A stretch of 64,000 nt of DNA, taken from an uncultured Gemmatimonadota bacterium (lineage in GTDB: Bacteria > JAAXHH01). Below, in pieces: positions 1 to 64,000 of the stretch. Numbering within the stretch: position 1 is the stretch's first letter; the number at the start of each line of letters is the position of its first letter. Where the stretch lies: contig OX638340.1 in the NCBI GenBank assembly GCA_951812955.1, positions 1,312,001 to 1,376,000 on the forward strand, given 5' to 3'. A program made the translations under genes and the position numbers. The notes under the pieces were generated by a model, which ran no database searches, was not told where the DNA came from, and saw only the letters and a program-made list of their open reading frames with translations.

Positions 1-349
1 TCATCACGGCACTGACCATTTTCTACAGCATTCTGTCCGTGGCCCTCTTCGTACCCCTTATTGCGGGGCTGTATTCCAGAAAGCCGAATGCCGCGGGCGC
101 ACTGGCGACGATCATCGGTTCCGTTCTCGTGATGACCCTCGTACATCTGGCCACGGACGGGAGTGGAACCGGAGGCGTATCTCCCGCGACCTGGGGCATC
201 GGTACGGCCGTTGCGATTATGGCACTGCACATGGTGTACCGGCGTGACGCAGAACCGGCAGGATGACGTTGGTATCTATTCTGTTTATGCAAAAGACTCG
301 AATTTCAAACGGGCGTAACTGGTAACTCAACCAATCGAAGGAGGAAGAC

Positions 350-1240
350 ATGCTGAATGACCTGCGGGGCGTGATCCCCCCGGCAACCACACCATTCTCG
401 CGGGACGGAGACGTGGACCTCGGGGCCATGAAGGAACAGGTCGACTGGCTGATCGACCAGGGTGCGCACGGCATCGCGGTGGGCGGCAGCACGGGCGAAG
501 GCCATACGTTGGACGTCGACGAATTCCGGGGTCTGGTGGACACGGCCCTGGACGCCGCGGCGGGGCGCGTACCGGTCGTCGCCGGAATCATCGTCGACAG
601 CACCCGCGACGCCGTCCGTAGGGGGCAGGCCATCGCGGACCTGGACGTGGCGGCGTTGCAGGTGACCCCGGTCCATTACCTGTTTCGCCCGGACGATGAT
701 GCCATGCAGGAGCATTTCAGGGTGATGGGCGAGGAAGTGGAACATCCCATCATCATCTACAACGTGGTGCCCTGGAGCTACCTTTCGCCTGAACTGCTCT
801 GCCGGATCATGGACGAAGTGCCCGGAGTCGTCGGGGTGAAGCAGAGCGCCGGAGATCTGAAGCTGTTCGCCGACCTGATGCTCATGGCCGACCCGGAGCA
901 CCTGCTGTTCTGCGCCGTCGACGCCCTGATGTACTCGGCATACGCCCTGGGCGCCCGCGGATCGATCGCGGCCATACTGACGGCGACGCCCCGGGCCTCG
1001 GTGGATGTGTGGGACGCCGTACAGGCCGGAGATCACGCGCGGGCGCTCGATATGCACAAGAAACTGCTGCGACTCTGGAATGCCATGGATGGGACGAACC
1101 TGCCCGCCTGTACCAAGTATGCCCAGACGCTGCAGGGATGCCCCGGCCGATTCCCCCGCGCCCCAATGCAAGAAGCGTCCGACGAGCAGAAGCGGAACAT
1201 TGAAGAAGGACTTGCGCACCTGGGTGCGCTGGACGGATAG
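350..1240 (+). CDS. DapA-family (dihydrodipicolinate synthase/N-acetylneuraminate lyase-like) class I aldolase
   Basis: The N-terminus matches the DapA/NAL family pattern (…GVIPPATTPF…VDW L…GAHGIAVGGSTGE…). GGAGG ribosome-binding site lies just before ATG 350. ORF is 296 aa. Confidence 0.75.
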   Translation: MLNDLRGVIPPATTPFSRDGDVDLGAMKEQVDWLIDQGAHGIAVGGSTGEGHTLDVDEFRGLVDTALDAAAGRVPVVAGIIVDSTRDAVRRGQAIADLDVAALQVTPVHYLFRPDDDAMQEHFRVMGEEVEHPIIIYNVVPWSYLSPELLCRIMDEVPGVVGVKQSAGDLKLFADLMLMADPEHLLFCAVDALMYSAYALGARGSIAAILTATPRASVDVWDAVQAGDHARALDMHKKLLRLWNAMDGTNLPACTKYAQTLQGCPGRFPRAPMQEASDEQKRNIEEGLAHLGALDG

Positions 1241-1381
1241 TACCGGAAGGTCCGTGCACGACGTATCTTGCGAGTGGGCGGGCGCGCTAATAACAGCGGT
1301 TCGAGGACTGCAGAAATGGAGGATGCATCGCGTATGTCCGCATCGGAGAGCAAGTCGGCATCGGCCCCACGTCCCATCCGC

Positions 1382-2434
1382 ATGGAACCGGATCGCGTGA
1401 CGCGGATCATGGACCTCGTCTTCACGCGTCTGGGCCTGGAATGCGACGAAAGAAAGGTGGTCGTCGAGCGGCTCATGGAGGCCTCCCTTTCCGGGTACCA
1501 CTCCCACGGCGTGATGCGGATAACCATGTATACGGAAGGCATTCGCGTCGGCAATATGATCCCGGGCGCGAAGCTGGACGTCCTGGGTGAAACGGTCTCC
1601 ACGCTGCACCTGGACGCCAACAAGGGCATGGGGCCCTGGACGGCCACCGAGGCCATGAAGCGCGCGGTGGGCAAGGCCGAGGCAACGGGTATCGGTTGCG
1701 TGAGCGTCGTGAACGCCAATGATGTCGCGCGGCTGGGCGGATACGTGGAACAGCCGGCAAAAGACGGTTACATCGCCCTGCTGATGGCCAACGACGCCGG
1801 CGGCAATCCCTGCGTGGCGCCATGGGGCGCGACCTCACCCCTGATGAGCACAAACCCTATGGCCGTCGGTATTCCCCGGAAAGGCGGCGACCCGATCCTC
1901 ATCGATATCTCCACGGGGGTTTCTTCCGAGGGACGGGTCAAGATGCTGCGCAACCGGGGCCAGGCGGTACCCGACGGCTGGCTGATTGACGGAGATGGAC
2001 GGACCACGACGGATGCCGAAACCTACTTTTCAACGCCCAGGCAGGCAGCACTCCTGCCACTGGGCAGCCTGATCGCGGGACACAAGGGGTTCGCGCTGAG
2101 CATACTGGTCGACGTGCTGACTGGTGGCCTGAGCGGCGCGGGCTGCAGCGGCCGGTCGCCGGACGACCTCGACGAGAATGCCCTGTTCATCCTCGTCATC
2201 GACCCCGACAAGTTTGGTTCCAGGTCCGCCTTATCCGCAGAAGTGGACCGGCTCGCTGAGAGCATCAAGGGCGCACGCAAGGCACCCGGAGTCGACGAGA
2301 TCCGTGTGCCCGGCGATGGAGCCCGCAGCGAACGGGAGCGGCAACTGAAACAGGGTATTGAAATCGATCCGCCTGTCTGGTCCTCCATACAGGAAATCAT
2401 GGACGAATTGGGGATTGATCAGGACGGCCTGTAA
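1382..2434 (+). CDS. Ldh_2 family malate/L-lactate/pyrroline-carboxylate dehydrogenase
   Basis: The ERLMEASLSGYHSHGVMRI motif is typical of the Ldh_2 family. The family length (~350 aa) favours start M39 (1382) over M1 (1268); start choice is uncertain. Confidence 0.7.
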   Translation: MEPDRVTRIMDLVFTRLGLECDERKVVVERLMEASLSGYHSHGVMRITMYTEGIRVGNMIPGAKLDVLGETVSTLHLDANKGMGPWTATEAMKRAVGKAEATGIGCVSVVNANDVARLGGYVEQPAKDGYIALLMANDAGGNPCVAPWGATSPLMSTNPMAVGIPRKGGDPILIDISTGVSSEGRVKMLRNRGQAVPDGWLIDGDGRTTTDAETYFSTPRQAALLPLGSLIAGHKGFALSILVDVLTGGLSGAGCSGRSPDDLDENALFILVIDPDKFGSRSALSAEVDRLAESIKGARKAPGVDEIRVPGDGARSERERQLKQGIEIDPPVWSSIQEIMDELGIDQDGL

Positions 2435-2464
2435 CACGGCGTTCGGCTTCGCTCCCAACAGTCA

Positions 2465-4402
2465 TCAATAACCGCTGTTCCCTAACCTGACACCGATGTA
2501 GCCGGTCATGCCCACGGTTCCGTATCCCAGGATTTCCTCGTACTCCGCATTGAGCAGATTGTCGATCCTTCCGAATAACTGGATGTTCGGTGTGACCTTC
2601 CAATTGGCGGCCACATTCACGATCCCGTAGCCATCCAGCGTTACCGGTGTGGCGGGCCAGGTCGAGAAGTCGTTGTCCCTTCGCTCCCCCGAAAAACGGA
2701 AACTCAGGTTCAGATCTACGCCCTGCCGTACTCGCTGATCAAGGACGATCCCGCCGCTGTGCCTCGGCCGTCTCAATAACTGCTCATCCGACTCATGGTC
2801 CTTCGAATCGGTCAAAGTATAGTAGGCACGCAGGGAAGTTCCCGCGATTCCCACATACCGTCCGGTCAACTCCAACCCCTTGCTTGTGGCCTTGAACACG
2901 TTCTTGTAACTGGATGTTTCGCTGTCCCACCCGACCATATTGTCGAAGGTATTGTCGAAATAGGTCACGCCGGCCACCAGCTTCTGATCGGCCAGGTACT
3001 GCTCCAGCCCCGCTTCCCAGCTCTTGCTGGTCCCGGCCTGGAGCGTGGAATCACCGAAGGAAGAATGCAGTTGAAACAGTGACGGCGCCTTGTAACCCGT
3101 ACCGTAGGCGCCTTTGATCCTGATTCCCGACGCTTCGAAGTACGCGTTTGGCGCGATGCTGTAGGTGACTTTAGAACCGTACCGGCTGTGATGATCGGCT
3201 CGCACGCCAAGGGTTGCAAACAGCGTATTGCCATACTGCAGCAACTCCTGCAGATAAGCACCGGTCATCCTTGCGGATCGGCGATCGAACTTGCTCGGGA
3301 ATCGGCCCCTTGATTCTGATTCTCCCTGTTCCGTTTCGGTTTCGGCGCCGAATACGAGCGTATTCCCGCCAGACAGCATCAGCGTGTTCTGCCAGTCTAT
3401 TTTGTGCAACCGCGCGTAGAACGTGGAGTTCGAAGCCGTTTCCTGGTTCTCGTCCACCGGATTGTCGTCTTCCCTGCTGTGATCGACGAGGCTATATCCC
3501 AGGGTCTGCTTCCATCGCTGCGACCACAATTCGAGGGTGGCCGAGGGACGGACAAACAGTTGCCTGGAGGAGTTTACCCGATTGGGATCGTCCCCATCGG
3601 GACCGGCTCCATTATCGATATCGGCCCGGCCATCCGTGAAACGAAACGTGAGATCGACCGAAGCATTCGCGGCGGGCGTCGCCCCGAAGCGTCCACCCAC
3701 CGTGGTGTTTCGATAGCCGTCTTCTTCCTGGTTCCCCAGGGCATTCGCTGAAATACCCCGAGCGTTCAGGAAGGAGCCGTCGATCGCATACTGGTAACTG
3801 TCCGTTCCGCCATTCAATCCCGCCCGGCTTCGAAACGTACCCAGGGCGCCGCCCTCGAAGGATGCCCCGATCTTTGGCTTACCCTCACCGCGCTTCGTAA
3901 TGATGTTCACGACCCCCGCGATGGCGTCCGACCCGTACAGTGTACTCTGGGACCCGTACAGCACCTCGATACGTTCTACCTGGTCGACGGTCAGATGCGC
4001 CGGGCTGTAGCCGCGACCCGGAGACATGGCATCGTTGACCTCGATTCCATCGATCAGAAACAGGGTGTAGGACGATTCGGCACCGCGAAGAAAAACAGAC
4101 GCGTTATTACCCGTGCCGCCAGCCTGTGCCATGCTCAAACCGCCCACGTCGCGCAGCACGCCGGCGACCGTGTTCTGGCTGCTGCGTTCGATATCGTCGG
4201 CGGTGATTACGGCGATCGAGCTCGACACCTGCCGCAAGGGTGTTTCGATTTTCGCAGCGGTTACGACAACGGCATCCAGAATGTATCTGGGTTCCTGGTC
4301 CACCGGGTCCTCCGGGTCCGGTGAATTCTGCGCAAATCCTGGCGCTGCGGACAGCAGGTAAAAACAGAGCACGGCTTTAATCGCATGTGGTATGTGTTTC
4401 AT
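2465..4402 (-). CDS. btuB: TonB-dependent outer-membrane receptor, BtuB-like (candidate vitamin B12 transporter)
   Basis: Signal peptide present. The plug region resembles E. coli BtuB (…VVTAAKIETPLRQVSSSIAVITADDIER…VFLRGAESSYTLFLIDGIEVND…). GGGAGG RBS before ATG 4402. Preceded by a cobalamin-riboswitch-like leader. Confidence 0.7.
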   Translation of the reverse strand: MKHIPHAIKAVLCFYLLSAAPGFAQNSPDPEDPVDQEPRYILDAVVVTAAKIETPLRQVSSSIAVITADDIERSSQNTVAGVLRDVGGLSMAQAGGTGNNASVFLRGAESSYTLFLIDGIEVNDAMSPGRGYSPAHLTVDQVERIEVLYGSQSTLYGSDAIAGVVNIITKRGEGKPKIGASFEGGALGTFRSRAGLNGGTDSYQYAIDGSFLNARGISANALGNQEEDGYRNTTVGGRFGATPAANASVDLTFRFTDGRADIDNGAGPDGDDPNRVNSSRQLFVRPSATLELWSQRWKQTLGYSLVDHSREDDNPVDENQETASNSTFYARLHKIDWQNTLMLSGGNTLVFGAETETEQGESESRGRFPSKFDRRSARMTGAYLQELLQYGNTLFATLGVRADHHSRYGSKVTYSIAPNAYFEASGIRIKGAYGTGYKAPSLFQLHSSFGDSTLQAGTSKSWEAGLEQYLADQKLVAGVTYFDNTFDNMVGWDSETSSYKNVFKATSKGLELTGRYVGIAGTSLRAYYTLTDSKDHESDEQLLRRPRHSGGIVLDQRVRQGVDLNLSFRFSGERRDNDFSTWPATPVTLDGYGIVNVAANWKVTPNIQLFGRIDNLLNAEYEEILGYGTVGMTGYIGVRLGNSGY

Positions 4403-4494
4403 CTTGCCTCCCGATATGGTAGATGGTTCGGTGCCTGCAAATTGACGACGCGCATTGGGGTCCATCAGGTCGTTGATTCAGATCGATCTCCTTT

Positions 4495-4860
4495 AAATAA
4501 AAAATCCCCGTACCTGAACGTTGTCAGATACGGGGATGCCGTTTGTCATCCTCGGAATACGGCCACTTGCAGATTACGCCCCAATGAATATACTACGGGA
4601 CAAAAACGCCTGGCGGCCGTACTTACGATTATCCATGTACACCGGACGACTTCAGTCCACGGAAGTCCCGATGAAAACTATGGGCAGGTCGGTCTTCTGG
4701 CTTCCGGATCGATCTACTCGCCGCGCCTTCCCATTCCCGGAGGAACAGTGGCTCGAGCACTATGGCTCTTGATGCGGTTTTCGTCCCCGGTCACAGCGAC
4801 GGGTCCGCGACGGATTCGCACCGTCTTCCCAACTTCTCACCTGCTCCTGTCAAGATAGTA
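4495..4860 (-). ncRNA. candidate cobalamin (B12) riboswitch with terminator hairpin (4505-4536, followed by T6ATTTA on the minus strand)
   Basis: On the minus strand, in order: GGTGCGAATCCGTCGCGGACCCGTCGCTGT (4822→), GCCACTG (4752→4746), GGGAATGGGAAGGC (4722→4715), B12-box-like AGCCAGAAGACCGACCTGCC (4692→4673), then a stem-loop TCCCCGTA…TACGGGGA plus a U-tract. This matches the order of conserved blocks in cobalamin riboswitches. Confidence 0.55.
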
Positions 4861-5006
4861 CCGTTTCGGGGTGAGATCAATCGAAAACTGCGGATTACCT
4901 TAAGGTCGCAGCAAAACTGCTACGTGAGCTACTGGGAAGTGTAATCCTTGATGCGAGGGAGGATTGGTCCGGAGGCGTTCTGGAATCCGCATACAAGCGT
5001 CAATAA

Positions 5007-5762
5007 TTATGACACTTCGATAAGTATCCTGCAATGATCGCTGGGACCCCATTCTTCCGGCTTGTTCAGTGCCGTTGTTCTGATGGAATTCTTCATGCTT
5101 CGTGAAGCAAACACGTAATCCAGCTGCCTGGTGGCCGTCGCAGGTTTTTGACTGGTATGATAGTATGTGGGACCCTGGGGGCCTATCATGGGCAGACCAA
5201 TTGATGACATCCTGTCGAATACTGCTTTCTTGCGGGTCTTCCAGTATTCGTTGCTTCCATCGCCATCCATCACAGTTGTATCTCCAGCCGCGATCATCCT
5301 GAAACTGTTCTTCCTGCCTATAAGCAGCGAGATGTCCGATATGATGCGATGGATCGACGTGTCTACTAGATCACGGCTTTTAAGGCCCGATGATGGATGA
5401 TATGCCTCATACTGGGGACAGAATGACACTACATGAATCGGCCAGTCCCGGAATTTGCCTTCAAGAGGGGTCACAACGGCCGCGGACAGGCATCCCGGAT
5501 GACTGGACTGTATATCATCCAGATAACACACCTTAACCCTGTCGGATGTTTTTACTATAGCACATCTGGATCGTGCTTTGCCCCGACTATCTGGTCTAAG
5601 TGGGTCCTTTTTGTAGTATGGCGCAGGATCCACTTCAATTCTGCCAGCCACATCCTTTGGCGGTTTATAGCCTTCCTGGAGCAGGACAATATCTACGTCC
5701 AGATCAGGCAAGGATCTCCATGCCGCCCTGCGATGCCCGATATTCCAGCAGACCAGTTTCAT
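5007..5762 (-). CDS. endonuclease/exonuclease/phosphatase (EEP, DNase I-like fold) family protein, copy 1
   Basis: N-terminal …CWNIG…DIVLLQE… and C-terminal …EWGPSDHCRI… motifs of the EEP superfamily. No signal peptide. Low-GC region. GGAG RBS before the second ATG (5762); the ORF track starts at 5783. Confidence 0.7.
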   Translation of the reverse strand: MKLVCWNIGHRRAAWRSLPDLDVDIVLLQEGYKPPKDVAGRIEVDPAPYYKKDPLRPDSRGKARSRCAIVKTSDRVKVCYLDDIQSSHPGCLSAAVVTPLEGKFRDWPIHVVSFCPQYEAYHPSSGLKSRDLVDTSIHRIISDISLLIGRKNSFRMIAAGDTTVMDGDGSNEYWKTRKKAVFDRMSSIGLPMIGPQGPTYYHTSQKPATATRQLDYVFASRSMKNSIRTTALNKPEEWGPSDHCRILIEVS

Positions 5763-5798
5763 CCAGATCTCCAAACGGTCCATCTGAAGATCGCAGCA

Positions 5799-6179
5799 CT
5801 ATGGCTTGTCGTCAAAGTACGGAGAGCAGTTTTGTTTCCAGGCCAGCCAGGTCCGACTGCCGTCGGAAGCCACAATGACGTGATCTTTGAACTTTTCCGG
5901 TATATTGGTGATTTTGCCTTGAGGGCCTTCGCCCGTTACGAACAGATCGTCCAGCGTCGTCCTTTCATGAAACAACCTGCTCTTTCCTTCGTGCACGGCG
6001 TCCTTTATTTCTGAAATCACCTGTCTGAATTCTTCTTCTATATCATCGGTTATTGTTTCCCTTTCCGACATTGTCCTTGTCTCCTTGTAGGCTTCCCACA
6101 ACCGCTTGACATGTTTGGCATACCTAAAATACTTCGCAAGCTCCAGAAGCAGTTCGAGGTATTCGGTCATGACCTGCAA
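5799..6179 (-). CDS. hypothetical protein (126 aa), co-oriented 15 nt upstream of EEP copy 1
   Basis: Clean charged, helical-looking ORF in a low-GC segment. TTG start at 6179, or ATG at 6170. No recognisable domain. Confidence 0.45.
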   Translation of the reverse strand: MQVMTEYLELLLELAKYFRYAKHVKRLWEAYKETRTMSERETITDDIEEEFRQVISEIKDAVHEGKSRLFHERTTLDDLFVTGEGPQGKITNIPEKFKDHVIVASDGSRTWLAWKQNCSPYFDDKP

Positions 6180-6285
6180 TGCCTGATTTAAAGGATACCC
6201 AATGCCGCCCTGAATTCAAAGGTATTCCCGATAAACATCCAAACAGCACCCTTGTACCTGGCATAGCCTCAGTTTTCTACCACAA

Positions 6286-7941
6286 TCACCACCTGGCGTT
6301 TAACTGCAAAATCCATCGTGTTTCGACGAGGGGAACCTTGAGTTGATCGTAGCGGGTCTGACGTGTCCGCGTATAACGCACCACGGTGGAAACGCCCGAT
6401 CCGACCGGTCCGTACAGCAGGATAACCCACCTATCGCGGCGGTTGGATCGAAATAGGGAGGTCGATTCCTCCGGCTCGGGTAACCCGGCCAACGTGTATT
6501 CCCACTGGGCGGACAGGCTGACACGGTCCCTGGACCGGTATCGCATGTACAATCGCAGATCGTGCGCGGGATTCAAACCGGACTGGCCGCGTCGCTCGTA
6601 GCGGGCCCGCCACTGGACCCGGGCGGGCAGCCGCCAGGCCATCTGACCTCGCCAGGATTCCAGCAGAACCGATCCATCAATTCTATGCGCATCCATCTCA
6701 CGGCGCCACACGCCCGAGAGTACGAGGCCGCCGTTCATTCTTCGGCGAAATCGGAAGGTGCTGCGCCGGTACAACTCCAAGTTGGTCAACCGGGGTTCAA
6801 CGCTCAGTTGCAGCGTGGTCCGGCGGTCCGGCCGCCAGCGCAGGAGCAGGCTCTGCCACGTCCGTTCGGACTTCTCGATGAACCGGGCATTCGGCTGACG
6901 GTGGATAGTCAGTCCCCCTTCCACGCGCTCCATGCTCCAGATCATGCCCCCCTGAACGGTCTGGTATCCCTCATCGTCGATGGCCATTTCACCGAACAGA
7001 TTCGTACCGCCGAAGAGCAAGTCCAGGTCCACGCCAGCACGTACGCGACCTTCCGTGTGAATGGCCGAGATACCGATCAGTCCACTGTTTCGCTTCCAGT
7101 CCAGGCGGCCCCCAGGTTCCCATTTTCCCGATGCGGTCCGTGAGAGGATCCCCGTCAGGCTATAACCTGGGCGGGCAATCCGCAGCGCCACGCCACGACG
7201 GGCGCCGGATACGTAGGTCGTTCTTACGGGTCTCAGTCCCCGGACACGGCGTTTCACGGACGCACTTAGACTGGCCGTCGAAGGCCGGATCGAATGACTG
7301 CGCCACACCAGTCCCTGGCCGAAATCCACTTCGTAGTATCCCAGGATCAACATGCGGGATGCATCCGCCTGACCCAGTTCCAGGTATCCCGACCGCCACC
7401 GGGTTTCACCGTCTCGATCCCGGCGTTCCCCCCGTCCGCCCAGTCTGAACGACCGTCCGAGTTCAATGTCCCCCTGCAGACCGAGGATGCCGTTTCCCGT
7501 CGCTTCCGGACGGTCGGTGCGGCTTCGCGACAGGCGCCCGCGACCCGCGGTTTTAAAGGTGCGGACACCGTCCGCCCGAATAAAGGGACTGATTCGGGAT
7601 ACAAGAGCCTCCGTGAAACCTGGAATTCGAACGAGTTCCCCCACGCTGGTGAAGGGGCCGAGCTTTTCACGCCAGGTGACGACGGCTCCGGCGAGCGCCG
7701 GCGTGATCCACGGCAGTTGTTCCAGCTCGGTCCGGCTGGCCCGGTTGATATCGAGCGGGTCGCGCCGCAAGGAGACCAGCAGCGCGATGTCCTCCGGATC
7801 GATGTCTGCTGCTTCCCGGTCGATCAGTGCATCAATGGAGTAGTCTGGTTCCTGCCCCGACCGTTCTTCAGGAGAGAAAATCATCATTGCTAGGTACACG
7901 GAGACCAGAATTCGCCATGCGTGGTACATGAACCGGCTCAT
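6286..7941 (-). CDS. hypothetical secreted/outer-membrane protein with N-terminal helix-hairpin-helix (ComEA-like) segment
   Basis: Signal/TM segment present. An HhH-like stretch (…INRASRTELEQLPWITPALAGAVVTWREKLGPFTSVGELVRIPGF…) is followed by a long R/W/Y-rich beta-rich region. Start overlaps the stop of the upstream gene. Confidence 0.45.
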   Translation of the reverse strand: MSRFMYHAWRILVSVYLAMMIFSPEERSGQEPDYSIDALIDREAADIDPEDIALLVSLRRDPLDINRASRTELEQLPWITPALAGAVVTWREKLGPFTSVGELVRIPGFTEALVSRISPFIRADGVRTFKTAGRGRLSRSRTDRPEATGNGILGLQGDIELGRSFRLGGRGERRDRDGETRWRSGYLELGQADASRMLILGYYEVDFGQGLVWRSHSIRPSTASLSASVKRRVRGLRPVRTTYVSGARRGVALRIARPGYSLTGILSRTASGKWEPGGRLDWKRNSGLIGISAIHTEGRVRAGVDLDLLFGGTNLFGEMAIDDEGYQTVQGGMIWSMERVEGGLTIHRQPNARFIEKSERTWQSLLLRWRPDRRTTLQLSVEPRLTNLELYRRSTFRFRRRMNGGLVLSGVWRREMDAHRIDGSVLLESWRGQMAWRLPARVQWRARYERRGQSGLNPAHDLRLYMRYRSRDRVSLSAQWEYTLAGLPEPEESTSLFRSNRRDRWVILLYGPVGSGVSTVVRYTRTRQTRYDQLKVPLVETRWILQLNARW

Positions 7942-7942
7942 T

Positions 7943-8752
7943 TCAGCCGAATTCCATGGTGACAGAAAACCGGTGCGTGATGCCTAGCAGGGAGTGAGAC
8001 GACAGGGCGTAATCCGTTTTCACGCGGCCCTTTTCCAGGCCCAGGCCAACATAGAACAGTGACGGATCGGTCGTCAGACCCGCCCGGATCGTTACAACCT
8101 CGGCCAGGTGAAACTCCTGCCCCACCCTCGTGGTGTAGCCGTGGCGGGGGTGGTGGTCGAACTGGAACGAAACCGTCAGGCGGTCTCCCGTCCTGCTCAG
8201 CCCCGCCTGGATGATACGCGGATTCTCAGTTGCCGTGCCGGACTCCTTGAGAAGTGCGACGGCATGGGCCATCGCGCCGAGACGAAGTTGATACGGGAGA
8301 TCTATGAGGACACCCGCGTCCAACGCGACGGCGGAAGCGCCTTCGTAGTTTTTGACTGCAAGGCTCAATCGGCGAAGCGTAAGTCCCGCATGGAATCTCC
8401 TGCTGATGGATCGTCCGTAGGAAAGGCCGAACACACCCTCCCGGTACAACGAGCTTCCGAGACCGTGGTAGAACAGGCCGATGTGGCCCAGGACGGTAGG
8501 TGCGACACCGGAGATGGCCACCTGGGCCAGCTCTTTCATGCCGAATAGCCGCGTGTAGTGGCTCGTCAATGCGAACCGGCCGACCTGGGGCGTACCGCCC
8601 GGATTGAGGAAGGCCGCTTCGGCGTCATCCGCGACGGCTACGAAAGCGCCCGCCATGCCGACCGGCCTCGCACCGGCAAAAACTGGTTCGAATGCGCTCC
8701 AGGCCGTACCTGGAGTCAATAGCAGTAACAACAGCGGTAGTATCCGTTTCAT
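7943..8752 (-). CDS. putative outer-membrane beta-barrel protein (FadL/PorV-like N-terminal motif)
   Basis: Signal peptide MKRILPLLLLLLTPGTAWS. Motif GMAGAFVAVADDAEAAFLNPGG. Ends with aromatic residues (…TMEFG). GGGAG RBS before ATG 8752. Confidence 0.45.
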   Translation of the reverse strand: MKRILPLLLLLLTPGTAWSAFEPVFAGARPVGMAGAFVAVADDAEAAFLNPGGTPQVGRFALTSHYTRLFGMKELAQVAISGVAPTVLGHIGLFYHGLGSSLYREGVFGLSYGRSISRRFHAGLTLRRLSLAVKNYEGASAVALDAGVLIDLPYQLRLGAMAHAVALLKESGTATENPRIIQAGLSRTGDRLTVSFQFDHHPRHGYTTRVGQEFHLAEVVTIRAGLTTDPSLFYVGLGLEKGRVKTDYALSSHSLLGITHRFSVTMEFG

Positions 8753-8920
8753 TTGGGCTCCCATCTCGAAATGATCGACTTGTTTCTCTATTCAAAGCGC
8801 CACACTTCATCAGTCGGAAGCACATCATGAAATCTCGTTTTAGACTGCCATTAATCGGCCTGAACCCGCTCCAATCTCGTATTGACTCCCACCCCTGATC
8901 CCGTATATTGTGGATGGTGC

Positions 8921-8994
8921 GCCCCAGTAGCTCAGTTGGACAGAGCATCGGACTTCTAATCCGAGGGTCGCAGGTTCGAATCCTGCCTGGGGTA
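8921..8994 (+). tRNA. tRNA-Arg (anticodon TCT)
   Basis: Cloverleaf read by eye: acceptor GCCCCAG/CTGGGGT, D-arm GCTC-AGTTGGACA-GAGC, anticodon arm TCGGA-CTTCTAA-TCCGA, T-arm GCAGG-TTCGAAT-CCTGC, discriminator A. CCA is not encoded. Confidence 0.8.
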
Positions 8995-9054
8995 TGGGAA
9001 CCGGGCTTTCAGCGTAGTCCGCGCAGTGGTTGCGCCGGTTCCCGGTTCCCCCGT

Positions 9055-9128
9055 GCGTCCGTAGCTCAGCTGGATAGAGCAACTGACTTCGGATCAGTAG
9101 GTCGGGGGTTCGAATCCCTCCGGGCGTA
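9055..9128 (+). tRNA. tRNA-Arg (anticodon TCG; anticodon assignment by eye)
   Basis: GCGTCCGTAGCTCAGCTGGATAGAGC… closely matches the bacterial tRNA-Arg backbone. Anticodon arm ACTGA-CTTCGGA-TCAGT, T-arm GGGGG-TTCGAAT-CCCTC. Acceptor stem has two G·U pairs. Confidence 0.7.
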
Positions 9129-9194
9129 TACATTTCATCGACATCCCCATCTGTTCATCGTTTCCAAGGCATCGATTGCCGGGAAGGAACGACC

Positions 9195-10280
9195 ATGGAC
9201 CGTATCAGGATCGGCGTGATCGGCTGCGGTGCGATCGCCCAGATTCAGCATCTGCCCCATATCGCCGAGCTCCGGGACCGGTACGAGCTGGCTGGGCTTT
9301 GCGACGCGTCCGCGAAGCTCGTGGACTTCATCGGCGGGATGTACCACGTACCCCAACGCGCCCGGGTCACCCGGTACGAGGAACTCCTCGGACTCGATCT
9401 CGACACCGTGCTGCTGTGTTTCGCCGACCCCAAGACCGAAGTGGCCGTCGCCGCGCTGAATGCGGGAAAACACGTCTTCATCGAGAAGCCCATGTGCTTT
9501 ACGGTCAAGGATGCGGACCGGATCATCGGTGCCGCCGAGGCTTCGGGCAAAACCCTGATGGTGGGGTACATGAAGCAGCACGACCCGGGATACCAGTTCG
9601 CGCGGAACGAGGTCCTCGCCATGTCGGATATCCGCTTCATCCAGGCCAACCACCTCCACTGCGGCAACGACCGGCACCTCCAGGAATTTAAGCTGTATGC
9701 CTTTGACGACGTTCCGCGCGACCTGATGGAGGACACGGCGCGGAGACGGGAACAGACCGTCCGGGATGCCATAGGCGACGCCCCGGAAGCAGCCCGCCGC
9801 ATCTTCTTCTCCCTTTCCGGAAGCATGATCCACGACATCAGCAGTTTGCGCGGCATGTTCGGGCCGCCGGAACGCGTGATCAGCGCGGAAGTATGGCGGG
9901 ACGGAACCAGCGTAACGACCGTGCTGGCCTACGAGAACGACGCGCGCTGCTCGGCGACCTGGACGAGCCTGCCAGGCCTGCATGATTTTCGGGAGACTCT
10001 GGAAGTCTTTGGCGCGGAGCGCCGCGTGAGCATCCGGTTTCCCACGGGATTCGACCGGGGACTGCCGACTCCGGTGACGGTGCAGGGCATGGACGGCGAA
10101 CAGCCCTGGAAGAAGGAACTCGTCGTAAACAAGCAGAATGCCTTCAAACTGGAAATGATCCACTTTCATGATTGCGTCGTGAACGGAAAACAGCCCATCA
10201 CCGACGGATACGGCGCCCGGCAGGACCACGCCCTGTGCCGGGACATCGTCAACGCGTACCTGGGGAAAAACACTACATGA
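9195..10280 (+). CDS. Gfo/Idh/MocA family NAD(P)-dependent oxidoreductase (inositol 2-dehydrogenase-like)
   Basis: N-terminal Rossmann motif IRIGVIGCGAIAQ. EKP motif (…HVFIEKPM…). 361 aa. Confidence 0.8.
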   Translation: MDRIRIGVIGCGAIAQIQHLPHIAELRDRYELAGLCDASAKLVDFIGGMYHVPQRARVTRYEELLGLDLDTVLLCFADPKTEVAVAALNAGKHVFIEKPMCFTVKDADRIIGAAEASGKTLMVGYMKQHDPGYQFARNEVLAMSDIRFIQANHLHCGNDRHLQEFKLYAFDDVPRDLMEDTARRREQTVRDAIGDAPEAARRIFFSLSGSMIHDISSLRGMFGPPERVISAEVWRDGTSVTTVLAYENDARCSATWTSLPGLHDFRETLEVFGAERRVSIRFPTGFDRGLPTPVTVQGMDGEQPWKKELVVNKQNAFKLEMIHFHDCVVNGKQPITDGYGARQDHALCRDIVNAYLGKNTT

Positions 10281-11209
10281 AGATCGTCTTCTGTACCCTG
10301 ACACTCAGTCCGTACCGTTCACCCGAAGCCGCGGAGCGAGGCTATCCCCTGGCCGAGGAGCGCAAACCCGTGTGGGACTGGCTCGTCCGTCACGGATTCG
10401 ACGGGATCGACCTGGGTGAGACCTGGTTCAACTTCTACGACGCCCCGGACGAGGTCCTGGTCGAACTCGGCGAGGAGGCGCGCGAGCATAGTCTCGAAAT
10501 CGGCGGACTGACCGTTCTGCGCAAGATCATCACCTGGCCGGCCCCGGAAGAGGTCCGCGCGACGAACCGGGGACTGCTGCGAAGGGCGGTAAAAGCGGCC
10601 CAACTCGCCGGCGCGCCGCTCGTCAACATGTCCATTTCGCCGCAACCCTGGGAAGTTGGCGTGCGCGAACAGGATCTCCGGGGACAGTCCGACCCGGTGG
10701 GCAGCAGCCTGCGGGCGCGGGACGAAGACTACGAGGAAGCCGCCGGGGTGTTGAAAGCGCTGGCCAGGGAGGCCGAACCGGAAGGCACCGAACTGACGCT
10801 GGAACTGCACCAGAACAGCATCGTGGACACCCCGGAGGGCATGCTGCGGCTCATCGATCTCGTCGGCCATCCCCTGATCAAGGCGAATCCGGACCTCGGC
10901 AATTTCTACTTCGCCTACGCGACACCCGACGGCGGCTGGGACGACGTGTGCCGGATGCTGGCGCCGCACACCAACTTCTGGCACGTCAAGAACATACAGC
11001 GGATCTACTTCCAGGAAGAAGACCGCGCACAGCACATCAACGCGCCACTCGGCGAGGGCATGATCGATTACCGGCGGGCGCTCCGGATCCTGCGGGACGG
11101 CGGATTCGACGGATATATCAGTATCGAGCTGGCCACGGGCGCCGATCCCTTCAACGCGATCCTGTCCGGGAAGCGATACCTGGACGAAATGATGCAGGAC
11201 GGGATCTGA
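10277..11209 (+). CDS. sugar phosphate isomerase/epimerase (xylose isomerase-like TIM barrel)
   Basis: ATG 10277 overlaps the stop of the upstream gene. The C-terminal …WHVKN…GEGMIDYRRALRILRDGGFDGYISIEL… is typical of AP_endonuc_2/TIM-barrel enzymes. Confidence 0.7.
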   Translation: MKIVFCTLTLSPYRSPEAAERGYPLAEERKPVWDWLVRHGFDGIDLGETWFNFYDAPDEVLVELGEEAREHSLEIGGLTVLRKIITWPAPEEVRATNRGLLRRAVKAAQLAGAPLVNMSISPQPWEVGVREQDLRGQSDPVGSSLRARDEDYEEAAGVLKALAREAEPEGTELTLELHQNSIVDTPEGMLRLIDLVGHPLIKANPDLGNFYFAYATPDGGWDDVCRMLAPHTNFWHVKNIQRIYFQEEDRAQHINAPLGEGMIDYRRALRILRDGGFDGYISIELATGADPFNAILSGKRYLDEMMQDGI

Positions 11210-11321
11210 GAGGCCGGCGATTTCCGGCCTGATTCCGGCATGACTATCGGCCTGATTCCGGCCTGATTCCCTTTAGCATCTTCCGGGTTTATTCCAATGG
11301 GCTTACCCACCTGATTCCTAT

Positions 11322-12566
11322 GTGGAAATCACCTTGAAACTGAACTTCTTCCAGATGTTTGCGCTGATGGGCCCGGGCATCGCCGTGGCGGCCACCGGGG
11401 TCGGCGCGGGCGACATGATCTCGGCAACCAACGCCGGGGCGAAATTCGGCACCGTGCTCCTGTGGGCCATCGTCTACGGCGCCGTACTCAAATTCGCCCT
11501 GAACGAGGGGATCGGCCGCTGGCAATTGGCGACCGGCACCACGCTGCTGGAAGGGTGGGTGGAACGCCTCGGCAGGCCCGTCCAGTATTTCTTCCTGCTG
11601 TACCTGGTCATCTGGTCCTTCCTGGTCGGAGGCGGACTGCTTTCGGCTTCCGGCCTGGCCGGCCACACGGTTTTTCCGTCTCTTTCGGTCGCCCAATGGG
11701 GTGTCATCCACGCCCTGGCGGCGTGCCTCATGGTCTGGTTAGGTAGATTCGGGTTTTTCCTGAAGGTCATGAAAGTGCTCATCGGCCTGATGTTCGTTAG
11801 TTTCCTGATCAGCGCCTGGGCGCTGCGTCCCGATCTGGGCGACGTCGTTCGGGGTATCGCGATACCCAGCGCGCCATCCGGATCGGTGGTCGCGGTACTG
11901 AGCGTCCTAGGCGGTGTAGGCGGAAGCCTGTCCGTCATGTGCTACGGATACTGGATCCGCGAAGCCGGGCGAACCGGAAGCGAATGGGTGAAGGGCATCC
12001 GAATCGACCTGGCAGGCGCTTACATCCTGACGGGTTTCTTCGGTATCGCGGTTATGATCCTGGGCGCCCAGATCCAGCCCGAAGCCGTGGGCCTGGACAT
12101 TGTACTGAGCATGGCCGACCGGCTGGAAGTGGCGATGGGACCCTTCGGAAGGTGGTCCCTCTACCTGGGATTCTGGGCCGCGGTCATCACGTCGGTCCTG
12201 GGCGTCTGGCAGGGCATCCCCTATCTCTTCGCTGATTTCATGTCGTTGTTCAAAAACGCGTCCAGCGAGGACCGGGAGAACATGGTCCGCACCGATTCGC
12301 CCTACTACCGGGGGTTTCTGCTGTTTCTGACCTTTCCGACCATGGTCTTGCTGCTCTTCGACAGGCCGGTCGCCGTGGTCATCGTATACACCGTTGTCGG
12401 CGCGCTGTTCATGCCGTTCCTGGCCGGGACCCTGCTCTACATGAACTCCCGGAAGGACTGGGTCGGCAGGCTGAGGACGGGATGGTTGCTGAACGCGATG
12501 CTGATCCTCGCGCTGGTCCTCTTCCTTTACCTGGGCGTCAACCAGTTGATTCAAACCCTGGGCTGA
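11322..12566 (+). CDS. NRAMP-superfamily membrane transporter with divergent metal-binding motif
   Basis: Multi-TM protein. Its N-terminus (…LMGPGIAVAATGVGAGDMISATNAGAKFGTVLLWAIVYGAVLKFALNEGIGRWQLATGT…) aligns to NRAMP TM1-TM2, but the canonical DPGN is replaced by GAGDMIS. Confidence 0.6.
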   Translation: MEITLKLNFFQMFALMGPGIAVAATGVGAGDMISATNAGAKFGTVLLWAIVYGAVLKFALNEGIGRWQLATGTTLLEGWVERLGRPVQYFFLLYLVIWSFLVGGGLLSASGLAGHTVFPSLSVAQWGVIHALAACLMVWLGRFGFFLKVMKVLIGLMFVSFLISAWALRPDLGDVVRGIAIPSAPSGSVVAVLSVLGGVGGSLSVMCYGYWIREAGRTGSEWVKGIRIDLAGAYILTGFFGIAVMILGAQIQPEAVGLDIVLSMADRLEVAMGPFGRWSLYLGFWAAVITSVLGVWQGIPYLFADFMSLFKNASSEDRENMVRTDSPYYRGFLLFLTFPTMVLLLFDRPVAVVIVYTVVGALFMPFLAGTLLYMNSRKDWVGRLRTGWLLNAMLILALVLFLYLGVNQLIQTLG

Positions 12567-12600
12567 CCACGGCCATCATCAGGAGAACGGAACAGAAGGC

Positions 12601-13773
12601 ATGACTCCGCACATCGGAATCGGCATTATCGGAATGGGCTGGATGGGCATGGTCCATGGCCGCGCCTACCGCCAGGTCCGGCAGCGATTCCACGAAAGCG
12701 AACTCCTTCCCGATCTGGTCATATGCGCCGACGATGTGGCAAACCGATGCGGGCAGGCCATGGACATGCTGGGATTCACGCGTACTACAACGGACTGGCG
12801 CAAGGTCATCGACGACCCCGAGGTGTCGGTTGTCAACATCACCGCGCCCAATTTACTTCACCTGGAAATGGTCCGCGCCGCCGCCGCCGCGGGCAAGCAT
12901 ATCTTCTGCGAGAAGCCCGTGGGCCGTTCCCCCGGCGAAACGGACGAAATCGCCCGGGCGGCCGCCGATGCCGGCGTGCTGACCTGGGTCGGATACAACT
13001 ACCGGTGGGCGCCGCTCGTGCAGCATACGCGCAGTCTCGTCGCAGACGGCAAGCTGGGGGACATCACCCATTACCGCGGCCGGTTCTTCGCGGGGTACGC
13101 GAGCCATCCGGACGGTGTGCTGTCGTGGCGATTTCAACGGGAACATGCGGGTAGCGGAGCCCTGGGCGACCTCATGTCCCACGTTGCCGACATGGCCCAC
13201 ATGCTCGCGGGACCCATCAGACGCGTAGTCGGCCAGCAGGCGCTGATCATCGAAGACCGGCCCGTCGCCCCAGCCGGCGAAGGCACCCATTTTTCCGTAG
13301 GGACCGGAGGCAATCGGGAACCGGTGACCAACGAAGACTACGCCGGGGCGCTGGTGGAATTCGAGAACGGCGCGCGGGGAACCTTCGAAGTCTGCCGCGT
13401 GATCCAGGGAACGAAATGCCAGATGGCCTTCGAGATCCACGGCACAAAAGGCGCGGTCCGGTGGGATTTCGAACGAATGAACGAACTTCAACTCTATTCC
13501 GTCGATGGCCTGCACGACGGTTTTGTAACGCTTCAGAGCGGTCCGGCCTATCCCGGGCATGCGCACTTCAACCCCGGGCCGGCCGTGGGACTGGGATACG
13601 ACGACCTAAAGGCGATCGAGACCTTCCACTTCCTGCAGTCCATCGCGGCGGGCAGACAGGGTGAACCGGGTTTCAGCGAAGCGCTGGCCGTCGCGCGGGT
13701 GCTTTCCGCGATCGAACGCTCCTGGTCGTCCGACCGGTGGGAAACGATCGACAGTTCCTGCCTTGATCGGTAG
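12601..13773 (+). CDS. Gfo/Idh/MocA family oxidoreductase
   Basis: [11 protein letters not shown] Rossmann motif and …IFCEKP… motif. 390 aa. Confidence 0.8.
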
Positions 13774-13916
13774 ATTCGGCCGTTGATCGATAGAGACAGG
13801 CCTATGATCGACAGTTCCGACCTTGATCGGCAGAACCGGCCGTTGATCGATCGAGACAGGCCGCGGCCCTCCTCCCGATTCAACCGGGATCAGATATTCA
13901 AACGAAGGAGCAGACC

Positions 13917-15806
13917 ATGGCATATCCCCACGAAAAAGTCCGTCTGACCACGGCGCAGGCGGTGGTCAAATTCCTCTCGGTGCAGTACAGTGAACGGGAC
14001 GGCTCGGAGCGTCGTTTCATTCCTGCGATTTTTGGGATTTTCGGCCATGGGAACGTGGCGGGGCTGGGCCAGGCGCTTTTCGAGTACGGACAGGATCTGA
14101 CCTACCATCAGCCTTGCAACGAGCAGTCCATGGTGCACACGGCTTCGGGCTATGCCAAGGTGAACCACCGCATGGCCACGATTGCGTGTACGGCTTCCAT
14201 CGGACCGGGGTCGACCAACATGTTGTCCGGCGCGGCAACAGCCACGATCAACCGCCTGCCCGTGCTCCTGTTGCCTTCAGACTACTATGCCACCCGGTAC
14301 CAGGGCCCCGTGCTGCAGCAGCTTGAGCACCCGGTGTCCGCCGAAGTCAGCGTCAACGACTGCTTCCGACCGGTCAGCCGGTTCTTCGACCGGATCAACC
14401 GGCCCGAACAACTGCTTACCGCTCTACCGGAAGCCATGCGCGTACTCACCGATCCGGCCGATACCGGCGCCGTGACGATCTCGCTGCCGCAGGACGTGCA
14501 GGCCCACGCATACGACTATCCGGCCCACCTCTTCGAAAAGCGCACCTGGCGCGTGGAGCGCAGGCCGCCGACATCGGAACGCATCGCGGAGGCAATCGAA
14601 ATGCTCAAAGGTGCGAAGCGGCCCATGATCATCGCGGGCGGCGGCGTACACTACTCGGAAGCATGGGACGCCCTGGCGGAGTTCGCCGGGAACTGCGGCA
14701 TTCCCGTGGGAGAGACCTTCGGCGGCAAGGGCGCCATGCGCGAATCCTCGCCCTGGGCAATCGGCGGGTTCGGGGTGACCGGCACGCCGGCGGGCGCGAG
14801 GGTCGCCGCGGAGGCCGACCTGGTCATCGCCGTGGGGACGCGTTTGACCGATTTCTCCACGGGCTCGCAGTCGGCCTTTTCCCATCCCGACGTGCGATTC
14901 ATCGGCATCAACGTGGCCGGACACGACGCCTTCAAGCAAGGGGCTCTGCCGGTGACTGCCGACGCCCGGGAAGCGCTGCACGCGTTGATCAAGGCCGCCG
15001 GAGAGGCCGGTATCCGTCCCGATGAGGCGTACCTGGCCGAAATTCGACGCCGCCTGGATGCGCACAGCCGGTCCCTGCAGGAGGAAGTATACGTCGACCC
15101 TCCCGGAGAGGCCATGAGCCAGGCCCGTCTCATCCGGACGCTCAACGAGGAAGCCATGGACGGTGATTGCGTCATTGCCGCGGCGGGCAGCCCGCCGGGC
15201 GACCTGCACCGGCTCTGGGACGTGACGGGCGGCGCGGCCTGCTATCTGGAGTTCGGCTTCTCGTGCATGGGCTGGGAACTGCCGGCCGGCCTGGGTACCC
15301 GCATGGCCGGGAAACACGACGAGGTCTACGTCTACATCGGCGACGGGACCTACCTGATGAACCCCACCGAACTGATGACCGCCATGCAGGAAGGCCTCAA
15401 GGTGACCGTCGTCATCTCGGAGAACCACGGTTACCAGATCATCCGTGCGCTGCAGATGGCCCGGGCGGGCCGGTCGTTCGGCAACGAGTTCCGGGGACGA
15501 GACACCGATTCGGACCGCCTGGAAGGGGCATACCTGAAGATCGATTTCGCGGCCAATGCCGAGAGTTTCGGCGCGCGGGCATGGCACGTCAAGTCACCGG
15601 ACGCGCTGCGACAAGCCCTCCGTGAGGCCCGATCGGAGACGCGGGCCTGCGTGATCGTGTGCGAGACCGAGAAACACCGCTACCTGCCGCCCTCAGACGT
15701 CTGGTGGGACATCGCGTCCGCCGAGGCGACCAACGATCCCATGACGCGGAAGCTGCGCGAGGGTTACGAGGCCGAACGGCGCAAGAGCCAGCGGTTTCAT
15801 TACTAA
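13917..15806 (+). CDS. iolD: 3D-(3,5/4)-trihydroxycyclohexane-1,2-dione hydrolase (IolD; thiamine-diphosphate enzyme)
   Basis: The N-terminus (…RLTTAQAVVKFLSVQY…IFGIFGHGNVAGLGQAL…) closely resembles Bacillus IolD. The 629-aa length matches TPP-dependent IolD. Confidence 0.8.
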   Translation: MAYPHEKVRLTTAQAVVKFLSVQYSERDGSERRFIPAIFGIFGHGNVAGLGQALFEYGQDLTYHQPCNEQSMVHTASGYAKVNHRMATIACTASIGPGSTNMLSGAATATINRLPVLLLPSDYYATRYQGPVLQQLEHPVSAEVSVNDCFRPVSRFFDRINRPEQLLTALPEAMRVLTDPADTGAVTISLPQDVQAHAYDYPAHLFEKRTWRVERRPPTSERIAEAIEMLKGAKRPMIIAGGGVHYSEAWDALAEFAGNCGIPVGETFGGKGAMRESSPWAIGGFGVTGTPAGARVAAEADLVIAVGTRLTDFSTGSQSAFSHPDVRFIGINVAGHDAFKQGALPVTADAREALHALIKAAGEAGIRPDEAYLAEIRRRLDAHSRSLQEEVYVDPPGEAMSQARLIRTLNEEAMDGDCVIAAAGSPPGDLHRLWDVTGGAACYLEFGFSCMGWELPAGLGTRMAGKHDEVYVYIGDGTYLMNPTELMTAMQEGLKVTVVISENHGYQIIRALQMARAGRSFGNEFRGRDTDSDRLEGAYLKIDFAANAESFGARAWHVKSPDALRQALREARSETRACVIVCETEKHRYLPPSDVWWDIASAEATNDPMTRKLREGYEAERRKSQRFHY

Positions 15807-15817
15807 AGGAGATTCCC

Positions 15818-16702
15818 ATGAACATCCGCATCGGCAGTGCGCCGGACTCGTGGGGCGTCTGGTTTCCGGACGATCCGAGGCAGACGCCGTGGCAACGTTT
15901 CATGGACGAGGTGGCCGAAGCCGGCTATGAATGGATCGAACTGGGGCCCTACGGCTACCTGCCCGCGGATGTCGACAGGCTGAAAGGGGAATTGGACGGA
16001 CGCAGCCTGAAGGTGACCAGCGCTTTCGCCATGGGGAACCTGGAAGATCCGGGCAGATGGACCGAACTGGAGCAGCAGGTGGAGGGTGCGGGTGAACTGC
16101 TGGCCGCCACCGGCGCCGGCTACCTGGTCCTGATCGACGGAACTTACTCGGACCTCTTCACGGGAGAACTGATCGAGCCCAGGACCCTGGACGACGAAGC
16201 CTGGCGGCGTCTCGTCGACACGACCCACCGCGTAGCCGATCTCGCCCGGGACGCATACGGACTGCAACTCGTTTTCCACCCCCACGCGGAGACCCACGTG
16301 GAATACGAGGAGCAGATCGAACGTTTCCTGGCGGACACCGACCCCGGACGGGTGGCGCTTTGTTTCGACGTGGGACACCACGCCTATCGCGGGGGCGATC
16401 CGGTCGCGTTCCTCGAAAAACACCGCGACCGAATCCCCTACCTTCATCTCAAGAGCGTGGATCCGGAGAAACAACGGAAAGTGGACGAAGAGAACATCCC
16501 CTTTGCCGCGGCGGTGGCCATGGACATGTTCTGCGAACCTTCGGCGGGCGTTGTGGACTTCCCGGCATTGCTTGAATTGCTGAAACGCATCGATTACGAC
16601 GGATACGCCATCGTGGAGCAGGACATGTACCCCGCGCCGTTCGACAAACCCTTTCCTATCGCGAAACGGACGCTGGAGTACCTGCGGGAAATCGGGTTTT
16701 AA
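15818..16702 (+). CDS. xylose isomerase-like TIM-barrel enzyme, IolE-like (candidate inosose dehydratase)
   Basis: AAGGAG RBS before ATG 15818. TIM-barrel sugar phosphate isomerase/epimerase family features. Sits immediately downstream of iolD. Confidence 0.6.
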   Translation: MNIRIGSAPDSWGVWFPDDPRQTPWQRFMDEVAEAGYEWIELGPYGYLPADVDRLKGELDGRSLKVTSAFAMGNLEDPGRWTELEQQVEGAGELLAATGAGYLVLIDGTYSDLFTGELIEPRTLDDEAWRRLVDTTHRVADLARDAYGLQLVFHPHAETHVEYEEQIERFLADTDPGRVALCFDVGHHAYRGGDPVAFLEKHRDRIPYLHLKSVDPEKQRKVDEENIPFAAAVAMDMFCEPSAGVVDFPALLELLKRIDYDGYAIVEQDMYPAPFDKPFPIAKRTLEYLREIGF

Positions 16703-16726
16703 AGAAGCGCCAGGACCGCGCATCGA

Positions 16727-17203
16727 TCACTGGGCTCGAGCCTGCCGCCTGCGCATAGCTCCGGGCAGCCAGGTGAACAACGTACCCAGCGTGATGCTCC
16801 AGACCGAACCGGCGAGGAATGTGGCCCCCGCCACCATGCCGCCGTTTAGAATGATCATGAGTGGACCCTGGAAGTTTTCTCTTCTCCCGGAATTCTCTGG
16901 CGAAAACCGTCCGTGATCCAGACCGACAAAGTAGGCCGTCGAATAAGAAATCAGGTTTGGAATGAACCAGACAAGGAAAGCCACTACGAGCAGCGACCCC
17001 GCCACCCGCCTCCAGGCCAGATGGTCCCACCGGCCTTTCCAGCCGTAGTACAGGTACGCCAGGGGCATCAGAATGTAAACGCCGAGGTACATCGACTGGT
17101 CTGGCGCGACGAAATCCAGCAGAAGGCGCGTCGCCGCAACGACCCAGCCGAAGAACACGAGTCCGCGGATGTCCGACCAGAGCGACGGTTGGTCCAATGT
17201 CAT
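16727..17203 (-). CDS. hypothetical integral membrane protein
   Basis: Four predicted hydrophobic helices. No recognisable motif. Confidence 0.4.
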   Translation of the reverse strand: MTLDQPSLWSDIRGLVFFGWVVAATRLLLDFVAPDQSMYLGVYILMPLAYLYYGWKGRWDHLAWRRVAGSLLVVAFLVWFIPNLISYSTAYFVGLDHGRFSPENSGRRENFQGPLMIILNGGMVAGATFLAGSVWSITLGTLFTWLPGAMRRRQARAQ

Positions 17204-17282
17204 TTAGATTCCTCCCTGAAACAGATTTGAGGGGATGATCAGTACTGAAAGTTTGCGGACCGTTTGTCCGCGAGCCAGCACT

Positions 17283-17912
17283 TCAATACTGGAAATGGGC
17301 CGACCGTTTGTCCGCGAGCCAGCCCTTAAAAGAACGCGCGTCCCGGTCCTTCCCGGAAATGATGGCCTTTCCGGCAGTGACCTTGTCGAAAGCGCGCTTT
17401 AACCCGCTGTCGCACAAGGACCAGTCCAAATCCGGGGCCAGCGGCGAGATACCGGCCTGGTTGCCGGGGCTGTATTCCCCGTCGCACAGGTACTCCAGGA
17501 CGCAGTCGGTCGTGCAGAAGAACCCGTGGGCGAATCCCGGCGGAACCCAGATCCAATCTCCGTGGTCCGCTTCGGGATCCTCTGAGATGTCCCGGGCGAC
17601 GATCCTGCCCAGAGTGGGAGACCCCAGCCGGATATCCAGCGCCAGGTCCACGACGCGTCCGCGGACGGCCCTGACCAGTTTGCCCATATGGGGATTCCAC
17701 TGAAAATGGAGGCCTCGCACCACGCCGGCTCGGGAAAAACTCTCGTTGATCTGTAGAAACCGGACCTCGCGGAGGAAACTGGTCTCCGGGTGATGGACGA
17801 GATCGCCAAGACGGTAGGATTCCGTGAAGTAACCCCGCTCATCGGTGTACCGGCCGAAACGAATGACCTTCAGATCGGGGATCGCAAGGGTCTCCACCGC
17901 ATCGATCTTCAA
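17283..17912 (-). CDS. rmlC: dTDP-4-dehydrorhamnose 3,5-epimerase (RmlC cupin)
   Basis: …RFGRYTDERGYF…GLHFQ…QGKLVRAVRGRVVDLALDIR…GDWIWVPPGFAHGF… is the RmlC signature. TTG start at 17912 is preceded by GGAGG. Confidence 0.8.
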   Translation of the reverse strand: MKIDAVETLAIPDLKVIRFGRYTDERGYFTESYRLGDLVHHPETSFLREVRFLQINESFSRAGVVRGLHFQWNPHMGKLVRAVRGRVVDLALDIRLGSPTLGRIVARDISEDPEADHGDWIWVPPGFAHGFFCTTDCVLEYLCDGEYSPGNQAGISPLAPDLDWSLCDSGLKRAFDKVTAGKAIISGKDRDARSFKGWLADKRSAHFQY

Positions 17913-18099
17913 CCGGGCCTCCTTTCCTGGACGTTTTACAGGGGAACAAGATAGGGCAAGGCTGAACCTCACAGCAAGGACGAAATAGAAAGGGCGAGGG
18001 CTCAGCGCTTGACAAGACTGGGCCCATTCTGTTGATTCGGGACAATACCCTGAACACCTCCTGGCGACACCTGTTTCGGAAAGAAAGGACACTCGTTTT

Positions 18100-18828
18100 A
18101 TGACAGGAGACTCCGGTCCCACACCGGCGGAACGGAAGCAATGGGAGGACCTTGGATACCTTGTCTTCGAAGAGGCGATCAGCGGAGATGTGCTGGCCCG
18201 TCTACAGCACGCCTTTGACTACTGGGCGGAGGCCTGCAAGGAGGAATGGCTCGGCCGCATTGCCAAGGGTGAGGCCGCGGCGACCTATTACGACATCCCG
18301 AATACCCTGGAGAAGGACGACGTCTTCATCGATATCCTCGACCGGCCGAAGTATTACAGATATATAAAGGCCTTCGCGGGGGACGACGCCATCGTCATCG
18401 GCGAACAGGTGCGGACAGCGCCGGTCTGGACCACAAGCTACACGGGCTGGCATCCCGACGTACCTCCCAGCCACCCGCTGCATATCAAGGTGCAGGTTTA
18501 CGTGAACGACGTAGAGCCCGGCGGGGGGGAATTCGCCTTCGTACCGGGCAGTCACCGGCCTGGCGCGGGGCCCTATCCCCGGGTGAAGAACCTTGCGGCC
18601 ATGCCCGGCCACAAACGGTTTGCAGGCAAGGCGGGCACGGCGATCATGTTCAATTCATACGGCTGGCACGTGGCCATGGAGAACCATACCGAAACGCCGC
18701 GTAAGTCGATTATCCTGATTTACGAAAAACGGACTCCGGACCGCGTCGCCGAGAACGAGAATCGGTTCGCTTCCATCTCACACGCGCTGAACACGCCGGA
18801 ACGCCACCGGCTCTTCGGAATATCCTGA
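18100..18828 (+). CDS. phytanoyl-CoA dioxygenase (PhyH) family Fe(II)/2-oxoglutarate oxygenase
   Basis: PhyH-like layout with the WHPD and HxD…H facial-triad region (…GWHPDVPPSHP…FVPGSHR…). Confidence 0.7.
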   Translation: MTGDSGPTPAERKQWEDLGYLVFEEAISGDVLARLQHAFDYWAEACKEEWLGRIAKGEAAATYYDIPNTLEKDDVFIDILDRPKYYRYIKAFAGDDAIVIGEQVRTAPVWTTSYTGWHPDVPPSHPLHIKVQVYVNDVEPGGGEFAFVPGSHRPGAGPYPRVKNLAAMPGHKRFAGKAGTAIMFNSYGWHVAMENHTETPRKSIILIYEKRTPDRVAENENRFASISHALNTPERHRLFGIS

Positions 18829-18846
18829 TTCGAGTCGAGAGGTAAC

Positions 18847-19746
18847 ATGCCGCGCATCGATGCCCATGGTCACGTATTCGCAAAAGTTTCACGCGAATTT
18901 CCGCGGGAAACCGGCGGAAACACGCCGGCGGATCGGGAAGAATCGGTCGAGAAGCTGATGACCTACATGGCCGCAAGCGATATCGGCCAGGCCATGCTCG
19001 TTCAGATGGGTGGCGCGACGGCGGCACATCACGCCTACGTGCTCCACTGCCTCAGGACCTACCCCGACCGCTTCCTCGGCATCGGGCTCATCCCGGAAGA
19101 CCTCGTCGCATCACCAGAGGAGCACATGGACCGCCTGACGGACGGAACGGGCATCGTGGGCTTCCGGCTCGGACTGGTCGGCGGACCCAGGGATCCCTTC
19201 GATGACGTGGACGTACGCACCTTCCTGACCTACCGGATCTGGAAACACGCGGCGGAGAAGGACCTCGTCCTCTGGCTGTACGTACGCGCCGCGGACGCCC
19301 ACCTGATCGCCTATCTCGTCGACGCCTTTCCCCAGGTCCGTGTCGTACTCAACCACCTGGGCATCTGTCCCGGCGAAGGCAAGGGGCGCCACGACCAGTG
19401 GGGCCGGCCGCAGATCGACATTGCGTCATACAACCCGGCGTTTCACACCACCCACCGCCTGAGTACCTACGAGAATGTGACCATGAAACTGTCCGGGCAC
19501 TACGCCTTCAGCAAGAAACCGTACCCCTATGAGGACCTGGCGGGATGGCACAGGGCGGCGCTCAATTCCTTCGGGGCTGACCGGCTCATGTGGGCGACGG
19601 ACTTTCCCTGGATCTACGAGGAACCGGGATACGACAAACTGGTGGACCTCGTGGAAAAACTCACGCCCGATATCATGCCGCACGAATACGAGGCGGTCAT
19701 GGGCGGAACGGCCAGGCGGTTTCTTCGTTTTCCGGACCTGAAATAA
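18847..19746 (+). CDS. amidohydrolase-2 family metal-dependent hydrolase (TIM barrel)
   Basis: N-terminal IDAHGHVF metal-binding motif. 299 aa. Confidence 0.7.
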   Translation: MPRIDAHGHVFAKVSREFPRETGGNTPADREESVEKLMTYMAASDIGQAMLVQMGGATAAHHAYVLHCLRTYPDRFLGIGLIPEDLVASPEEHMDRLTDGTGIVGFRLGLVGGPRDPFDDVDVRTFLTYRIWKHAAEKDLVLWLYVRAADAHLIAYLVDAFPQVRVVLNHLGICPGEGKGRHDQWGRPQIDIASYNPAFHTTHRLSTYENVTMKLSGHYAFSKKPYPYEDLAGWHRAALNSFGADRLMWATDFPWIYEEPGYDKLVDLVEKLTPDIMPHEYEAVMGGTARRFLRFPDLK

Positions 19747-19816
19747 TGCATCCCGCATCTGAATGAAGTGATGCATTTCGCATCCGTAAGAGTCTACGCC
19801 CCGATCGGAGACAGAT

Positions 19817-20902
19817 ATGAGCGAAGACCAGCATGGTTTACTGACCAGCGAGCACATCCAGGGCCTGGTTCAACGGATGGGAGAAGCCGCCGTCGATTTT
19901 ACGGCCGTCCTGGCCACGGACCAGCGGACGAAAGCGCTCTTCCCCTTCGAAGACGACGACGCACGCACCTTCTGGGACTACGTGCCCCTGGCGAGAAAAG
20001 GCCTTCCGCTTGGGGAAATGGAACGGGGACAACGGCGCCGGGCACTGCAACTCGTGGCCACGGGGCTGAGTGGTACGGGTTATGCCACTACGACGACCAT
20101 CATGGGCCTGGAAGCGACGCTGGATGCCCGGGAGGGGTGGTCATCGGGCAACTGGCGGGATCCTTCCGACTACTACGTGTCCATATTCGGCACGCCATCG
20201 GACCGTGACCCCTGGGGATGGAAATTCGAGGGACACCACGTTTCCATCAACTATACGATCGCCGGGGGACGGATCGTCGCGCCTACGCCCTTCTTCTTCG
20301 GGGCAAATCCTGCGTCGGCGGCCCTCAACGGGGTAGGATACCTCCGGCCCCTGGGCAACGTGGAAGACCTGGCGCGGGAACTGGTACGCGCCTTGGACGA
20401 GGACCAACGGCACAACGCGCTGATCGCGTCCGTTCCGCCCGGGGACATCGTCACGGTGAATCAGAGGTATATACAGGAGAACAGGGAGAAGCCGGACCGG
20501 CTGGCCCGAACGGAGGTGCCTTACGATTCGGTGCGGTACACGGAGACGCCCCGTGGCCTTTCCGGGGCGGGCATGAATGACGGACAGCGGGAGATACTGG
20601 AGGCCCTCATAGGCGAGTACATTCACCGCATGCCCGACGCCGTTGCCGAGATCGAGTCCGATCTGCTGCGTAGAAACGGCGTGGGCGACGTCCACCTGGC
20701 ATGGGCAGGCGGCCTGGAATCCCGGCAACCCCATTACTACCGCCTGCAGGGCGGACGATTCCTGGTGGAATACGACAACGTCCAGAACGACGCCAACCAC
20801 GTGCACACGGTCTGGCGCAACCCGACGAACGACTTCGGCGCGGATCTGCTCACCCACCATTACCACACCGCGCACAACCACGGCGTGGAACACCGGCACT
20901 GA
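19817..20902 (+). CDS. hypothetical protein (possibly DUF3500 family)
   Basis: Clean 361-aa ORF with a GGAGA RBS. The family assignment is from memory only. Confidence 0.45.
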   Translation: MSEDQHGLLTSEHIQGLVQRMGEAAVDFTAVLATDQRTKALFPFEDDDARTFWDYVPLARKGLPLGEMERGQRRRALQLVATGLSGTGYATTTTIMGLEATLDAREGWSSGNWRDPSDYYVSIFGTPSDRDPWGWKFEGHHVSINYTIAGGRIVAPTPFFFGANPASAALNGVGYLRPLGNVEDLARELVRALDEDQRHNALIASVPPGDIVTVNQRYIQENREKPDRLARTEVPYDSVRYTETPRGLSGAGMNDGQREILEALIGEYIHRMPDAVAEIESDLLRRNGVGDVHLAWAGGLESRQPHYYRLQGGRFLVEYDNVQNDANHVHTVWRNPTNDFGADLLTHHYHTAHNHGVEHRH

Positions 20903-21011
20903 GCGGCCGGCCGCGGCCGGGATGGTATGCTCAGAGATAGGGCGTGCTGCGATCCGGACCGTTAGCGCCGCGCTTCGGAACGACGGCGCCGCGCTTCGGA
21001 ACGACTATGAA

Positions 21012-21959
21012 TCAGTAACCCTTGCGTTTGTCGATGACGCTCACCAGCGGAAGCCCATCCCGGTAACGCCGCAGATTCTCGCAGAACAGGGCCACGCACC
21101 GTCCGTCCCGATTGGGAGATCCTCCGGCCGTATGGGGCGTGATTACCACGTTGTCCATCTTCCACAGCGGGTGGTCTTCGGGTAAAGGTTCCTGTGGTAC
21201 CACGTCCAGACCTGCGCCGCCGATCTGGTTCCCTTCGAGCGCATCCAGCAGAGCCGCCTCGTCGACTATCCTGCCCCTGGTGACGTTGATCAACAACGCG
21301 TGATGCCGCATGCGGGCGAAGGCCGTCCGATCGAACAGCCCCTCGGTTTCCGCCGTCAACGGCGCGCAGATGGCCACGACATCGGACTGTTCCAGGAGCG
21401 CGTGGAACCGATCCATGCCCCAGCAGGCTTCAACTTCGGACGGCACTTCGACGTCCTCCGGATCCACGGCGACGACCCGCATGCCGAAAGCTGCCGCCCG
21501 CCTTGCCAGTTCGCGTCCGGTGCCGCCCAGCCCCACGATCCCCATCGTCCGGTCGACCAGCTCCCACGAGGCATCGCGAATGGGCCAACGGATATTATCC
21601 CAGCCCTGGTTTCGAAGCGCGGTGTGTATACCGCGGGTTAATGCAAGCAACAGCGCCATCCCGTGGTCGGCCAGATGTACACCCACCGTGCCCTTCGCAC
21701 TACACAGTACTACGTCGCTCTCCACCAGTTCGGGATAGAGCAGTCCGTCCACCCCGGCACCCCAGCTCTGGATCCACGCGAGCTTATCCCGACGCGCGAA
21801 AAGGGCACGCGTAATCTCGCCGCAGACTACTTCGATGCCGGGCATGACTTCCGCGGCTTCTTCTTCCGAATCCGTGCGTACCACCTGTACATTCTCGTCA
21901 ACCCGGCGGATTTCATCGACGAGGGGTTCGATCAGATTCATCCTGAGCAAAACGTTCAT
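21012..21959 (-). CDS. D-isomer-specific 2-hydroxyacid dehydrogenase (NAD-binding)
   Basis: GIVGLGGTGRELARR Rossmann motif. Catalytic …ITPHTAG… region. Confidence 0.85.
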   Translation of the reverse strand: MNVLLRMNLIEPLVDEIRRVDENVQVVRTDSEEEAAEVMPGIEVVCGEITRALFARRDKLAWIQSWGAGVDGLLYPELVESDVVLCSAKGTVGVHLADHGMALLLALTRGIHTALRNQGWDNIRWPIRDASWELVDRTMGIVGLGGTGRELARRAAAFGMRVVAVDPEDVEVPSEVEACWGMDRFHALLEQSDVVAICAPLTAETEGLFDRTAFARMRHHALLINVTRGRIVDEAALLDALEGNQIGGAGLDVVPQEPLPEDHPLWKMDNVVITPHTAGGSPNRDGRCVALFCENLRRYRDGLPLVSVIDKRKGY

Positions 21960-22005
21960 CGTTGTACCTCGAGGTAGACGGACCTAAGGCGCGTTTCTTG
22001 AGGTC

Positions 22006-23124
22006 TCAGGTGCGTTTCTTGAGATAAGCAGCGCCGAGCCGGGCGATTTCTAAGGCGGTTTTTCCGCTTTTGTTCAGCACGGTCCCGTCCGCGCCCTCGG
22101 CGAGCAGGACCTCCGCGGCTTTGGCATGCCCTTCGTACGTGGCCCTGTGTAGGGGTGTGCGGCCCTTTCGATCCTGGGCATCCAGGTCCGCTCCGGCCTG
22201 TGTGAGTAGTTTCACGGAATCCGACCGGCCACTTTCCGCCGCCAGGTGCAAGGGCGTTCGGTGCGCCTTGTTCCGGGCGTCCACCTCGGCGCCATGGTCC
22301 AGCAGCAGCTTAGCGCACTCAACTGAACCTGCCCGGCACGCCCAGTGCAGCGGGGTCATCCCGTAAACGCCAATTTCCCTGGCCATCGCCGGATTTGTGG
22401 ACAAAAGTTCCAGGACCCGGGTTACGTCATTCAGTCCCGCCGCCGCATAGGCGTCGTATACCGCGCCGTCCTCGATCAACAAGCGGGCGACTTCCCGCTT
22501 ACCTTCGTTCCGGCGTGCGTCGTCTCCACCCCACCTGCCAGGCGCCACAGCCTCGTGCAGGGCCGTCTCACCTCGCTCCCCGTTGCCCGTGATAGGCAGT
22601 TCGTGATGCACGGAGGCACCATTGTCGATCAGGAGTCCGGCGACTTCAGGAAACCCGCCCCAGGCGGCCCAGTACATGAGGGAAAGGTTCGCGGGCCAGC
22701 CCGTGTGGGGCTTTGCGATGGACACCGGGGTGGCGTCCGCCGCACCCGCGGCGAAAACGGCTTCAAGGGTGTCCACTGAACCCGCCCAGGCCGCTTCGTG
22801 CAGGACGTTGTAGGAGGTCGTGTCGATGCTTAAAACAATTCCGCGATCGAGGAGAAACGATACCGCCTCTCCACAGCCGCGCATGCCAACGGCTACGGTA
22901 AGCAGGCTGGAACCGATGCGATCGAGAACGGCCGGATGTTTCGCGTGGATTTCCGCCATCATCGGCAGGTCCGGCTGTCCATCCCAACGATCCGATGCCT
23001 GACCGATAGCCGCTTCGATGAAGCGCCCTTCCGCTTGCGTGACGTCCGGCAACTGTTCTTCACGAAGAAACCAGTTTTGTCGGAACAACCGGATTGCGGG
23101 ACTGTCGAGCACCGCGCCTCCCAT
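22006..23124 (-). CDS. ankyrin-repeat protein
   Basis: Multiple …G.TPLH.A…G…LL..GA… repeat units. Confidence 0.8.
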   Translation of the reverse strand: MGGAVLDSPAIRLFRQNWFLREEQLPDVTQAEGRFIEAAIGQASDRWDGQPDLPMMAEIHAKHPAVLDRIGSSLLTVAVGMRGCGEAVSFLLDRGIVLSIDTTSYNVLHEAAWAGSVDTLEAVFAAGAADATPVSIAKPHTGWPANLSLMYWAAWGGFPEVAGLLIDNGASVHHELPITGNGERGETALHEAVAPGRWGGDDARRNEGKREVARLLIEDGAVYDAYAAAGLNDVTRVLELLSTNPAMAREIGVYGMTPLHWACRAGSVECAKLLLDHGAEVDARNKAHRTPLHLAAESGRSDSVKLLTQAGADLDAQDRKGRTPLHRATYEGHAKAAEVLLAEGADGTVLNKSGKTALEIARLGAAYLKKRT

Positions 23125-23141
23125 TGGCTCGAGACCAGGCG

Positions 23142-23777
23142 CTATTCGAGCAGATCGGCGCCGCCGTCATCCATTTTCTCGGGCTGGCGCCAGTACCGGT
23201 ACTGCGGGGTCCATTCCGCTTCGCCCAGGCCCGCGAGCCCCAGCAGGTTCCAGTGCGAGCAGTACAGGTCGCCGGGACCGAATACGCAGCTGTTCTTCCG
23301 GAGTACCTGGTCGTCCTTACGTTCGTAGACCACGGCGCCGGGCATGTTCTCCACGCCTTCCATCACCGTCTGCTCCACGATGTAGTCGCCGCCTTCGTGG
23401 GAAGCGAGGCGAAAGCGCCAGTTTCTCGAATTTGCGAAATCACGCTGCAAGGCTGGGGGATCGCCGGAAAGGAGCACGACGGACATGGCGTCCTCGAGAT
23501 GGGCAAGCATGCCGTTGAATCCGTCCGCCCAGAGCGTACAGTATCGGCAGCCCTGTCCCATGTTGTGGATGGCCAGCAGGCGATCGCGGCCGGCGAACAG
23601 GTCGAGCAGGGAGACTTCCCCGGTCAGGGTGGCGAACCGGTAATCGGGAACCGGCCGCGGATCGTTGTCTCGCCGCAACGCATTCAACTTCGCGGTGAGC
23701 TCGTATATCTGCCGTTCGAGGGCGACGATGTCCTGGTCAGCCTGGTCAGCCTGGTCAGCCTGGTCAGACATGCTCAT
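23142..23777 (-). CDS. DUF899 thioredoxin-like family protein
   Basis: …YRFATLTGEVSLLDLFAGRDRLLAIHNMGQGCRYC… matches the DUF899 core. The N-terminus carries a (DQA)n repeat encoded by a 9-bp tandem repeat. Confidence 0.65.
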   Translation of the reverse strand: MSMSDQADQADQADQDIVALERQIYELTAKLNALRRDNDPRPVPDYRFATLTGEVSLLDLFAGRDRLLAIHNMGQGCRYCTLWADGFNGMLAHLEDAMSVVLLSGDPPALQRDFANSRNWRFRLASHEGGDYIVEQTVMEGVENMPGAVVYERKDDQVLRKNSCVFGPGDLYCSHWNLLGLAGLGEAEWTPQYRYWRQPEKMDDGGADLLE

Positions 23778-23831
23778 GCCTTTCGCGAGTCGGAGGGCGT
23801 CTCGATTGCCATCCGGAGTGGTTTACTGTCG

Positions 23832-24872
23832 TCAGAACCGGTCGATGACCGTCACGCCCGTCTGGCTGAAACGGCCCATGGCTTCCAGCTCCGCGCCGGC
23901 TTCTTCGAGGGCGACCGTCCTGCCGACCAGTTTTCCGGGCCGAAGCACGCCGGAGGTGATCATGCGTAGCAGGTCGGCGTACCGGTGGGCCGGCATACCG
24001 TGGCTGCCCACGATTTCGAGTTCTTTCGCGATTACGGCGTTCATCGGGATCGAGACGTCGGCCTCGTCCGCCAGAGTAAGGCCGATCTGCACGTGACGGC
24101 CGCGTTTCCGAAGGCACCGGATGGAGTTTCGGCTGGTAACCTGGCTGCCAAGGGCATCGATCGAGACCAGGGCGCCGCCGCCCGTCATTTCCCGAATCTC
24201 CCTGACTACATCCGGATTCGTCCTGGCATTAACCGTCATGCGTGCGCCGAAATCGCTGGCCAGTTGCAGACGGTCGTCATCGATGTCCACGGCAATCACC
24301 GTGGCCCCCAGGGCCGCCGCGATCATCGTCGCCGACAGGCCCACGCCACCGCATCCGTGGATGGCCACGCAGTCGCCTCCGGTCACCCGGCCCTGGTCCA
24401 CCACGCCGCGGAAAGCCGTCATGAACCGGCATCCCAGGCTCGCCGCTTCTACGAAGTCCAGCTCATCCGGCAAACCCACTAGATTCACGTCGGCGTACGG
24501 CATGGCCACATATTGGGCGAAAGCTCCCCATCCGGAGAATCCAGGCTGGTATTCATCATCACAGATGTGGTGATTGCCGGCCAGGCACTGCGTACAGACG
24601 CCGCATCCGCTACTAAAGGGGACGGTCACCCGGTCCCCGATCTGCCAGTTCCGAACCAGGCCGCCCTTTTCGACAACAACGCCGGCGAATTCGTGGCCCG
24701 GCACGTGGGGCAGCTGGATCGACGTGTCGTGTCCCATCCATCCGTGCCAGTCGCTTCGGCAGATCCCGTTGGCCCGCACCTCGATCACGACACCGTCCGC
24801 CGACGGTACGGGATCGGAGACTTCCCGCACCTCGAGCGACTTTCCGAAGGCGTCCATTACGGCGGCTTTCAT
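23832..24872 (-). CDS. zinc-dependent alcohol dehydrogenase (MDR family)
   Basis: MKAAVM start. …GICRSDWHGWMGH… zinc site. GxGxxG in the middle. Confidence 0.85.
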   Translation of the reverse strand: MKAAVMDAFGKSLEVREVSDPVPSADGVVIEVRANGICRSDWHGWMGHDTSIQLPHVPGHEFAGVVVEKGGLVRNWQIGDRVTVPFSSGCGVCTQCLAGNHHICDDEYQPGFSGWGAFAQYVAMPYADVNLVGLPDELDFVEAASLGCRFMTAFRGVVDQGRVTGGDCVAIHGCGGVGLSATMIAAALGATVIAVDIDDDRLQLASDFGARMTVNARTNPDVVREIREMTGGGALVSIDALGSQVTSRNSIRCLRKRGRHVQIGLTLADEADVSIPMNAVIAKELEIVGSHGMPAHRYADLLRMITSGVLRPGKLVGRTVALEEAGAELEAMGRFSQTGVTVIDRF

Positions 24873-24977
24873 CAGGCTATCCAAAGGTTTGGCGGGAGCT
24901 TCGGTGACCACGGGGCTACCGGACACGCCCGCCTCGTGATCCGGGGATTGGCCATGAAACCTGAATGACAGGGGATC

Positions 24978-25796
24978 CTAGAGGCGCCAGACCACCAGGA
25001 ACTGAACGGTGTTCTCGTCCTCGTCCGTGCCGATTTTGTTTCTCCAGTACTGGTATTCCAGTCCAACCATTAGCTGGTTGGGCTCGTTGGCCACGGCCCG
25101 GCCGAGATCCCAGACGAACTGAGGCTGTGCAAGGATCGATCCGTCGTACCGGCCCCCGAGTTCATTGGACCTGCTCCCGATATACTCCGCATGACCCATG
25201 ATCGCGAAGGATTGACTACCCATTTCGAAAGGCGCGGCCCAGTTTACGTCGAACATGAAGCTGTGGCCTTCCTTCGGCGCGCCGCCCTTATCCACGCCGA
25301 AGCTCCGGTCGATATAGGCGGTGAGGTCGGTGTTCAGGAACAGGAATCCCGGGATATCCCAGGATGCCCTGAATCCGGGCAGAAACTTGAGCATCTTCGC
25401 GTCACCGCCAACATTGACTCCAGCTATGATCGCCAGATCGGAAATGAGCCCCAGGCTGGCGCCGGACTGTTGCAGTTTGCCGATACTGAGCGTCGGATAC
25501 CACTCTCCGTAGAAATCGCGGTCGTTGAATCCGTCTCTCTCCTGGTCGACGGTGTAATTGATAAAGTAGAAACTGTCTCCAAGCTTCCAACGGGACGCCT
25601 GCAGCACGGCGAGCACCAGGGACGTCACGTTTTTTTGCGCGAATGGGTTTCTGAGTTTTCCGACCTTCAGTTGGAAATCAGTCTGGGCGGAGGCCGTTGA
25701 GGTTACGGCCGTTATCATCAGGGTCAATACCGCGATTCGCCGGACGAGCCGAACGAGCAGGACGAGCCGGACGTTGCATAGGGCTGAAAACTTCAT
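24978..25796 (-). CDS. hypothetical secreted/outer-membrane protein
   Basis: N-terminal hydrophobic signal-like segment. Beta-rich sequence ending in an aromatic residue. Confidence 0.4.
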   Translation of the reverse strand: MKFSALCNVRLVLLVRLVRRIAVLTLMITAVTSTASAQTDFQLKVGKLRNPFAQKNVTSLVLAVLQASRWKLGDSFYFINYTVDQERDGFNDRDFYGEWYPTLSIGKLQQSGASLGLISDLAIIAGVNVGGDAKMLKFLPGFRASWDIPGFLFLNTDLTAYIDRSFGVDKGGAPKEGHSFMFDVNWAAPFEMGSQSFAIMGHAEYIGSRSNELGGRYDGSILAQPQFVWDLGRAVANEPNQLMVGLEYQYWRNKIGTDEDENTVQFLVVWRL

Positions 25797-25872
25797 TTCC
25801 ATGACCTTGTCCCGGAGAGAGTCCGCCCCCCGTACCATTCGTGTGTTGCCGCGCAAAAAGGACCGAGCTTAC

Positions 25873-26748
25873 TCATTCTCCCCAGCGGTCGGGGTTTATC
25901 CCAGGCGCTTCGCTCTTCATCCCCTTCGGCTTGTGCGGTTGCTGCCATTCCAGGCCCGTGGTGTTCAGGCTCTGCAGGAAGGGTCTGGCCTGCGCCGGCG
26001 CGGAGGCCACGTCCCGGGGGTCCCACTCCTCCATGGGCTGTACGGGTCCCGACCAGGCCGGCCGGTAACCGAACTGGATTAGCTCCCGGGGTACCGTATC
26101 GCGGTTGGGATGGGTACCGTGGAAAACGTCCTTGGGAATCACCAGGGCCGATCCGGCTTTCGCGCACAGGGTCACCTCCTGGGGATGGGACTTGTAGCGT
26201 ACGTAGGGGTTGCCATGGGCGTGGAAGGACAGGTGCGATCGCGGTAAGACACGGAACGGCGCCCTTTCCGGCGGCAGATCGTCCAGATAGTACAGCACGC
26301 GCACCAGCCGCGGTGAACTGCCCTCGTAACTGAAAATGGAGGAGCCGTACGGCTGGCCGTCCGTATGCATGGAAATGGGCGGCGACCCCGAGAGGGTCCG
26401 CGTGAAGAGGCCTCGCGTAAACACGATGTCGGGGCCCATCAGCGCCTCGAGAAACTCGACCATGGGCGGATGGCCGATCAATGCGCACGTGGCCGGACTT
26501 TGCCACTGGGCTTCGAGACAATAGGTCTGGCAGTCGCTGTAGTCCTTGCACTCCATGGGCACATCGGACAGTTCGGCTTTAAGATTAGCGATGTGATCGG
26601 CGTCGAGCATTTCAGGGAGCAGCACATAGCCCTCGACTTCCAGGTGATGGATGCGCTGGGCGGTGGTCAAGGACCCGAAATCCGTCTCGTCGACGTGCAT
26701 GAACCCGATCTCTTCACTCGGATCGATTTTAACCGTGGCGCTTTCCAT
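25873..26748 (-). CDS. phytanoyl-CoA dioxygenase (PhyH) family oxygenase
   Basis: …HTDGQ… and …VFHGTHPN… motifs. The start is taken at MESATVK. Confidence 0.7.
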   Translation of the reverse strand: MESATVKIDPSEEIGFMHVDETDFGSLTTAQRIHHLEVEGYVLLPEMLDADHIANLKAELSDVPMECKDYSDCQTYCLEAQWQSPATCALIGHPPMVEFLEALMGPDIVFTRGLFTRTLSGSPPISMHTDGQPYGSSIFSYEGSSPRLVRVLYYLDDLPPERAPFRVLPRSHLSFHAHGNPYVRYKSHPQEVTLCAKAGSALVIPKDVFHGTHPNRDTVPRELIQFGYRPAWSGPVQPMEEWDPRDVASAPAQARPFLQSLNTTGLEWQQPHKPKGMKSEAPGINPDRWGE

Positions 26749-26909
26749 GATGTGCTCCTTGACAGACGGCCATTGCTTATCCCGGTGTCTGAGAAAACTA
26801 AATGTAACACCAGGGTGTTTCAAGTGTTTTCCGCGTGTATTCCGCTAGTGGGGTTACGCCCCGCTCATGATTTGCCCGGATGCCGATTCGGCGCGCGAAC
26901 GTCCCTGAT

Positions 26910-28031
26910 TCACGCCGGCAGGGCGAAATGCCGGCGCACGAAATCCCAGGCCGGTGTCTTGTAATACCGGTGCCCGCCTTCACCAACGGCCAACTCGCAT
27001 TTTTCAGCGGCGCCGGCGACCGCGTAGACGGCCTTGAGCCGGTCGAATGCGGCATGGACCTCGTCGATGGGGAAGATGCGGTCGTACCGTCCCGCGATGG
27101 CGCAGAAGGGGCGGGGGGCGATCAAGCCGGCCACGTCGTACATTTCACCCATGCGCAGCATGCCGGGCACGTAGTTGCATTCGCAGTGGTGGATCGTCCC
27201 GATGCTTCCCACGAAGCTACAGAAATAACACCCGGGCATGGAAAGGGCGATCCGGGTATCGCAGGCCGAGGCGAATAGCGATATCGTACCGCCACCCGAG
27301 TTGCCCGTGATGGCTATACGATCAGCATCTATCGGCAGATGCGCTATCGCCCAGTCGATCAGGCGGGACGTGTCCCAAACGCGTTCGCCGATGGGCGTTC
27401 TCCCAAGCAGCAGATCGTGGACGAGCTGGTCGCGGCAGGAGTGCATTTTGTCGGCCTGGATGTCGTCCGCGGTGCGCGTTTCCCCGAAGGCCCGCGCGGT
27501 CGGCGCGATGACGATGTATCCTTCCTCCGCGGCCGCCTGCCGGGCAATATCGCGCTCACCCTCCATCATGTGCGCCTCTTCCGCTTCGTCCCGTGCAATA
27601 CCCACGTATATGCGCGGATGGTTGTGGCCGTGGGGCACGAGGACCAGTGGAAGCTTCCGGTCGCGGTCCGTCCCGTCCTCGCGTTCGTCCCTGTGCTTCA
27701 CGCCCTTCGGCAACAAGAGATAAAATGGCAATGGCACCGTCGGTTCGACCCAGAGATACCAGCGTTCCCTGACGTGACTGCCCAGATCGGTGGATTCGAG
27801 CCGCTCCGCCTTCGGCACGTAACCCGCCAGATCCGAAGCCATGTGGTCCAGGCCGAGGGCAACCCGCAGTTTCGGACGGAATGCGGCCTGCCAGGCCGAC
27901 AGTTCCTCCGGATCCGTCGCCCTGAAGGCATACTCTTTTGGAACGTTCTGGTACAGGATATTCAGGTGTTCTTCATTGTTATATGGCTTGAATGATCCGG
28001 CAGCATGCCTTTTAATCCGGGATTCCATCAT
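26910..28031 (-). CDS. alpha/beta hydrolase (acetyl xylan esterase/dienelactone hydrolase-like)
   Basis: GNSGGG nucleophile elbow (G-x-S-x-G). Confidence 0.65.
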   Translation of the reverse strand: MMESRIKRHAAGSFKPYNNEEHLNILYQNVPKEYAFRATDPEELSAWQAAFRPKLRVALGLDHMASDLAGYVPKAERLESTDLGSHVRERWYLWVEPTVPLPFYLLLPKGVKHRDEREDGTDRDRKLPLVLVPHGHNHPRIYVGIARDEAEEAHMMEGERDIARQAAAEEGYIVIAPTARAFGETRTADDIQADKMHSCRDQLVHDLLLGRTPIGERVWDTSRLIDWAIAHLPIDADRIAITGNSGGGTISLFASACDTRIALSMPGCYFCSFVGSIGTIHHCECNYVPGMLRMGEMYDVAGLIAPRPFCAIAGRYDRIFPIDEVHAAFDRLKAVYAVAGAAEKCELAVGEGGHRYYKTPAWDFVRRHFALPA

Positions 28032-28146
28032 GAACTCCGTGTTGCATTGCGATGATCAGGTTTGACTGCGCGCATGGCACGCACCCGCCCGAATGCCTGT
28101 TTGTCAGACGAAAAGGATGATGTTCAGTCCCAAGGCGAACATAGTG

Positions 28147-29370
28147 CTAATGCGGAGCAACCTGCGACGTTCCGGTACGCAATCCGATTTCCCCCGGCGG
28201 ATCGCCGAGATCCGGTACCGGGAGCAGGACTCCTCCGCGGAGCGAGGATTCATGGGCTGCGAGCCCGGGAAGCATGTACCTGGCGGCGTCCCAGGCGTTG
28301 TTCGGAGGTAGCGTACCGTTGACGCAGGACATCACGAAATCGTCGACCAGGAACTGGTGGCTGCCCGCATGGCCGTTGGGCAGTCCGGCGAAAGCTTCCG
28401 GCAGCCGTTCCACGGGATGCACCTTGGAGACGCCCAGATGGGTGCCGTCGGAAGCGGTCACCTTGCGCATCGGATCGCTTCCCGGCACGGGCTGGCCGGA
28501 GCAGGCGAGCAAGTTGCCGAGGTGCTCCATGCGCTCCCCGTCCTTGCAGAGCCAGGCCGCGCCCGCGGCGGACTGTTCGAAGCCGCCTTCGGTGCCCTGC
28601 AGGCCCATGCGCACGCAGCCGGGATGACCCACGCGCCGGAATTCGTTGATGCGGCAGACACTCCCATCGGACATGCCGAACAGCGCACTCTGGTTGCTGA
28701 AGGGATTGCTCCAGTCGTTGGCCCCGTAAATCCCGTCCTCGCCTTTGTCTTCAAATCCCTGGCAGGACACCTGGGTCATGCGGGCGCCGGTGACGGATAC
28801 GATCTGGCTCGTGGAATGCGTCGGGTAGTACATGGGCGGTATGCCGGCTGTCTCCCGCCAGTGCTTGCCGCCCCGCCAGCGCGCCACTTCGTAAAGGCCG
28901 TGGTCCCAGTCATGGTAATATTCCGCCTGGCCGTAGACGATGCGGCCGAAGGCGCCCCGCGCGTACTGCTCCCGGCAATACAGTACGCCTGGATAATAGT
29001 AGCTGGTCTCACCGAGCATGTAGACGGCGCCCGAGGCCCCGGCAGCGGCCACCAGTTTTTCGATCTCGGCCACGCTGATCCCCGGTGGCACGGCCGAGTA
29101 CACGTGTTTCCCGGCCTCCAAAGCCTGGACGGCCTGCGGCCCGTGAAGCCAGTTCTGGGTAAACAGGCACACGGCGTCCACGCCGGTTTCACAGAGGGCC
29201 TCGAGGGAGGGGCAGGTGTCCCCGATCTGGAATCGGGCGGCCGAACGAGCCAGTTTTTCATCGTCCAGGTCGCACAATACCACCCGATCGACCTGCGGAT
29301 GCGCCTTGAACAAGGGGATGAAAGCCTGCGCGAACGCGCCGGTGCCAACGATACCGACCTGGAGTTCCAT
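28147..29370 (-). CDS. Gfo/Idh/MocA family oxidoreductase
   Basis: Start MELQVGIVGTGAFAQ (Rossmann) with a GAGGTG RBS. The 30 codons upstream in the ORF track are judged spurious. Confidence 0.75.
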   Translation of the reverse strand: MELQVGIVGTGAFAQAFIPLFKAHPQVDRVVLCDLDDEKLARSAARFQIGDTCPSLEALCETGVDAVCLFTQNWLHGPQAVQALEAGKHVYSAVPPGISVAEIEKLVAAAGASGAVYMLGETSYYYPGVLYCREQYARGAFGRIVYGQAEYYHDWDHGLYEVARWRGGKHWRETAGIPPMYYPTHSTSQIVSVTGARMTQVSCQGFEDKGEDGIYGANDWSNPFSNQSALFGMSDGSVCRINEFRRVGHPGCVRMGLQGTEGGFEQSAAGAAWLCKDGERMEHLGNLLACSGQPVPGSDPMRKVTASDGTHLGVSKVHPVERLPEAFAGLPNGHAGSHQFLVDDFVMSCVNGTLPPNNAWDAARYMLPGLAAHESSLRGGVLLPVPDLGDPPGEIGLRTGTSQVAPH

Positions 29371-29377
29371 GTTCACC

Positions 29378-30775
29378 TCATGAGGAGCCAAGGATTCGGC
29401 GCAAGAACTCCAGTGCACGGGGTATGGCGGTCGGCATTGACGTGATATCATGCGTTCCACCCGGGTAGATGAAGGCCTCGAACTCCGGCGCTCCGCGCCC
29501 GATCTCCTCCATGGCCCGTATCATGGATTCTGCCTGGGAGACGGAAACCACCCCGTCCATGTCGCCGTGGTGAACCTGCAAGGGGGGCAGATCCTCTGCA
29601 AAGAAGACGGCGGATCGCCGGATGAGCGCCAGCCGTGCGTCCTGGAGCGTAATTTCCCCTGCCCACCACGGTACTAAGTAGTTGGCGCGCAGGTATTCGA
29701 CACCGGGCAGGTCGACGGTCACGCCTCTCACCAGGAGACTGGCGATATCGCGCGCCCATTCATTCTGGAAATCCGTCGGGCCGAAGAACGTGATGACTCC
29801 CGCGATACGCGCGTCCCTTATCCCCATCAGCATCGCCACGCCGCCGCCTCTGCTGGCGCCCACGACGAAATACCGGTCGGTTGAGGCTTCCGGTATGGAC
29901 TCCATGACGAGACTGACCAGCGCCATCGCGTCGTCCGCGTCGCGGTCCCACGGACTGGCCGGACCCTCCGATGTCCAGGCCCGCCCCCCGTATTCGAGCG
30001 GTTCGTCCCGGAACGACGGGATCACGTAGATGAAGTCGTCCCGCATCTCTCCGAGGGCGATGGTCAATATGAGCAACGTGCTTTCCACCGACACGCCGTT
30101 GTCGCCGCCATGGGCGAATACCAGTATGGGAAGACGTTTCGTGCCCGCGCTGCTCGGCACGACGATAGCGCCGAAATGACGCACGCCGGCGACCTGGTGC
30201 GAGACGATCCGCAGGGTGGTCGGACTTCCCCCCATGCTAAAGGGTTCTTCAAACTCGACCGTCTCCCCGGCCGGCGAGACGTCCCGCGTGGCCCAGTCGG
30301 CGCGGACCGCCGACAATTCAGCCTCTTCGGGCGGTGCAAACAAAACTTCGAGCGAGTCTTCCACCGTGATCGCTTGGCCGCTGACGTTTACGGTAACGCC
30401 GGAAGCGCTTACAGCCAGCGTTTGCGGGCCTGAAATCGGGCCGAGCGTCCAGTTCGTGGAAGTCTTGCCGTCCGTACCGGTTCCGGCGGTTGTGGGCTCC
30501 GTGAAGCCGTGGCTGGGTGCGAACAAGACATGCGCGCCGGACATGGGCCGTTCTTCTTCATCGTGCACCTGGACCACGATCGGTTCCCGCAAGCTCGAAC
30601 CGGCCAGTGCGCGCTGCCCGTCGCCGGATACGATACTTATCCTGGCGGCACGGGGCAGGTCCGTGGGTTCGGGTGTGGTCGGACCTTCACTGCCGCAGGA
30701 AACCAGGACGGCTAGGGAAAGAAGCAACGTAATCGGAGAAAGGAGGCGCAGGCGGCAGGAAAGTCTGTGACGCAT
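29378..30775 (-). CDS. secreted lipoprotein alpha/beta hydrolase (prolyl oligopeptidase/dienelactone hydrolase-like) with N-terminal Ig-like region
   Basis: Lipoprotein signal (…LLLSLAVLVSCGS). …VVGASRGGGVAM… nucleophile-elbow-like motif. Confidence 0.6.
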   Translation of the reverse strand: MRHRLSCRLRLLSPITLLLSLAVLVSCGSEGPTTPEPTDLPRAARISIVSGDGQRALAGSSLREPIVVQVHDEEERPMSGAHVLFAPSHGFTEPTTAGTGTDGKTSTNWTLGPISGPQTLAVSASGVTVNVSGQAITVEDSLEVLFAPPEEAELSAVRADWATRDVSPAGETVEFEEPFSMGGSPTTLRIVSHQVAGVRHFGAIVVPSSAGTKRLPILVFAHGGDNGVSVESTLLILTIALGEMRDDFIYVIPSFRDEPLEYGGRAWTSEGPASPWDRDADDAMALVSLVMESIPEASTDRYFVVGASRGGGVAMLMGIRDARIAGVITFFGPTDFQNEWARDIASLLVRGVTVDLPGVEYLRANYLVPWWAGEITLQDARLALIRRSAVFFAEDLPPLQVHHGDMDGVVSVSQAESMIRAMEEIGRGAPEFEAFIYPGGTHDITSMPTAIPRALEFLRRILGSS

Positions 30776-31005
30776 GTCTGGTCCTGGTATCATCTCATAT
30801 GCGGAGAAACGGGCAGTTATCATCATCAACCGCCGGTCAATTATCCTTCATCTACGTTTCAAATTTACGCATTCTATCGTGCGACAGGCAGATAATGTAA
30901 GGGACGGTCACGGAGATTGGAAGTTCCTATTTCACGGATGCGTCAAATTAGAAGGGTTTGGCCGGAAATGGCAATCCGTCTTTCGTAACAGCGTCATGTG
31001 GCGAT

Positions 31006-32205
31006 CTAGGTGGTGACTCGCATGGCAGATACACGCTGAAGCATCAACAGGCACGCTATGCCCGCCGCGGCCAGCACACCGTTGAAACTGAATACCAGAA
31101 TCCAGGCCGACTGCACGTCGGAATGGTCGAGTATCGATCCTGCCAGAACAGGCGCGCCGGTTCCCACCACAAATCCGATGAAGGACTGCAGAGCCTGAGC
31201 AGAACCAACCAGGTTTCTCGGAGCGAGTTCCGTGACAGTCGTCGAGTAGATGGCGGAATCGGCGGCCGTAAAGAATCCGTAAAGAAAACCCAGGGCGACG
31301 AGGTATGTAAACGGCAATCCAACCAGCCAACCGGCCAGGAATGAACATGTGCCGCTGACTGCGAATATCCACAACGCCGACCTGATTCTACCGATCCTGT
31401 CCGAAGTCCATCCACCCAATAGCACGGCGAAGATACCAGTCATGAACATCAAACCAGCCAGGGTAGCGGCCCTCGATGCCGCGTTGTCCGGTTCGAGACC
31501 TCCCATCATGAGCGCTGCGCCGAGCAGCAGGGGAAGCCACAGTCGGGCCACGAAGAGTTCGGCCGTGTGCAGCGCGTAGGCCATGATCACCAGGATCATC
31601 CGACGGTCACGCAATGGCGCCAGGGACAGCCATCCGGCTATTCCGCGGCTATCCTTCTCCTGCGGCGTCCGTTCACCCCGCCCTGAAGCCAGAAACGCAG
31701 CTATAAAAATGCTTGCCAGACCGGGCAAAGTGGTCATCAGAAAAGCTGGCTCCCACCCTTCCAATCGATCCAGGAGCGTGCCCATGAACACGTATGAGAC
31801 CGTCGTACCTGCATAACCCGATCCCACGAAAATACTTACGGCCGTGGCCCTTCCCCTTCGGGCGAACCTGTACGACGCGAGACGTATACCGGTGATGTAA
31901 ACACATACATGACCGACCCCGTAGATGAATCGCAGCAAGCAGGCGGTCCACAACCCCTCCGCCAGAATGGGAAACAGGAACCCGCTGCACGCCGTCAACA
32001 CGACGCCGATGATCAGGATCCGATACGGATTGAACCGGTCGGTGAAGGGTACGAGCAGCAGGGACGAAACGGCATAACCAGCTAGGTACGAAGAGAAGAT
32101 CATTCCCGCCTGGGTATTGTTCAGTTCCCACTGCGCTCGAATAAAAGGAAGAGACGCGACGTAACTCGAGGAGGACAGCAGGATGAGAAACAGCACCCCG
32201 CTCAA
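31006..32205 (-). CDS. MFS transporter
   Basis: 12-TM-like hydrophobic pattern and MFS motifs. 399 aa. Confidence 0.75.
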   Translation of the reverse strand: MSGVLFLILLSSSSYVASLPFIRAQWELNNTQAGMIFSSYLAGYAVSSLLLVPFTDRFNPYRILIIGVVLTACSGFLFPILAEGLWTACLLRFIYGVGHVCVYITGIRLASYRFARRGRATAVSIFVGSGYAGTTVSYVFMGTLLDRLEGWEPAFLMTTLPGLASIFIAAFLASGRGERTPQEKDSRGIAGWLSLAPLRDRRMILVIMAYALHTAELFVARLWLPLLLGAALMMGGLEPDNAASRAATLAGLMFMTGIFAVLLGGWTSDRIGRIRSALWIFAVSGTCSFLAGWLVGLPFTYLVALGFLYGFFTAADSAIYSTTVTELAPRNLVGSAQALQSFIGFVVGTGAPVLAGSILDHSDVQSAWILVFSFNGVLAAAGIACLLMLQRVSAMRVTT

Positions 32206-32431
32206 CCCGGCGAGCCAGGCTATGCCCGGCCAGGAGGATGTGCCGGATTGATTTCGGTGGGTGGCTTGATCAGTTATCTCGGATGACCTCGTTGAGTCAA
32301 ATGAAACGTAGTTTGAAACGCGGTTGAATGAACGGTATTGAATGAACTATGCACTTGCAAATCTTGTTCGTCTAACTATCATCCCAATAGGAATTCGCTC
32401 AAGCAACCCTTAATACTGGGAGTAGTGCAAG

Positions 32432-33244
32432 TTGACCAAACTATTATGCTGGAACATTAATCGCGGGTCTGAAGAAAGTGATAGCTGGCGGGAAATAGCG
32501 AACTCGGATGCGGACATTGCACTGTTACAGGAGGCCAGAAGACCTCCTGAAGATCTATCGAATCGTTTGCAGGTGGATCCTGAAGCATTCACTCATGGTA
32601 CTTCTAGATGTGCAATCGTAAGCCTCTCCAGCAAGGTGAGCGTTCGTTTTTTAAAACCCATGCTTCTGAATGATATCGATCAAGAAGGCGACTTTACAAC
32701 CACACATCAAGGGTGCATTTCAGCCGCTATCGTCAGTCCGAATAAGGGAGAGTCGTTTACTGCAGTTTCAATTTGTGCCGAATACGAGCAGCCTCGATGT
32801 TCATCATGGAATGTAACTGACGCCTCGGTCCACCGCGTCATCTCCGACCTGTCCCTGTTCATTGGCAAACAGCGGGGACACCGTATCATCGCAGCGGGTG
32901 ATCTCACCATCAATCGAGGCTATGGTGAAGATAAAAGCGGCTACTGGAAAGGAAGGTATGACTCGGTATTCAATCGTATGGACGCCATCGGCATGTGTTT
33001 CGTCGGTCCGCAAAACCCCCATGGCTGTTCGGCCGATCCTCGACCGCAGAACATGCCCCAAGACAGCAAAAACGTGCCTACCTACTGCAAGTCGTTTAGA
33101 AAAAACCCAGCGGCAGCATACGATCAACTGGACTACGTCTTCGTGTCGGAAAGCATGGCCGATTCCGTCAAGGTGTGCGCCTTGAACCACCCTGAAGAAT
33201 GGGGGCCAAGCGATCACTGCAGGATTAAAATTATGGTAGAGTAG
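32432..33244 (+). CDS. endonuclease/exonuclease/phosphatase (EEP) family protein, copy 2 (paralog of 5007-5762)
   Basis: The same …LCWNI…DIALLQE… and …EEWGPSDHCRI… motifs. Roughly 40% identical to copy 1 by eye. TTG start. Low-GC segment. Confidence 0.7.
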   Translation: MTKLLCWNINRGSEESDSWREIANSDADIALLQEARRPPEDLSNRLQVDPEAFTHGTSRCAIVSLSSKVSVRFLKPMLLNDIDQEGDFTTTHQGCISAAIVSPNKGESFTAVSICAEYEQPRCSSWNVTDASVHRVISDLSLFIGKQRGHRIIAAGDLTINRGYGEDKSGYWKGRYDSVFNRMDAIGMCFVGPQNPHGCSADPRPQNMPQDSKNVPTYCKSFRKNPAAAYDQLDYVFVSESMADSVKVCALNHPEEWGPSDHCRIKIMVE

Positions 33245-33253
33245 AGGAAAAAC

Positions 33254-33820
33254 ATGGCTACACAAAGGAACTCGGACACAACCTACCTGGCCCTCCTGCG
33301 CGGAGTAAATGTGGGCGGAAAGAACGTGATCAAGATGGCGGATCTCAGGAACTGCTTCGAGGCCGAAGGCTTCCGCGACGTCGTCACCTATATCCAAAGC
33401 GGGAATGTGATCTTTCGTTCGCCTTCAACAGGGCTCAGCGTCCTGACAAACCGGATCGAGGAGATGCTGGCCGCGGCGTTTGACTATGAAGCGAGTGTCG
33501 TGTTACGCTCACGAAAGCAGATGCGGGCAGTGGTTTCCGAGGCGCCGGCGGAATTTGGAGAACGGCCGGAGACGTACCGCTACGACACCCTCTTCCTGAA
33601 GGCTCCCCTAACGGCAACTGCCGCCATGGAGTGCATCCCCGCCAGGCCCGGTGTGGATGAATCCTGGGCAGGAAATGGTGTGCTCTACTACTCGAGACGC
33701 ATCGACCAGGCCTCGCGTAGTTATCTCAGCCGTCTCGCGTCGATGCCCGTCTACCAGCGCATGACGGTCCGCAACTGGAACACGACGACCAGGTTGTTAG
33801 AGCTCATGGAAAGAGACTGA
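33254..33820 (+). CDS. DUF1697 family protein
   Basis: N-terminal …YLALLRGVNVGGKNVIKMADLR…GFRDVVTYIQSGNVIF… is the DUF1697 signature. 10 nt downstream of EEP copy 2. Confidence 0.7.
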   Translation: MATQRNSDTTYLALLRGVNVGGKNVIKMADLRNCFEAEGFRDVVTYIQSGNVIFRSPSTGLSVLTNRIEEMLAAAFDYEASVVLRSRKQMRAVVSEAPAEFGERPETYRYDTLFLKAPLTATAAMECIPARPGVDESWAGNGVLYYSRRIDQASRSYLSRLASMPVYQRMTVRNWNTTTRLLELMERD

Positions 33821-33924
33821 ATCGTGGCCAACCTGTCCGGTACCCGTGTCCGTTCCTTGCGGTCTACCAATCGCAGGTTTGAACAGTGATGTCCGGGTTG
33901 ATCGTCGCGTTAGAGGGCAAGGCG

Positions 33925-34395
33925 TCACTCGGCGATGCACCGTCCATCCTTAAACGCCAAAACCGGTGGTGCGGGAATTGAGCAGTCGGAAACGTACCCA
34001 TACAGCTCATTCATCTCAGCTTCAAAGGCGTCATACGCTGTCAGCCGAATAGCTAGTGCCGTCGAATCGGTGGACGAGACGGAGTAAACGATGTACGCCC
34101 AGGGACCGCCGCAGGGCTTGGAGCCCAGGCCCGCGTAGCGACAGTCTGCAATCGACACGCCCTCAGCTTCGCCGACGAGCGTGTCGATTTCCCGTCGCAT
34201 CTCCATTAGCTGCGCACGGTCGCCTTCCTCGGACCGTTGGTCGCCTTCCTCGGTTCGCTGTTCGCCTTCCTCGGTCTGCTGTTCGCCTTCCTCGGTCTGC
34301 TGTTCGCCATTATTGTCATCGCCAACGACAGGATCCCGGCCGTCACAACCAAGGAGTAAAACGGAGATCCATACCGCCATAACCAGGTATCGCAT
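33925..34395 (-). CDS. hypothetical lipoprotein with acidic EEGEQ(Q/R)T tandem repeats
   Basis: Lipobox …LLLGCDG. Four 21-bp tandem repeat units (34220-34303) encode an E/Q-rich tract. Cys-containing C-terminal domain. Confidence 0.5.
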   Translation of the reverse strand: MRYLVMAVWISVLLLGCDGRDPVVGDDNNGEQQTEEGEQQTEEGEQRTEEGDQRSEEGDRAQLMEMRREIDTLVGEAEGVSIADCRYAGLGSKPCGGPWAYIVYSVSSTDSTALAIRLTAYDAFEAEMNELYGYVSDCSIPAPPVLAFKDGRCIAE

Positions 34396-34600
34396 GGTCT
34401 TTCCTTTCTGTCAGAAAAGAGTCATAGTCCCCGCTATGGAGGACGCCTGGCCTCGCTAACGGTTCCACGAGCTTGACCTCTAATTGTTCGACCTTATTCT
34501 TGCCCAACGCCCTCAGTTCTTCTTCGACGGAGAGCAAATGTAGGTTGGCGAACACTTGTTGAACATCCCTACATTTCATCTCCGTTAAAAGTCCTTCGCC

Positions 34601-34650
34601 CCAAACCCTTGACACCACCATCCGATACTCCTTACTTCCCGTTGTAAGCC
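34601..34650 (+). promoter_or_regulatory. conserved upstream element with perfect TTGACA (-35-like), shared with the second MNT copy at 39796-39845
   Basis: About 45 nt, CCTTGACACCnCCATCCnATnCTCCTTACTTCCCGTTGTAAG, conserved at about 90% between the two MNT loci, whereas the coding regions are only about 80% identical. Confidence 0.4.
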
Positions 34651-34686
34651 CGGTTTTTGGTCGTGCCCCCAGGGATACTGGTAGCT

Positions 34687-34971
34687 ATGCACTCGATCAT
34701 CAAACAACACCGCACCGAGATCCTCGCCCTCGCCGAACTCCACGGCGTCGCCAATGTGCGCGTGTTCGGATCCATGGCAAGGGAAGATGCTGATGACTCG
34801 AGCGACGTCGATCTACTGGTGTCGCTGCCTTCTGGTAAAACAGGCCTCGCACTTGGCGCCCTGTTGATGGACGTGCAAGACCTTCTGCAACGGCGTGTGG
34901 AAGTCGTGACCGTGAAGAGTCTTCATCCTGCTCTCCGGGATAACGTGCTGAACGAGGCGCAGTCGCTATGA
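34687..34971 (+). CDS. mntA: MNT-type nucleotidyltransferase antitoxin (type VII TA)
   Basis: …VRVFGSMAREDADDSSDVDLLVSL… minimal nucleotidyltransferase motif (GS…D.D). Confidence 0.75.
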   Translation: MHSIIKQHRTEILALAELHGVANVRVFGSMAREDADDSSDVDLLVSLPSGKTGLALGALLMDVQDLLQRRVEVVTVKSLHPALRDNVLNEAQSL

Positions 34972-35312
34972 AATCCGACGCGCGGTCCGATAGAGTGTTG
35001 CTGGAACACATCCGAGAGTGTATTGACCGTATTAGTGAATACACCGGCTGTAAGCGCTCATCGTTCTACGCCTCGCGTCTGGTTCAGGACGCAGTGGTAC
35101 GTAATCTGCAATTGCTTGCGGAGTCAACGCAACGCCTGAGTAACGCTGTTAAAGAAACCGAGACGGATATACCCTGGCGTGCCATTGCAGGATTTCGAAA
35201 CGTGCTCGTACACGGTTATCTTGAGATTGACCTCGATGCAGTTTGGAGCGTGGTTGAACAGGACCTCCCGAAGTTATCCAGGGCAATCGATCGCATGGTC
35301 CGATCCGTATGA
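34968..35312 (+). CDS. hepT: HepT-like (DUF86) RNase toxin
   Basis: Rx4HxY motif (…FRNVLVHGY…). Overlaps the mntA stop by 4 nt. Confidence 0.75.
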   Translation: MKSDARSDRVLLEHIRECIDRISEYTGCKRSSFYASRLVQDAVVRNLQLLAESTQRLSNAVKETETDIPWRAIAGFRNVLVHGYLEIDLDAVWSVVEQDLPKLSRAIDRMVRSV

Positions 35313-35340
35313 TCTCTGGGATATCCCGCGCGAGTCCACC

Positions 35341-36474
35341 TCATCCCTGCCTGTCCAGCCTGCCCGTCCCCATTATCCGTTCCATGTTCCCACCCAGTAT
35401 CGCCGCCATCTCGTCCTCGTCGAGGAACGGGCAGTAGCGCCTCACATAGTCGAGGCTCTGGCGGTAGGTCCAGTGCAGCAGCACGATAGGGATGTCCGTC
35501 CCCCACAGAATACGGTCGGCGCCGAAGCATTCGACCATCTTTTCAAGGACCGGCCGCACCTGGGGCATGGGATAGTCCCAGTGCGACTGCAGGAACACGG
35601 CAAAGAGGATCTGGATGTGGAAACGGGGGTGCTCGGACGGCACGGCTTCGTATACTTCATCGGGAATGTCAAACCGGTCGCGGCCGGCGAACAACCGCCA
35701 GGGGAAGCCGTGGGTCATGATCACCTCGACCTTGGGGTAATGGTCCATCCAGGCCCGCAACGAACGTAACTCTTCTATGTAGGCGGAAGGCGATCCGACC
35801 GCGCCGAGAGTGAAGAACACCGGTATGTCCAGCTCGGCCACCGCTGCCCAGAACGGGTCGAAATCCGGCCCGGTCCATTCGGGCGACAGGCCGTAGAGCG
35901 GCCGATGGAAAGGAGCGAACTGAAGGCCAGAAAGACCGTGAACGCGGATCGCCCGTTCGAGTTTCGCAATGGCGTCGTCGGTCCTCTCCGGCATCCACCA
36001 TTCGGGGACCTGGGCCAGTCCCTGGATCCGCTCCGGATAACGCCTGCAGCATGCCGCGATGTAGCCGTCATCGAGTCCCATGTACGGCGTGCGATGCAGA
36101 AGCGCCCGGTCGATGCCCGCGTAGTCCATTTCCGCCACCAGATTCTCCGCGGAGAAGGAGAAATCCTCCGTCCATGGCGGCAGGGCCTGCTTGACAAATT
36201 CCTCGCCATCTACCGTCCACTCGGCCAGGCCGTGTTTGCCGGTGCGGAAGTTCGCGTCACGCAGGCCATCGAAGCGCCACGGAAGGTCGGGGTCGTAGAG
36301 ACCCGTGGCGTCGGCCGGAGCGCGGTCCTTACGCCGCCAGACGGGTTGCTGGCGTGCCTGGGCCATAAACATCTGCAGATGACGCCGGAATTCGGCATGG
36401 TCGTCGAAGCCGCCGATATCGCGCGGGGCGGGAAAGCAATAGGCGTGTCCGTCGTAGATCATGATATCGTCCAT
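35341..36474 (-). CDS. amidohydrolase-2 family metal-dependent hydrolase
   Basis: N-terminal …IYDGHAY… and …ILWGTDIP… motifs. 377 aa. Confidence 0.65.
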   Translation of the reverse strand: MDDIMIYDGHAYCFPAPRDIGGFDDHAEFRRHLQMFMAQARQQPVWRRKDRAPADATGLYDPDLPWRFDGLRDANFRTGKHGLAEWTVDGEEFVKQALPPWTEDFSFSAENLVAEMDYAGIDRALLHRTPYMGLDDGYIAACCRRYPERIQGLAQVPEWWMPERTDDAIAKLERAIRVHGLSGLQFAPFHRPLYGLSPEWTGPDFDPFWAAVAELDIPVFFTLGAVGSPSAYIEELRSLRAWMDHYPKVEVIMTHGFPWRLFAGRDRFDIPDEVYEAVPSEHPRFHIQILFAVFLQSHWDYPMPQVRPVLEKMVECFGADRILWGTDIPIVLLHWTYRQSLDYVRRYCPFLDEDEMAAILGGNMERIMGTGRLDRQG

Positions 36475-36569
36475 CTAAACGCGTTGACAGGATCATGCTT
36501 GCAGAGGTATTTTTCAGCAATTAACCATACCCGTCTTCACGCGATCTTCTTCGATCCTTAAGAATCGCA

Positions 36570-38087
36570 TTGACCGTCGGAGTGGTCTCAGTGAAAAGTA
36601 CCGAAATCCGTCCAATCTGGAATCCCCGTACCGGCATTGAAGGTCTTGACGGAGATCCCAATGAACTGAGTTCTTCCGAGATCCCCGGAATAAAAGCGAG
36701 CTGGACCGAGCAGCAGGAGCGGTTGAAGGACAAGGCCCAACTTTCTGACTTCACCGAGAAGTTGAGCCGGGAATGGGCAATAGAAACCGGTATTCTTGAG
36801 AATCTATACGAAATCGACCGTGGCGTCACGCAGACTCTCATCGAGCGGGGTTTTCAATCCGAAATTCTCAGCTACGGAACGACAAATAAGCCCCGAGAAT
36901 ACGTGATCCAACTCTTGCGAGATCAGAAGGAAGCCCTGGACGGCGTATTCGCGTTCGTCAAGAACGACCGGTCCCTCACTACGTCTTACATAAAAGAACT
37001 ACACGCGGCATTACTGCGCAACCAGCACACGACCGAGGCGCTCGACAGTCTGGGTAGAACAGTTGAAGTCCCGCTCCTCAAGGGAGACTGGAAAACCCAG
37101 CCCAACTACCCCGTCCGGGATGGCGTGACGTACAGCTACTGCCCGCCGGAACAGGTTAGTTCTGAGATGGACCGGTTGCTCGAGATGCATGAGGCGCAGG
37201 TCGAAAGCGGCGTGTCTGCCGAGGTACAGGCCGCTTGGCTGCATCATCGTTTCACCCAGATCCATCCCTTTCAAGATGGAAACGGACGCGTGGTCCGTGC
37301 GATCGCTTCACTGGTGCTCGTAAAGGAAGGACTTTTCCCGCTTGTGATAAGGAGGGACGACAGGGGCAGATACCTGGAAGCCCTCGAAGCCGCCGACCTC
37401 GGCGACCTGAACCCGCTTGTCATGCTGTTCACTGGACTGCAAAGAGATCAGTTCCTGAAGGCGACCAAGATATCTGAAGAACTACGTTTGGAAGAGGACG
37501 TGCAGGTAGTCTTGGACGGGCTGGACAGGGAAGCCCGCAGAATCGCAACGGAGAGGCTCAAGGCACACAGGGAGGTATTCGGTTTGGCCAGCGCTATCGA
37601 AAATGATCTAGAAGAACGTTTGAATACGATAGCAAAAGAAGTTTCGGGAGCACTAAATCAGGTAGCGTCCGGCGCAACTACATTCGTGCGAAGATCCGAC
37701 GAGAAAACGGATTATTTCTACAGGGCGCAGATCGTCAAGATTGCAAATGAACACATTGATTATTACGCCAATACGTCCGAATACCGATCATGGGTTTCAT
37801 TAAACATGCGATGGTCGCGTCGAGGGCAGTTGGTATTCGCGCTACACGGAATCGGCAAACCATTCAACGGTGGCCTTATCTGCGCGCCATTTCTGGAATT
37901 CAGAGATTACGACGATACCGACGAGGAGCACGGCGAGCGTCAATCAAATTCAACCCTCATTCCGGTCGCCGAGGAAGGTTTCGTTTTCTTCTACAACGAG
38001 GACAAGGATCGACTTCTCGGAAGGTTCAGGCCCTGGCGGGAAAACGTCCTCAAGATTGTCATAAAAGAACTCGCGCAAAACCTCTGA
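36570..38087 (+). CDS. Fic family protein (AMPylation/adenylyltransferase fold)
   Basis: Canonical Fic motif HPFQDGNGRVVR at the centre of a 505-aa protein. TTG start at 36570; an alternative GTG is at 36591. Lower GC than the contig average. Confidence 0.8.
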   Translation: MTVGVVSVKSTEIRPIWNPRTGIEGLDGDPNELSSSEIPGIKASWTEQQERLKDKAQLSDFTEKLSREWAIETGILENLYEIDRGVTQTLIERGFQSEILSYGTTNKPREYVIQLLRDQKEALDGVFAFVKNDRSLTTSYIKELHAALLRNQHTTEALDSLGRTVEVPLLKGDWKTQPNYPVRDGVTYSYCPPEQVSSEMDRLLEMHEAQVESGVSAEVQAAWLHHRFTQIHPFQDGNGRVVRAIASLVLVKEGLFPLVIRRDDRGRYLEALEAADLGDLNPLVMLFTGLQRDQFLKATKISEELRLEEDVQVVLDGLDREARRIATERLKAHREVFGLASAIENDLEERLNTIAKEVSGALNQVASGATTFVRRSDEKTDYFYRAQIVKIANEHIDYYANTSEYRSWVSLNMRWSRRGQLVFALHGIGKPFNGGLICAPFLEFRDYDDTDEEHGERQSNSTLIPVAEEGFVFFYNEDKDRLLGRFRPWRENVLKIVIKELAQNL

Positions 38088-38140
38088 ATCAACGATTGCC
38101 GGACCACCCAGATGTGCGATGAGGTTACGAATCCACTCCG

Positions 38141-38947
38141 ATGCATTCTCTCAGCACATGTACAGTTGACCATCCCACGGACGCCGAACGTTTTCTTTTC
38201 GATACCAACGGCTACCTGGTGTTGGAGGATTTCCTCCAGGAATCCCTTGTCGATTCGCTCAATTCCGCGCTGGAGCGGACGATAGCGCGCCGGCGCGACC
38301 CCGAATTCAAACGGACGCACGAACCGGCCTTCGCCGACAGGCTCGGTAAAGCCAATGCGCGGGTCATGCACCTGCTGGCCGAAGATCCGCTCTTTCTGGA
38401 CATGCTCGACTACGAACCGATGATGGCCTACGTGCACGGTCTGTTCAACGAGATGCCCCATCTGCATTCGACTGATGCCTTCTATGAAATCGAGCAGGAG
38501 GAATACCACGGGCAGGGCTGGCATACGGACGGAATCCAGGCCGGATTCCGCAACTTCCGGCCGCACATACCGTTGTTACAGTTCAAGGTGGGGTATTACC
38601 TGAGCGACATGTCCGAACCCAACCAGGGCAACCTGAACCTCGTTCCCGGTAGCCATAAGTCCGTGGTCGAGCCAGACACGGAGGACGGCATGCCCGGCGC
38701 CGTTCAGATCTGCGGGCGTCCCGGCACGGCCGTGCTATTCCACAACGGGGTATGGCATTCGGCCGGACCGTTCACACGTCGCGGCGGCAAACGGGTAATC
38801 CTGTACTATGGGTACGAACACCCGTGGATGCTGGCTTGTGCGGAACAGTGGCGGTACGACAGGGACTTCCTGAACAACCTCACCCCGGCGCAGCGACGCT
38901 TTTTCCACGGTTTCGTCTTCGACCCGCCCGAGTATCGCTGGGGATGA
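38141..38947 (+). CDS. phytanoyl-CoA dioxygenase (PhyH) family oxygenase
   Basis: …GWHTDG… and …LVPGSHK…FHNGVWHSAGP… motifs. Confidence 0.7.
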   Translation: MHSLSTCTVDHPTDAERFLFDTNGYLVLEDFLQESLVDSLNSALERTIARRRDPEFKRTHEPAFADRLGKANARVMHLLAEDPLFLDMLDYEPMMAYVHGLFNEMPHLHSTDAFYEIEQEEYHGQGWHTDGIQAGFRNFRPHIPLLQFKVGYYLSDMSEPNQGNLNLVPGSHKSVVEPDTEDGMPGAVQICGRPGTAVLFHNGVWHSAGPFTRRGGKRVILYYGYEHPWMLACAEQWRYDRDFLNNLTPAQRRFFHGFVFDPPEYRWG

Positions 38948-39088
38948 CCGGATGGGTCGGACGGACGGGATGACCGGACGATTCGAAACGAATTGCTATA
39001 AAAGTCCTGCTGGTGCCTACAGACGAAAGCCGAGTCCCGGGCAACCTGACTATCCGATTTCGTTGGCGTCCAGCGGGGATGAGCGTAA

Positions 39089-39478
39089 TCAGGCAGCCTT
39101 GCGATTCGGCAGTTTGCGCCTCATCATCACGCCTGGAAGCCGCTTCAGTCTTTCGTTGCGAGGATCGATCTCGAATCCGCCGGACTCCAGGGCCGTAACG
39201 CCAAGCAGCGGTTCCGTCCCTTCCGGGCCATACGCAATGGTCCCGCCAACGACCACGCCCTCGAATTCGATCTCGGCGACTGTTGCTTCCAGCGTGAGCT
39301 GTTTCCCGTCCGCGAGTACGTAGTCGCGACTCCCCCTCGGTTTGAGTCCAATCGCTTCGAGACGCTGCCTCGGTACGAGCGAGTCGAACGCGGCGGTATC
39401 GACAACGAACTTGCCGGTCCAGCTACGCCGTGGATCGGCGGGATTTCGGATCGTCACGTCGACATAAGTAGTCCCCAT
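39089..39478 (-). CDS. retropepsin-like (clan AA) aspartyl protease domain protein
   Basis: …KFVVDTAAFDSLVP…VVVGGTIAYGPEGTEPLLGVTALE… resembles the bacterial retropepsin-like aspartyl protease family (DTG-type motif variant DTA). GGAGGG RBS before ATG 39478. Confidence 0.5.
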   Translation of the reverse strand: MGTTYVDVTIRNPADPRRSWTGKFVVDTAAFDSLVPRQRLEAIGLKPRGSRDYVLADGKQLTLEATVAEIEFEGVVVGGTIAYGPEGTEPLLGVTALESGGFEIDPRNERLKRLPGVMMRRKLPNRKAA

Positions 39479-39961
39479 ACTGAAATCCCTCCGGTGGGTA
39501 TCTCTTTCGATTGCACAAGTCAGATCTGATAATCCGTTGATCACCTTGTTAATATAGTCGTAATTCATTTGGTATTCTATTCGGTAATTTCGCTGAAGCG
39601 CACAGCGATCGGTTCGCCGATGGATTACATTATGTCGGAGGATTGTTCACCCGATTCGTCTGGAACGCTTTGGGTGGGCCGCGAAACCGCTTCACCCGGA
39701 ATGCTTCGAATGGGTCTCGGCTCCGCCGGACTGCACGGATGACGGAGTTTTGCAGAACATTTGGTCCTTCATTCCGTCGCCGTTACCGTACCCATCCCAA
39801 ATCCTTGACACCGCCATCCCATTCTCCTTACTTCCCGTTGTAAGTCCTGCCGCTGTGGTCCGGTCGGATCTGTGGCGTTGGAAGGTGGGACCAATTACGT
39901 AAGTCTTTCCTTTTGTTGAACGCACGGCATCGATCAGGTCGTACCGAAGGATAAGGTAGCT

Positions 39962-40246
39962 ATGCACGCTATAATCGAACAGAACCGCGCGGAAATCCTC
40001 GCCCTTGCCGAACGCCATGGCGTCGCCGACGTGCGCGTATTCGGGTCCATGGCGAGGGGCGACGCCGACGACGCCGGCGATGTCGACCTACTGGTGTCAC
40101 TGTCGCCTGGCAAAACAGGTCTTGCACTCGGAGCGCTGTTGATGGACGTGCAGGACCTCCTGCAACGACGTGTTGAAGTCTTAACGGAGAAAAGCCTTCA
40201 TCCTGCCCTCCGTGAAAACGTGTTGCGCGAGGCGCAGCCGTTATGA
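39962..40246 (+). CDS. mntA: MNT-type nucleotidyltransferase antitoxin, second copy
   Basis: About 80% identical to 34687-34971 by eye. …VRVFGSMARGDADDAGDVDLLVSL…. Confidence 0.75.
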   Translation: MHAIIEQNRAEILALAERHGVADVRVFGSMARGDADDAGDVDLLVSLSPGKTGLALGALLMDVQDLLQRRVEVLTEKSLHPALRENVLREAQPL

Positions 40247-40335
40247 AGTCAGACGCCTGGTCCGTAGAGTATCGCCCGAACACAACATTCCCGAATTAGC
40301 CAGGGCGATCGAGCGTATAGTTCATTCCACCTGAT
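40243..40335 (+). pseudogene. HepT toxin remnant (internal deletion)
   Basis: Starts MKSDA as in hepT at 34968, but terminates after 18 codons. The HepT C-terminus (…LARAIERIVHST*) is present about 40 nt later in another frame. About 90 codons are missing. Confidence 0.6.
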
Positions 40336-40390
40336 CCTTGAGAAGACCTCGCGGCCACGTGTCCTGCTGGCCGAGTGAAGGGTAATCATC

Positions 40391-40588
40391 ATGAATGTCA
40401 GTAAAGAAGAAAACACCAGACTCACTCCTTCGACAGTCAAACTCAAGCGGTTAATAGGGACCTCGCCTGCTCCTCGAATGTTGACGCCATACGAAATCAA
40501 GTTGCTGCGGCAAGCCGCGAAGGAAGTGGCCGAAGTTACGGAAGAAGTCCTCGCTGAGAAAGACAGTAGTAAGGAAGAAGGATGCTGA
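40391..40588 (+). CDS. small hypothetical protein (65 aa) translationally coupled to cas3
   Basis: GAAGGG RBS. The stop overlaps the cas3 ATG (ATGCTGA). Sequence …LTPYEIKLLRQAAKEVAEVTEEVLAEKD… is helical and charged. No recognisable family. Confidence 0.45.
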   Translation: MNVSKEENTRLTPSTVKLKRLIGTSPAPRMLTPYEIKLLRQAAKEVAEVTEEVLAEKDSSKEEGC

Positions 40589-43045
40589 CCTTCGAGCGGT
40601 TTTTCTCCACAGCGTTCGGTAAAGACGTTTGTCCTTTCGCCTATCAACAGGCTCTCGCAAAGCAGGCCTGGCCAGACGCGCTCATTGCTCCGACCGGCCT
40701 TGGCAAGACCGCCGCGGTGGTGCTTGGTTGGGCCTGGAAACACGCCGTAGTCGAATCTCCAACTCCACGTCGCCTCGTTTATTGCCTGCCTATGCGCACG
40801 CTCGTCGAGCAAACCGAGCGGAATGTCAGAGAATGGCTGCGTGAACTGGGCAAAGCAAATACGGACTGGAAATCACGCCTTCCGGACCCTGAAGCCGGAG
40901 TCCATGTCCTCATGGGCGGCATGGATGAGCCGCGCTGGTTTGAAACACCTGAACGACCGGCCATCCTGATCGGAACTCAAGATATGCTGATCAGCCGCGC
41001 CCTGATGCGGGGGTACGCCATGAGCCGCTTCCGCTGGCCAGTGGACTTCGCCTTGTTGCACAACGACGCGCAGTGGGTTTTTGACGAAGTGCAATTGATG
41101 GGAGCAGGCCTGGCGACCTCTACACAACTCGAAGGTTTTCGTCGTACGTTCGGAACGGAGATCCCTTCGTGCAGTCTCTGGGTGTCAGCGACCCTTCACC
41201 CGGACTGGCTACATACGGTTGATTTCCAGCAACGTCCTACGGTGTGGCGTGTTCCATGTGATTTCCCCGACGATATACATTCATCGCAAGTCCTCAAACT
41301 GATTAACGCGTGTAAGCCAATTCAGCCGTCGTCCGTCGCGCCGATGAGTGCCAAGAAGGCCGATCTGAACGCATACGCGACAGCGTTGGCGAAGGAAACC
41401 CGGAGTCTGCACCAAGAAAACAATACGACGCTTGTGGTACTCAATACAGTCGCCCGCGCCCAAGCCGTGCATAAAGCACTTCAGAAGATGGATGTTGCGC
41501 CTGCTTGCCTTGCTCTCATCCACTCGCGGTTTCGGCCTAAAGATCGCACCCGGCAGATGGACAAGTTGCCGCAAACCGGGGAAACAAAAAAACTGATCGT
41601 AGTCGCGACGCAGGCGATTGAAGCAGGTATCGATCTATCAGCGGCGGTCCTGCTCACCGAACTCGCGCCTCCTTCGTCCCTTACCCAGCGGTTCGGTCGG
41701 GTAAATCGCTACGGTGAGTTGAACGATTCCGGTGGCGGGACGGTCCGCTGGATAGATATCATCGGAGGCGACCTCGGTGATTCGTTGGCGGCTCCGTATG
41801 AGATTAACGAACTCAAAATCGGGCGCGAGCGGATTGCCGCGTTAAAGGACGCTCGGCCCTCTAATCTCGTGCCGCCCGCATCAGACGACTGCGCCTATCG
41901 GGGTGTGATACGATCCAGGGATATGCTGGACCTATACGACACCGATCCGGATTTGACCGGCTTTGATGTCGATATCGCTCCTTACGTCCGCGATGCTGAA
42001 GATACCGATATTCGAGTTTTCTGGCGCGATTTCGACGTGCAGTCTGGACCAGAGGACCAGACTGCACCCATGCGGGACGAGCTTTGTGCGGTTCCGATTG
42101 GGCGCGCGCGTAACTGGCTTAGGGATGTCAGAAAGAAGGAAGGGCAGCGGGTATTTCGCATAGACCCGCAGGCACGAGCTAATGGGAAGGGTAGCGTTCC
42201 GACTTGGACCGCGTTCCGAGAGGAACCGTGGCCGGGTTTGGTGTTGATGGTTCATGCGAGTGCTGGGGGTTATGCACCGGACACGGGGTTTGATCAGGGT
42301 CTAAAAACAGCAGTCGAGCCTGTGAAGCTAGGAGAGGAACAGCAGACGGCAGACGAGTCGAACGACGGCGATTCCGACAGCGAGCAGAGCAGGTGCGTGG
42401 AACTGACGGATCATCTGGACCACGTGGCTTTTGAAGCCAGATACCTATGCGATGGCCTCGACGTTTGTGAAGCTTGGAAAGCCACAATCCTCCAGGCAGC
42501 GTACTGGCACGACCTCGGTAAAGCACACCCTGAGTTTCAGGCGCGAATGGTTGCAAGTAACACGGAGGCCGACCCACCACCAGAAGGGTTGCTAGCCAAG
42601 GCTCCGAAGTACGACCGCACGAAAGGACGTGCATATTTCCGGCACGAACTTGCGTCTGCACTAGCATTTCTCACACAAGCAGGCTGGGTACGCAAGGCCG
42701 ATCTTGTTGCGTACCTGATAGCCGCCCATCACGGCAAGGTACGCCTGAACTTGCGTCCCCTACCAGCCGAAAGTCGGGTAATGGGGGAGGATGGACGGCG
42801 TTTTGCTCGCGGCGTGTGGGAGGGAGACGAGATACCGTTGGTTAGTTTGGGCAATGGGGAAACATGGACAGGGGGGCCACTCGCACTATCCGTGATGGAG
42901 TTAGGCGAGCATCCGGAAACTGGGGCAAGTTGGACCGAGCGTACGCGAAATTTGCTTTCCCAGTACGGTCCTTTTCAGCTCGCTTGGTTGGAGGCACTTG
43001 TACGTATCGCCGACTGGCGGGCATCAGCAAAAGAAGAACGAGGTC

Positions 43046-43062
<17 letters not shown>
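40582..43062 (+). CDS. cas3: Cas3 helicase with C-terminal HD nuclease domain (type I-G architecture)
   Basis: Helicase motif I APTGLGKT and motif II VFDEVQ. C-terminal HD motifs (…AYWHDLGKAHPEFQ…, …IAAHHGKVR…). Confidence 0.85.
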
Positions 43063-46598
<3,536 letters not shown>

Positions 46599-46605
46599 GT
46601 CTCGA

Positions 46606-48240
46606 ATGTTTGCACTTACTTTCACCTTTCCTTTGGGCCGCTATCACGCAACGCCGTGGGGGCGCCATGTCAACGAAGCCGATGTCGCTTGGCCGCCAGA
46701 GCCTTGGCGCATTCTTCGTGCGCTCGTCGCTACCTACTGGCGCAAAGGCGACCGGGTACGCTGGTCCGAGGACACACTCGCCCGTCTAGTAGACGCGCTA
46801 GCCCAGGATGCGCCGATCTATCACTTGCCCCCAGGCGTGATCCACGCACATACCCGGCATTACATGCCCACACCTAAAATGACGCTCGTCTTCGACGCCT
46901 TTGCCCACTTGTCTAAAGACGAACAGATCGTAGCGGCTTGGCCAGAACTCGAATTGGACGTCGAACTATTTGATTTGGCGGCTGATCTCGCAGAGGGGCT
47001 CGGCTACCTGGGGCGTGCCGAGAGTTGGGTTGAATGCGGAACGATAACCGACTGGAACCAAGATGTGGCAAACTGCCATCCTGTGGGCCAAAATGGGACC
47101 GCCCACGGGGAGATAGTGCGAGTGCTCACACCGCTCAGTGCTCAGGATTATATGGTGGAGCGTACGCGCCTGTTGGAGGAAGTTGACGATGCAGAGCGAG
47201 ACCGCACCGCTGCTTCCGGCAAGAGACCTCCTACCCCCAGAGCCCTTGAAAGGGCACGCAACAAAGCGTTCGGGCCGACCCTTCCTGATCGTCTGGTCGA
47301 AGCCTTGATGCTCGATACGGCCGATTACCAAAAATACCGTTGGAACCGACCGCCAGCCTCACGTGAGATTGTTTATACACGTCCGCCTCTGTCCCCTGTT
47401 CCTCGCCGTGCCCGGATTCGTGCAACAGTTGATGACCGCAGACAATTCACCGTAGCGCGCTTTCTTTTGGCCGGCCGTCCCCGACCTCGTATTGAGGATG
47501 CGGTCAAGATCGGTGAACTCATGCGGCTTGCCGCGCTTTCCAAGTTTGGTTGGGAGGACAAGAGACCCAGAGCACCGTCGGTGATATCAGGCCGGGGTTC
47601 TGATGGCCGACCATTACGCAACGGCCAGCATTCGCATGCGTTTTGGTTGCCCGAGGACGCCGATGGCGATGGCTGGATTGACCATATAACGGTTTACGCA
47701 GAGGAAGGTTTCGATGTTTCAGTGCGCGAGAAGCTGGATCGACTGACCCGTTTGTGGGTCGGTGGAGACGATTCCGGTGGAGAGGAAGGAGATAAAGAGA
47801 CCGGTCGCCAAGAGTGGCGACTGGCCTTGGAGGGCTTTGGCCGCCCGGAGGACTTTGCGGACACATCAAGGCTATTTAGCTGTTCAGATGAATGGGAAAG
47901 TGTAACACCTTTTTTGGCGTCTGGTCACTTAAAAAAGGCCGGGTATGAAGGCGAGATACATCGGCTTTGGAAGCGCAGACGAGTCACATCTGGTTCGCAT
48001 ACTGAGCCTGTACAGGTCGAAATCTTGCGCCACATCGAGATTCACGGTACTCTCCGTAGAGCAGTGCATTTTCATCGATTCCGTTCACGGGGACGAGAGA
48101 AGCAACCCGACGCGCAAGGGGCCTTGCTGCGCCTGAGTTTTAACGAGCCAGTTACAGGACCCTTAGCTCTTGGATATGCCTGCCATTTTGGTCTTGGAAT
48201 GTTCGCACGCCCAATCCTAGACGCAAAATCGGAACAATGA
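46606..48240 (+). CDS. csb2: Csb2 (Cas5-Cas6 fusion-type subunit, type I-G)
   Basis: N-terminal …LGRYHATPWGRHVNEADVAWPPEPWRILRALV… matches the conserved Csb2/GSU0054 motif. 544 aa. Confidence 0.7.
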   Translation: MFALTFTFPLGRYHATPWGRHVNEADVAWPPEPWRILRALVATYWRKGDRVRWSEDTLARLVDALAQDAPIYHLPPGVIHAHTRHYMPTPKMTLVFDAFAHLSKDEQIVAAWPELELDVELFDLAADLAEGLGYLGRAESWVECGTITDWNQDVANCHPVGQNGTAHGEIVRVLTPLSAQDYMVERTRLLEEVDDAERDRTAASGKRPPTPRALERARNKAFGPTLPDRLVEALMLDTADYQKYRWNRPPASREIVYTRPPLSPVPRRARIRATVDDRRQFTVARFLLAGRPRPRIEDAVKIGELMRLAALSKFGWEDKRPRAPSVISGRGSDGRPLRNGQHSHAFWLPEDADGDGWIDHITVYAEEGFDVSVREKLDRLTRLWVGGDDSGGEEGDKETGRQEWRLALEGFGRPEDFADTSRLFSCSDEWESVTPFLASGHLKKAGYEGEIHRLWKRRRVTSGSHTEPVQVEILRHIEIHGTLRRAVHFHRFRSRGREKQPDAQGALLRLSFNEPVTGPLALGYACHFGLGMFARPILDAKSEQ

Positions 48241-48444
48241 AACGCAGCATTTACAATGACACCTCAGTCATTGGAGTTTGTTATAGAGTTGTTTCAAGGA
48301 AGCTATAACTGTCGATCGATTCTTACATAATCTCGATGTTGTTCATACAGCCTTAAGTCGAGACGTATCCCTGGACCCACGACAGCTAAAACGTACGAAC
48401 ATTTTGCAGAACGAGTAGCCGCGAATACTTCAGCGACTCACCAC

Positions 48445-50157
48445 ATGAACCACATCCACCAACTCACGCTACCAATACCTCCGCCCCCAGTCGACGCGAA
48501 TACGCCATTGGTCCCAGCGCGCATGGTCAACGAATGGGTCTATTGCCCGCGACTGGCCTACCTGGAATGGGTTGAAGGAGAGTGGGCGGAGACGGGAGAC
48601 ACCGCCGAGGGACGGCGTACACACGTAAGGGTCGACGAAGGTGGCGGCCGTCTGCCCGGACCGGAAGAACTGGATGATGAGATGGCCCGCGCCCGGTCCG
48701 TCACGCTTTCGTCGGATCGTCTCGGCGTAATCGCCAAGATAGACGTCGTGGAAGCCGAAGAAGGAATCGTCACGCCCGTGGATTTCAAGAAAGGCAAGCG
48801 TCCCCATGTCGCCACTGGCGCCTACGAGCCCGAACGCGTCCAGATCTGCACGCAGGCCATGATCCTGGAGGACAATGGTTACAGAGTGGAGCGCGGTATG
48901 CTCTGGTACGCCGGGTCGCGTGAGCGCGTCCCGGTGATGCTTGACGATGAACTTCGATCCCTGACCCTGGCGGCAATCAGAGAATTGCGCGTCGCCGCGG
49001 CTGATGGCCGTCGGCCACCGCCTCTGGAAAACAGCCCGAAGTGCCCCCGCTGTGCCCTGGCGGGGATCTGTCTGCCCGACGAAACCAACCTGTTCCGCAA
49101 AGGGACTGCACCACGCCCGCTGAACCCATCGGATGATCCGGCCCTGCCGCTCTACGTACAGGAACCGGGGGCGCGACTGCGAAAGAGCGGTGAGCGCTTG
49201 GTGGTGGAAATCAAGGAAGAATCCGTAGAGGTACCCATAATCGACGTTTCCCAGGTCGCTCTGTTCGGCCCCGTCTCGGTGACCACACCGGCTCTGCACG
49301 CGCTGATGAACGCGGAGATTCCGGTATCGTGGTTTTCCACGGGAGGCTGGTTCCTCGGCCATACAGTAGGAACAGGGCATGGAAACGTGGCCGTTCGCGA
49401 AGCGCAATACCGCGTAGCCTTCGATAAAGGCGCTCGCCTTGCCTTCGCGCGCGATCTCGTGGCGGCTAAGGCGCGTAACGCCCGTACGATGTTGCGTCGC
49501 AACTGGCGCGTCAATATGGACGCGGAAATCAGGGATGAAGCCCTAGTCCGGCTCAGGGGAGTCGTGCGCCGCATCTCCCGCGCCACGGACGAAAGCCAAC
49601 TGCTGGGCCTGGAAGGCGAGGCCGCCGCAGTGTATTTCAACTGCTTCGAGCACATGCTTGCTAAGGATCTGGACGGCGGCGCGACGGGGTTCTCCTTCAC
49701 CAAGCGCAATCGGCGGCCTCCCACGGATCCGGTGAACGCGCTCCTGTCGCTGGCCTACGCTTTGTTGACGCGGGTATTCACTACGACCATCTCGGCGACG
49801 GGGCTCGACCCCTACATGGGCCTCTACCACCATACGCGCCACGGGCGCCCGGCGCTGTCCCTCGATCTAATGGAACCGTTCAGACCTATTGTCGCCGACT
49901 CCTGCGTTATTCAAGCCATCAACAACGGCGAAGTAAAGCTGGCCGATTTCGTGTTCAACGGGGCTGCTTGTTCGCTGAAGCCTGCTGGTCGCAAGTCCTT
50001 CATCGCCGCGTTCGAGCGGCGCATGGAGCAGGAGACCACACATCCGCTTTTCGGCTATCGCGTTTCCATGCGGCGACTTATCGAGGTACAGTCCCGATTG
50101 CTCGCCCGGCATTTTCAGGGAGAGATCGTCTCTTACCCTCATTATCTTCCCCGGTAG
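48445..50157 (+). CDS. cas4-cas1: Cas4-Cas1 fusion protein
   Basis: N-terminal Cas4 domain with a Cys cluster (CPRLAYLEW … CPRCALAGICLPDE). C-terminal Cas1 region. 570 aa. Confidence 0.8.
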   Translation: MNHIHQLTLPIPPPPVDANTPLVPARMVNEWVYCPRLAYLEWVEGEWAETGDTAEGRRTHVRVDEGGGRLPGPEELDDEMARARSVTLSSDRLGVIAKIDVVEAEEGIVTPVDFKKGKRPHVATGAYEPERVQICTQAMILEDNGYRVERGMLWYAGSRERVPVMLDDELRSLTLAAIRELRVAAADGRRPPPLENSPKCPRCALAGICLPDETNLFRKGTAPRPLNPSDDPALPLYVQEPGARLRKSGERLVVEIKEESVEVPIIDVSQVALFGPVSVTTPALHALMNAEIPVSWFSTGGWFLGHTVGTGHGNVAVREAQYRVAFDKGARLAFARDLVAAKARNARTMLRRNWRVNMDAEIRDEALVRLRGVVRRISRATDESQLLGLEGEAAAVYFNCFEHMLAKDLDGGATGFSFTKRNRRPPTDPVNALLSLAYALLTRVFTTTISATGLDPYMGLYHHTRHGRPALSLDLMEPFRPIVADSCVIQAINNGEVKLADFVFNGAACSLKPAGRKSFIAAFERRMEQETTHPLFGYRVSMRRLIEVQSRLLARHFQGEIVSYPHYLPR

Positions 50158-50162
50158 CGACT

Positions 50163-50456
50163 ATGGCCAACGAACGTCTCTACATCGTCGCCTACGACAT
50201 ATCCGAGCCAAAGCGATGGCGGCGCGTGTACAAGCTGATGAAAGGCTATGGGCACTGGTTGCAGTTGTCGATTTTCCAGTGCAGGCTCACGGCCCGGCGA
50301 CGCGCGGAAATGACCGCTCGTCTGGAGGAATCGATCGATCTGTCGGAGGACCACATTCTGATCGTGGACATGGGTCCCGCGGACAAAGTGGATCCATTGG
50401 TAGAAAGCCTGGGCAAGGCATATGAAGCGCCGACTCGAAAAGCCACCGTCGTGTAG
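50163..50456 (+). CDS. cas2: Cas2
   Basis: …RLYIVAYDISEPKRWRRVYKLMKGYGHWLQLSIFQCRL… is Cas2-like. 97 aa. Starts 6 nt after the cas4-cas1 stop. Confidence 0.85.
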   Translation: MANERLYIVAYDISEPKRWRRVYKLMKGYGHWLQLSIFQCRLTARRRAEMTARLEESIDLSEDHILIVDMGPADKVDPLVESLGKAYEAPTRKATVV

Positions 50457-50665
50457 CCGTGCCTTTGCCGGGTCCTCCGCGAACGCTCCGGTGGAAGGGA
50501 AATGCCGGGCAGCGCTCGCGTCCTGGTATTTGTTTGTTCTGCATGGAGTTACGAGGCATTGTAACTGATTTCGGGGAGGGCGATTTGAATGTCCGTGAGA
50601 TTTTAGCAGCAGTGCTCGCAAAAGGCCTGACAAGCCTAAGTCTGCCAAAGAGTTGCTAAGGAACT

Positions 50666-53218
50666 ATTTCCGGGGCTGCGCAGCCCCGGCCTCATTGAAG
50701 CGCCGCCATATCGATCCGGATAGAAGGTTGTCCGTTCGATTTCCGGGGCTGCGCAGCCCCGGCCTCATTGAAGCACCATATGCCGGCGCGGTGATTGGGT
50801 ATTTGCGGCACGATTTCCGGGGCTGCGCAGCCCCGGCCTCATTGAAGCATCCGTCATCATAAAACCCCCGTAAATGGCCATAGGGATTTCCGGGGCTGCG
50901 CAGCCCCGGCCTCATTGAAGCCGTCGTCGCGATGGCGGTGTTCGGTGGCAACCTGTGATTTCCGGGGCTGCGCAGCCCCGGCCTCATTGAAGCCACCAGA
51001 ATACCCATGCGGCCGATAACGAGGTGCTGCTTATTTCCGGGGCTGCGCAGCCCCGGCCTCATTGAAGCCGATCCTTCCGCGAAGTGTCCGGCCTGCACCG
51101 CTCCATTTCCGGGGCTGCGCAGCCCCGGCCTCATTGAAGCATGAGTTGACGCTCCGAGATACCCAGCAGCGTCGCGAGATTTCCGGGGCTGCGCAGCCCC
51201 GGCCTCATTGAAGCCGGAAGATGTTGCTCCCCTGGCCGTCGGTGAAGAAGTTATTTCCGGGGCTGCGCAGCCCCGGCCTCATTGAAGCCGGAAGATGTTG
51301 CTCCCCTGGCCGTCGGTGAAGAAGTTATTTCCGGGGCTGCGCAGCCCCGGCCTCATTGAAGCGAGAAGATCTCCCCGGATAACGTGGACGACCCCACCGG
51401 CATTTCCGGGGCTGCGCAGCCCCGGCCTCATTGAAGCCGGTTGGCCTCCGGGTCCGGCTCGGTTTCGTGCGGTTGATTTCCGGGGCTGCGCAGCCCCGGC
51501 CTCATTGAAGCTTGGAAGCCATGATGGCCTTGGTGCCCAGGGCGAGCGCCATTTCCGGGGCTGCGCAGCCCCGGCCTCATTGAAGCTAGGCCTCCTCGCT
51601 GGCGAATCCCATCTTGTACCACTATTTCCGGGGCTGCGCAGCCCCGGCCTCATTGAAGCTCGTACACGTGGGCGGTGGTCAGCACCACCTTGGAACCGGA
51701 TTTCCGGGGCTGCGCAGCCCCGGCCTCATTGAAGCGTCGGTTTCGTCCTCGGTGTCGCGGTGACGACGCTCTATTTCCGGGGCTGCGCAGCCCCGGCCTC
51801 ATTGAAGCATCAAACACACCCTTCAAGCGTAAACATAGGCCCTGGATTTCCGGGGCTGCGCAGCCCCGGCCTCATTGAAGCCCATCAGTGTGGTCGACTG
51901 CTGCCTGCGTGTGCTGGAGAAATTTCCGGGGCTGCGCAGCCCCGGCCTCATTGAAGCCCATCAGTGTGGTCGACTGCTGCCTGCGTGTGCTGGAGAAATT
52001 TCCGGGGCTGCGCAGCCCCGGCCTCATTGAAGCATGCACATCTCGAAGTCACAGGACCAGACACAGGTGACGATTTCCGGGGCTGCGCAGCCCCGGCCTC
52101 ATTGAAGCCACGGAAGGCAGCCAGGGTCGCACCGCTGGCACCCAGATTTCCGGGGCTGCGCAGCCCCGGCCTCATTGAAGCCAAGCAATCGAACGCAAGC
52201 ACAAGCGGACGCTCGACCATTTCCGGGGCTGCGCAGCCCCGGCCTCATTGAAGCTAAGGGTATTGTCCAGGACGATGACCTGAATGAATATATTTCCGGG
52301 GCTGCGCAGCCCCGGCCTCATTGAAGCCTGTGCAAAACGCGCGGTACTTGAAATTGGCCCGTGTCATTTCCGGGGCTGCGCAGCCCCGGCCTCATTGAAG
52401 CGTGATTGATCAATTTCGAGATTAACCGTTATTTCCTCCATTTCCGGGGCTGCGCAGCCCCGGCCTCATTGAAGCAGGAACACGTGGAAGAGGTAGGAGC
52501 AGACGCGAAACCATTTCCGGGGCTGCGCAGCCCCGGCCTCATTGAAGCGAAGCTCCTGTTGAGTCTGTGAACGACTGGACGGGTTAATTTCCGGGGCTGC
52601 GCAGCCCCGGCCTCATTGAAGCGATGCAATCAGAAACCTCCTTCATCGTCGCATCCTGATATTTCCGGGGCTGCGCAGCCCCGGCCTCATTGAAGCGATT
52701 CATCGTTGGCGTTGTCGTCCACCTCCTCGGCGAGGTATTTCCGGGGCTGCGCAGCCCCGGCCTCATTGAAGCCAAGTTGACAGACATAGGAATCCAGCCT
52801 TACGCGTCCACATTTCCGGGGCTGCGCAGCCCCGGCCTCATTGAAGCTCTGAAAAAGACCTGTTGCTCCACCCCATCGAGGACGTATTTCCGGGGCTGCG
52901 CAGCCCCGGCCTCATTGAAGCGCCTTGTCGCGGATAGCCCTTGCCTGCTCCTCCAAAGCCATTTCCGGGGCTGCGCAGCCCCGGCCTCATTGAAGCCTCC
53001 AACACCAGCAACAGCACGGCAGGGTCCCTGGGCATTTCCGGGCTGCGCAGCCCCGGCCTCATTGAAGCGAATCTCCCTCCAGCGGGTTGCAGTCCTTCAG
53101 GTCCTGGGTTTCCGGGGCCGCACGGCCCCGGCCTCATTGAAGCGAGATCCCCCCGGACCCTGGTAAGGCGTCGGCGGGCAGTGTTTCCGGGGCCGCTCGG
53201 CCCCGGCCTCATTGAAGC
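50666..53218 (+). CRISPR. CRISPR array of about 35 repeats (36-bp ATTTCCGGGGCTGCGCAGCCCCGGCCTCATTGAAGC) with 34 spacers of 36-40 bp. Leader is 50457-50665. A further degenerate partial repeat lies near 53255.
   Basis: Repeat units were counted directly. The palindromic core is CCGGGGCTGCGCAGCCCCGG. The 3' end …ATTGAAGC is typical of type I-G/I-U repeats. Pristine repeats are leader-proximal (next to cas2). The last three are degenerate: one has a single-G deletion at 53034, and two read GTTTCCGGGGCCGC(A/T)CGGCCCC at 53108 and 53183. Confidence 0.95.
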
Positions 53219-53340
53219 TCGGATCCTAACTACGACCTGTTCATTATCAATTGCGTTTCCGGGCTGCGCGGCGAGGATCGTGGGCCCTGATCCAGGGCTT
53301 TTAGACGTTTCGTTTCCAGACAGACTGATTTCAACGTATA

Positions 53341-64000: not shown

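Follow-up and report, generated by a model that had tools for sequence, protein, structure and literature searches.

[quoted passage not shown] For env8 and related switches the geometry described is a kissing loop in which L13 carries a bulge, and the consensus reported for L5 is UCCCG (PMC10327014). In the repressing metE corrinoid riboswitch of P. (Priestia) megaterium a relay of P13, antiterminator and terminator has been experimentally established, while in the activating cobT corrinoid riboswitch of Alkalihalobacillus halodurans P13 shares sequence with the 5' arm of the terminator; among the switches surveyed, the spacer between P13 and the terminator measures 0-82 nt (PMC10327014).

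The window analysed here, a stretch of DNA of 64 kb, contains a single match to the Cobalamin family RF00174, at 4859-4670 on the minus strand. It was aligned by cmscan over the full model (positions 1-189) with 94.8 bits and an E-value of 2.5e-22, about three times the gathering score of 31.5 bits. The sequence-only reading of this DNA had seen a cobalamin riboswitch-like leader at this place and had left the decision to a minus-strand search with RF00174, which thus came out clearly in its favour. The motifs on which it had relied were all found on the minus strand in the order claimed, and their coordinates were checked. The features of the aptamer are as follows.

4670-4859, minus strand: cobalamin riboswitch aptamer, with the bounds of the RF00174 match; the transcribed part would be about 4846-4684
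4839-4844, minus strand: P1 5' strand GCAGGU, exact complement of 4689-4684
4822-4812, minus strand: L4 motif GGUGCGAAUCC, from the sequence
From 4808, minus strand: motif GCGGACCCGUCGCUGU, from the sequence
4796-4808, minus strand: P5/L5, GCG-GACCCGU-CGC, from the covariance-model alignment, unvarying in the clade except in L019
4803-4800, minus strand: L5 CCCG, proposed kissing-loop partner
4755-4768, minus strand: extra small hairpin GAGC-CAUAGU-GCUC within the P6 peripheral extension, a 14-nt insertion relative to the model
4752-4746, minus strand: GCCACUG (J6/3), from the sequence
4732-4725, minus strand: motif GGGAAGGC, from the sequence
4702-4683, minus strand: B12-box stretch AGCCAGAAGACCGACCUGCC, from the sequence
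4690-4702, minus strand: B12 box AGCCAGAAGACCG, from the sequence and the covariance model; its CCG (4692-4690) pairs with UGG 4831-4829
4684-4689, minus strand: P1 3' strand ACCUGC (second GACC plus UGC), aligned without indel by the covariance model and the same in 18 leaders

The core sequences expected of RF00174 (L4 GGUGNNAAUCC, J6/3 GCCACUG, GGGAAGGC and the B12 box AGCCAGnAGACC) are all present and do not vary across 18 orthologous leaders. The aptamer is of the RF00174 class, Cbl-I-like, with a P6 peripheral extension and without P2, and from its sequence it can be expected to bind a corrinoid. It resembles the E. coli btuB riboswitch in the full-length RF00174 match, in the core motifs GGUGCGAAUCC, GCCACUG, GGGAAGGC and B12 box, in the P6 peripheral extension, in its location, within the 5' leader and on the strand of a gene for a BtuB-type receptor, and in a C-rich L5 opposite a loop rich in G that follows closely on P1. 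It differs in the absence of P2, in the additional 14-nt hairpin of the P6 extension, whose stem covaries in the clade (GAGCC/GGCUC vs GCGCC/GCGC), and in its host, which belongs to an uncultured Latescibacterota/Gemmatimonadota-type lineage. Concerning P2, the covariance-model alignment has no such hairpin between P1 and P3, where 7 nt (GAGAAGU, 4838-4832) replace about 23 nt of the model (an 18+5-nt P2); P2 is present in the distant homologue L017. It is unnecessary for reaching the gathering score and was not taken as defining membership of RF00174.

The B12 box had also been described as carrying a 4-nt GACC insertion. The repeat itself is there, while the reading of it as an insertion does not hold, as cmscan aligns box and P1 without any indel: the first GACC serves to close the core, where CCG 4692-4690 pairs with UGG 4831-4829, and the second ACC opens the 3' strand of P1. 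The tandem GACCGACC is unvarying in 18 of 18 orthologous leaders. Since the distant homologues L016 and L017 carry AGCCAGAAGACCUGCCC at this position, a 4-nt duplication may have occurred in the past, and the second GACC is better read as accommodated at the start of P1 than as disrupting the B12 box. The two strands of P1 (GCAGGU 4844-4839 and ACCUGC 4689-4684) are perfectly complementary and both unvarying, so that covariation evidence does not arise for this helix.

Upstream of P1 a candidate promoter was recognised.

4875-4880, minus strand: -35 box TTGATC, from conservation and inference; TTGAnCT, 17 nt ahead of the -10 box, is (nearly) unvarying among the 18 orthologous leaders
4852-4857, minus strand: -10 box TATCTT (TAnnnT), with T44, A45 and T49 unvarying in alignment A1

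The whole arrangement TTGAnCT-N17-TAnnnT is unvarying or nearly so in the 18 leaders, although the -35 box misses the 9/12 threshold of the consensus promoter scan. It suggests a promoter of the sigma-70 type, from which transcription would start at about 4846-4844, directly at the beginning of P1.

The gene that follows the leader is the one the sequence-only reading had proposed to annotate as a B12 transporter.

2465-4412, minus strand: BtuB-like TonB-dependent receptor of 645 aa, with Shine-Dalgarno sequence GGGAGG at 4412-4407, ATG at 4402 and stop codon at 2467-2465

Everything expected of a TonB-dependent receptor was found in this protein: Pfam domains Plug (PF07715, 85 bits) and TonB_dep_Rec_b-barrel (PF00593, 126 bits), a signal peptide (MKHIPHAIKAVLCFYLLSAAPGFAQ) and, close to the mature N-terminus, the TonB-box-like sequence DAVVVTA. 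Its top NCBIfam family is TIGR01779, 'TonB-dependent vitamin B12 receptor', with 328.9 bits, and TIGR01779 and NF007926 rank far ahead of all other families, with CirA, the first one outside the B12 group, at 150 bits. These scores stay below the equivalog cut-offs for BtuB (328.9 vs 599.7 bits for TIGR01779 and 274.3 vs 836 bits for NF007926). Among solved structures the closest are chains of BtuB from E. coli, and the alignment with them runs from end to end (residues 43-632 to 6-584, E 3e-56). The receptor is thus like E. coli BtuB (PDB 1NQE and related) in its Plug and 22-strand-barrel family domains, in this alignment, in the TonB-box-like DAVVVTA and in being a riboswitch-controlled gene, and unlike it in scoring 274-329 bits against NCBIfam equivalog cut-offs of 600-836. 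The transporter annotation is therefore favoured by the best family, the best structure and the riboswitch context, and falls short on the equivalog score; from sequence and context, 'BtuB-like, corrinoid receptor by context' seems the annotation that can be defended. The gene neighbourhood makes the receptor monocistronic, because a convergent Ldh_2 gene lies at 1271-2434 on the plus strand. A longer reading frame of the receptor from ATG 4465 was dropped, since the extension is not conserved and ATG 4402 has both a Shine-Dalgarno sequence and a signal peptide. The plus-strand frame at 4385-4858 (157 aa), which lies over the riboswitch and has no Pfam family, was treated as spurious.

In Latescibacterota/Gemmatimonadota-type metagenome-assembled genomes, 17 of 17 orthologous loci keep the promoter, the aptamer, a P13-like hairpin, a variable hairpin and the terminator. 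The aptamer scores 90-99 bits in each of them, is nearly unvarying and lies 263-430 nt before the gene; it was also found upstream of seven of nine more distant homologues, one of them from Aeromonas, in one or two copies (three of the seven have them in tandem). The btuB-like regulatory arrangement claimed from the sequence is thus borne out, with the order riboswitch, terminator, receptor kept in 17/17 loci. The aptamer thus lies in cis, in the leader of a B12-related gene and on the same strand, and we regard the leader as almost certainly a cobalamin riboswitch controlling the receptor gene.

Downstream of the aptamer we recognised the following elements, which together would form the expression platform.

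4633-4683, minus strand: P13-like extended hairpin, RNAalifold consensus
4683-4680 with 4636-4633, minus strand: P13 basal helix, CCAU with AUGG, RNAalifold
4673-4668 with 4645-4640, minus strand: P13 middle helix, CAUCGG with CCGGUG, RNAalifold
4666-4662 with 4653-4649, minus strand: P13 upper helix, ACUUC with GAAGU, RNAalifold
4661-4654, minus strand: loop L13, CGUGGACU, RNAalifold
4631-4640, minus strand: candidate antiterminator a' (GUACAUGGAU) in the 3' side of P13, on weak evidence; it agrees with the terminator 3' arm GUACGGGGAU in 8/10 positions
4556-4623, minus strand: variable spacer hairpin of about 68 nt, free in sequence, with the structure of its outer stem kept
4531-4554, minus strand: local alternative hairpin b:c, with b CGAGGAUG at 4554-4547, loop ACAAACGG and CAUCCCCG at 4538-4531, overlapping the terminator 5' arm
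4495-4537, minus strand: predicted intrinsic terminator, from a terminator scan, with stem AUCCCCGUAUCUGA / UCAGGUACGGGGAU at 4537-4504, loop CAACGU and U tract at 4503-4495
4488-4494, minus strand: AAAGGAG directly after the terminator, with GGAG unvarying in 18 leaders; the next 80-250 nt are unalignable

The helices of this platform are paired in 98% of the alignment cells, vs 28-39% in slid controls. For P13 the figure is 98-99%, its middle helix shows a compensatory change, and in the upper helix, compared over five lineages, both sides changed in four of the six pairs while the loop CG-N-GG stayed constant around a variable N. This loop is complementary to L5 CCCG, and the contact nucleotides themselves never vary informatively. 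Lying opposite L5, it matches the bulged kissing-loop geometry of env8-type switches (PMC10327014), and L5 and L13 may form a kissing loop.

The spacer hairpin behaves differently, as its sequence changes freely: the outer 9-bp stem is paired in 93.8% of cells with UA/CG and AU/GC exchanges, the hairpin folds at -27 to -36 kcal/mol in each orthologue, L002 and L012 carry insertions in it, and it is missing from the distant homologues. A second RNA family was looked for in the 135-nt spacer. An Rfam search of 4350-5050 at E<=10 returned nothing above threshold, and the matches seen (trpB motif with 18.6 bits, where the gathering score is 59, mir-657 and petD intron) are noise, so that the spacer as a degenerate second aptamer was dropped.

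The predicted terminator has a stem of 14 pairs, seven of them G-C, and a 6-nt loop followed by UUUUUAUUU, and it folds at -23.1 kcal/mol. Across 19 sequences 98.9% of its cells are paired, vs 25-51% in slid controls; three pairs changed on both sides, and one pair was seen as UA, UG, GC and CG across the alignment. The module is detectable by nhmmer also in L015, L016 and L017. The sequence-only reading had placed a hairpin with a U tract about 95 nt before the receptor start; this agrees with a U tract ending at 4495 and an ATG at 4402, a gap of 92 nt. We regard it as highly likely that the output element is this predicted terminator.

Control mainly at translation, with the Shine-Dalgarno sequence sequestered in the manner of E. 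coli btuB, would make the hairpin and U tract incidental or a pause site. It has its precedent in btuB and env8 (PMC10327014), and in the distant homologues L016, L017 and L024 a hairpin that resembles P13 and has the loop GCGG does adjoin the Shine-Dalgarno sequence. We nevertheless consider it quite improbable for this locus. Within the clade, the RNA that separates the terminator from the Shine-Dalgarno sequence (80-250 nt) cannot be aligned and varies in length, with repeat insertions in L002 and L012, and no conserved element able to pair with GGGAGG was found there in 18 leaders, which argues for control at the terminator and not at the ribosome-binding site. Moreover the terminator is conserved with compensatory changes. 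While E. coli btuB acts largely at the ribosome-binding site, the Shine-Dalgarno sequence here is 270 nt away from the aptamer and the conserved output element is a predicted terminator.

The conservation of the platform is also relevant to another explanation, in which the terminated leader (about 4846-4495, some 350 nt) would itself be functional in trans, as a riboswitch-derived small RNA or as a corrinoid sponge. Such a role would explain why the platform (145 nt; segments 4683-4625 and 4555-4488) is as unvarying as the aptamer although the receptor proteins are only 74-83% identical, and it could account for the unvarying AAAGGAG at the 3' end. However, switching sequences under several alternative pairings would also be expected to be conserved, no target or partner was identified, and the element always lies in cis before the receptor gene. 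A metagenome scan for independent copies with the P13 apex pattern CTTCCGNGGANTGAAG gave 120 loci, none of them matched by the nhmmer profile of the leader; since the pattern specifies only 14 bases, these are chance matches. Action in trans is in our opinion extremely unlikely.

AAAGGAG itself may represent a Shine-Dalgarno sequence, either as a relic or on standby, or it may form part of a mini-ORF. In L017 it is the receptor's own Shine-Dalgarno sequence. A conserved upstream ORF after AAAGGAG was dropped as a candidate, as the start is mostly CUG and the frames run from 0 to more than 30 codons, with indels. Pairing of GGAG 4491-4488 with CUCC upstream of the terminator was also dropped, because CUCC varies (UUCC, CCGC, CCCGG, CACC) and GGAG does not. 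In a milder and in our view unlikely variant of the regulation, AAAGGAG would drive a start-stop mini-ORF or a standby ribosome site; if true, it would couple read-through to translation at the distant receptor start.

We then consider it likely that the leader belongs to the mRNA of a monocistronic BtuB-like receptor and works as a terminator-based cobalamin riboswitch that represses uptake. After P1 the layout would be P13 (4683-4633), the spacer hairpin (4623-4556), the alternative hairpin (4554-4531), the terminator (4537-4495), about 80 nt of unconstrained RNA and finally the receptor. With a corrinoid bound, P1 would close and L13 would dock on L5, where C4661, G4660, the bulged U4659, G4658 and G4657 would pair with CCCG 4803-4800. 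P13 being locked in this way, its 3' side could not hold the 5' arm of the terminator; the terminator would form, transcription would stop before the receptor gene and B12 would repress uptake. Without ligand, a' (4640-4631) or b (4554-4547) would pair with AUCCCCG(UAU), and RNA polymerase would read through.

This scheme is close to that of P. megaterium metE (PMC10327014), where a P13 with internal loops also comes right after P1, L13 is complementary to L5, a terminator lies downstream and a segment within the 3' half of P13 resembles the 3' arm of the terminator (here GUACAUGGAU vs GUACGGGGAU). Differences concern the distance from the base of P13 to the terminator, about 95 nt here vs the 0-82 nt reported (PMC10327014), the second, local copy of the 3' arm (CGAGGAUG), which folds into a separate hairpin with the 5' arm of the terminator, and the predicted energies, which do not favour the antiterminator on the 3' side of P13. 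There are thus two antiterminator candidates, a' and b, as the 3'-arm sequence has two copies upstream, and because of this the regulatory sign, like the identity of the antiterminator strand, can only be inferred, with repression as the sign we propose. The match of a' (8/10) is reached by 7% of shuffles and is only marginally unusual; a' would pair with AUCCCCGUAU at 8 of 10 positions (duplex of -6.2 kcal/mol), with one compensatory change, in L009. Hairpin b:c has a pairing probability of 0.95-0.97 in a transcript ending before the terminator 3' arm and is predicted likewise in L015, L016 and L017; it is unvarying, so that covariation is silent about it. Pairing of the P1 3' strand with CAGG of the variable hairpin as antiterminator was dropped, as this motif is not conserved (CCGG in six leaders).

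By nearest-neighbour energies, the state with P13 and the local b:c hairpin (-50.3 kcal/mol) is preferred to the a':c state (-40.0 kcal/mol), regardless of the state of P1. An RNAduplex comparison of every leader segment with the terminator 5' arm returned long, loop-ridden duplexes of -18 to -23 kcal/mol, with no discrimination among them. Counter to the repression model, these energies resolve no ligand-dependent antiterminator in silico, and the distance from P1 to the terminator, 145 nt, is beyond the P13-to-terminator spacers of PMC10327014. Also counter to repression, the chain of exclusive pairings formed by P1/P13, 4685-4668 with 4555-4538, b:c and the terminator, taken at face value, predicts activation.

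The same riboswitch could accordingly be imagined as an ON switch: with ligand, P1 and P13 would hold 4685-4668, CGAGGAUG (4554-4547) would be free and b:c would block the terminator, while without ligand 4685-4668 would pair with 4555-4538 and the terminator would form by default. The hairpin CGAGGAUG-ACAAACGG-CAUCCCCG would then be a ligand-stabilised antiterminator, either via its ACGG loop or via a release of its 5' strand dependent on the holo aptamer; we judge both the ON switch and this role of the hairpin to be unlikely. In their favour, b:c mainly occupies the 5' arm of the terminator as long as the 3' arm is still to be transcribed, and it is kept, loop A(A/U)ACGG included, in homologues of other phyla; the loop ACGG is complementary to L5 CCGU; the helix of 4685-4668 with 4555-4538 appears in the minimum-free-energy fold, where it overlaps three P1 nucleotides; and once the terminator is present the two states have practically the same energy (-66.2 vs -67.0 kcal/mol). 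The precedent is A. halodurans cobT (PMC10327014), which is similar in that the 3' side of b:c is the terminator 5' arm and the ACGG loop could pair with L5. In contrast to cobT, however, the canonical place of P13 is held here by another hairpin, the first one, which also carries the CG-N-GG loop, and the gene under control encodes an importer, which one would not expect to be activated. The hairpin b:c is weak compared with the terminator (-6.8 vs -23.1 kcal/mol), and the long-range helix is almost without covariation support. In the distant homologues a second aptamer, with a P13 (loop GCGG) adjacent to the Shine-Dalgarno sequence, follows the same terminator module, an arrangement consistent with two repressing units one after the other. 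To our knowledge, no characterised riboswitch ahead of a B12 uptake gene activates, and an importer induced by its own cargo would make little physiological sense. If true, the ON switch would provide the first case of a cobalamin riboswitch that activates an uptake gene.

It should be noted that the class, the gene association and the general mechanism are already textbook knowledge, and that the finding is confirmatory and not surprising. For the organism, the receptor at 2465-4402 (minus strand) gains a predicted functional label, that of an outer-membrane transporter of the BtuB type which responds to corrinoids, in a Latescibacterota/Gemmatimonadota-like lineage that is uncultured, and this would imply that the organism senses and imports B12-type cofactors. 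For the riboswitch family, the locus adds a well-conserved, long, multi-hairpin and terminator-based cobalamin expression platform outside the Firmicutes, where such platforms were dissected, and the 18 orthologous leaders, together with the distant homologues carrying single or tandem aptamers, could help in understanding the link between the L5-L13 kissing loop and terminators.

The sequence-only reading had proposed a cobalamin riboswitch on the minus strand at 4495-4860, and the motifs on which it relied are all present there in the order claimed, as read from the sequence. Searching the window with RF00174 (the Rfam Cobalamin riboswitch aptamer), we obtained a match at 4859-4670 (minus strand) that spans model positions 1-189 and scores 94.8 bits (E 2.5e-22), where the gathering score is 31.5; the whole 64 kb gave no other RF00174 match. 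The hairpin and U tract were also recovered, by a terminator scan, as a terminator-like site at 4537-4504. The 4-nt GACC insertion proposed for the B12 box is better read as the start of the P1 3' strand: the covariance model aligns this region without any indel, CCG 4692-4690 pairing with UGG 4831-4829 and ACCUGC 4689-4684 forming the 3' strand of P1, exactly complementary to GCAGGU 4844-4839. Two distant homologue loci (L016 and L017) read GACCUGCCC at the GACC site, and from such sequences GACC may be a past duplication, now used as P1 and fixed in the clade.

Features of the leader and of the genes that follow it are:

4880-4875 and 4857-4852, minus strand: promoter TTGAnCT-N17-TAnnnT, invariant in the orthologous leaders
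4755-4768, minus strand: extra 14-nt hairpin GAGC-CAUAGU-GCUC, a P6-extension insertion relative to the Rfam model
4683-4633, minus strand: extended hairpin (RNAalifold and per-sequence folds)
4640-4631, minus strand: a', GUACAUGGAU, on the 3' strand of the extended P13
4685-4668 with 4555-4538, minus strand: long-range helix in minimum-free-energy folds
4623-4556, minus strand: variable hairpin (RNAalifold and per-sequence folds)
4554-4547, minus strand: b, CGAGGAUG, just upstream of the terminator
4537-4504, minus strand: terminator-like site, 14 pairs (7 G-C), 6-nt loop, then UUUUUAUUU
4412-4407, minus strand: GGGAGG, Shine-Dalgarno sequence before the receptor ATG
ATG 4402 to stop 2467-2465, minus strand: receptor gene, the next same-strand gene after the leader
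1271-2434, plus strand: Ldh_2-family gene, convergent, after the receptor gene

The receptor begins with a signal peptide followed by a TonB-box-like DAVVVTA and carries Plug and TonB-dependent-receptor barrel domains. Its top two NCBIfam models, TIGR01779 (328.9 bits) and NF007926 (274.3 bits), are both B12-receptor equivalogs, with scores below the curated cut-offs and far over that of CirA (150 bits), and among solved structures it is closest to E. coli BtuB chains, to which it aligns over the whole length (E 3e-56). Since the next gene is convergent, the receptor gene is monocistronic. Upstream of the leader lie three minus-strand ORFs (5007-8764), of 258 aa with a weak endonuclease/exonuclease/phosphatase match, of 551 aa with a ComEA-like helix-hairpin-helix domain, and of 273 aa, PorV/PorQ-like, the last of which may point to type IX secretion in the background. 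The window also holds two plus-strand tRNA genes (8921-8994 and 9055-9128; 75.3 and 68.1 bits against RF00005) and a plus-strand CRISPR array at ~50738-53218, whose 37-nt repeats match RF01330 (CRISPR-DR16), at least 17 of them over the gathering score, at a spacing of ~72-75 nt.

Scanning genomes with the receptor as query gave 26 loci. Seventeen are orthologues (74-96% identity) whose MAGs bear the label Latescibacterota, Gemmatimonadota or just 'bacterium', and every one has a single RF00174 aptamer that scores 90-99 bits and lies 263-430 nt before the gene. The nine distant homologues (29-43% identity) come from Thermodesulfobacteriota, Acidobacteriota, Bdellovibrionota, Aeromonas and others; seven have an upstream aptamer, and the other two have next to no upstream sequence in the data. 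Three of these seven carry tandem pairs:

L015: aptamers at 2452-2631 and 2762-2955
L016: aptamers at 2465-2665 and 2758-2947
L024: aptamers at 2277-2458 and 2648-2810

In all three, P13 and a terminator follow the first aptamer, and in L016 and L024 a short GCGG-loop hairpin adjoining the Shine-Dalgarno sequence follows the second; L017 has a single aptamer and then the same kind of hairpin by its Shine-Dalgarno sequence.

The anatomy of the leader was read from an alignment of 18 orthologous leaders. From the promoter position, transcription is predicted to start at ~4846-4844, at the first P1 base pairs, so that the outer portion of 'P1' in the Rfam model probably lies outside the transcript. 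The aptamer is nearly invariant, with changes only in loops and in the extra hairpin, whose stem covaries among orthologues. In the covariance-model alignment P2 is missing, GAGAAGU taking the place of ~23 model nucleotides.

Past P1, conservation stays at the aptamer level for 55 nt, drops for ~68 nt and returns for ~70 nt, which take in the terminator and an AAAGGAG box. Counted on the 18-leader alignment, the platform helices are paired in 98% of cells, a figure that falls to 28-39% once their 3' partners are slid; compensatory changes are seen in the terminator, in the variable hairpin (outer stem) and in the first hairpin (middle helix). With three distant homologues added, in which nhmmer recognises the terminator module, the terminator is 98.9% paired, one pair occurring as UA, UG, GC and CG. 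Between terminator and Shine-Dalgarno sequence the RNA cannot be aligned and differs in length; at alignment columns 520-680, L002 (~1660-1830) and L012 (~2800-2960) have tandem-repeat insertions there, of CACACCGTGAGATCAC-like units and of GGATCGCCGACATCGAACAT three times, showing that this stretch tolerates large changes. Such RNA argues against a conserved structure sequestering the Shine-Dalgarno sequence, and control via the terminator is well supported.

AAAGGAG (4488-4494, minus strand) directly follows the terminator U tract, ~80 nt upstream of the receptor's own Shine-Dalgarno sequence, and is invariant in 18/18 leaders. It is followed after 6-7 nt by CUG, UUG or AUG, with a start-stop TTG TAA in five loci (L005, L006, L007, L013, L014) and ATG AAA TGA in L012; in L017 the same AAAGGAG serves as the receptor's Shine-Dalgarno sequence. 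An upstream-ORF idea and several candidate pairings were dropped on conservation grounds. A low-threshold Rfam scan of the spacer turned up no further RNA family, RNAduplex scans were uninformative, and a metagenome pattern scan yielded nothing useful, the pattern being too short.

The first hairpin occupies the P13 position of characterised cobalamin riboswitches. Compared with the counterparts after the first aptamer in L015, L016, L017 and L024, four of the six stem pairs at its apex are altered on both sides, while the loop CG-N-GG (N = U, C or A) is retained. L5 reads (A/G)CCCG in these RNAs (published consensus UCCCG, PMC10327014), allowing four base pairs between CCCG and CG-N-GG with N bulged, a geometry already described for kissing loops in which L13 has a bulge (PMC10327014). 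We thus infer an L5-L13 kissing contact, whose nucleotides show no informative variation.

Concerning the coupling to the terminator, its 3' arm GUACGGGGAU is copied in a' and b. The former is identical at 8/10 positions (equalled in 7% of shuffles), its pairing shows one compensatory change (L009), and similar mimicry occurs in L015, L016 and, within the linker, L024. It fits the logic of the P. megaterium metE switch, the experimentally dissected precedent, where the kissing loop stabilises P13 (PMC10327014); the state pairing a' with the terminator 5'-arm partner, c, lies ~10 kcal/mol above the alternative in energy. The latter copy pairs with CAUCCCCG (4538-4531) in a local hairpin. Its predicted pairing probability with c is 0.95-0.97 in transcripts ending before the terminator 3' arm, and the hairpin is also predicted in L015-L017; at -6.8 kcal/mol it is weak beside the terminator (-23.1 kcal/mol) and, because the sequence is invariant, offers no covariation. 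Both copies are candidates for the antiterminator strand.

In the folding model the long-range helix would sequester b and, with the terminator formed, is isoenergetic with the P13 state (-67.0 vs -66.2 kcal/mol). If the holo aptamer preferred P13 to this helix and b:c were the antiterminator, the switch would be activating. We consider this very improbable, because activation is without precedent among uptake genes, the long-range helix lacks covariation, and distant homologues carry, behind the same module, a second aptamer whose P13 (loop GCGG) adjoins the Shine-Dalgarno sequence, as fits serial repression. Most likely, B12 would repress receptor expression through the terminator.

The conserved output element is a terminator, unlike the ribosome-binding site of E. 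coli btuB. The platform is longer than those of the terminator-type switches of Firmicutes and includes two mimics of the 3' arm as well as a spacer hairpin that evolves freely. Stems of 6-17 bases for P13 and spacers of 0-82 nt are known (PMC10327014), and the features found here stay within the expression-platform diversity described before. On every testable criterion the leader belongs to the cobalamin riboswitch class, and its association with a BtuB-type receptor is the classic one.

Follow-up and report, generated by a model that had tools for sequence, protein, structure and literature searches.

We analysed a 6.6-kb region (positions 33925–40588) within a 64,000-nucleotide stretch of DNA, referred to below as the window. 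Instead of a single mobile defence island, this region is a stable neighbourhood with an inserted toxin-antitoxin (TA) cassette and a CRISPR-Cas block. The 6.6 kb probably represent a vertically inherited chromosomal neighbourhood whose intergenic gaps repeatedly pick up small cassettes of a selfish or defence type. The members of this neighbourhood would be the genes for a DUF1697 protein, a lipoprotein, an amidohydrolase, a Fic protein, a PhyH-family dioxygenase and a retropepsin-like protease. Three gaps would be filled in the window: by an EEP (endonuclease/exonuclease/phosphatase) family gene, by a self-contained MNT/HepT cassette and by a 13.6-kb block. The latter would start with a second MNT/HepT cassette, in which HepT is internally deleted, followed by a complete type I-G CRISPR-Cas system.

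All genes named in a preliminary description of the region proved to be real and lie where it had placed them, with start corrections for the Fic, protease and MNT1 genes. The genomes used for comparison are all metagenome-assembled and their taxonomic labels conflict. They suggest a host lineage whose uncultured members carry the label Gemmatimonadota or Latescibacterota and, from the names of the metagenome-assembled genomes (MAGs), a sponge origin.

Gene order in related genomes

The order shared among six species-level relatives is DUF1697, lipoprotein, amidohydrolase, Fic, PhyH and protease. Five of them (L001, L004, L005, L006 and L007) keep this order together with its outer flanks, an MFS transporter to the left and an LRR/Big2 protein, an M23 peptidase and SBP5 to the right; L002 keeps it in part. 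CRISPR-Cas and MNT/HepT are both absent from four of the six relatives (L001, L004, L005 and L006). Since the order is kept in relatives of which four have no CRISPR-Cas, we infer that the backbone was inherited and is not cargo of the cas operon.

The preliminary description had read the whole 6.6 kb as one defence or mobile island, acquired with the CRISPR-Cas locus or extending it, with Fic, protease and lipoprotein as candidate abortive-infection genes. The contiguity with the cas genes speaks for a single island. Synteny largely refutes it, as the gene order persists in four relatives without cas and without MNT/HepT, and we consider it very improbable. Presence or absence as a single unit was not seen for the six genes, which are syntenic with or without cas. 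The backbone order thus occurs largely without a defence context, but in relatives of one lineage and not in the distant genomes to which the preliminary description had pointed. What stands of the proposed defence island is a real HepT/MNT pair, an orphan MNT and the adjoining type I-G CRISPR-Cas system; the single unit travelling with cas falls with the synteny without cas.

A comparison with the closest relative L001 (~92–95% DNA identity) revealed exactly three indels with clean borders, of 1.07 kb, 0.9 kb and 13.6 kb. The first (32193–33264) is without counterpart in L001 and contains the EEP family gene (32432–33244, + strand; Pfam Exo_endo_phos E = 1.4e-7), a variable insert found at the equivalent slot only in L004 and L005 among the six relatives. 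It is situated just beyond the edge of the region first described and has the lowest GC content in the area (GC3 0.535, z = -4.4). For the second, a blastn alignment matched window positions 34449–35365 to positions 8732–8775 of L001, where ~40 nt replace the cassette. The third (39662–53289) corresponds to 236 nt in L001 by blastn. Within the 6.6 kb, only the MNT/HepT cassette and the block comprising MNT2, cas and CRISPR vary. The same gaps hold other genes in the relatives: a RelE/Gp49-like and HTH pair, HicB-like and DUF2283 genes and, further, a D12 methyltransferase, an AAA-ATPase/PDDEXK_9 protein, a glyoxalase and a metabolic oxidoreductase.

Metabolic genes, lipoprotein and protease

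Three backbone genes are present in six of six relatives: the DUF1697 gene (33254–33820, + strand; Pfam E = 1.7e-38; 81–85% identity, GC3 0.725), the metabolic Amidohydro_2 gene (35341–36474, - strand; Pfam E = 1.1e-25; 84–94% identity, GC3 0.786) and the gene of the PhyH-family dioxygenase (38141–38947, + strand; Pfam E = 1.1e-16; 85–96% identity, GC3 0.747). A PhyH paralogue is located at 25873–26823. Judging from their families, the amidohydrolase and PhyH genes would be resident metabolic genes. They had been described as possibly unrelated metabolic passengers; they are indeed unrelated and metabolic, but belong to the resident backbone, and the passengers are the TA and cas genes.

The lipoprotein gene (33925–34395, - strand) is a lineage-restricted backbone gene. 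Its product contains an LLGC lipobox at residues 14–17 and an acidic, EEGEQQT-like repeat with a 21-nt (7-aa) tandem unit in 4.3 copies. It has no match in Pfam, NCBIfam, PADLOC or PHROGs. None of its 135 homologues (93–234 aa) is named, and those with a source label all come from Gemmatimonadota MAGs. The gene is syntenic in five of the six relatives and missing from L002.

The second small protein is a retropepsin-like aspartic protease of clan AA with 129 residues (39089–39478, - strand; TIGR03698, 62.6 bits at a cutoff of 57.35). We corrected the start to M31, which shortens the gene from 39089–39568 to 39089–39478. The motif at 39389–39400 reads D-T-A-A, compared to D-T/S/N-G-A in 20 of 20 aligned homologues (21-sequence alignment). 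The catalytic D-T/S-G motif of TIGR03698 is therefore not matched, with an alanine in place of the glycine. The gene is missing from L006. Its close homologues elsewhere are solo genes among metabolic genes, and MAGs labelled with several different phyla have family members at 71–79% identity.

Neither the protease nor the lipoprotein gave a match in PADLOC or PHROGs. The earlier suggestion that both are abortive-infection candidates did not hold up: we found no defence association, the protease homologues being solo in metabolic contexts and the lipoprotein restricted to the lineage. The silence of both databases and the solo protease homologues also argue against a single island.

The Fic protein

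The Fic gene (36591–38087, + strand; Pfam Fic E = 1e-18) encodes a predicted class II AMP-transferase of 498 residues. The start was corrected by homologues from 36570 to a GTG codon at 36591. The active-site motif HxFx(D/E)GNGRxxR is present as HPFQDGNGRVVR (residues 225–236, 37263–37298) and is (near-)invariant in 36 homologues. In class II Fic proteins the inhibitory motif (S/T)xxxE(G/N) is part of the same polypeptide and located N-terminal to the Fic core. The corresponding inhibitory motif here is TGILEN (residues 66–71, 36786–36803), also N-terminal to the core, with T66, G67, E70 and N71 invariant in the alignment of the 36 homologues. From its sequence motifs, the protein is a class II AMP-transferase that is predicted to be self-inhibited. 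The C-terminal domain, a long helix together with an α/β sandwich, is family-specific, was modelled with a pLDDT of 93 and has no close solved fold.

In the PADLOC search proposed in the preliminary description, Fic matched the SoFic model (E = 1.7e-22) and PDC-S04, and MNT matched PDC-S09, which favours a single island; the lipoprotein and the protease did not respond. An assignment of Fic as a SoFic orthologue was rejected, because it reached 31.8 bits with the NCBIfam model ProtAdlyltaseSoFic at a cutoff of 550. SoFic chains in the PDB align to residues 183–250 only (E ~1e-3). With SoFic, a single-gene anti-phage system (10.1101/2022.05.11.491447; PMC12249575), the protein shares the Fic AMP-transferase core with its canonical active-site motif. 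An N-terminal inhibitory helix motif is present in the window protein as well. It differs from SoFic in its length (498 aa versus ~370 aa), in a C-terminal helix and α/β sandwich without a close solved relative, in the lack of a small downstream antitoxin gene and in being fixed in the lineage instead of variable.

Elsewhere, the family is tied to restriction-modification operons and mobile elements, a further point in favour of a single island. In other phyla, mobile elements carry members with 63–68% identity. Operons of the order hsdR-hsdM-hsdS-Fic-serine recombinase were found in L013, L014 and L015; in L010–L012 the gene is near hsdM/hsdS and IS66, in L033 it is a prophage moron 3' of head genes, and in L008 it lies beside ParA, a YhgA-like transposase and a shufflon in a plasmid-like locus. 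Type I restriction-modification operons can embed accessory toxins, e.g. the anticodon nucleases PrrC and RloC. The Fic family resembles these toxins in Mesorhizobium and Caldilinea, where it is located directly 3' of hsdR-hsdM-hsdS in the same direction and is followed by a serine recombinase. The likeness is one of gene position, and no restriction-modification genes are present near the window Fic.

Within the lineage, Fic is syntenic in six of six relatives, with a GC3 of 0.51–0.66 in every one of them. Its identity among these genomes is 78–99%, compared to 74–96% for its neighbours, i.e. the rates of divergence match. These matching rates indicate that Fic was inherited vertically in the lineage, which again contradicts a single island. 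Based on what is known of the family, Fic may be an ancient acquisition from genes that ride mobile elements elsewhere and would now be fixed in the lineage.

Base composition

As a reference for the host we used the GC3 of 29 flanking genes (mean 0.753, sd 0.050). The GC3 is low for HepT1 (0.548), Fic (0.611), the lipoprotein (0.643), the protease (0.650), MNT1 (0.657) and MNT2 (0.663). The values of Fic, HepT1, lipoprotein and protease are 2–4 sd below the host; for both MNT genes the shift is borderline, about -1.8 to -1.9 sd. DUF1697, amidohydrolase and PhyH are host-like, which speaks against a single island. The low-GC tract speaks for it; it extends from ~32.2 to ~49 kb, is wider than the region first described and takes in cas3, cas8, cas7 and csb2. 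The earlier statement that several genes have a lower GC content than the contig is thus correct for HepT1, Fic, lipoprotein and protease, although the shift is not uniform, given the host-like amidohydrolase and PhyH genes. A lack of GC deviation, which the preliminary description had held to count against an island, is not observed: the GC content does deviate.

In all relatives, Fic, lipoprotein and protease have a low GC3, while their neighbours are at 0.74–0.85. Since the GC3 of these three genes is persistently low, part of the backbone itself is old foreign DNA. An alternative is an island of old date that has since decayed. In this case, the stretch between lipoprotein and protease, both included, would have entered an ancestor of the lineage as a defence or mobile island and become fixed, its mobility genes would have been lost, and the TA and cas genes would be later additions at this site. 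Besides the low GC3 in all relatives, the mobile Fic relatives in other phyla, the protease relatives in MAGs of several phyla and the continued attraction of TA genes to the locus agree with this history. On the other hand, between the low-GC3 genes stand metabolic genes of host-like composition that fit the surrounding theme (the second PhyH, GFO/MocA oxidoreductases, hydrolases and transporters), the block has no integrase, tRNA or repeat borders, the lipoprotein is confined to this lineage, and a separate arrival of the three atypical genes is equally possible. We therefore regard an old island as unlikely and retain the inherited neighbourhood.

The MNT/HepT cassettes

The first cassette (~0.9 kb, 34450–35364, + strand, delimited by blastn against L001) consists of two co-directional genes, MNT first, with an overlap of 4 nt. 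In L004, L005 and L006 its slot is occupied by a 385-aa GFO/MocA-type oxidoreductase instead. MNT1 (34687–34971, + strand; Pfam NTP_transf_2 E = 9.5e-14) is a putative MntA-type nucleotidyltransferase antitoxin of 94 residues with a GSx10DxD motif at 34768–34812; its start was corrected from 34657 to an ATG codon at 34687. HepT1 (34968–35312, + strand; Pfam HepT-like E = 4.8e-28; NCBIfam HepT_toxin 72.1 bits, cutoff 60) is a predicted HEPN RNase toxin. Its Rx4H motif RNVLVH (residues 77–82, 35196–35213) is followed by G-Y (RNVLVHGY). A 52-nt conserved element 5' of MNT1 (34600–34651, + strand) is 90% identical to positions 39796–39847 and precedes the MNT copies of L002 and L007 as well. It includes the sequence TTGACA and probably acts as promoter or operator of the cassette.

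MNT2 (39962–40246, + strand; Pfam NTP_transf_2 E = 5.5e-13) is an intact, putative orphan antitoxin gene, 83% identical to MNT1. Both copies have the GSx(n)DxD motif and score above the Pfam NTP_transf_2 cutoff; with NCBIfam MntA_antitoxin they reach 40.2 and 34.6 bits, both below the curated cutoff of 60. The protein is 96–98% identical to the MNT of L002 and L007, and the substitutions relative to these two fall nearly all on the third codon position (3, 1 and 26, and 5, 0 and 22, for positions one to three). It is followed by a HepT2 remnant (40243–40340, + strand), in which ~43 nt of the 5' end, including the HepT start, are joined to ~57 nt of the 3' end by an internal loss of ~245 nt; the frame stops after 18 codons. 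The remnant was delimited by alignment to HepT1 and by comparison with the intact cassette of L002, where window positions 39050–40284 match 14558–15808 and 40278–40513 match 16054–16289. The HepT/MNT pair of the preliminary description is thus borne out by Pfam, the NCBIfam HepT model, the motifs and the 4-nt overlap, and its second MNT with a deleted HepT by the ~245 nt missing relative to L002.

The closest known system is the type VII TA pair HepT/MntA of Shewanella oneidensis, in which MntA neutralises HepT by adenylylating a tyrosine adjacent to the Rx4H motif (PMC7641770). The window cassette shares the small size and the overlap of the two genes, the leading position of MNT, the GSx10DxD motif, the Rx4H motif with its tyrosine (RNVLVHGY) and a HepT above the NCBIfam cutoff, a likeness read from sequence. 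It differs from that system in an MNT below the MntA equivalog cutoff, in a second copy that has lost the toxin and left an orphan antitoxin, and in a conserved 5' element of ~100 nt that includes a 52-nt stretch with 90% identity between the copies.

The type I-G CRISPR-Cas block

The 13.6-kb block (39663–53289, + strand), missing from the closest relative, contains MNT2, the HepT remnant, orf65, the type I-G cas genes and a CRISPR array. The cas operon (40582–50456, + strand) comprises cas3g, cas8g1/csx17, cas7g/csb1, csb2, cas4g-cas1g and cas2. All NCBIfam matches are above their curated cutoffs (from cas3g to cas4g-cas1g 747.8/400, 610.6/150, 118.2/38, 172.1/45 and 765.7/560 bits), and Cas2 was identified by Pfam (E = 3.5e-18). 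The array (50666–53218, + strand) has 35 repeats of 36 nt, of which the last three are degenerate, and 34 spacers; two spacers are tandem duplicates. With all signature genes and an array, the type I-G system is complete.

The signature genes above curated cutoffs and the 36-nt repeats agree with type I-G (formerly I-U). The gene order differs from that of the Thermus and Streptomyces plasmid loci (cas7-csb2-cas3), as the window operon opens with cas3. As a further difference, the operon of this lineage is preceded by an MNT/HepT cassette. The open frame orf65 (40391–40588, + strand) overlaps the start of cas3 and is of doubtful protein-coding status: profile searches gave no family match, and the substitutions are even across codon positions (20, 16 and 24). 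The frame can be aligned and stays open in L007 (54% aa), and in part also in L002.

Type I-G cas genes are present at the equivalent slot in L007 and L002. The Cas proteins of the window and L007 are 89–92% identical, compared to 78–88% for the backbone proteins, and the L002 cas3 at the same slot is only 36% identical. Since the Cas identity to L007 exceeds that of the backbone and the L002 cas3 is so different, we infer that the cas block was exchanged. Alternatively, CRISPR-Cas and MNT/HepT could be ancestral at the locus and have been cleanly deleted in the cas-negative relatives. This would agree with cas in the same slot of three genomes of differing relatedness and with the visible decay of the cassettes. 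In L002 the cassette just 5' of cas3 is complete, in the window it has the HepT deletion, and in L007 only fragments are left, so its erosion is ongoing. However, no CRISPR repeat, MNT or cas remnants were found in the cas-negative relatives, the cas effector genes have a GC3 3–4 sd below host genes, the Cas similarities do not follow the backbone as described above, and the block is missing even from L001. Loss is therefore conceivable, but gain into the inherited neighbourhood fits better.

No tRNA gene was found near the block, the nearest being at ~9 kb, no flanking repeats surround it, and no integrase or recombinase is encoded among the ORFs. With defence islands and hotspots the region shares clustered defence or selfish modules, variability between close relatives and atypical composition. 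It differs from defence islands in the lack of an integrase, tRNA and flanking repeats, and its modules occupy separate gaps of a conserved metabolic neighbourhood instead of one contiguous insert.

Proposed functions

Based on the families involved, we propose the following roles for the inserted systems. HepT1 would be an Rx4H HEPN RNase that is held inactive via adenylylation by MNT1. The intact orphan MNT2, being 83% identical to MNT1, may neutralise HepT1 too. The cas operon would give adaptive immunity. The pattern in the window is ordinary for bacterial genomes: a small insertion hotspot with known kinds of system.

Gene content and base composition

All genes named in the preliminary description of the stretch 33925–40588 were recovered by an ORF listing and profile searches. 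A lipoprotein gene without assigned family (33925–34395, minus strand) encodes an LLGC lipobox and contains 4.3 copies of a 21-nt acidic repeat. It is followed by an overlapping MNT/HepT pair (MNT1/HepT1, 34657–35312) and, further along, the Fic gene (36570–38087), both identified by ORF listing and profile searches. Profile searches also identified an Amidohydro_2 gene (35341–36474, minus strand), a PhyH dioxygenase gene (38141–38947), a clan AA aspartic protease gene (39089–39568, minus strand) and a second MNT gene (MNT2, 39962–40246). Start codons deduced from homologues suggest shorter products for Fic (GTG at 36591, 498 aa), the protease (M31, 129 aa) and MNT1 (ATG at 34687, 94 aa). The genes downstream constitute a complete type I-G CRISPR-Cas system, with all NCBIfam scores above the curated cutoffs and an array of 35 repeats.

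The GC profile of the window contains a low-GC tract from ~32 kb to 49 kb, which includes the cas operon. As a reference for third-position GC (GC3) we used 29 genes outside this tract (mean 0.753, standard deviation 0.050). GC3 is clearly low in an endonuclease/exonuclease/phosphatase (EEP) family gene (0.535), HepT1 (0.548), Fic (0.611) and cas3, cas8, cas7 and csb2 (0.54–0.59), and moderately low in the genes of the lipoprotein (0.643), the protease (0.650), MNT1 (0.657) and MNT2 (0.663). DUF1697 (0.725), cas4-cas1 (0.706) and cas2 (0.717) are host-like. The lower GC content ascribed to the stretch therefore applies to HepT1, Fic, the lipoprotein, the protease and both MNT genes, but not to the amidohydrolase (0.786) and PhyH (0.747) genes, which are host-like as well.

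Conserved backbone and variable segments

Homologous loci from six related species-level genomes were fetched by a homology search with Fic, and the proteins of the window were compared with them by tblastn. The records carry Gemmatimonadota or Latescibacterota MAG labels; isolate names suggest a sponge-metagenome origin for several of them. Loci L001, L004, L005, L006 and L007 share a common gene order consisting of oxidoreductase, hydrolase, MFS transporter, a variable EEP gene, DUF1697, lipoprotein, amidohydrolase, Fic, PhyH, protease, LRR/Big2 protein, M23 peptidase and SBP5. L002 (same record as L003) shares the core of this order. Exceptions in the backbone are a missing protease in L006 and a missing lipoprotein in L002. 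L001, L004, L005 and L006 lack both CRISPR-Cas and MNT/HepT. The amidohydrolase and PhyH genes had been regarded as possible metabolic passengers; together with Fic, protease and lipoprotein they instead form a conserved backbone that is present without the cas locus. Across the relatives, the identity of Fic (78–99%) follows the same trend as that of its neighbours (74–96%), which indicates vertical inheritance of Fic within the lineage.

Compared with L001, the closest relative (about 92–95% DNA identity), the window contains exactly three extra pieces: the EEP gene (32193–33264, 1.07 kb), the MNT1/HepT1 cassette (34449–35365, 0.9 kb) and a segment comprising MNT2, a HepT remnant, the short frame orf65, the cas operon and the array (39662–53289, 13.6 kb). 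No integrase, tRNA or flanking repeats were found at any of these three indels, and neither target-site duplications nor inverted repeats were seen at the borders of the MNT1/HepT1 cassette. In other relatives the same gaps hold a RelE/Gp49-like and HTH pair, HicB-like, DUF2283, D12 methyltransferase, AAA-ATPase/PDDEXK_9 and glyoxalase genes, and the slot of MNT1/HepT1 is occupied by a 385-aa metabolic oxidoreductase in L004, L005 and L006. The proposal of a defence island hence stands insofar as defence or selfish modules adjoin CRISPR-Cas and several genes are compositionally foreign. The 6.6 kb do not represent one mobile unit, since only two cassettes vary within this range and the EEP gene and the cas block vary outside of it.

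The gaps around Fic are empty in the window and contain small HicB-like and DUF2283 genes in relatives (L002, 8335–9997; L005, 9606–9824; L007, 9485–9730; L004, 11494–11694); L002 additionally carries a D12 methyltransferase and a 79-aa gene directly before Fic. The window has two EEP-family paralogues, at 5007–5783 (minus strand) and 32432–33244 (plus strand), which are 41% identical and have strongly low GC3 values of 0.537 and 0.535. The closest relative lacks the 32.4-kb copy, which in L004 and L005 is preceded by the RelE/Gp49-like and HTH pair. Neither EEP copy gave a PADLOC match, and these two genes may belong to an uncharacterised mobile nuclease or phosphatase family.

The type I-G cas block

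Type I-G cas genes fill the protease–LRR protein gap in three genomes, namely those of the window, L007 and L002. The cas proteins of the window and L007 are 89–92% identical, with lower values of 78–88% for the backbone. The cas3 of L002 shares only 36% identity with that of the window, compared with 96% for the MNT protein and 86% at the nucleotide level for a 236-nt leader. This pattern fits a recurrent site at which the cas block is exchanged. Alternatively, the block may have been lost in the cas-negative relatives, in which no repeat remnants were found. A comparison of L002 (15485–16547) with the window (39962–40588) implies a recombination breakpoint just upstream of cas3, near position 40513. 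The insertion site is bordered on its right by the gene of a secreted protein of 1383 aa (53341–57492, plus strand), which is conserved in relatives and contains Big_2 domains, long leucine-rich repeats (72-nt period) and an M66-like peptidase region.

Two spacers of the array are present as exact tandem duplicates (51215–51252/51289–51326 and 51882–51921/51958–51997). No self-targeting spacers were found: the spacers have no match elsewhere in the window or in the fetched loci.

The 65-codon open frame orf65 (40391–40588, plus strand) overlaps the start of cas3g by 7 nt. In L007 the frame is likewise open (54% amino acid identity), and in L002 its first 41 codons can be aligned. An assignment as a small regulator or anti-CRISPR-like gene was rejected for now, because there is no family match and the substitutions in L007 are evenly distributed across codon positions. 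This segment may be a cas leader rather than a gene.

MNT/HepT cassettes next to cas3

The two MNT loci of the window share 81% DNA identity over 300 nt, and a 52-nt element upstream of them is 90% identical. Behind MNT2, HepT begins with its start codon and ~43 nt of sequence, and the frame stops after 18 codons. Relative to the intact pair of L002, ~245 internal nt are missing, confirming the deletion described earlier for this HepT, and the 3'-terminal ~57 nt of HepT are still present together with the following leader. MNT2 itself is intact; compared with the MNT genes of L002 and L007, nearly all of its substitutions fall on third codon positions ([5,0,22] and [3,1,26]). All three cas-positive genomes have a cassette ahead of cas3, intact in L002, toxin-deleted in the window and fragmentary in L007. 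At 12336–13914 of L007, 133 nt from the 3' end of the protease gene are duplicated beside a second MNT/HepT pair, which is intact; the complete protease gene comes next, and the degraded MNT cassette is situated beyond it, before cas3. This arrangement suggests repeated cassette insertion at the locus. A metagenome scan with MNT2 yielded only four distant loci and was uninformative.

One might ask whether the cassette is a functional companion of the type I-G block, that is, an addiction module stabilising the cas locus in this lineage in analogy to the CreTA guardians, although protein-based instead of RNA-based. We consider this very improbable. The cassette does lie immediately upstream of cas3 in every cas-positive genome and is missing from this position in all four cas-negative genomes, and MNT and leader are kept even where cas3 has diverged as far as in L002. 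Yet two of the three cas-positive genomes have a decayed HepT, and on Thermus and Streptomyces plasmids the type I-G genes are ordered differently and lack such a pair, so that the association of cassette and cas genes is specific to this lineage. On the Thermus thermophilus JL-18 plasmid NC_017590.1 (locus L113, 1–1072), a Swt1-family HEPN-domain gene is located just upstream of type I-U/I-G cas7-csb2-cas3; it represents another HEPN protein beside this cas type, not an MNT/HepT pair.

The Fic protein and its family

In Fic the inhibitory motif TGILEN lies N-terminal to the active-site motif HPFQDGNGRVVR, and the two motifs are conserved in 36 homologues. Because of these two motifs we take the protein to be a class II, self-inhibited AMP-transferase according to the published class definitions. 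The PADLOC models SoFic and PDC-S04 are matched through the Fic core; orthology to SoFic was rejected on the basis of the NCBIfam equivalog score (31.8 bits against a cutoff of 550). The C-terminal 215 residues have no match to a Pfam family or to a PDB sequence. Among 1.84 billion representative proteins, a search recovered the domain in only 260 clusters. The full-length members mostly comprise about 480–500 aa, with the domain at the C-terminus.

Family members outside the lineage are 63–68% identical to the Fic protein of the window. In Mesorhizobium and Caldilinea (L013, 611–11113; L014, 2339–11094; L015) the gene closes an hsdR-hsdM-hsdS operon, with a large serine recombinase gene behind it. 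In Rhodovulum it adjoins hsdM/hsdS, IS66 and a HATPase_c_3 gene, and at a further locus it is accompanied by ParA, a YhgA-like transposase and a shufflon protein. On a lambda-like prophage contig (L033, 57–9324; 64% identity) it forms a moron behind terminase, portal, S49 protease, capsid and DUF6441. This moron was the one full-length member in a scan of viral contigs with the Fic alignment, the other matches being confined to the Fic core. From these contexts it follows that the family is mobile-element cargo, often linked to restriction-modification.

Judged by sequence comparison, Fic can be regarded as an old, fixed acquisition in this lineage; its GC3 is still low in every relative (0.51–0.66). 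No restriction-modification genes were seen among the larger ORFs of the window, which were profiled in part. Literature searches did not retrieve a direct description of Fic linked to restriction-modification.

Protease and lipoprotein

The protease is a member of TIGR03698, a very conserved family of 1887 proteins (71–91% identity in our alignment). Close homologues elsewhere are solo genes between Amidohydro_2 and Amidohydro_3 metabolic genes. A role as a toxin-antitoxin-like or defence gene was rejected, because these homologues have metabolic neighbours and no conserved partner; nothing in their surroundings points to defence. The catalytic motif (39389–39400, minus strand) reads D-T-A-A in the window, whereas all 20 aligned homologues have glycine (D-T/S/N-G-A); the D-T-A-A protein may be an inactive allele or reflect a sequencing or assembly error. 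Only 135 proteins, none of them named, make up the lipoprotein family, and their length varies with the repeat number. One homologue (P0241) is 100% identical to the window copy.

Implications

The systems at the locus are of known kinds: predicted type VII toxin-antitoxin, type I-G CRISPR-Cas and class II Fic. Type VII toxin-antitoxin is an established kind of system (PMC7641770), and the enrichment of such features in sponge-associated microbes has already been documented (PMC5099237, PMC8163846). For the annotation, the gain is that resident genes can be told apart from inserted ones. Adjacency and GC content alone are poor grounds for calling a defence island, as the stable component at this locus consists of the genes that separate the defence modules.

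The locus offers a small natural series of one toxin-antitoxin cassette, from intact through toxin-deleted to fragmentary, beside exchangeable type I-G cas operons, which is not surprising in kind. The same holds for the class II Fic family of about 490 aa, which shares a conserved C-terminal domain and occurs repeatedly in type I restriction-modification operons and mobile elements across phyla. This family would be a reasonable candidate for a defence or addiction effector, and its association with restriction-modification systems looks worth testing.

Follow-up and report, generated by a model that had tools for sequence, protein, structure and literature searches.

The type I-G locus and the small ORF upstream of cas3

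The DNA analyzed here (hereafter, the window) is a stretch of 64,000 nt from the genome of an uncultured Gemmatimonadota bacterium. It contains a type I-G CRISPR-Cas locus with a complete gene set and an adjacent array, as judged by the presence of Cas3g with a C-terminal HD domain, Csx17/Cas8g or Csb3, Csb1/Cas7g, Csb2, a Cas4-Cas1 fusion, Cas2, and an array (Table 1). The matches to TIGR02621, TIGR04113, TIGR02570, TIGR02165, and NF049935 were all above the NCBIfam cut-offs. According to a published description, type I-G lacks cas11, and the C-terminal domain of Cas8g is Cas11-like (PMC9638904). The type I-G system of T. sulfidiphilus has been assembled from synthetic genes for Cas8g, Csb2, Cas7, and Cas3 and has been shown to interfere (PMC9638904).

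The cas3g gene is preceded by a small ORF on the plus strand, which extends from an ATG at 40391 to a TGA at 40586–40588 and encodes the 65-aa protein MNVSKEENTRLTPSTVKLKRLIGTSPAPRMLTPYEIKLLRQAAKEVAEVTEEVLAEKDSSKEEGC. In a previous interpretation of this DNA, made from the sequence alone (the sequence-only reading), the ORF had been given its own ribosome-binding site. This agrees with the putative Shine-Dalgarno-like motif read 8 nt upstream of the ATG, and the same start region is present at another locus, L013 (gtgaaaggtaatcattATG). Because the ATG of cas3 is located at 40582, the small ORF and cas3 share 7 nt, ATGCTGA. The overlap with the cas3 start had been recognized correctly before, but the stop codon of the small ORF, which had been placed inside the start codon, lies just after it. 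The 11 nt directly before the cas3 ATG (40571–40581) are purine-rich. As had also been stated in the sequence-only reading, the protein belongs to no recognized family: searches against Pfam, NCBIfam, PHROGs, and PADLOC yielded no match.

A scan of the region from 39800 to 40800 for sigma-70 promoters revealed no site, and the only terminator-like match in this region was at chance level. Neither a promoter-like sequence nor a palindromic operator was detected upstream of the ORF in the window. A 187-codon ORF on the minus strand (40249–40812) was rejected as a real gene, since it matches no family and overlaps the verified start of cas3.

Several further features of the region are worth recording. 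Upstream of the small ORF, at 39962–40246, there is a gene for an MntA-like nucleotidyltransferase (NF047752, PDC-S09 models), which is followed by short ORF fragments, one at 40243–40299 and one reading ...ARAIERIVHST* that ends at about 40334. The fragments resemble a HEPN partner from which a large internal part has been deleted; the MNT/HEPN pair directly before the cas operon would thus be a decayed one. The array includes two pairs of adjacent identical spacers, at 51179–51370 and 51846–52033, in which repeat-spacer units are duplicated with 98–100% identity. Directly after the array follows a 1383-codon ORF (53341–57492) with numerous tandem repeats of 72 nt (24 aa), whose pattern, GPVPPELGRLANL..L.L..N.LT, looks like a leucine-rich repeat.

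Table 1. Positions of the features in the window and at other loci referred to in the text (L, locus).
Locus	Feature	Position (nt)	Strand	Evidence or remark
Window	SD-like motif GAAGGG (putative)	40377..40382	+	8 nt 5' of the small-ORF ATG; read from the sequence
Window	small ORF, 65 aa	40391..40588	+	standalone (class D) member; family otherwise housed in the +1 frame of KfrC-type PRTase genes
Window	coupling junction	40571..40588	+	purine-rich AAGGAAGAAGG, cas3 ATG at 40582, small-ORF TGA at 40586–40588 (ATGCTGA)
Window	cas3g, helicase with C-terminal HD nuclease domain	40582..43062	+	TIGR02621, 748 bits; Pfam DEAD, Cas3-like_C_2, Cas3_HD
Window	csx17/cas8g1, large subunit	42998..45652	+	TIGR04113, 611 bits
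Window	csb1/cas7g	45642..46598	+	PF09617, TIGR02570
Window	csb2 (Cas5-Cas6 fusion), short form without PRTase insertion	46606..48240	+	TIGR02165; aligned with long csb2 forms
Window	cas4g-cas1g fusion	48445..50157	+	NF049935, 766 bits
Window	cas2	50163..50456	+	PF09827, E = 3e-18
Window	CRISPR array, ~33 copies of the 36-nt repeat ATTTCCGGGGCTGCGCAGCCCCGGCCTCATTGAAGC	50666..53036	+	
L017, L023, L024, L026, L027, L031, L043, L047/L048, L049, L059, L088, L099, L128	long csb2 (~800 aa) with KfrC-N-type PRTase-like insertion	6698–9094 (L024)		
L007	two small-ORF copies	6004–6204 and 7666–7872		
L036	two small-ORF copies	7668–8165		
L045	two small-ORF copies	6794–7000 and 7941–8135		
L051	two small-ORF copies	7953–8156 and 8804–8992		
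L037, L040, L041	two small-ORF copies			
L142 (CP002151.1, plasmid PB5)	kfrC with open +1 frame	2977–4323		IncP-1
L143 (NC_017508.1, pHP-42)	kfrC with open +1 frame			IncP-1

Conservation and genomic distribution of the small protein

A word-seeded search identified 35 homologues of 60–96 aa, with E-values from 7e-27 to 6e-7. They share the core LTPS..KL.RLIGTSPAPRMLTPYEI.LLRQ (also written GTSPAPRMLTPYEI.LLRQ), in which nine columns are invariant. An exhaustive profile search extended the family to 199 clusters at 50% identity; the matches listed had lengths of 30–233 aa, so that no Cas3-sized protein, and thus no fusion of the small ORF to Cas3, was among them. The general form of the protein has the sequence RMLTPSEI, and the subfamily associated with type I-G has RMLTPYEI.

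To obtain a genome set, one genome per species was scanned with the peptide RMLTPYEI, which resulted in 53 loci. This ascertainment biases the set; the controls were the exclusion of the anchor peptide and a second set that was ascertained via the PRTase (see below). The 53 loci span about 10 phyla, and the carriers include Latescibacterota, Binatia, Gemmatimonadota, Gammaproteobacteria, Alphaproteobacteria, Acidobacteriota, Rhodothermales, Nitrospirales, and Desulfuromonadales. Type I-G cas genes were present in the fetched DNA of 44 of the 53 loci. The ORF is found within about 100 nt upstream of cas3 in 13 loci, often with stop/start coupling, upstream of csb1 as the first gene of a permuted operon in two, just downstream of csb2 in three, and inside csb2 in 11. 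Recurrence upstream of type I-G cas3 genes, which had been proposed in the sequence-only reading as a check of the gene, was thus observed. At four close relatives of the window locus (L009, L014, L022, and L046) the small ORF and cas3 are separated by a gap of 5–12 nt, e.g., TAGggggtATG, and at L144 they overlap by ATGA. Among the neighborhoods of six homologues, the ORF directly precedes a type I-G cas3 in three genomes, and in the other three it is located after csb3, near a cmr operon 1.6 kb from cas3, and alone, respectively. A genome related to that with the lone copy retains a cas3 fragment at the site.

The ORF is not universal in type I-G. Among five Csx17-type loci that were chosen by Csb1 similarity only (62–78% identity), it was present in two and missing from three, and it was not among the four synthetic genes from which the T. 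sulfidiphilus system was reconstituted (PMC9638904). A search of plasmids with Csb1 (tblastn), intended to provide an independent sample of type I-G loci, yielded no match. No homologue was found with the window protein (tblastn) in 50,697 phage and 72,556 plasmid records, and a member of the broad family also had no match in plasmids (tblastn).

Copies of the small ORF persist at loci at which the cas operon appears to have been deleted (L002 and L025). At these cas-less loci (L025:8200–8486 and L002:6190–6210), the 3' end of the small ORF enters the last 11–16 nt of the type I-G repeat (...CCTCATTGAAGC), and L025 retains an array of three repeats just downstream of the small ORF. It seems that the whole cas operon between the small ORF and the array was deleted. 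L001 and L002 have a common flanking synteny, and a cas3 fragment is present only in L001.

At several type I-G loci the small ORF is present twice (Table 1). The copies are arranged in tandem, or one of them stands alone and the other is embedded in a PRTase gene. Furthermore, many of the carriers among L009–L061 are MAGs, with bin names (APA_, RHO, COS, IRC) that resemble those of marine sponge-symbiont surveys. The occurrence in about 10 phyla at 55–75% protein identity suggests that the type I-G locus has spread horizontally, together with the small gene, within the sponge habitat.

Homologues of the small ORF overlap the 3' ends of PRTase-like genes

Elsewhere, the last ~50 codons of a KfrC-N-type phosphoribosyltransferase (PRTase)-like gene also encode the small protein, in the +1 frame. 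Since the same protein is encoded out of frame within the end of the PRTase gene, an unannotated overlapping gene has been recruited, and is kept, by CRISPR loci. We distinguish four classes of copies: inside a PRTase insertion of csb2 (class A), inside a standalone PRTase gene of ~260 aa beside cas3 or csb2 (class B), inside PRTase fragments (class C), and the small-ORF segment only, in which the PRTase frame is diverged and contains stop codons (class D).

In class A, an uninterrupted csb2 of ~800 aa with a PRTase-like insertion (Table 1) holds the ORF in 10 genome loci, always in the +1 frame. This relation is constant for GC contents of the loci from 53 to 71%. An alignment of the long Csb2 proteins with the short Csb2 of the window revealed that an insertion of ~300 aa is located between the N- and the C-terminal parts of Csb2 and that it carries a PRPP-loop-like motif, (V/I)VDDFIGQGGTLANLRGW. 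The similarity of the PRTase host genes, including the insertion, to PF00156 is weak, 27.0 bits for L082 at a cut-off of 26.3, and below the threshold in the type I-G copies. The PRTase host genes match phrog_22413 over their full length and are ~45% identical to the N-terminal domain of KfrC over 230 aa. Standalone PRTase genes of ~260–300 aa with the small ORF were found at L034, L038, L028, L044, L035, L056, L051, and L144. The ATG of the small ORF is located inside the PRTase motif ELRxKHG, and its stop codon usually 37–52 nt beyond that of the PRTase gene; in the PRTase frame, the overlap stretch reads EQLHELRQKHGPDFEKWWREHFGHAFDCLTQSEARYLARSPDVDTIRDRLAAA.

The window belongs to class D. 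Its PRTase frame has a stop codon at 40402–40404 and is diverged, a 3' segment of ~60 codons survives, and the copy overlaps no host gene, only 7 nt of cas3. A tblastn search with the PRTase across the window gave no match, so that membership in the KfrC-N-type PRTase family (phrog_22413) applies to the host genes elsewhere, not to the window. Two loci are intermediate: L144 has an intact PRTase gene with the embedded ORF, ATGA-coupled to cas3, and at L145 the PRTase gene is frameshifted and the small ORF is intact.

An unbiased set of genes was obtained by scanning metagenomes with an alignment of PRTase residues 1–165 only, which resulted in 80 loci. A match to the small-ORF HMM directly downstream was found for 74 of the 80, and most of the other six end at a contig edge. 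Of the 63 non-identical complete PRTase genes, 62 have an open +1 frame of at least 55 codons, and 5 have such a +2 frame. All 63 +1 ORFs have an ATG, which stems mostly from the K-H-G codons (AAA CAT GG), and a Shine-Dalgarno-like 4-mer is present upstream of 35 of them, vs. a background of 0.15. The diversity at third positions of the PRTase frame is 0.61–0.74 for codons 1–180 and declines to 0.44, 0.43, 0.46, and 0.27 in the overlap. For sequences with the majority residue, the synonymous codon diversity is 0.635 outside and 0.281 inside the overlap (Mann-Whitney p = 1e-12), and the diversity of fourfold degenerate sites is 0.717 and 0.276, respectively (p = 4e-8). The suppression of synonymous variation in the overlap is the classical signature of a second coding frame. 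The PRTase genes exhibit two features of an overprinted gene: the +1 frame is open far more often than the control frame, and synonymous variation of the host is suppressed. The possibility that the embedded copies are an artefact of open frames in high-GC DNA was rejected, because the +1 relation is constant at 53–71% GC and is also found in the metagenome loci with 42–61% GC.

Type I-G cas genes are located near the PRTase plus small-ORF module in 6 of the 80 metagenome loci (L063, L088, and L099 are the three of the six on 12-kb fetched loci), and the neighborhoods of the others are unrelated. As most of the modules are thus found away from cas genes, the primary role of the family is not CRISPR-specific.

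Selection acts on the standalone copies of the small gene

For the class D copies (n = 29), the diversity at the three codon positions of the small frame is 0.296, 0.195, and 0.441. When the eight anchor codons are removed, the values are 0.350, 0.243, and 0.462, and the diversity at position 3 is higher than at position 2 (p = 2e-5). In the same copies, pN/pS is 0.42 for the small frame vs. 1.53 for the former PRTase frame, and stop codons interrupt the small frame in 1 of 29 copies, the PRTase frame in 10 of 29, and the third frame in 29 of 29. These three results indicate that selection acts on the small protein alone. The sequence-only reading had named a lack of conservation in combination with non-coding statistics as the evidence that would speak against the ORF; instead, it is conserved and has a periodicity of the coding type.

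The class D proteins cluster apart from those of classes A–C. Their genes are located upstream of cas3 in both Csx17-type and Csb3-type loci and upstream of csb1 in two permuted operons. This pattern indicates a long-term persistence as the first cistron of type I-G operons.

Predicted structure of the small protein

AlphaFold2 predicts two helices, residues 13–22 and 33–63 (mean pLDDT 79), which are connected by the conserved loop GTSPAPRML. A Foldseek search of the PDB with the model returned only insignificant matches to helical hairpins (best E = 2), and a profile search of the PDB sequences yielded nothing below E = 0.4. The 65-aa protein with two predicted helices is thus without significant sequence or fold similarity to any solved structure.

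These results do not favor two functional proposals that had been made for the ORF. A role as an Aca-like or other DNA-binding regulator is not backed by the model, which contains two predicted helices and neither an HTH nor an RHH domain, nor by any fold or sequence match in the PDB; for an Aca-like factor, it also counts that no homologue was found in the phage and plasmid records. The motif LTPYEI.LLRQ, which had been regarded as a possible short DNA-binding helix, would form, according to the model, the N-cap and the start of the long second helix, and the ancestral location of this family is the +1 frame of the PRTase gene. Moreover, no acr-like gene adjoins the small ORF; its neighbors are cas3 and the MntA-like gene.

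Origin and possible function of the small gene

At the level of sequence comparison, the results show that the ORF at 40391–40588 is protein-coding, conserved, linked to type I-G, translationally coupled to cas3g, and derived from an overlapping gene. Our confidence in the reality and the origin of the small gene is high, and in its mechanism it is low. We propose, with a probability of about 0.6, that it is a gene of the type I-G operon for a small two-helix protein that originated in an overlap with a PRTase gene, and that the protein is likely to be a partner of Cas3 or the effector. The family arose, or is at least housed ancestrally, as a gene that overlaps the 3' end of a KfrC-N-type PRTase gene. 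This two-in-one module was taken up by type I-G loci at three places: within csb2, as a gene of its own directly before cas3, or directly after csb2. In a lineage that includes the window, the PRTase part was lost and only the small gene was kept, as the first cistron of the operon. The original partner of the small protein could have been the PRTase-like domain, by analogy with Rz/Rz1 (see below). Judging from gene order, coupling, and selection, the small protein may today be a binding partner, i.e., an adaptor or modulator, of Cas3 or the type I-G effector, and it may be made in a fixed proportion to Cas3. A partner of Cas3 or the effector appears most likely because purifying selection persists without the PRTase and because the gene is coupled stop-to-start with cas3. 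A new accessory component, which was also among the suggestions of the sequence-only reading, remains plausible. More tentatively, and at less than even odds, a stronger version can be put forward: that the protein is a hidden Cas3- or Cascade-binding subunit that remained functional after the loss of the PRTase, that a second, hitherto unrecognized protein is encoded in the +1 frame at the 3' end of KfrC-type PRTase genes, perhaps also of plasmid kfrC, and that type I-G recruited this two-protein module, even with an insertion of the PRTase into Csb2.

Four alternatives were considered. According to the first, which we regard as unlikely and yet as deserving some weight, the small protein is an orphan antitoxin or inhibitor of the PRTase-like protein, left behind after the loss of the PRTase and without a role in CRISPR; it might be kept as protection against incoming PRTase modules, or only transiently. 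The near universal presence of the small ORF in the PRTase family (62 of 63) would fit this explanation, as would the variable neighborhoods and the location of most modules outside CRISPR loci, the copies without cas genes or PRTase at L002, L025, L053, and L055, and the decayed PRTase beside an intact small ORF at L145. However, the standalone copies form their own diverged clusters with a synonymous diversity of ~0.46 and occupy the 5' end of both Csx17-type and Csb3-type operons, which argues for a long cas-linked rather than a transient persistence. In addition, KfrC-type PRTases have no known toxicity (PMC8124265), and the small ORF matches no toxin-antitoxin or defense family (PADLOC, NCBIfam). 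In the window, neither a PRTase nor a toxin adjoins the small ORF; the MntA-like gene upstream is part of a different pair, MNT/HEPN, which is apparently decayed.

The second alternative, a small nucleic-acid-binding regulator, corresponds to the regulator or Aca-like factor of the sequence-only reading. The protein would control its own operon, or it would bind RNA as a dimer that forms a four-helix bundle; we regard this as rather doubtful. The standalone form is indeed the first gene of the operon, irrespective of whether cas3 or csb1 follows, and the protein is small, charged, and predicted to be helical. These properties have to be weighed against the lack of an HTH or RHH domain and of any match in Pfam, NCBIfam, or the PDB, the positions in the middle of the operon inside csb2 (11 loci) and after csb2 (three loci), the failure to find phage or plasmid homologues or an acr-like neighbor, and the failure to detect a promoter-like or palindromic operator sequence upstream in the window.

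Third, the ORF could be a leader, a relic of the PRTase 3' end of which the translation matters and the product does not, with ribosomes that reinitiate at the ATG of cas3. The stop/start overlap or a gap of at most 12 nt to cas3 in many loci is in accord with such a device, and in class B the distance between the PRTase stop and the cas3 start is spanned by the small ORF. Nevertheless, this explanation is improbable: purifying selection acts on the amino acid sequence (diversity at position 2 < position 1 < position 3, pN/pS 0.42), the core is invariant across about 10 phyla, copies occur without an adjoining downstream cas gene (L008, L028, L030, and L032), and a pure coupling device would not conserve 30 residues.

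The last alternative, that the small ORF is not a gene, can be dismissed as highly improbable. The conservation would then be due to an element of the DNA or RNA, namely a promoter, the cas3 5' UTR, or a PRTase pseudogene in decay, or the real gene would be the 187-codon ORF on the minus strand. In favor of this, the segment shares homology with the 3' end of the PRTase gene, and gene callers would normally ignore such an ORF inside it. However, only the small frame has a 3-nt periodicity, and stop codons interrupt it in 1 of 29 copies, vs. 10 and 29 of 29 for the other frames. Of 63 PRTase genes, 62 have an open +1 frame and 5 an open +2 frame, the ATG is conserved, and Shine-Dalgarno-like motifs are enriched. 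The minus-strand ORF, for its part, matches no family and overlaps the verified start of cas3.

If the proposed partnership with Cas3 or the effector is correct, the small protein would be a new accessory subunit or regulator of a type I effector, and its gene would be among the clearest long same-strand overlapping genes that are conserved across bacterial phyla. Among the type I subtypes, I-G is the least understood, and it has been described as minimal, without a gene for a small subunit. If a large subset of type I-G loci has an accessory or regulatory factor that has been missed so far, the conserved small protein with its translational coupling to cas3 is a concrete candidate, and the PRTase-like domain in Csb2 is another; both matter for the reconstitution and engineering of type I-G. 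Beyond CRISPR, a same-strand overlapping gene of ~150–170 nt is kept in 62 of the 63 sampled members of a widespread KfrC-related PRTase family. The lineages in which the host gene is dead and the overprinted gene alone survives represent a natural "experiment". Such cases are rare in bacteria and are systematically missed by annotation, and they bear on the birth of genes and their later independence.

Relation to known systems

Full-text searches of the literature, with incomplete coverage, revealed no account of a small gene at the cas3 of type I-G (I-U), nor of Csb2 with a PRTase domain or kfrC-type genes with a second ORF. Two known arrangements come closest: Cas11 inside cas8, which is in frame, larger, and not known in type I-G, and the same-strand embedded genes of phages.

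A well-known example of the latter is the spanin gene pair Rz/Rz1 of phage lambda, in which a small gene is embedded in a larger one on the same strand, in the +1 frame, and with its own start, and the products act together. The arrangement described here is alike in that a larger gene on the same strand contains all or most of the small one, which is read in the +1 frame and has a putative start site of its own. That the products of Rz and Rz1 act together is the analogy behind the proposal of a partner protein. However, there is no relation in sequence, fold, or function; the host is a PRTase-like gene or a csb2 insertion, and the small ORF extends past the host stop and is an independent gene at many loci, including the window.

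Aca proteins are HTH repressors that are encoded beside acr genes on phages and other mobile elements. The small protein resembles them in being small and encoded next to CRISPR-related genes, but it has no HTH, no acr neighbor, and no homologues in the phage and plasmid records at the sensitivity of tblastn, and it is encoded in a chromosomal cas operon.

Cas11 small subunits are translated from inside cas8 in types I-B, I-C, and I-D (bioRxiv 10.1101/2020.04.18.045682; cited in PMC9638904). Cas11 and the protein described here are both small helical type I proteins that are hidden in a larger cas gene and missed by annotation. Small subunits of the Cas11 kind were taken here as helical bundles of roughly at least 100 aa that form the minor filament of Cascade. 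Cas11 results from in-frame internal initiation, its sequence is contained in that of the large subunit, and its helical bundle is larger. The small protein, in contrast, is read out of frame with its host, which is csb2 or a PRTase gene and not cas8; it has 57–75 aa and two predicted helices and is unrelated in sequence.

In KfrC of the IncP-1alpha (RK2) and IncU (RA3) plasmids, the N-terminal ~240 residues form a PRT type I domain (PMC8124265). KfrC differs by a C-terminal extension and works together with KfrA and KorB in plasmid maintenance. At the homologous position of kfrC in two IncP-1 plasmids (Table 1), the +1 frame is open for 65–92 codons and reads ...PRPLTQSEI.SLR..., a weak match to the small-protein profile (E = 0.013–0.059). 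Thus, the +1 frame of kfrC may encode an unannotated second product.
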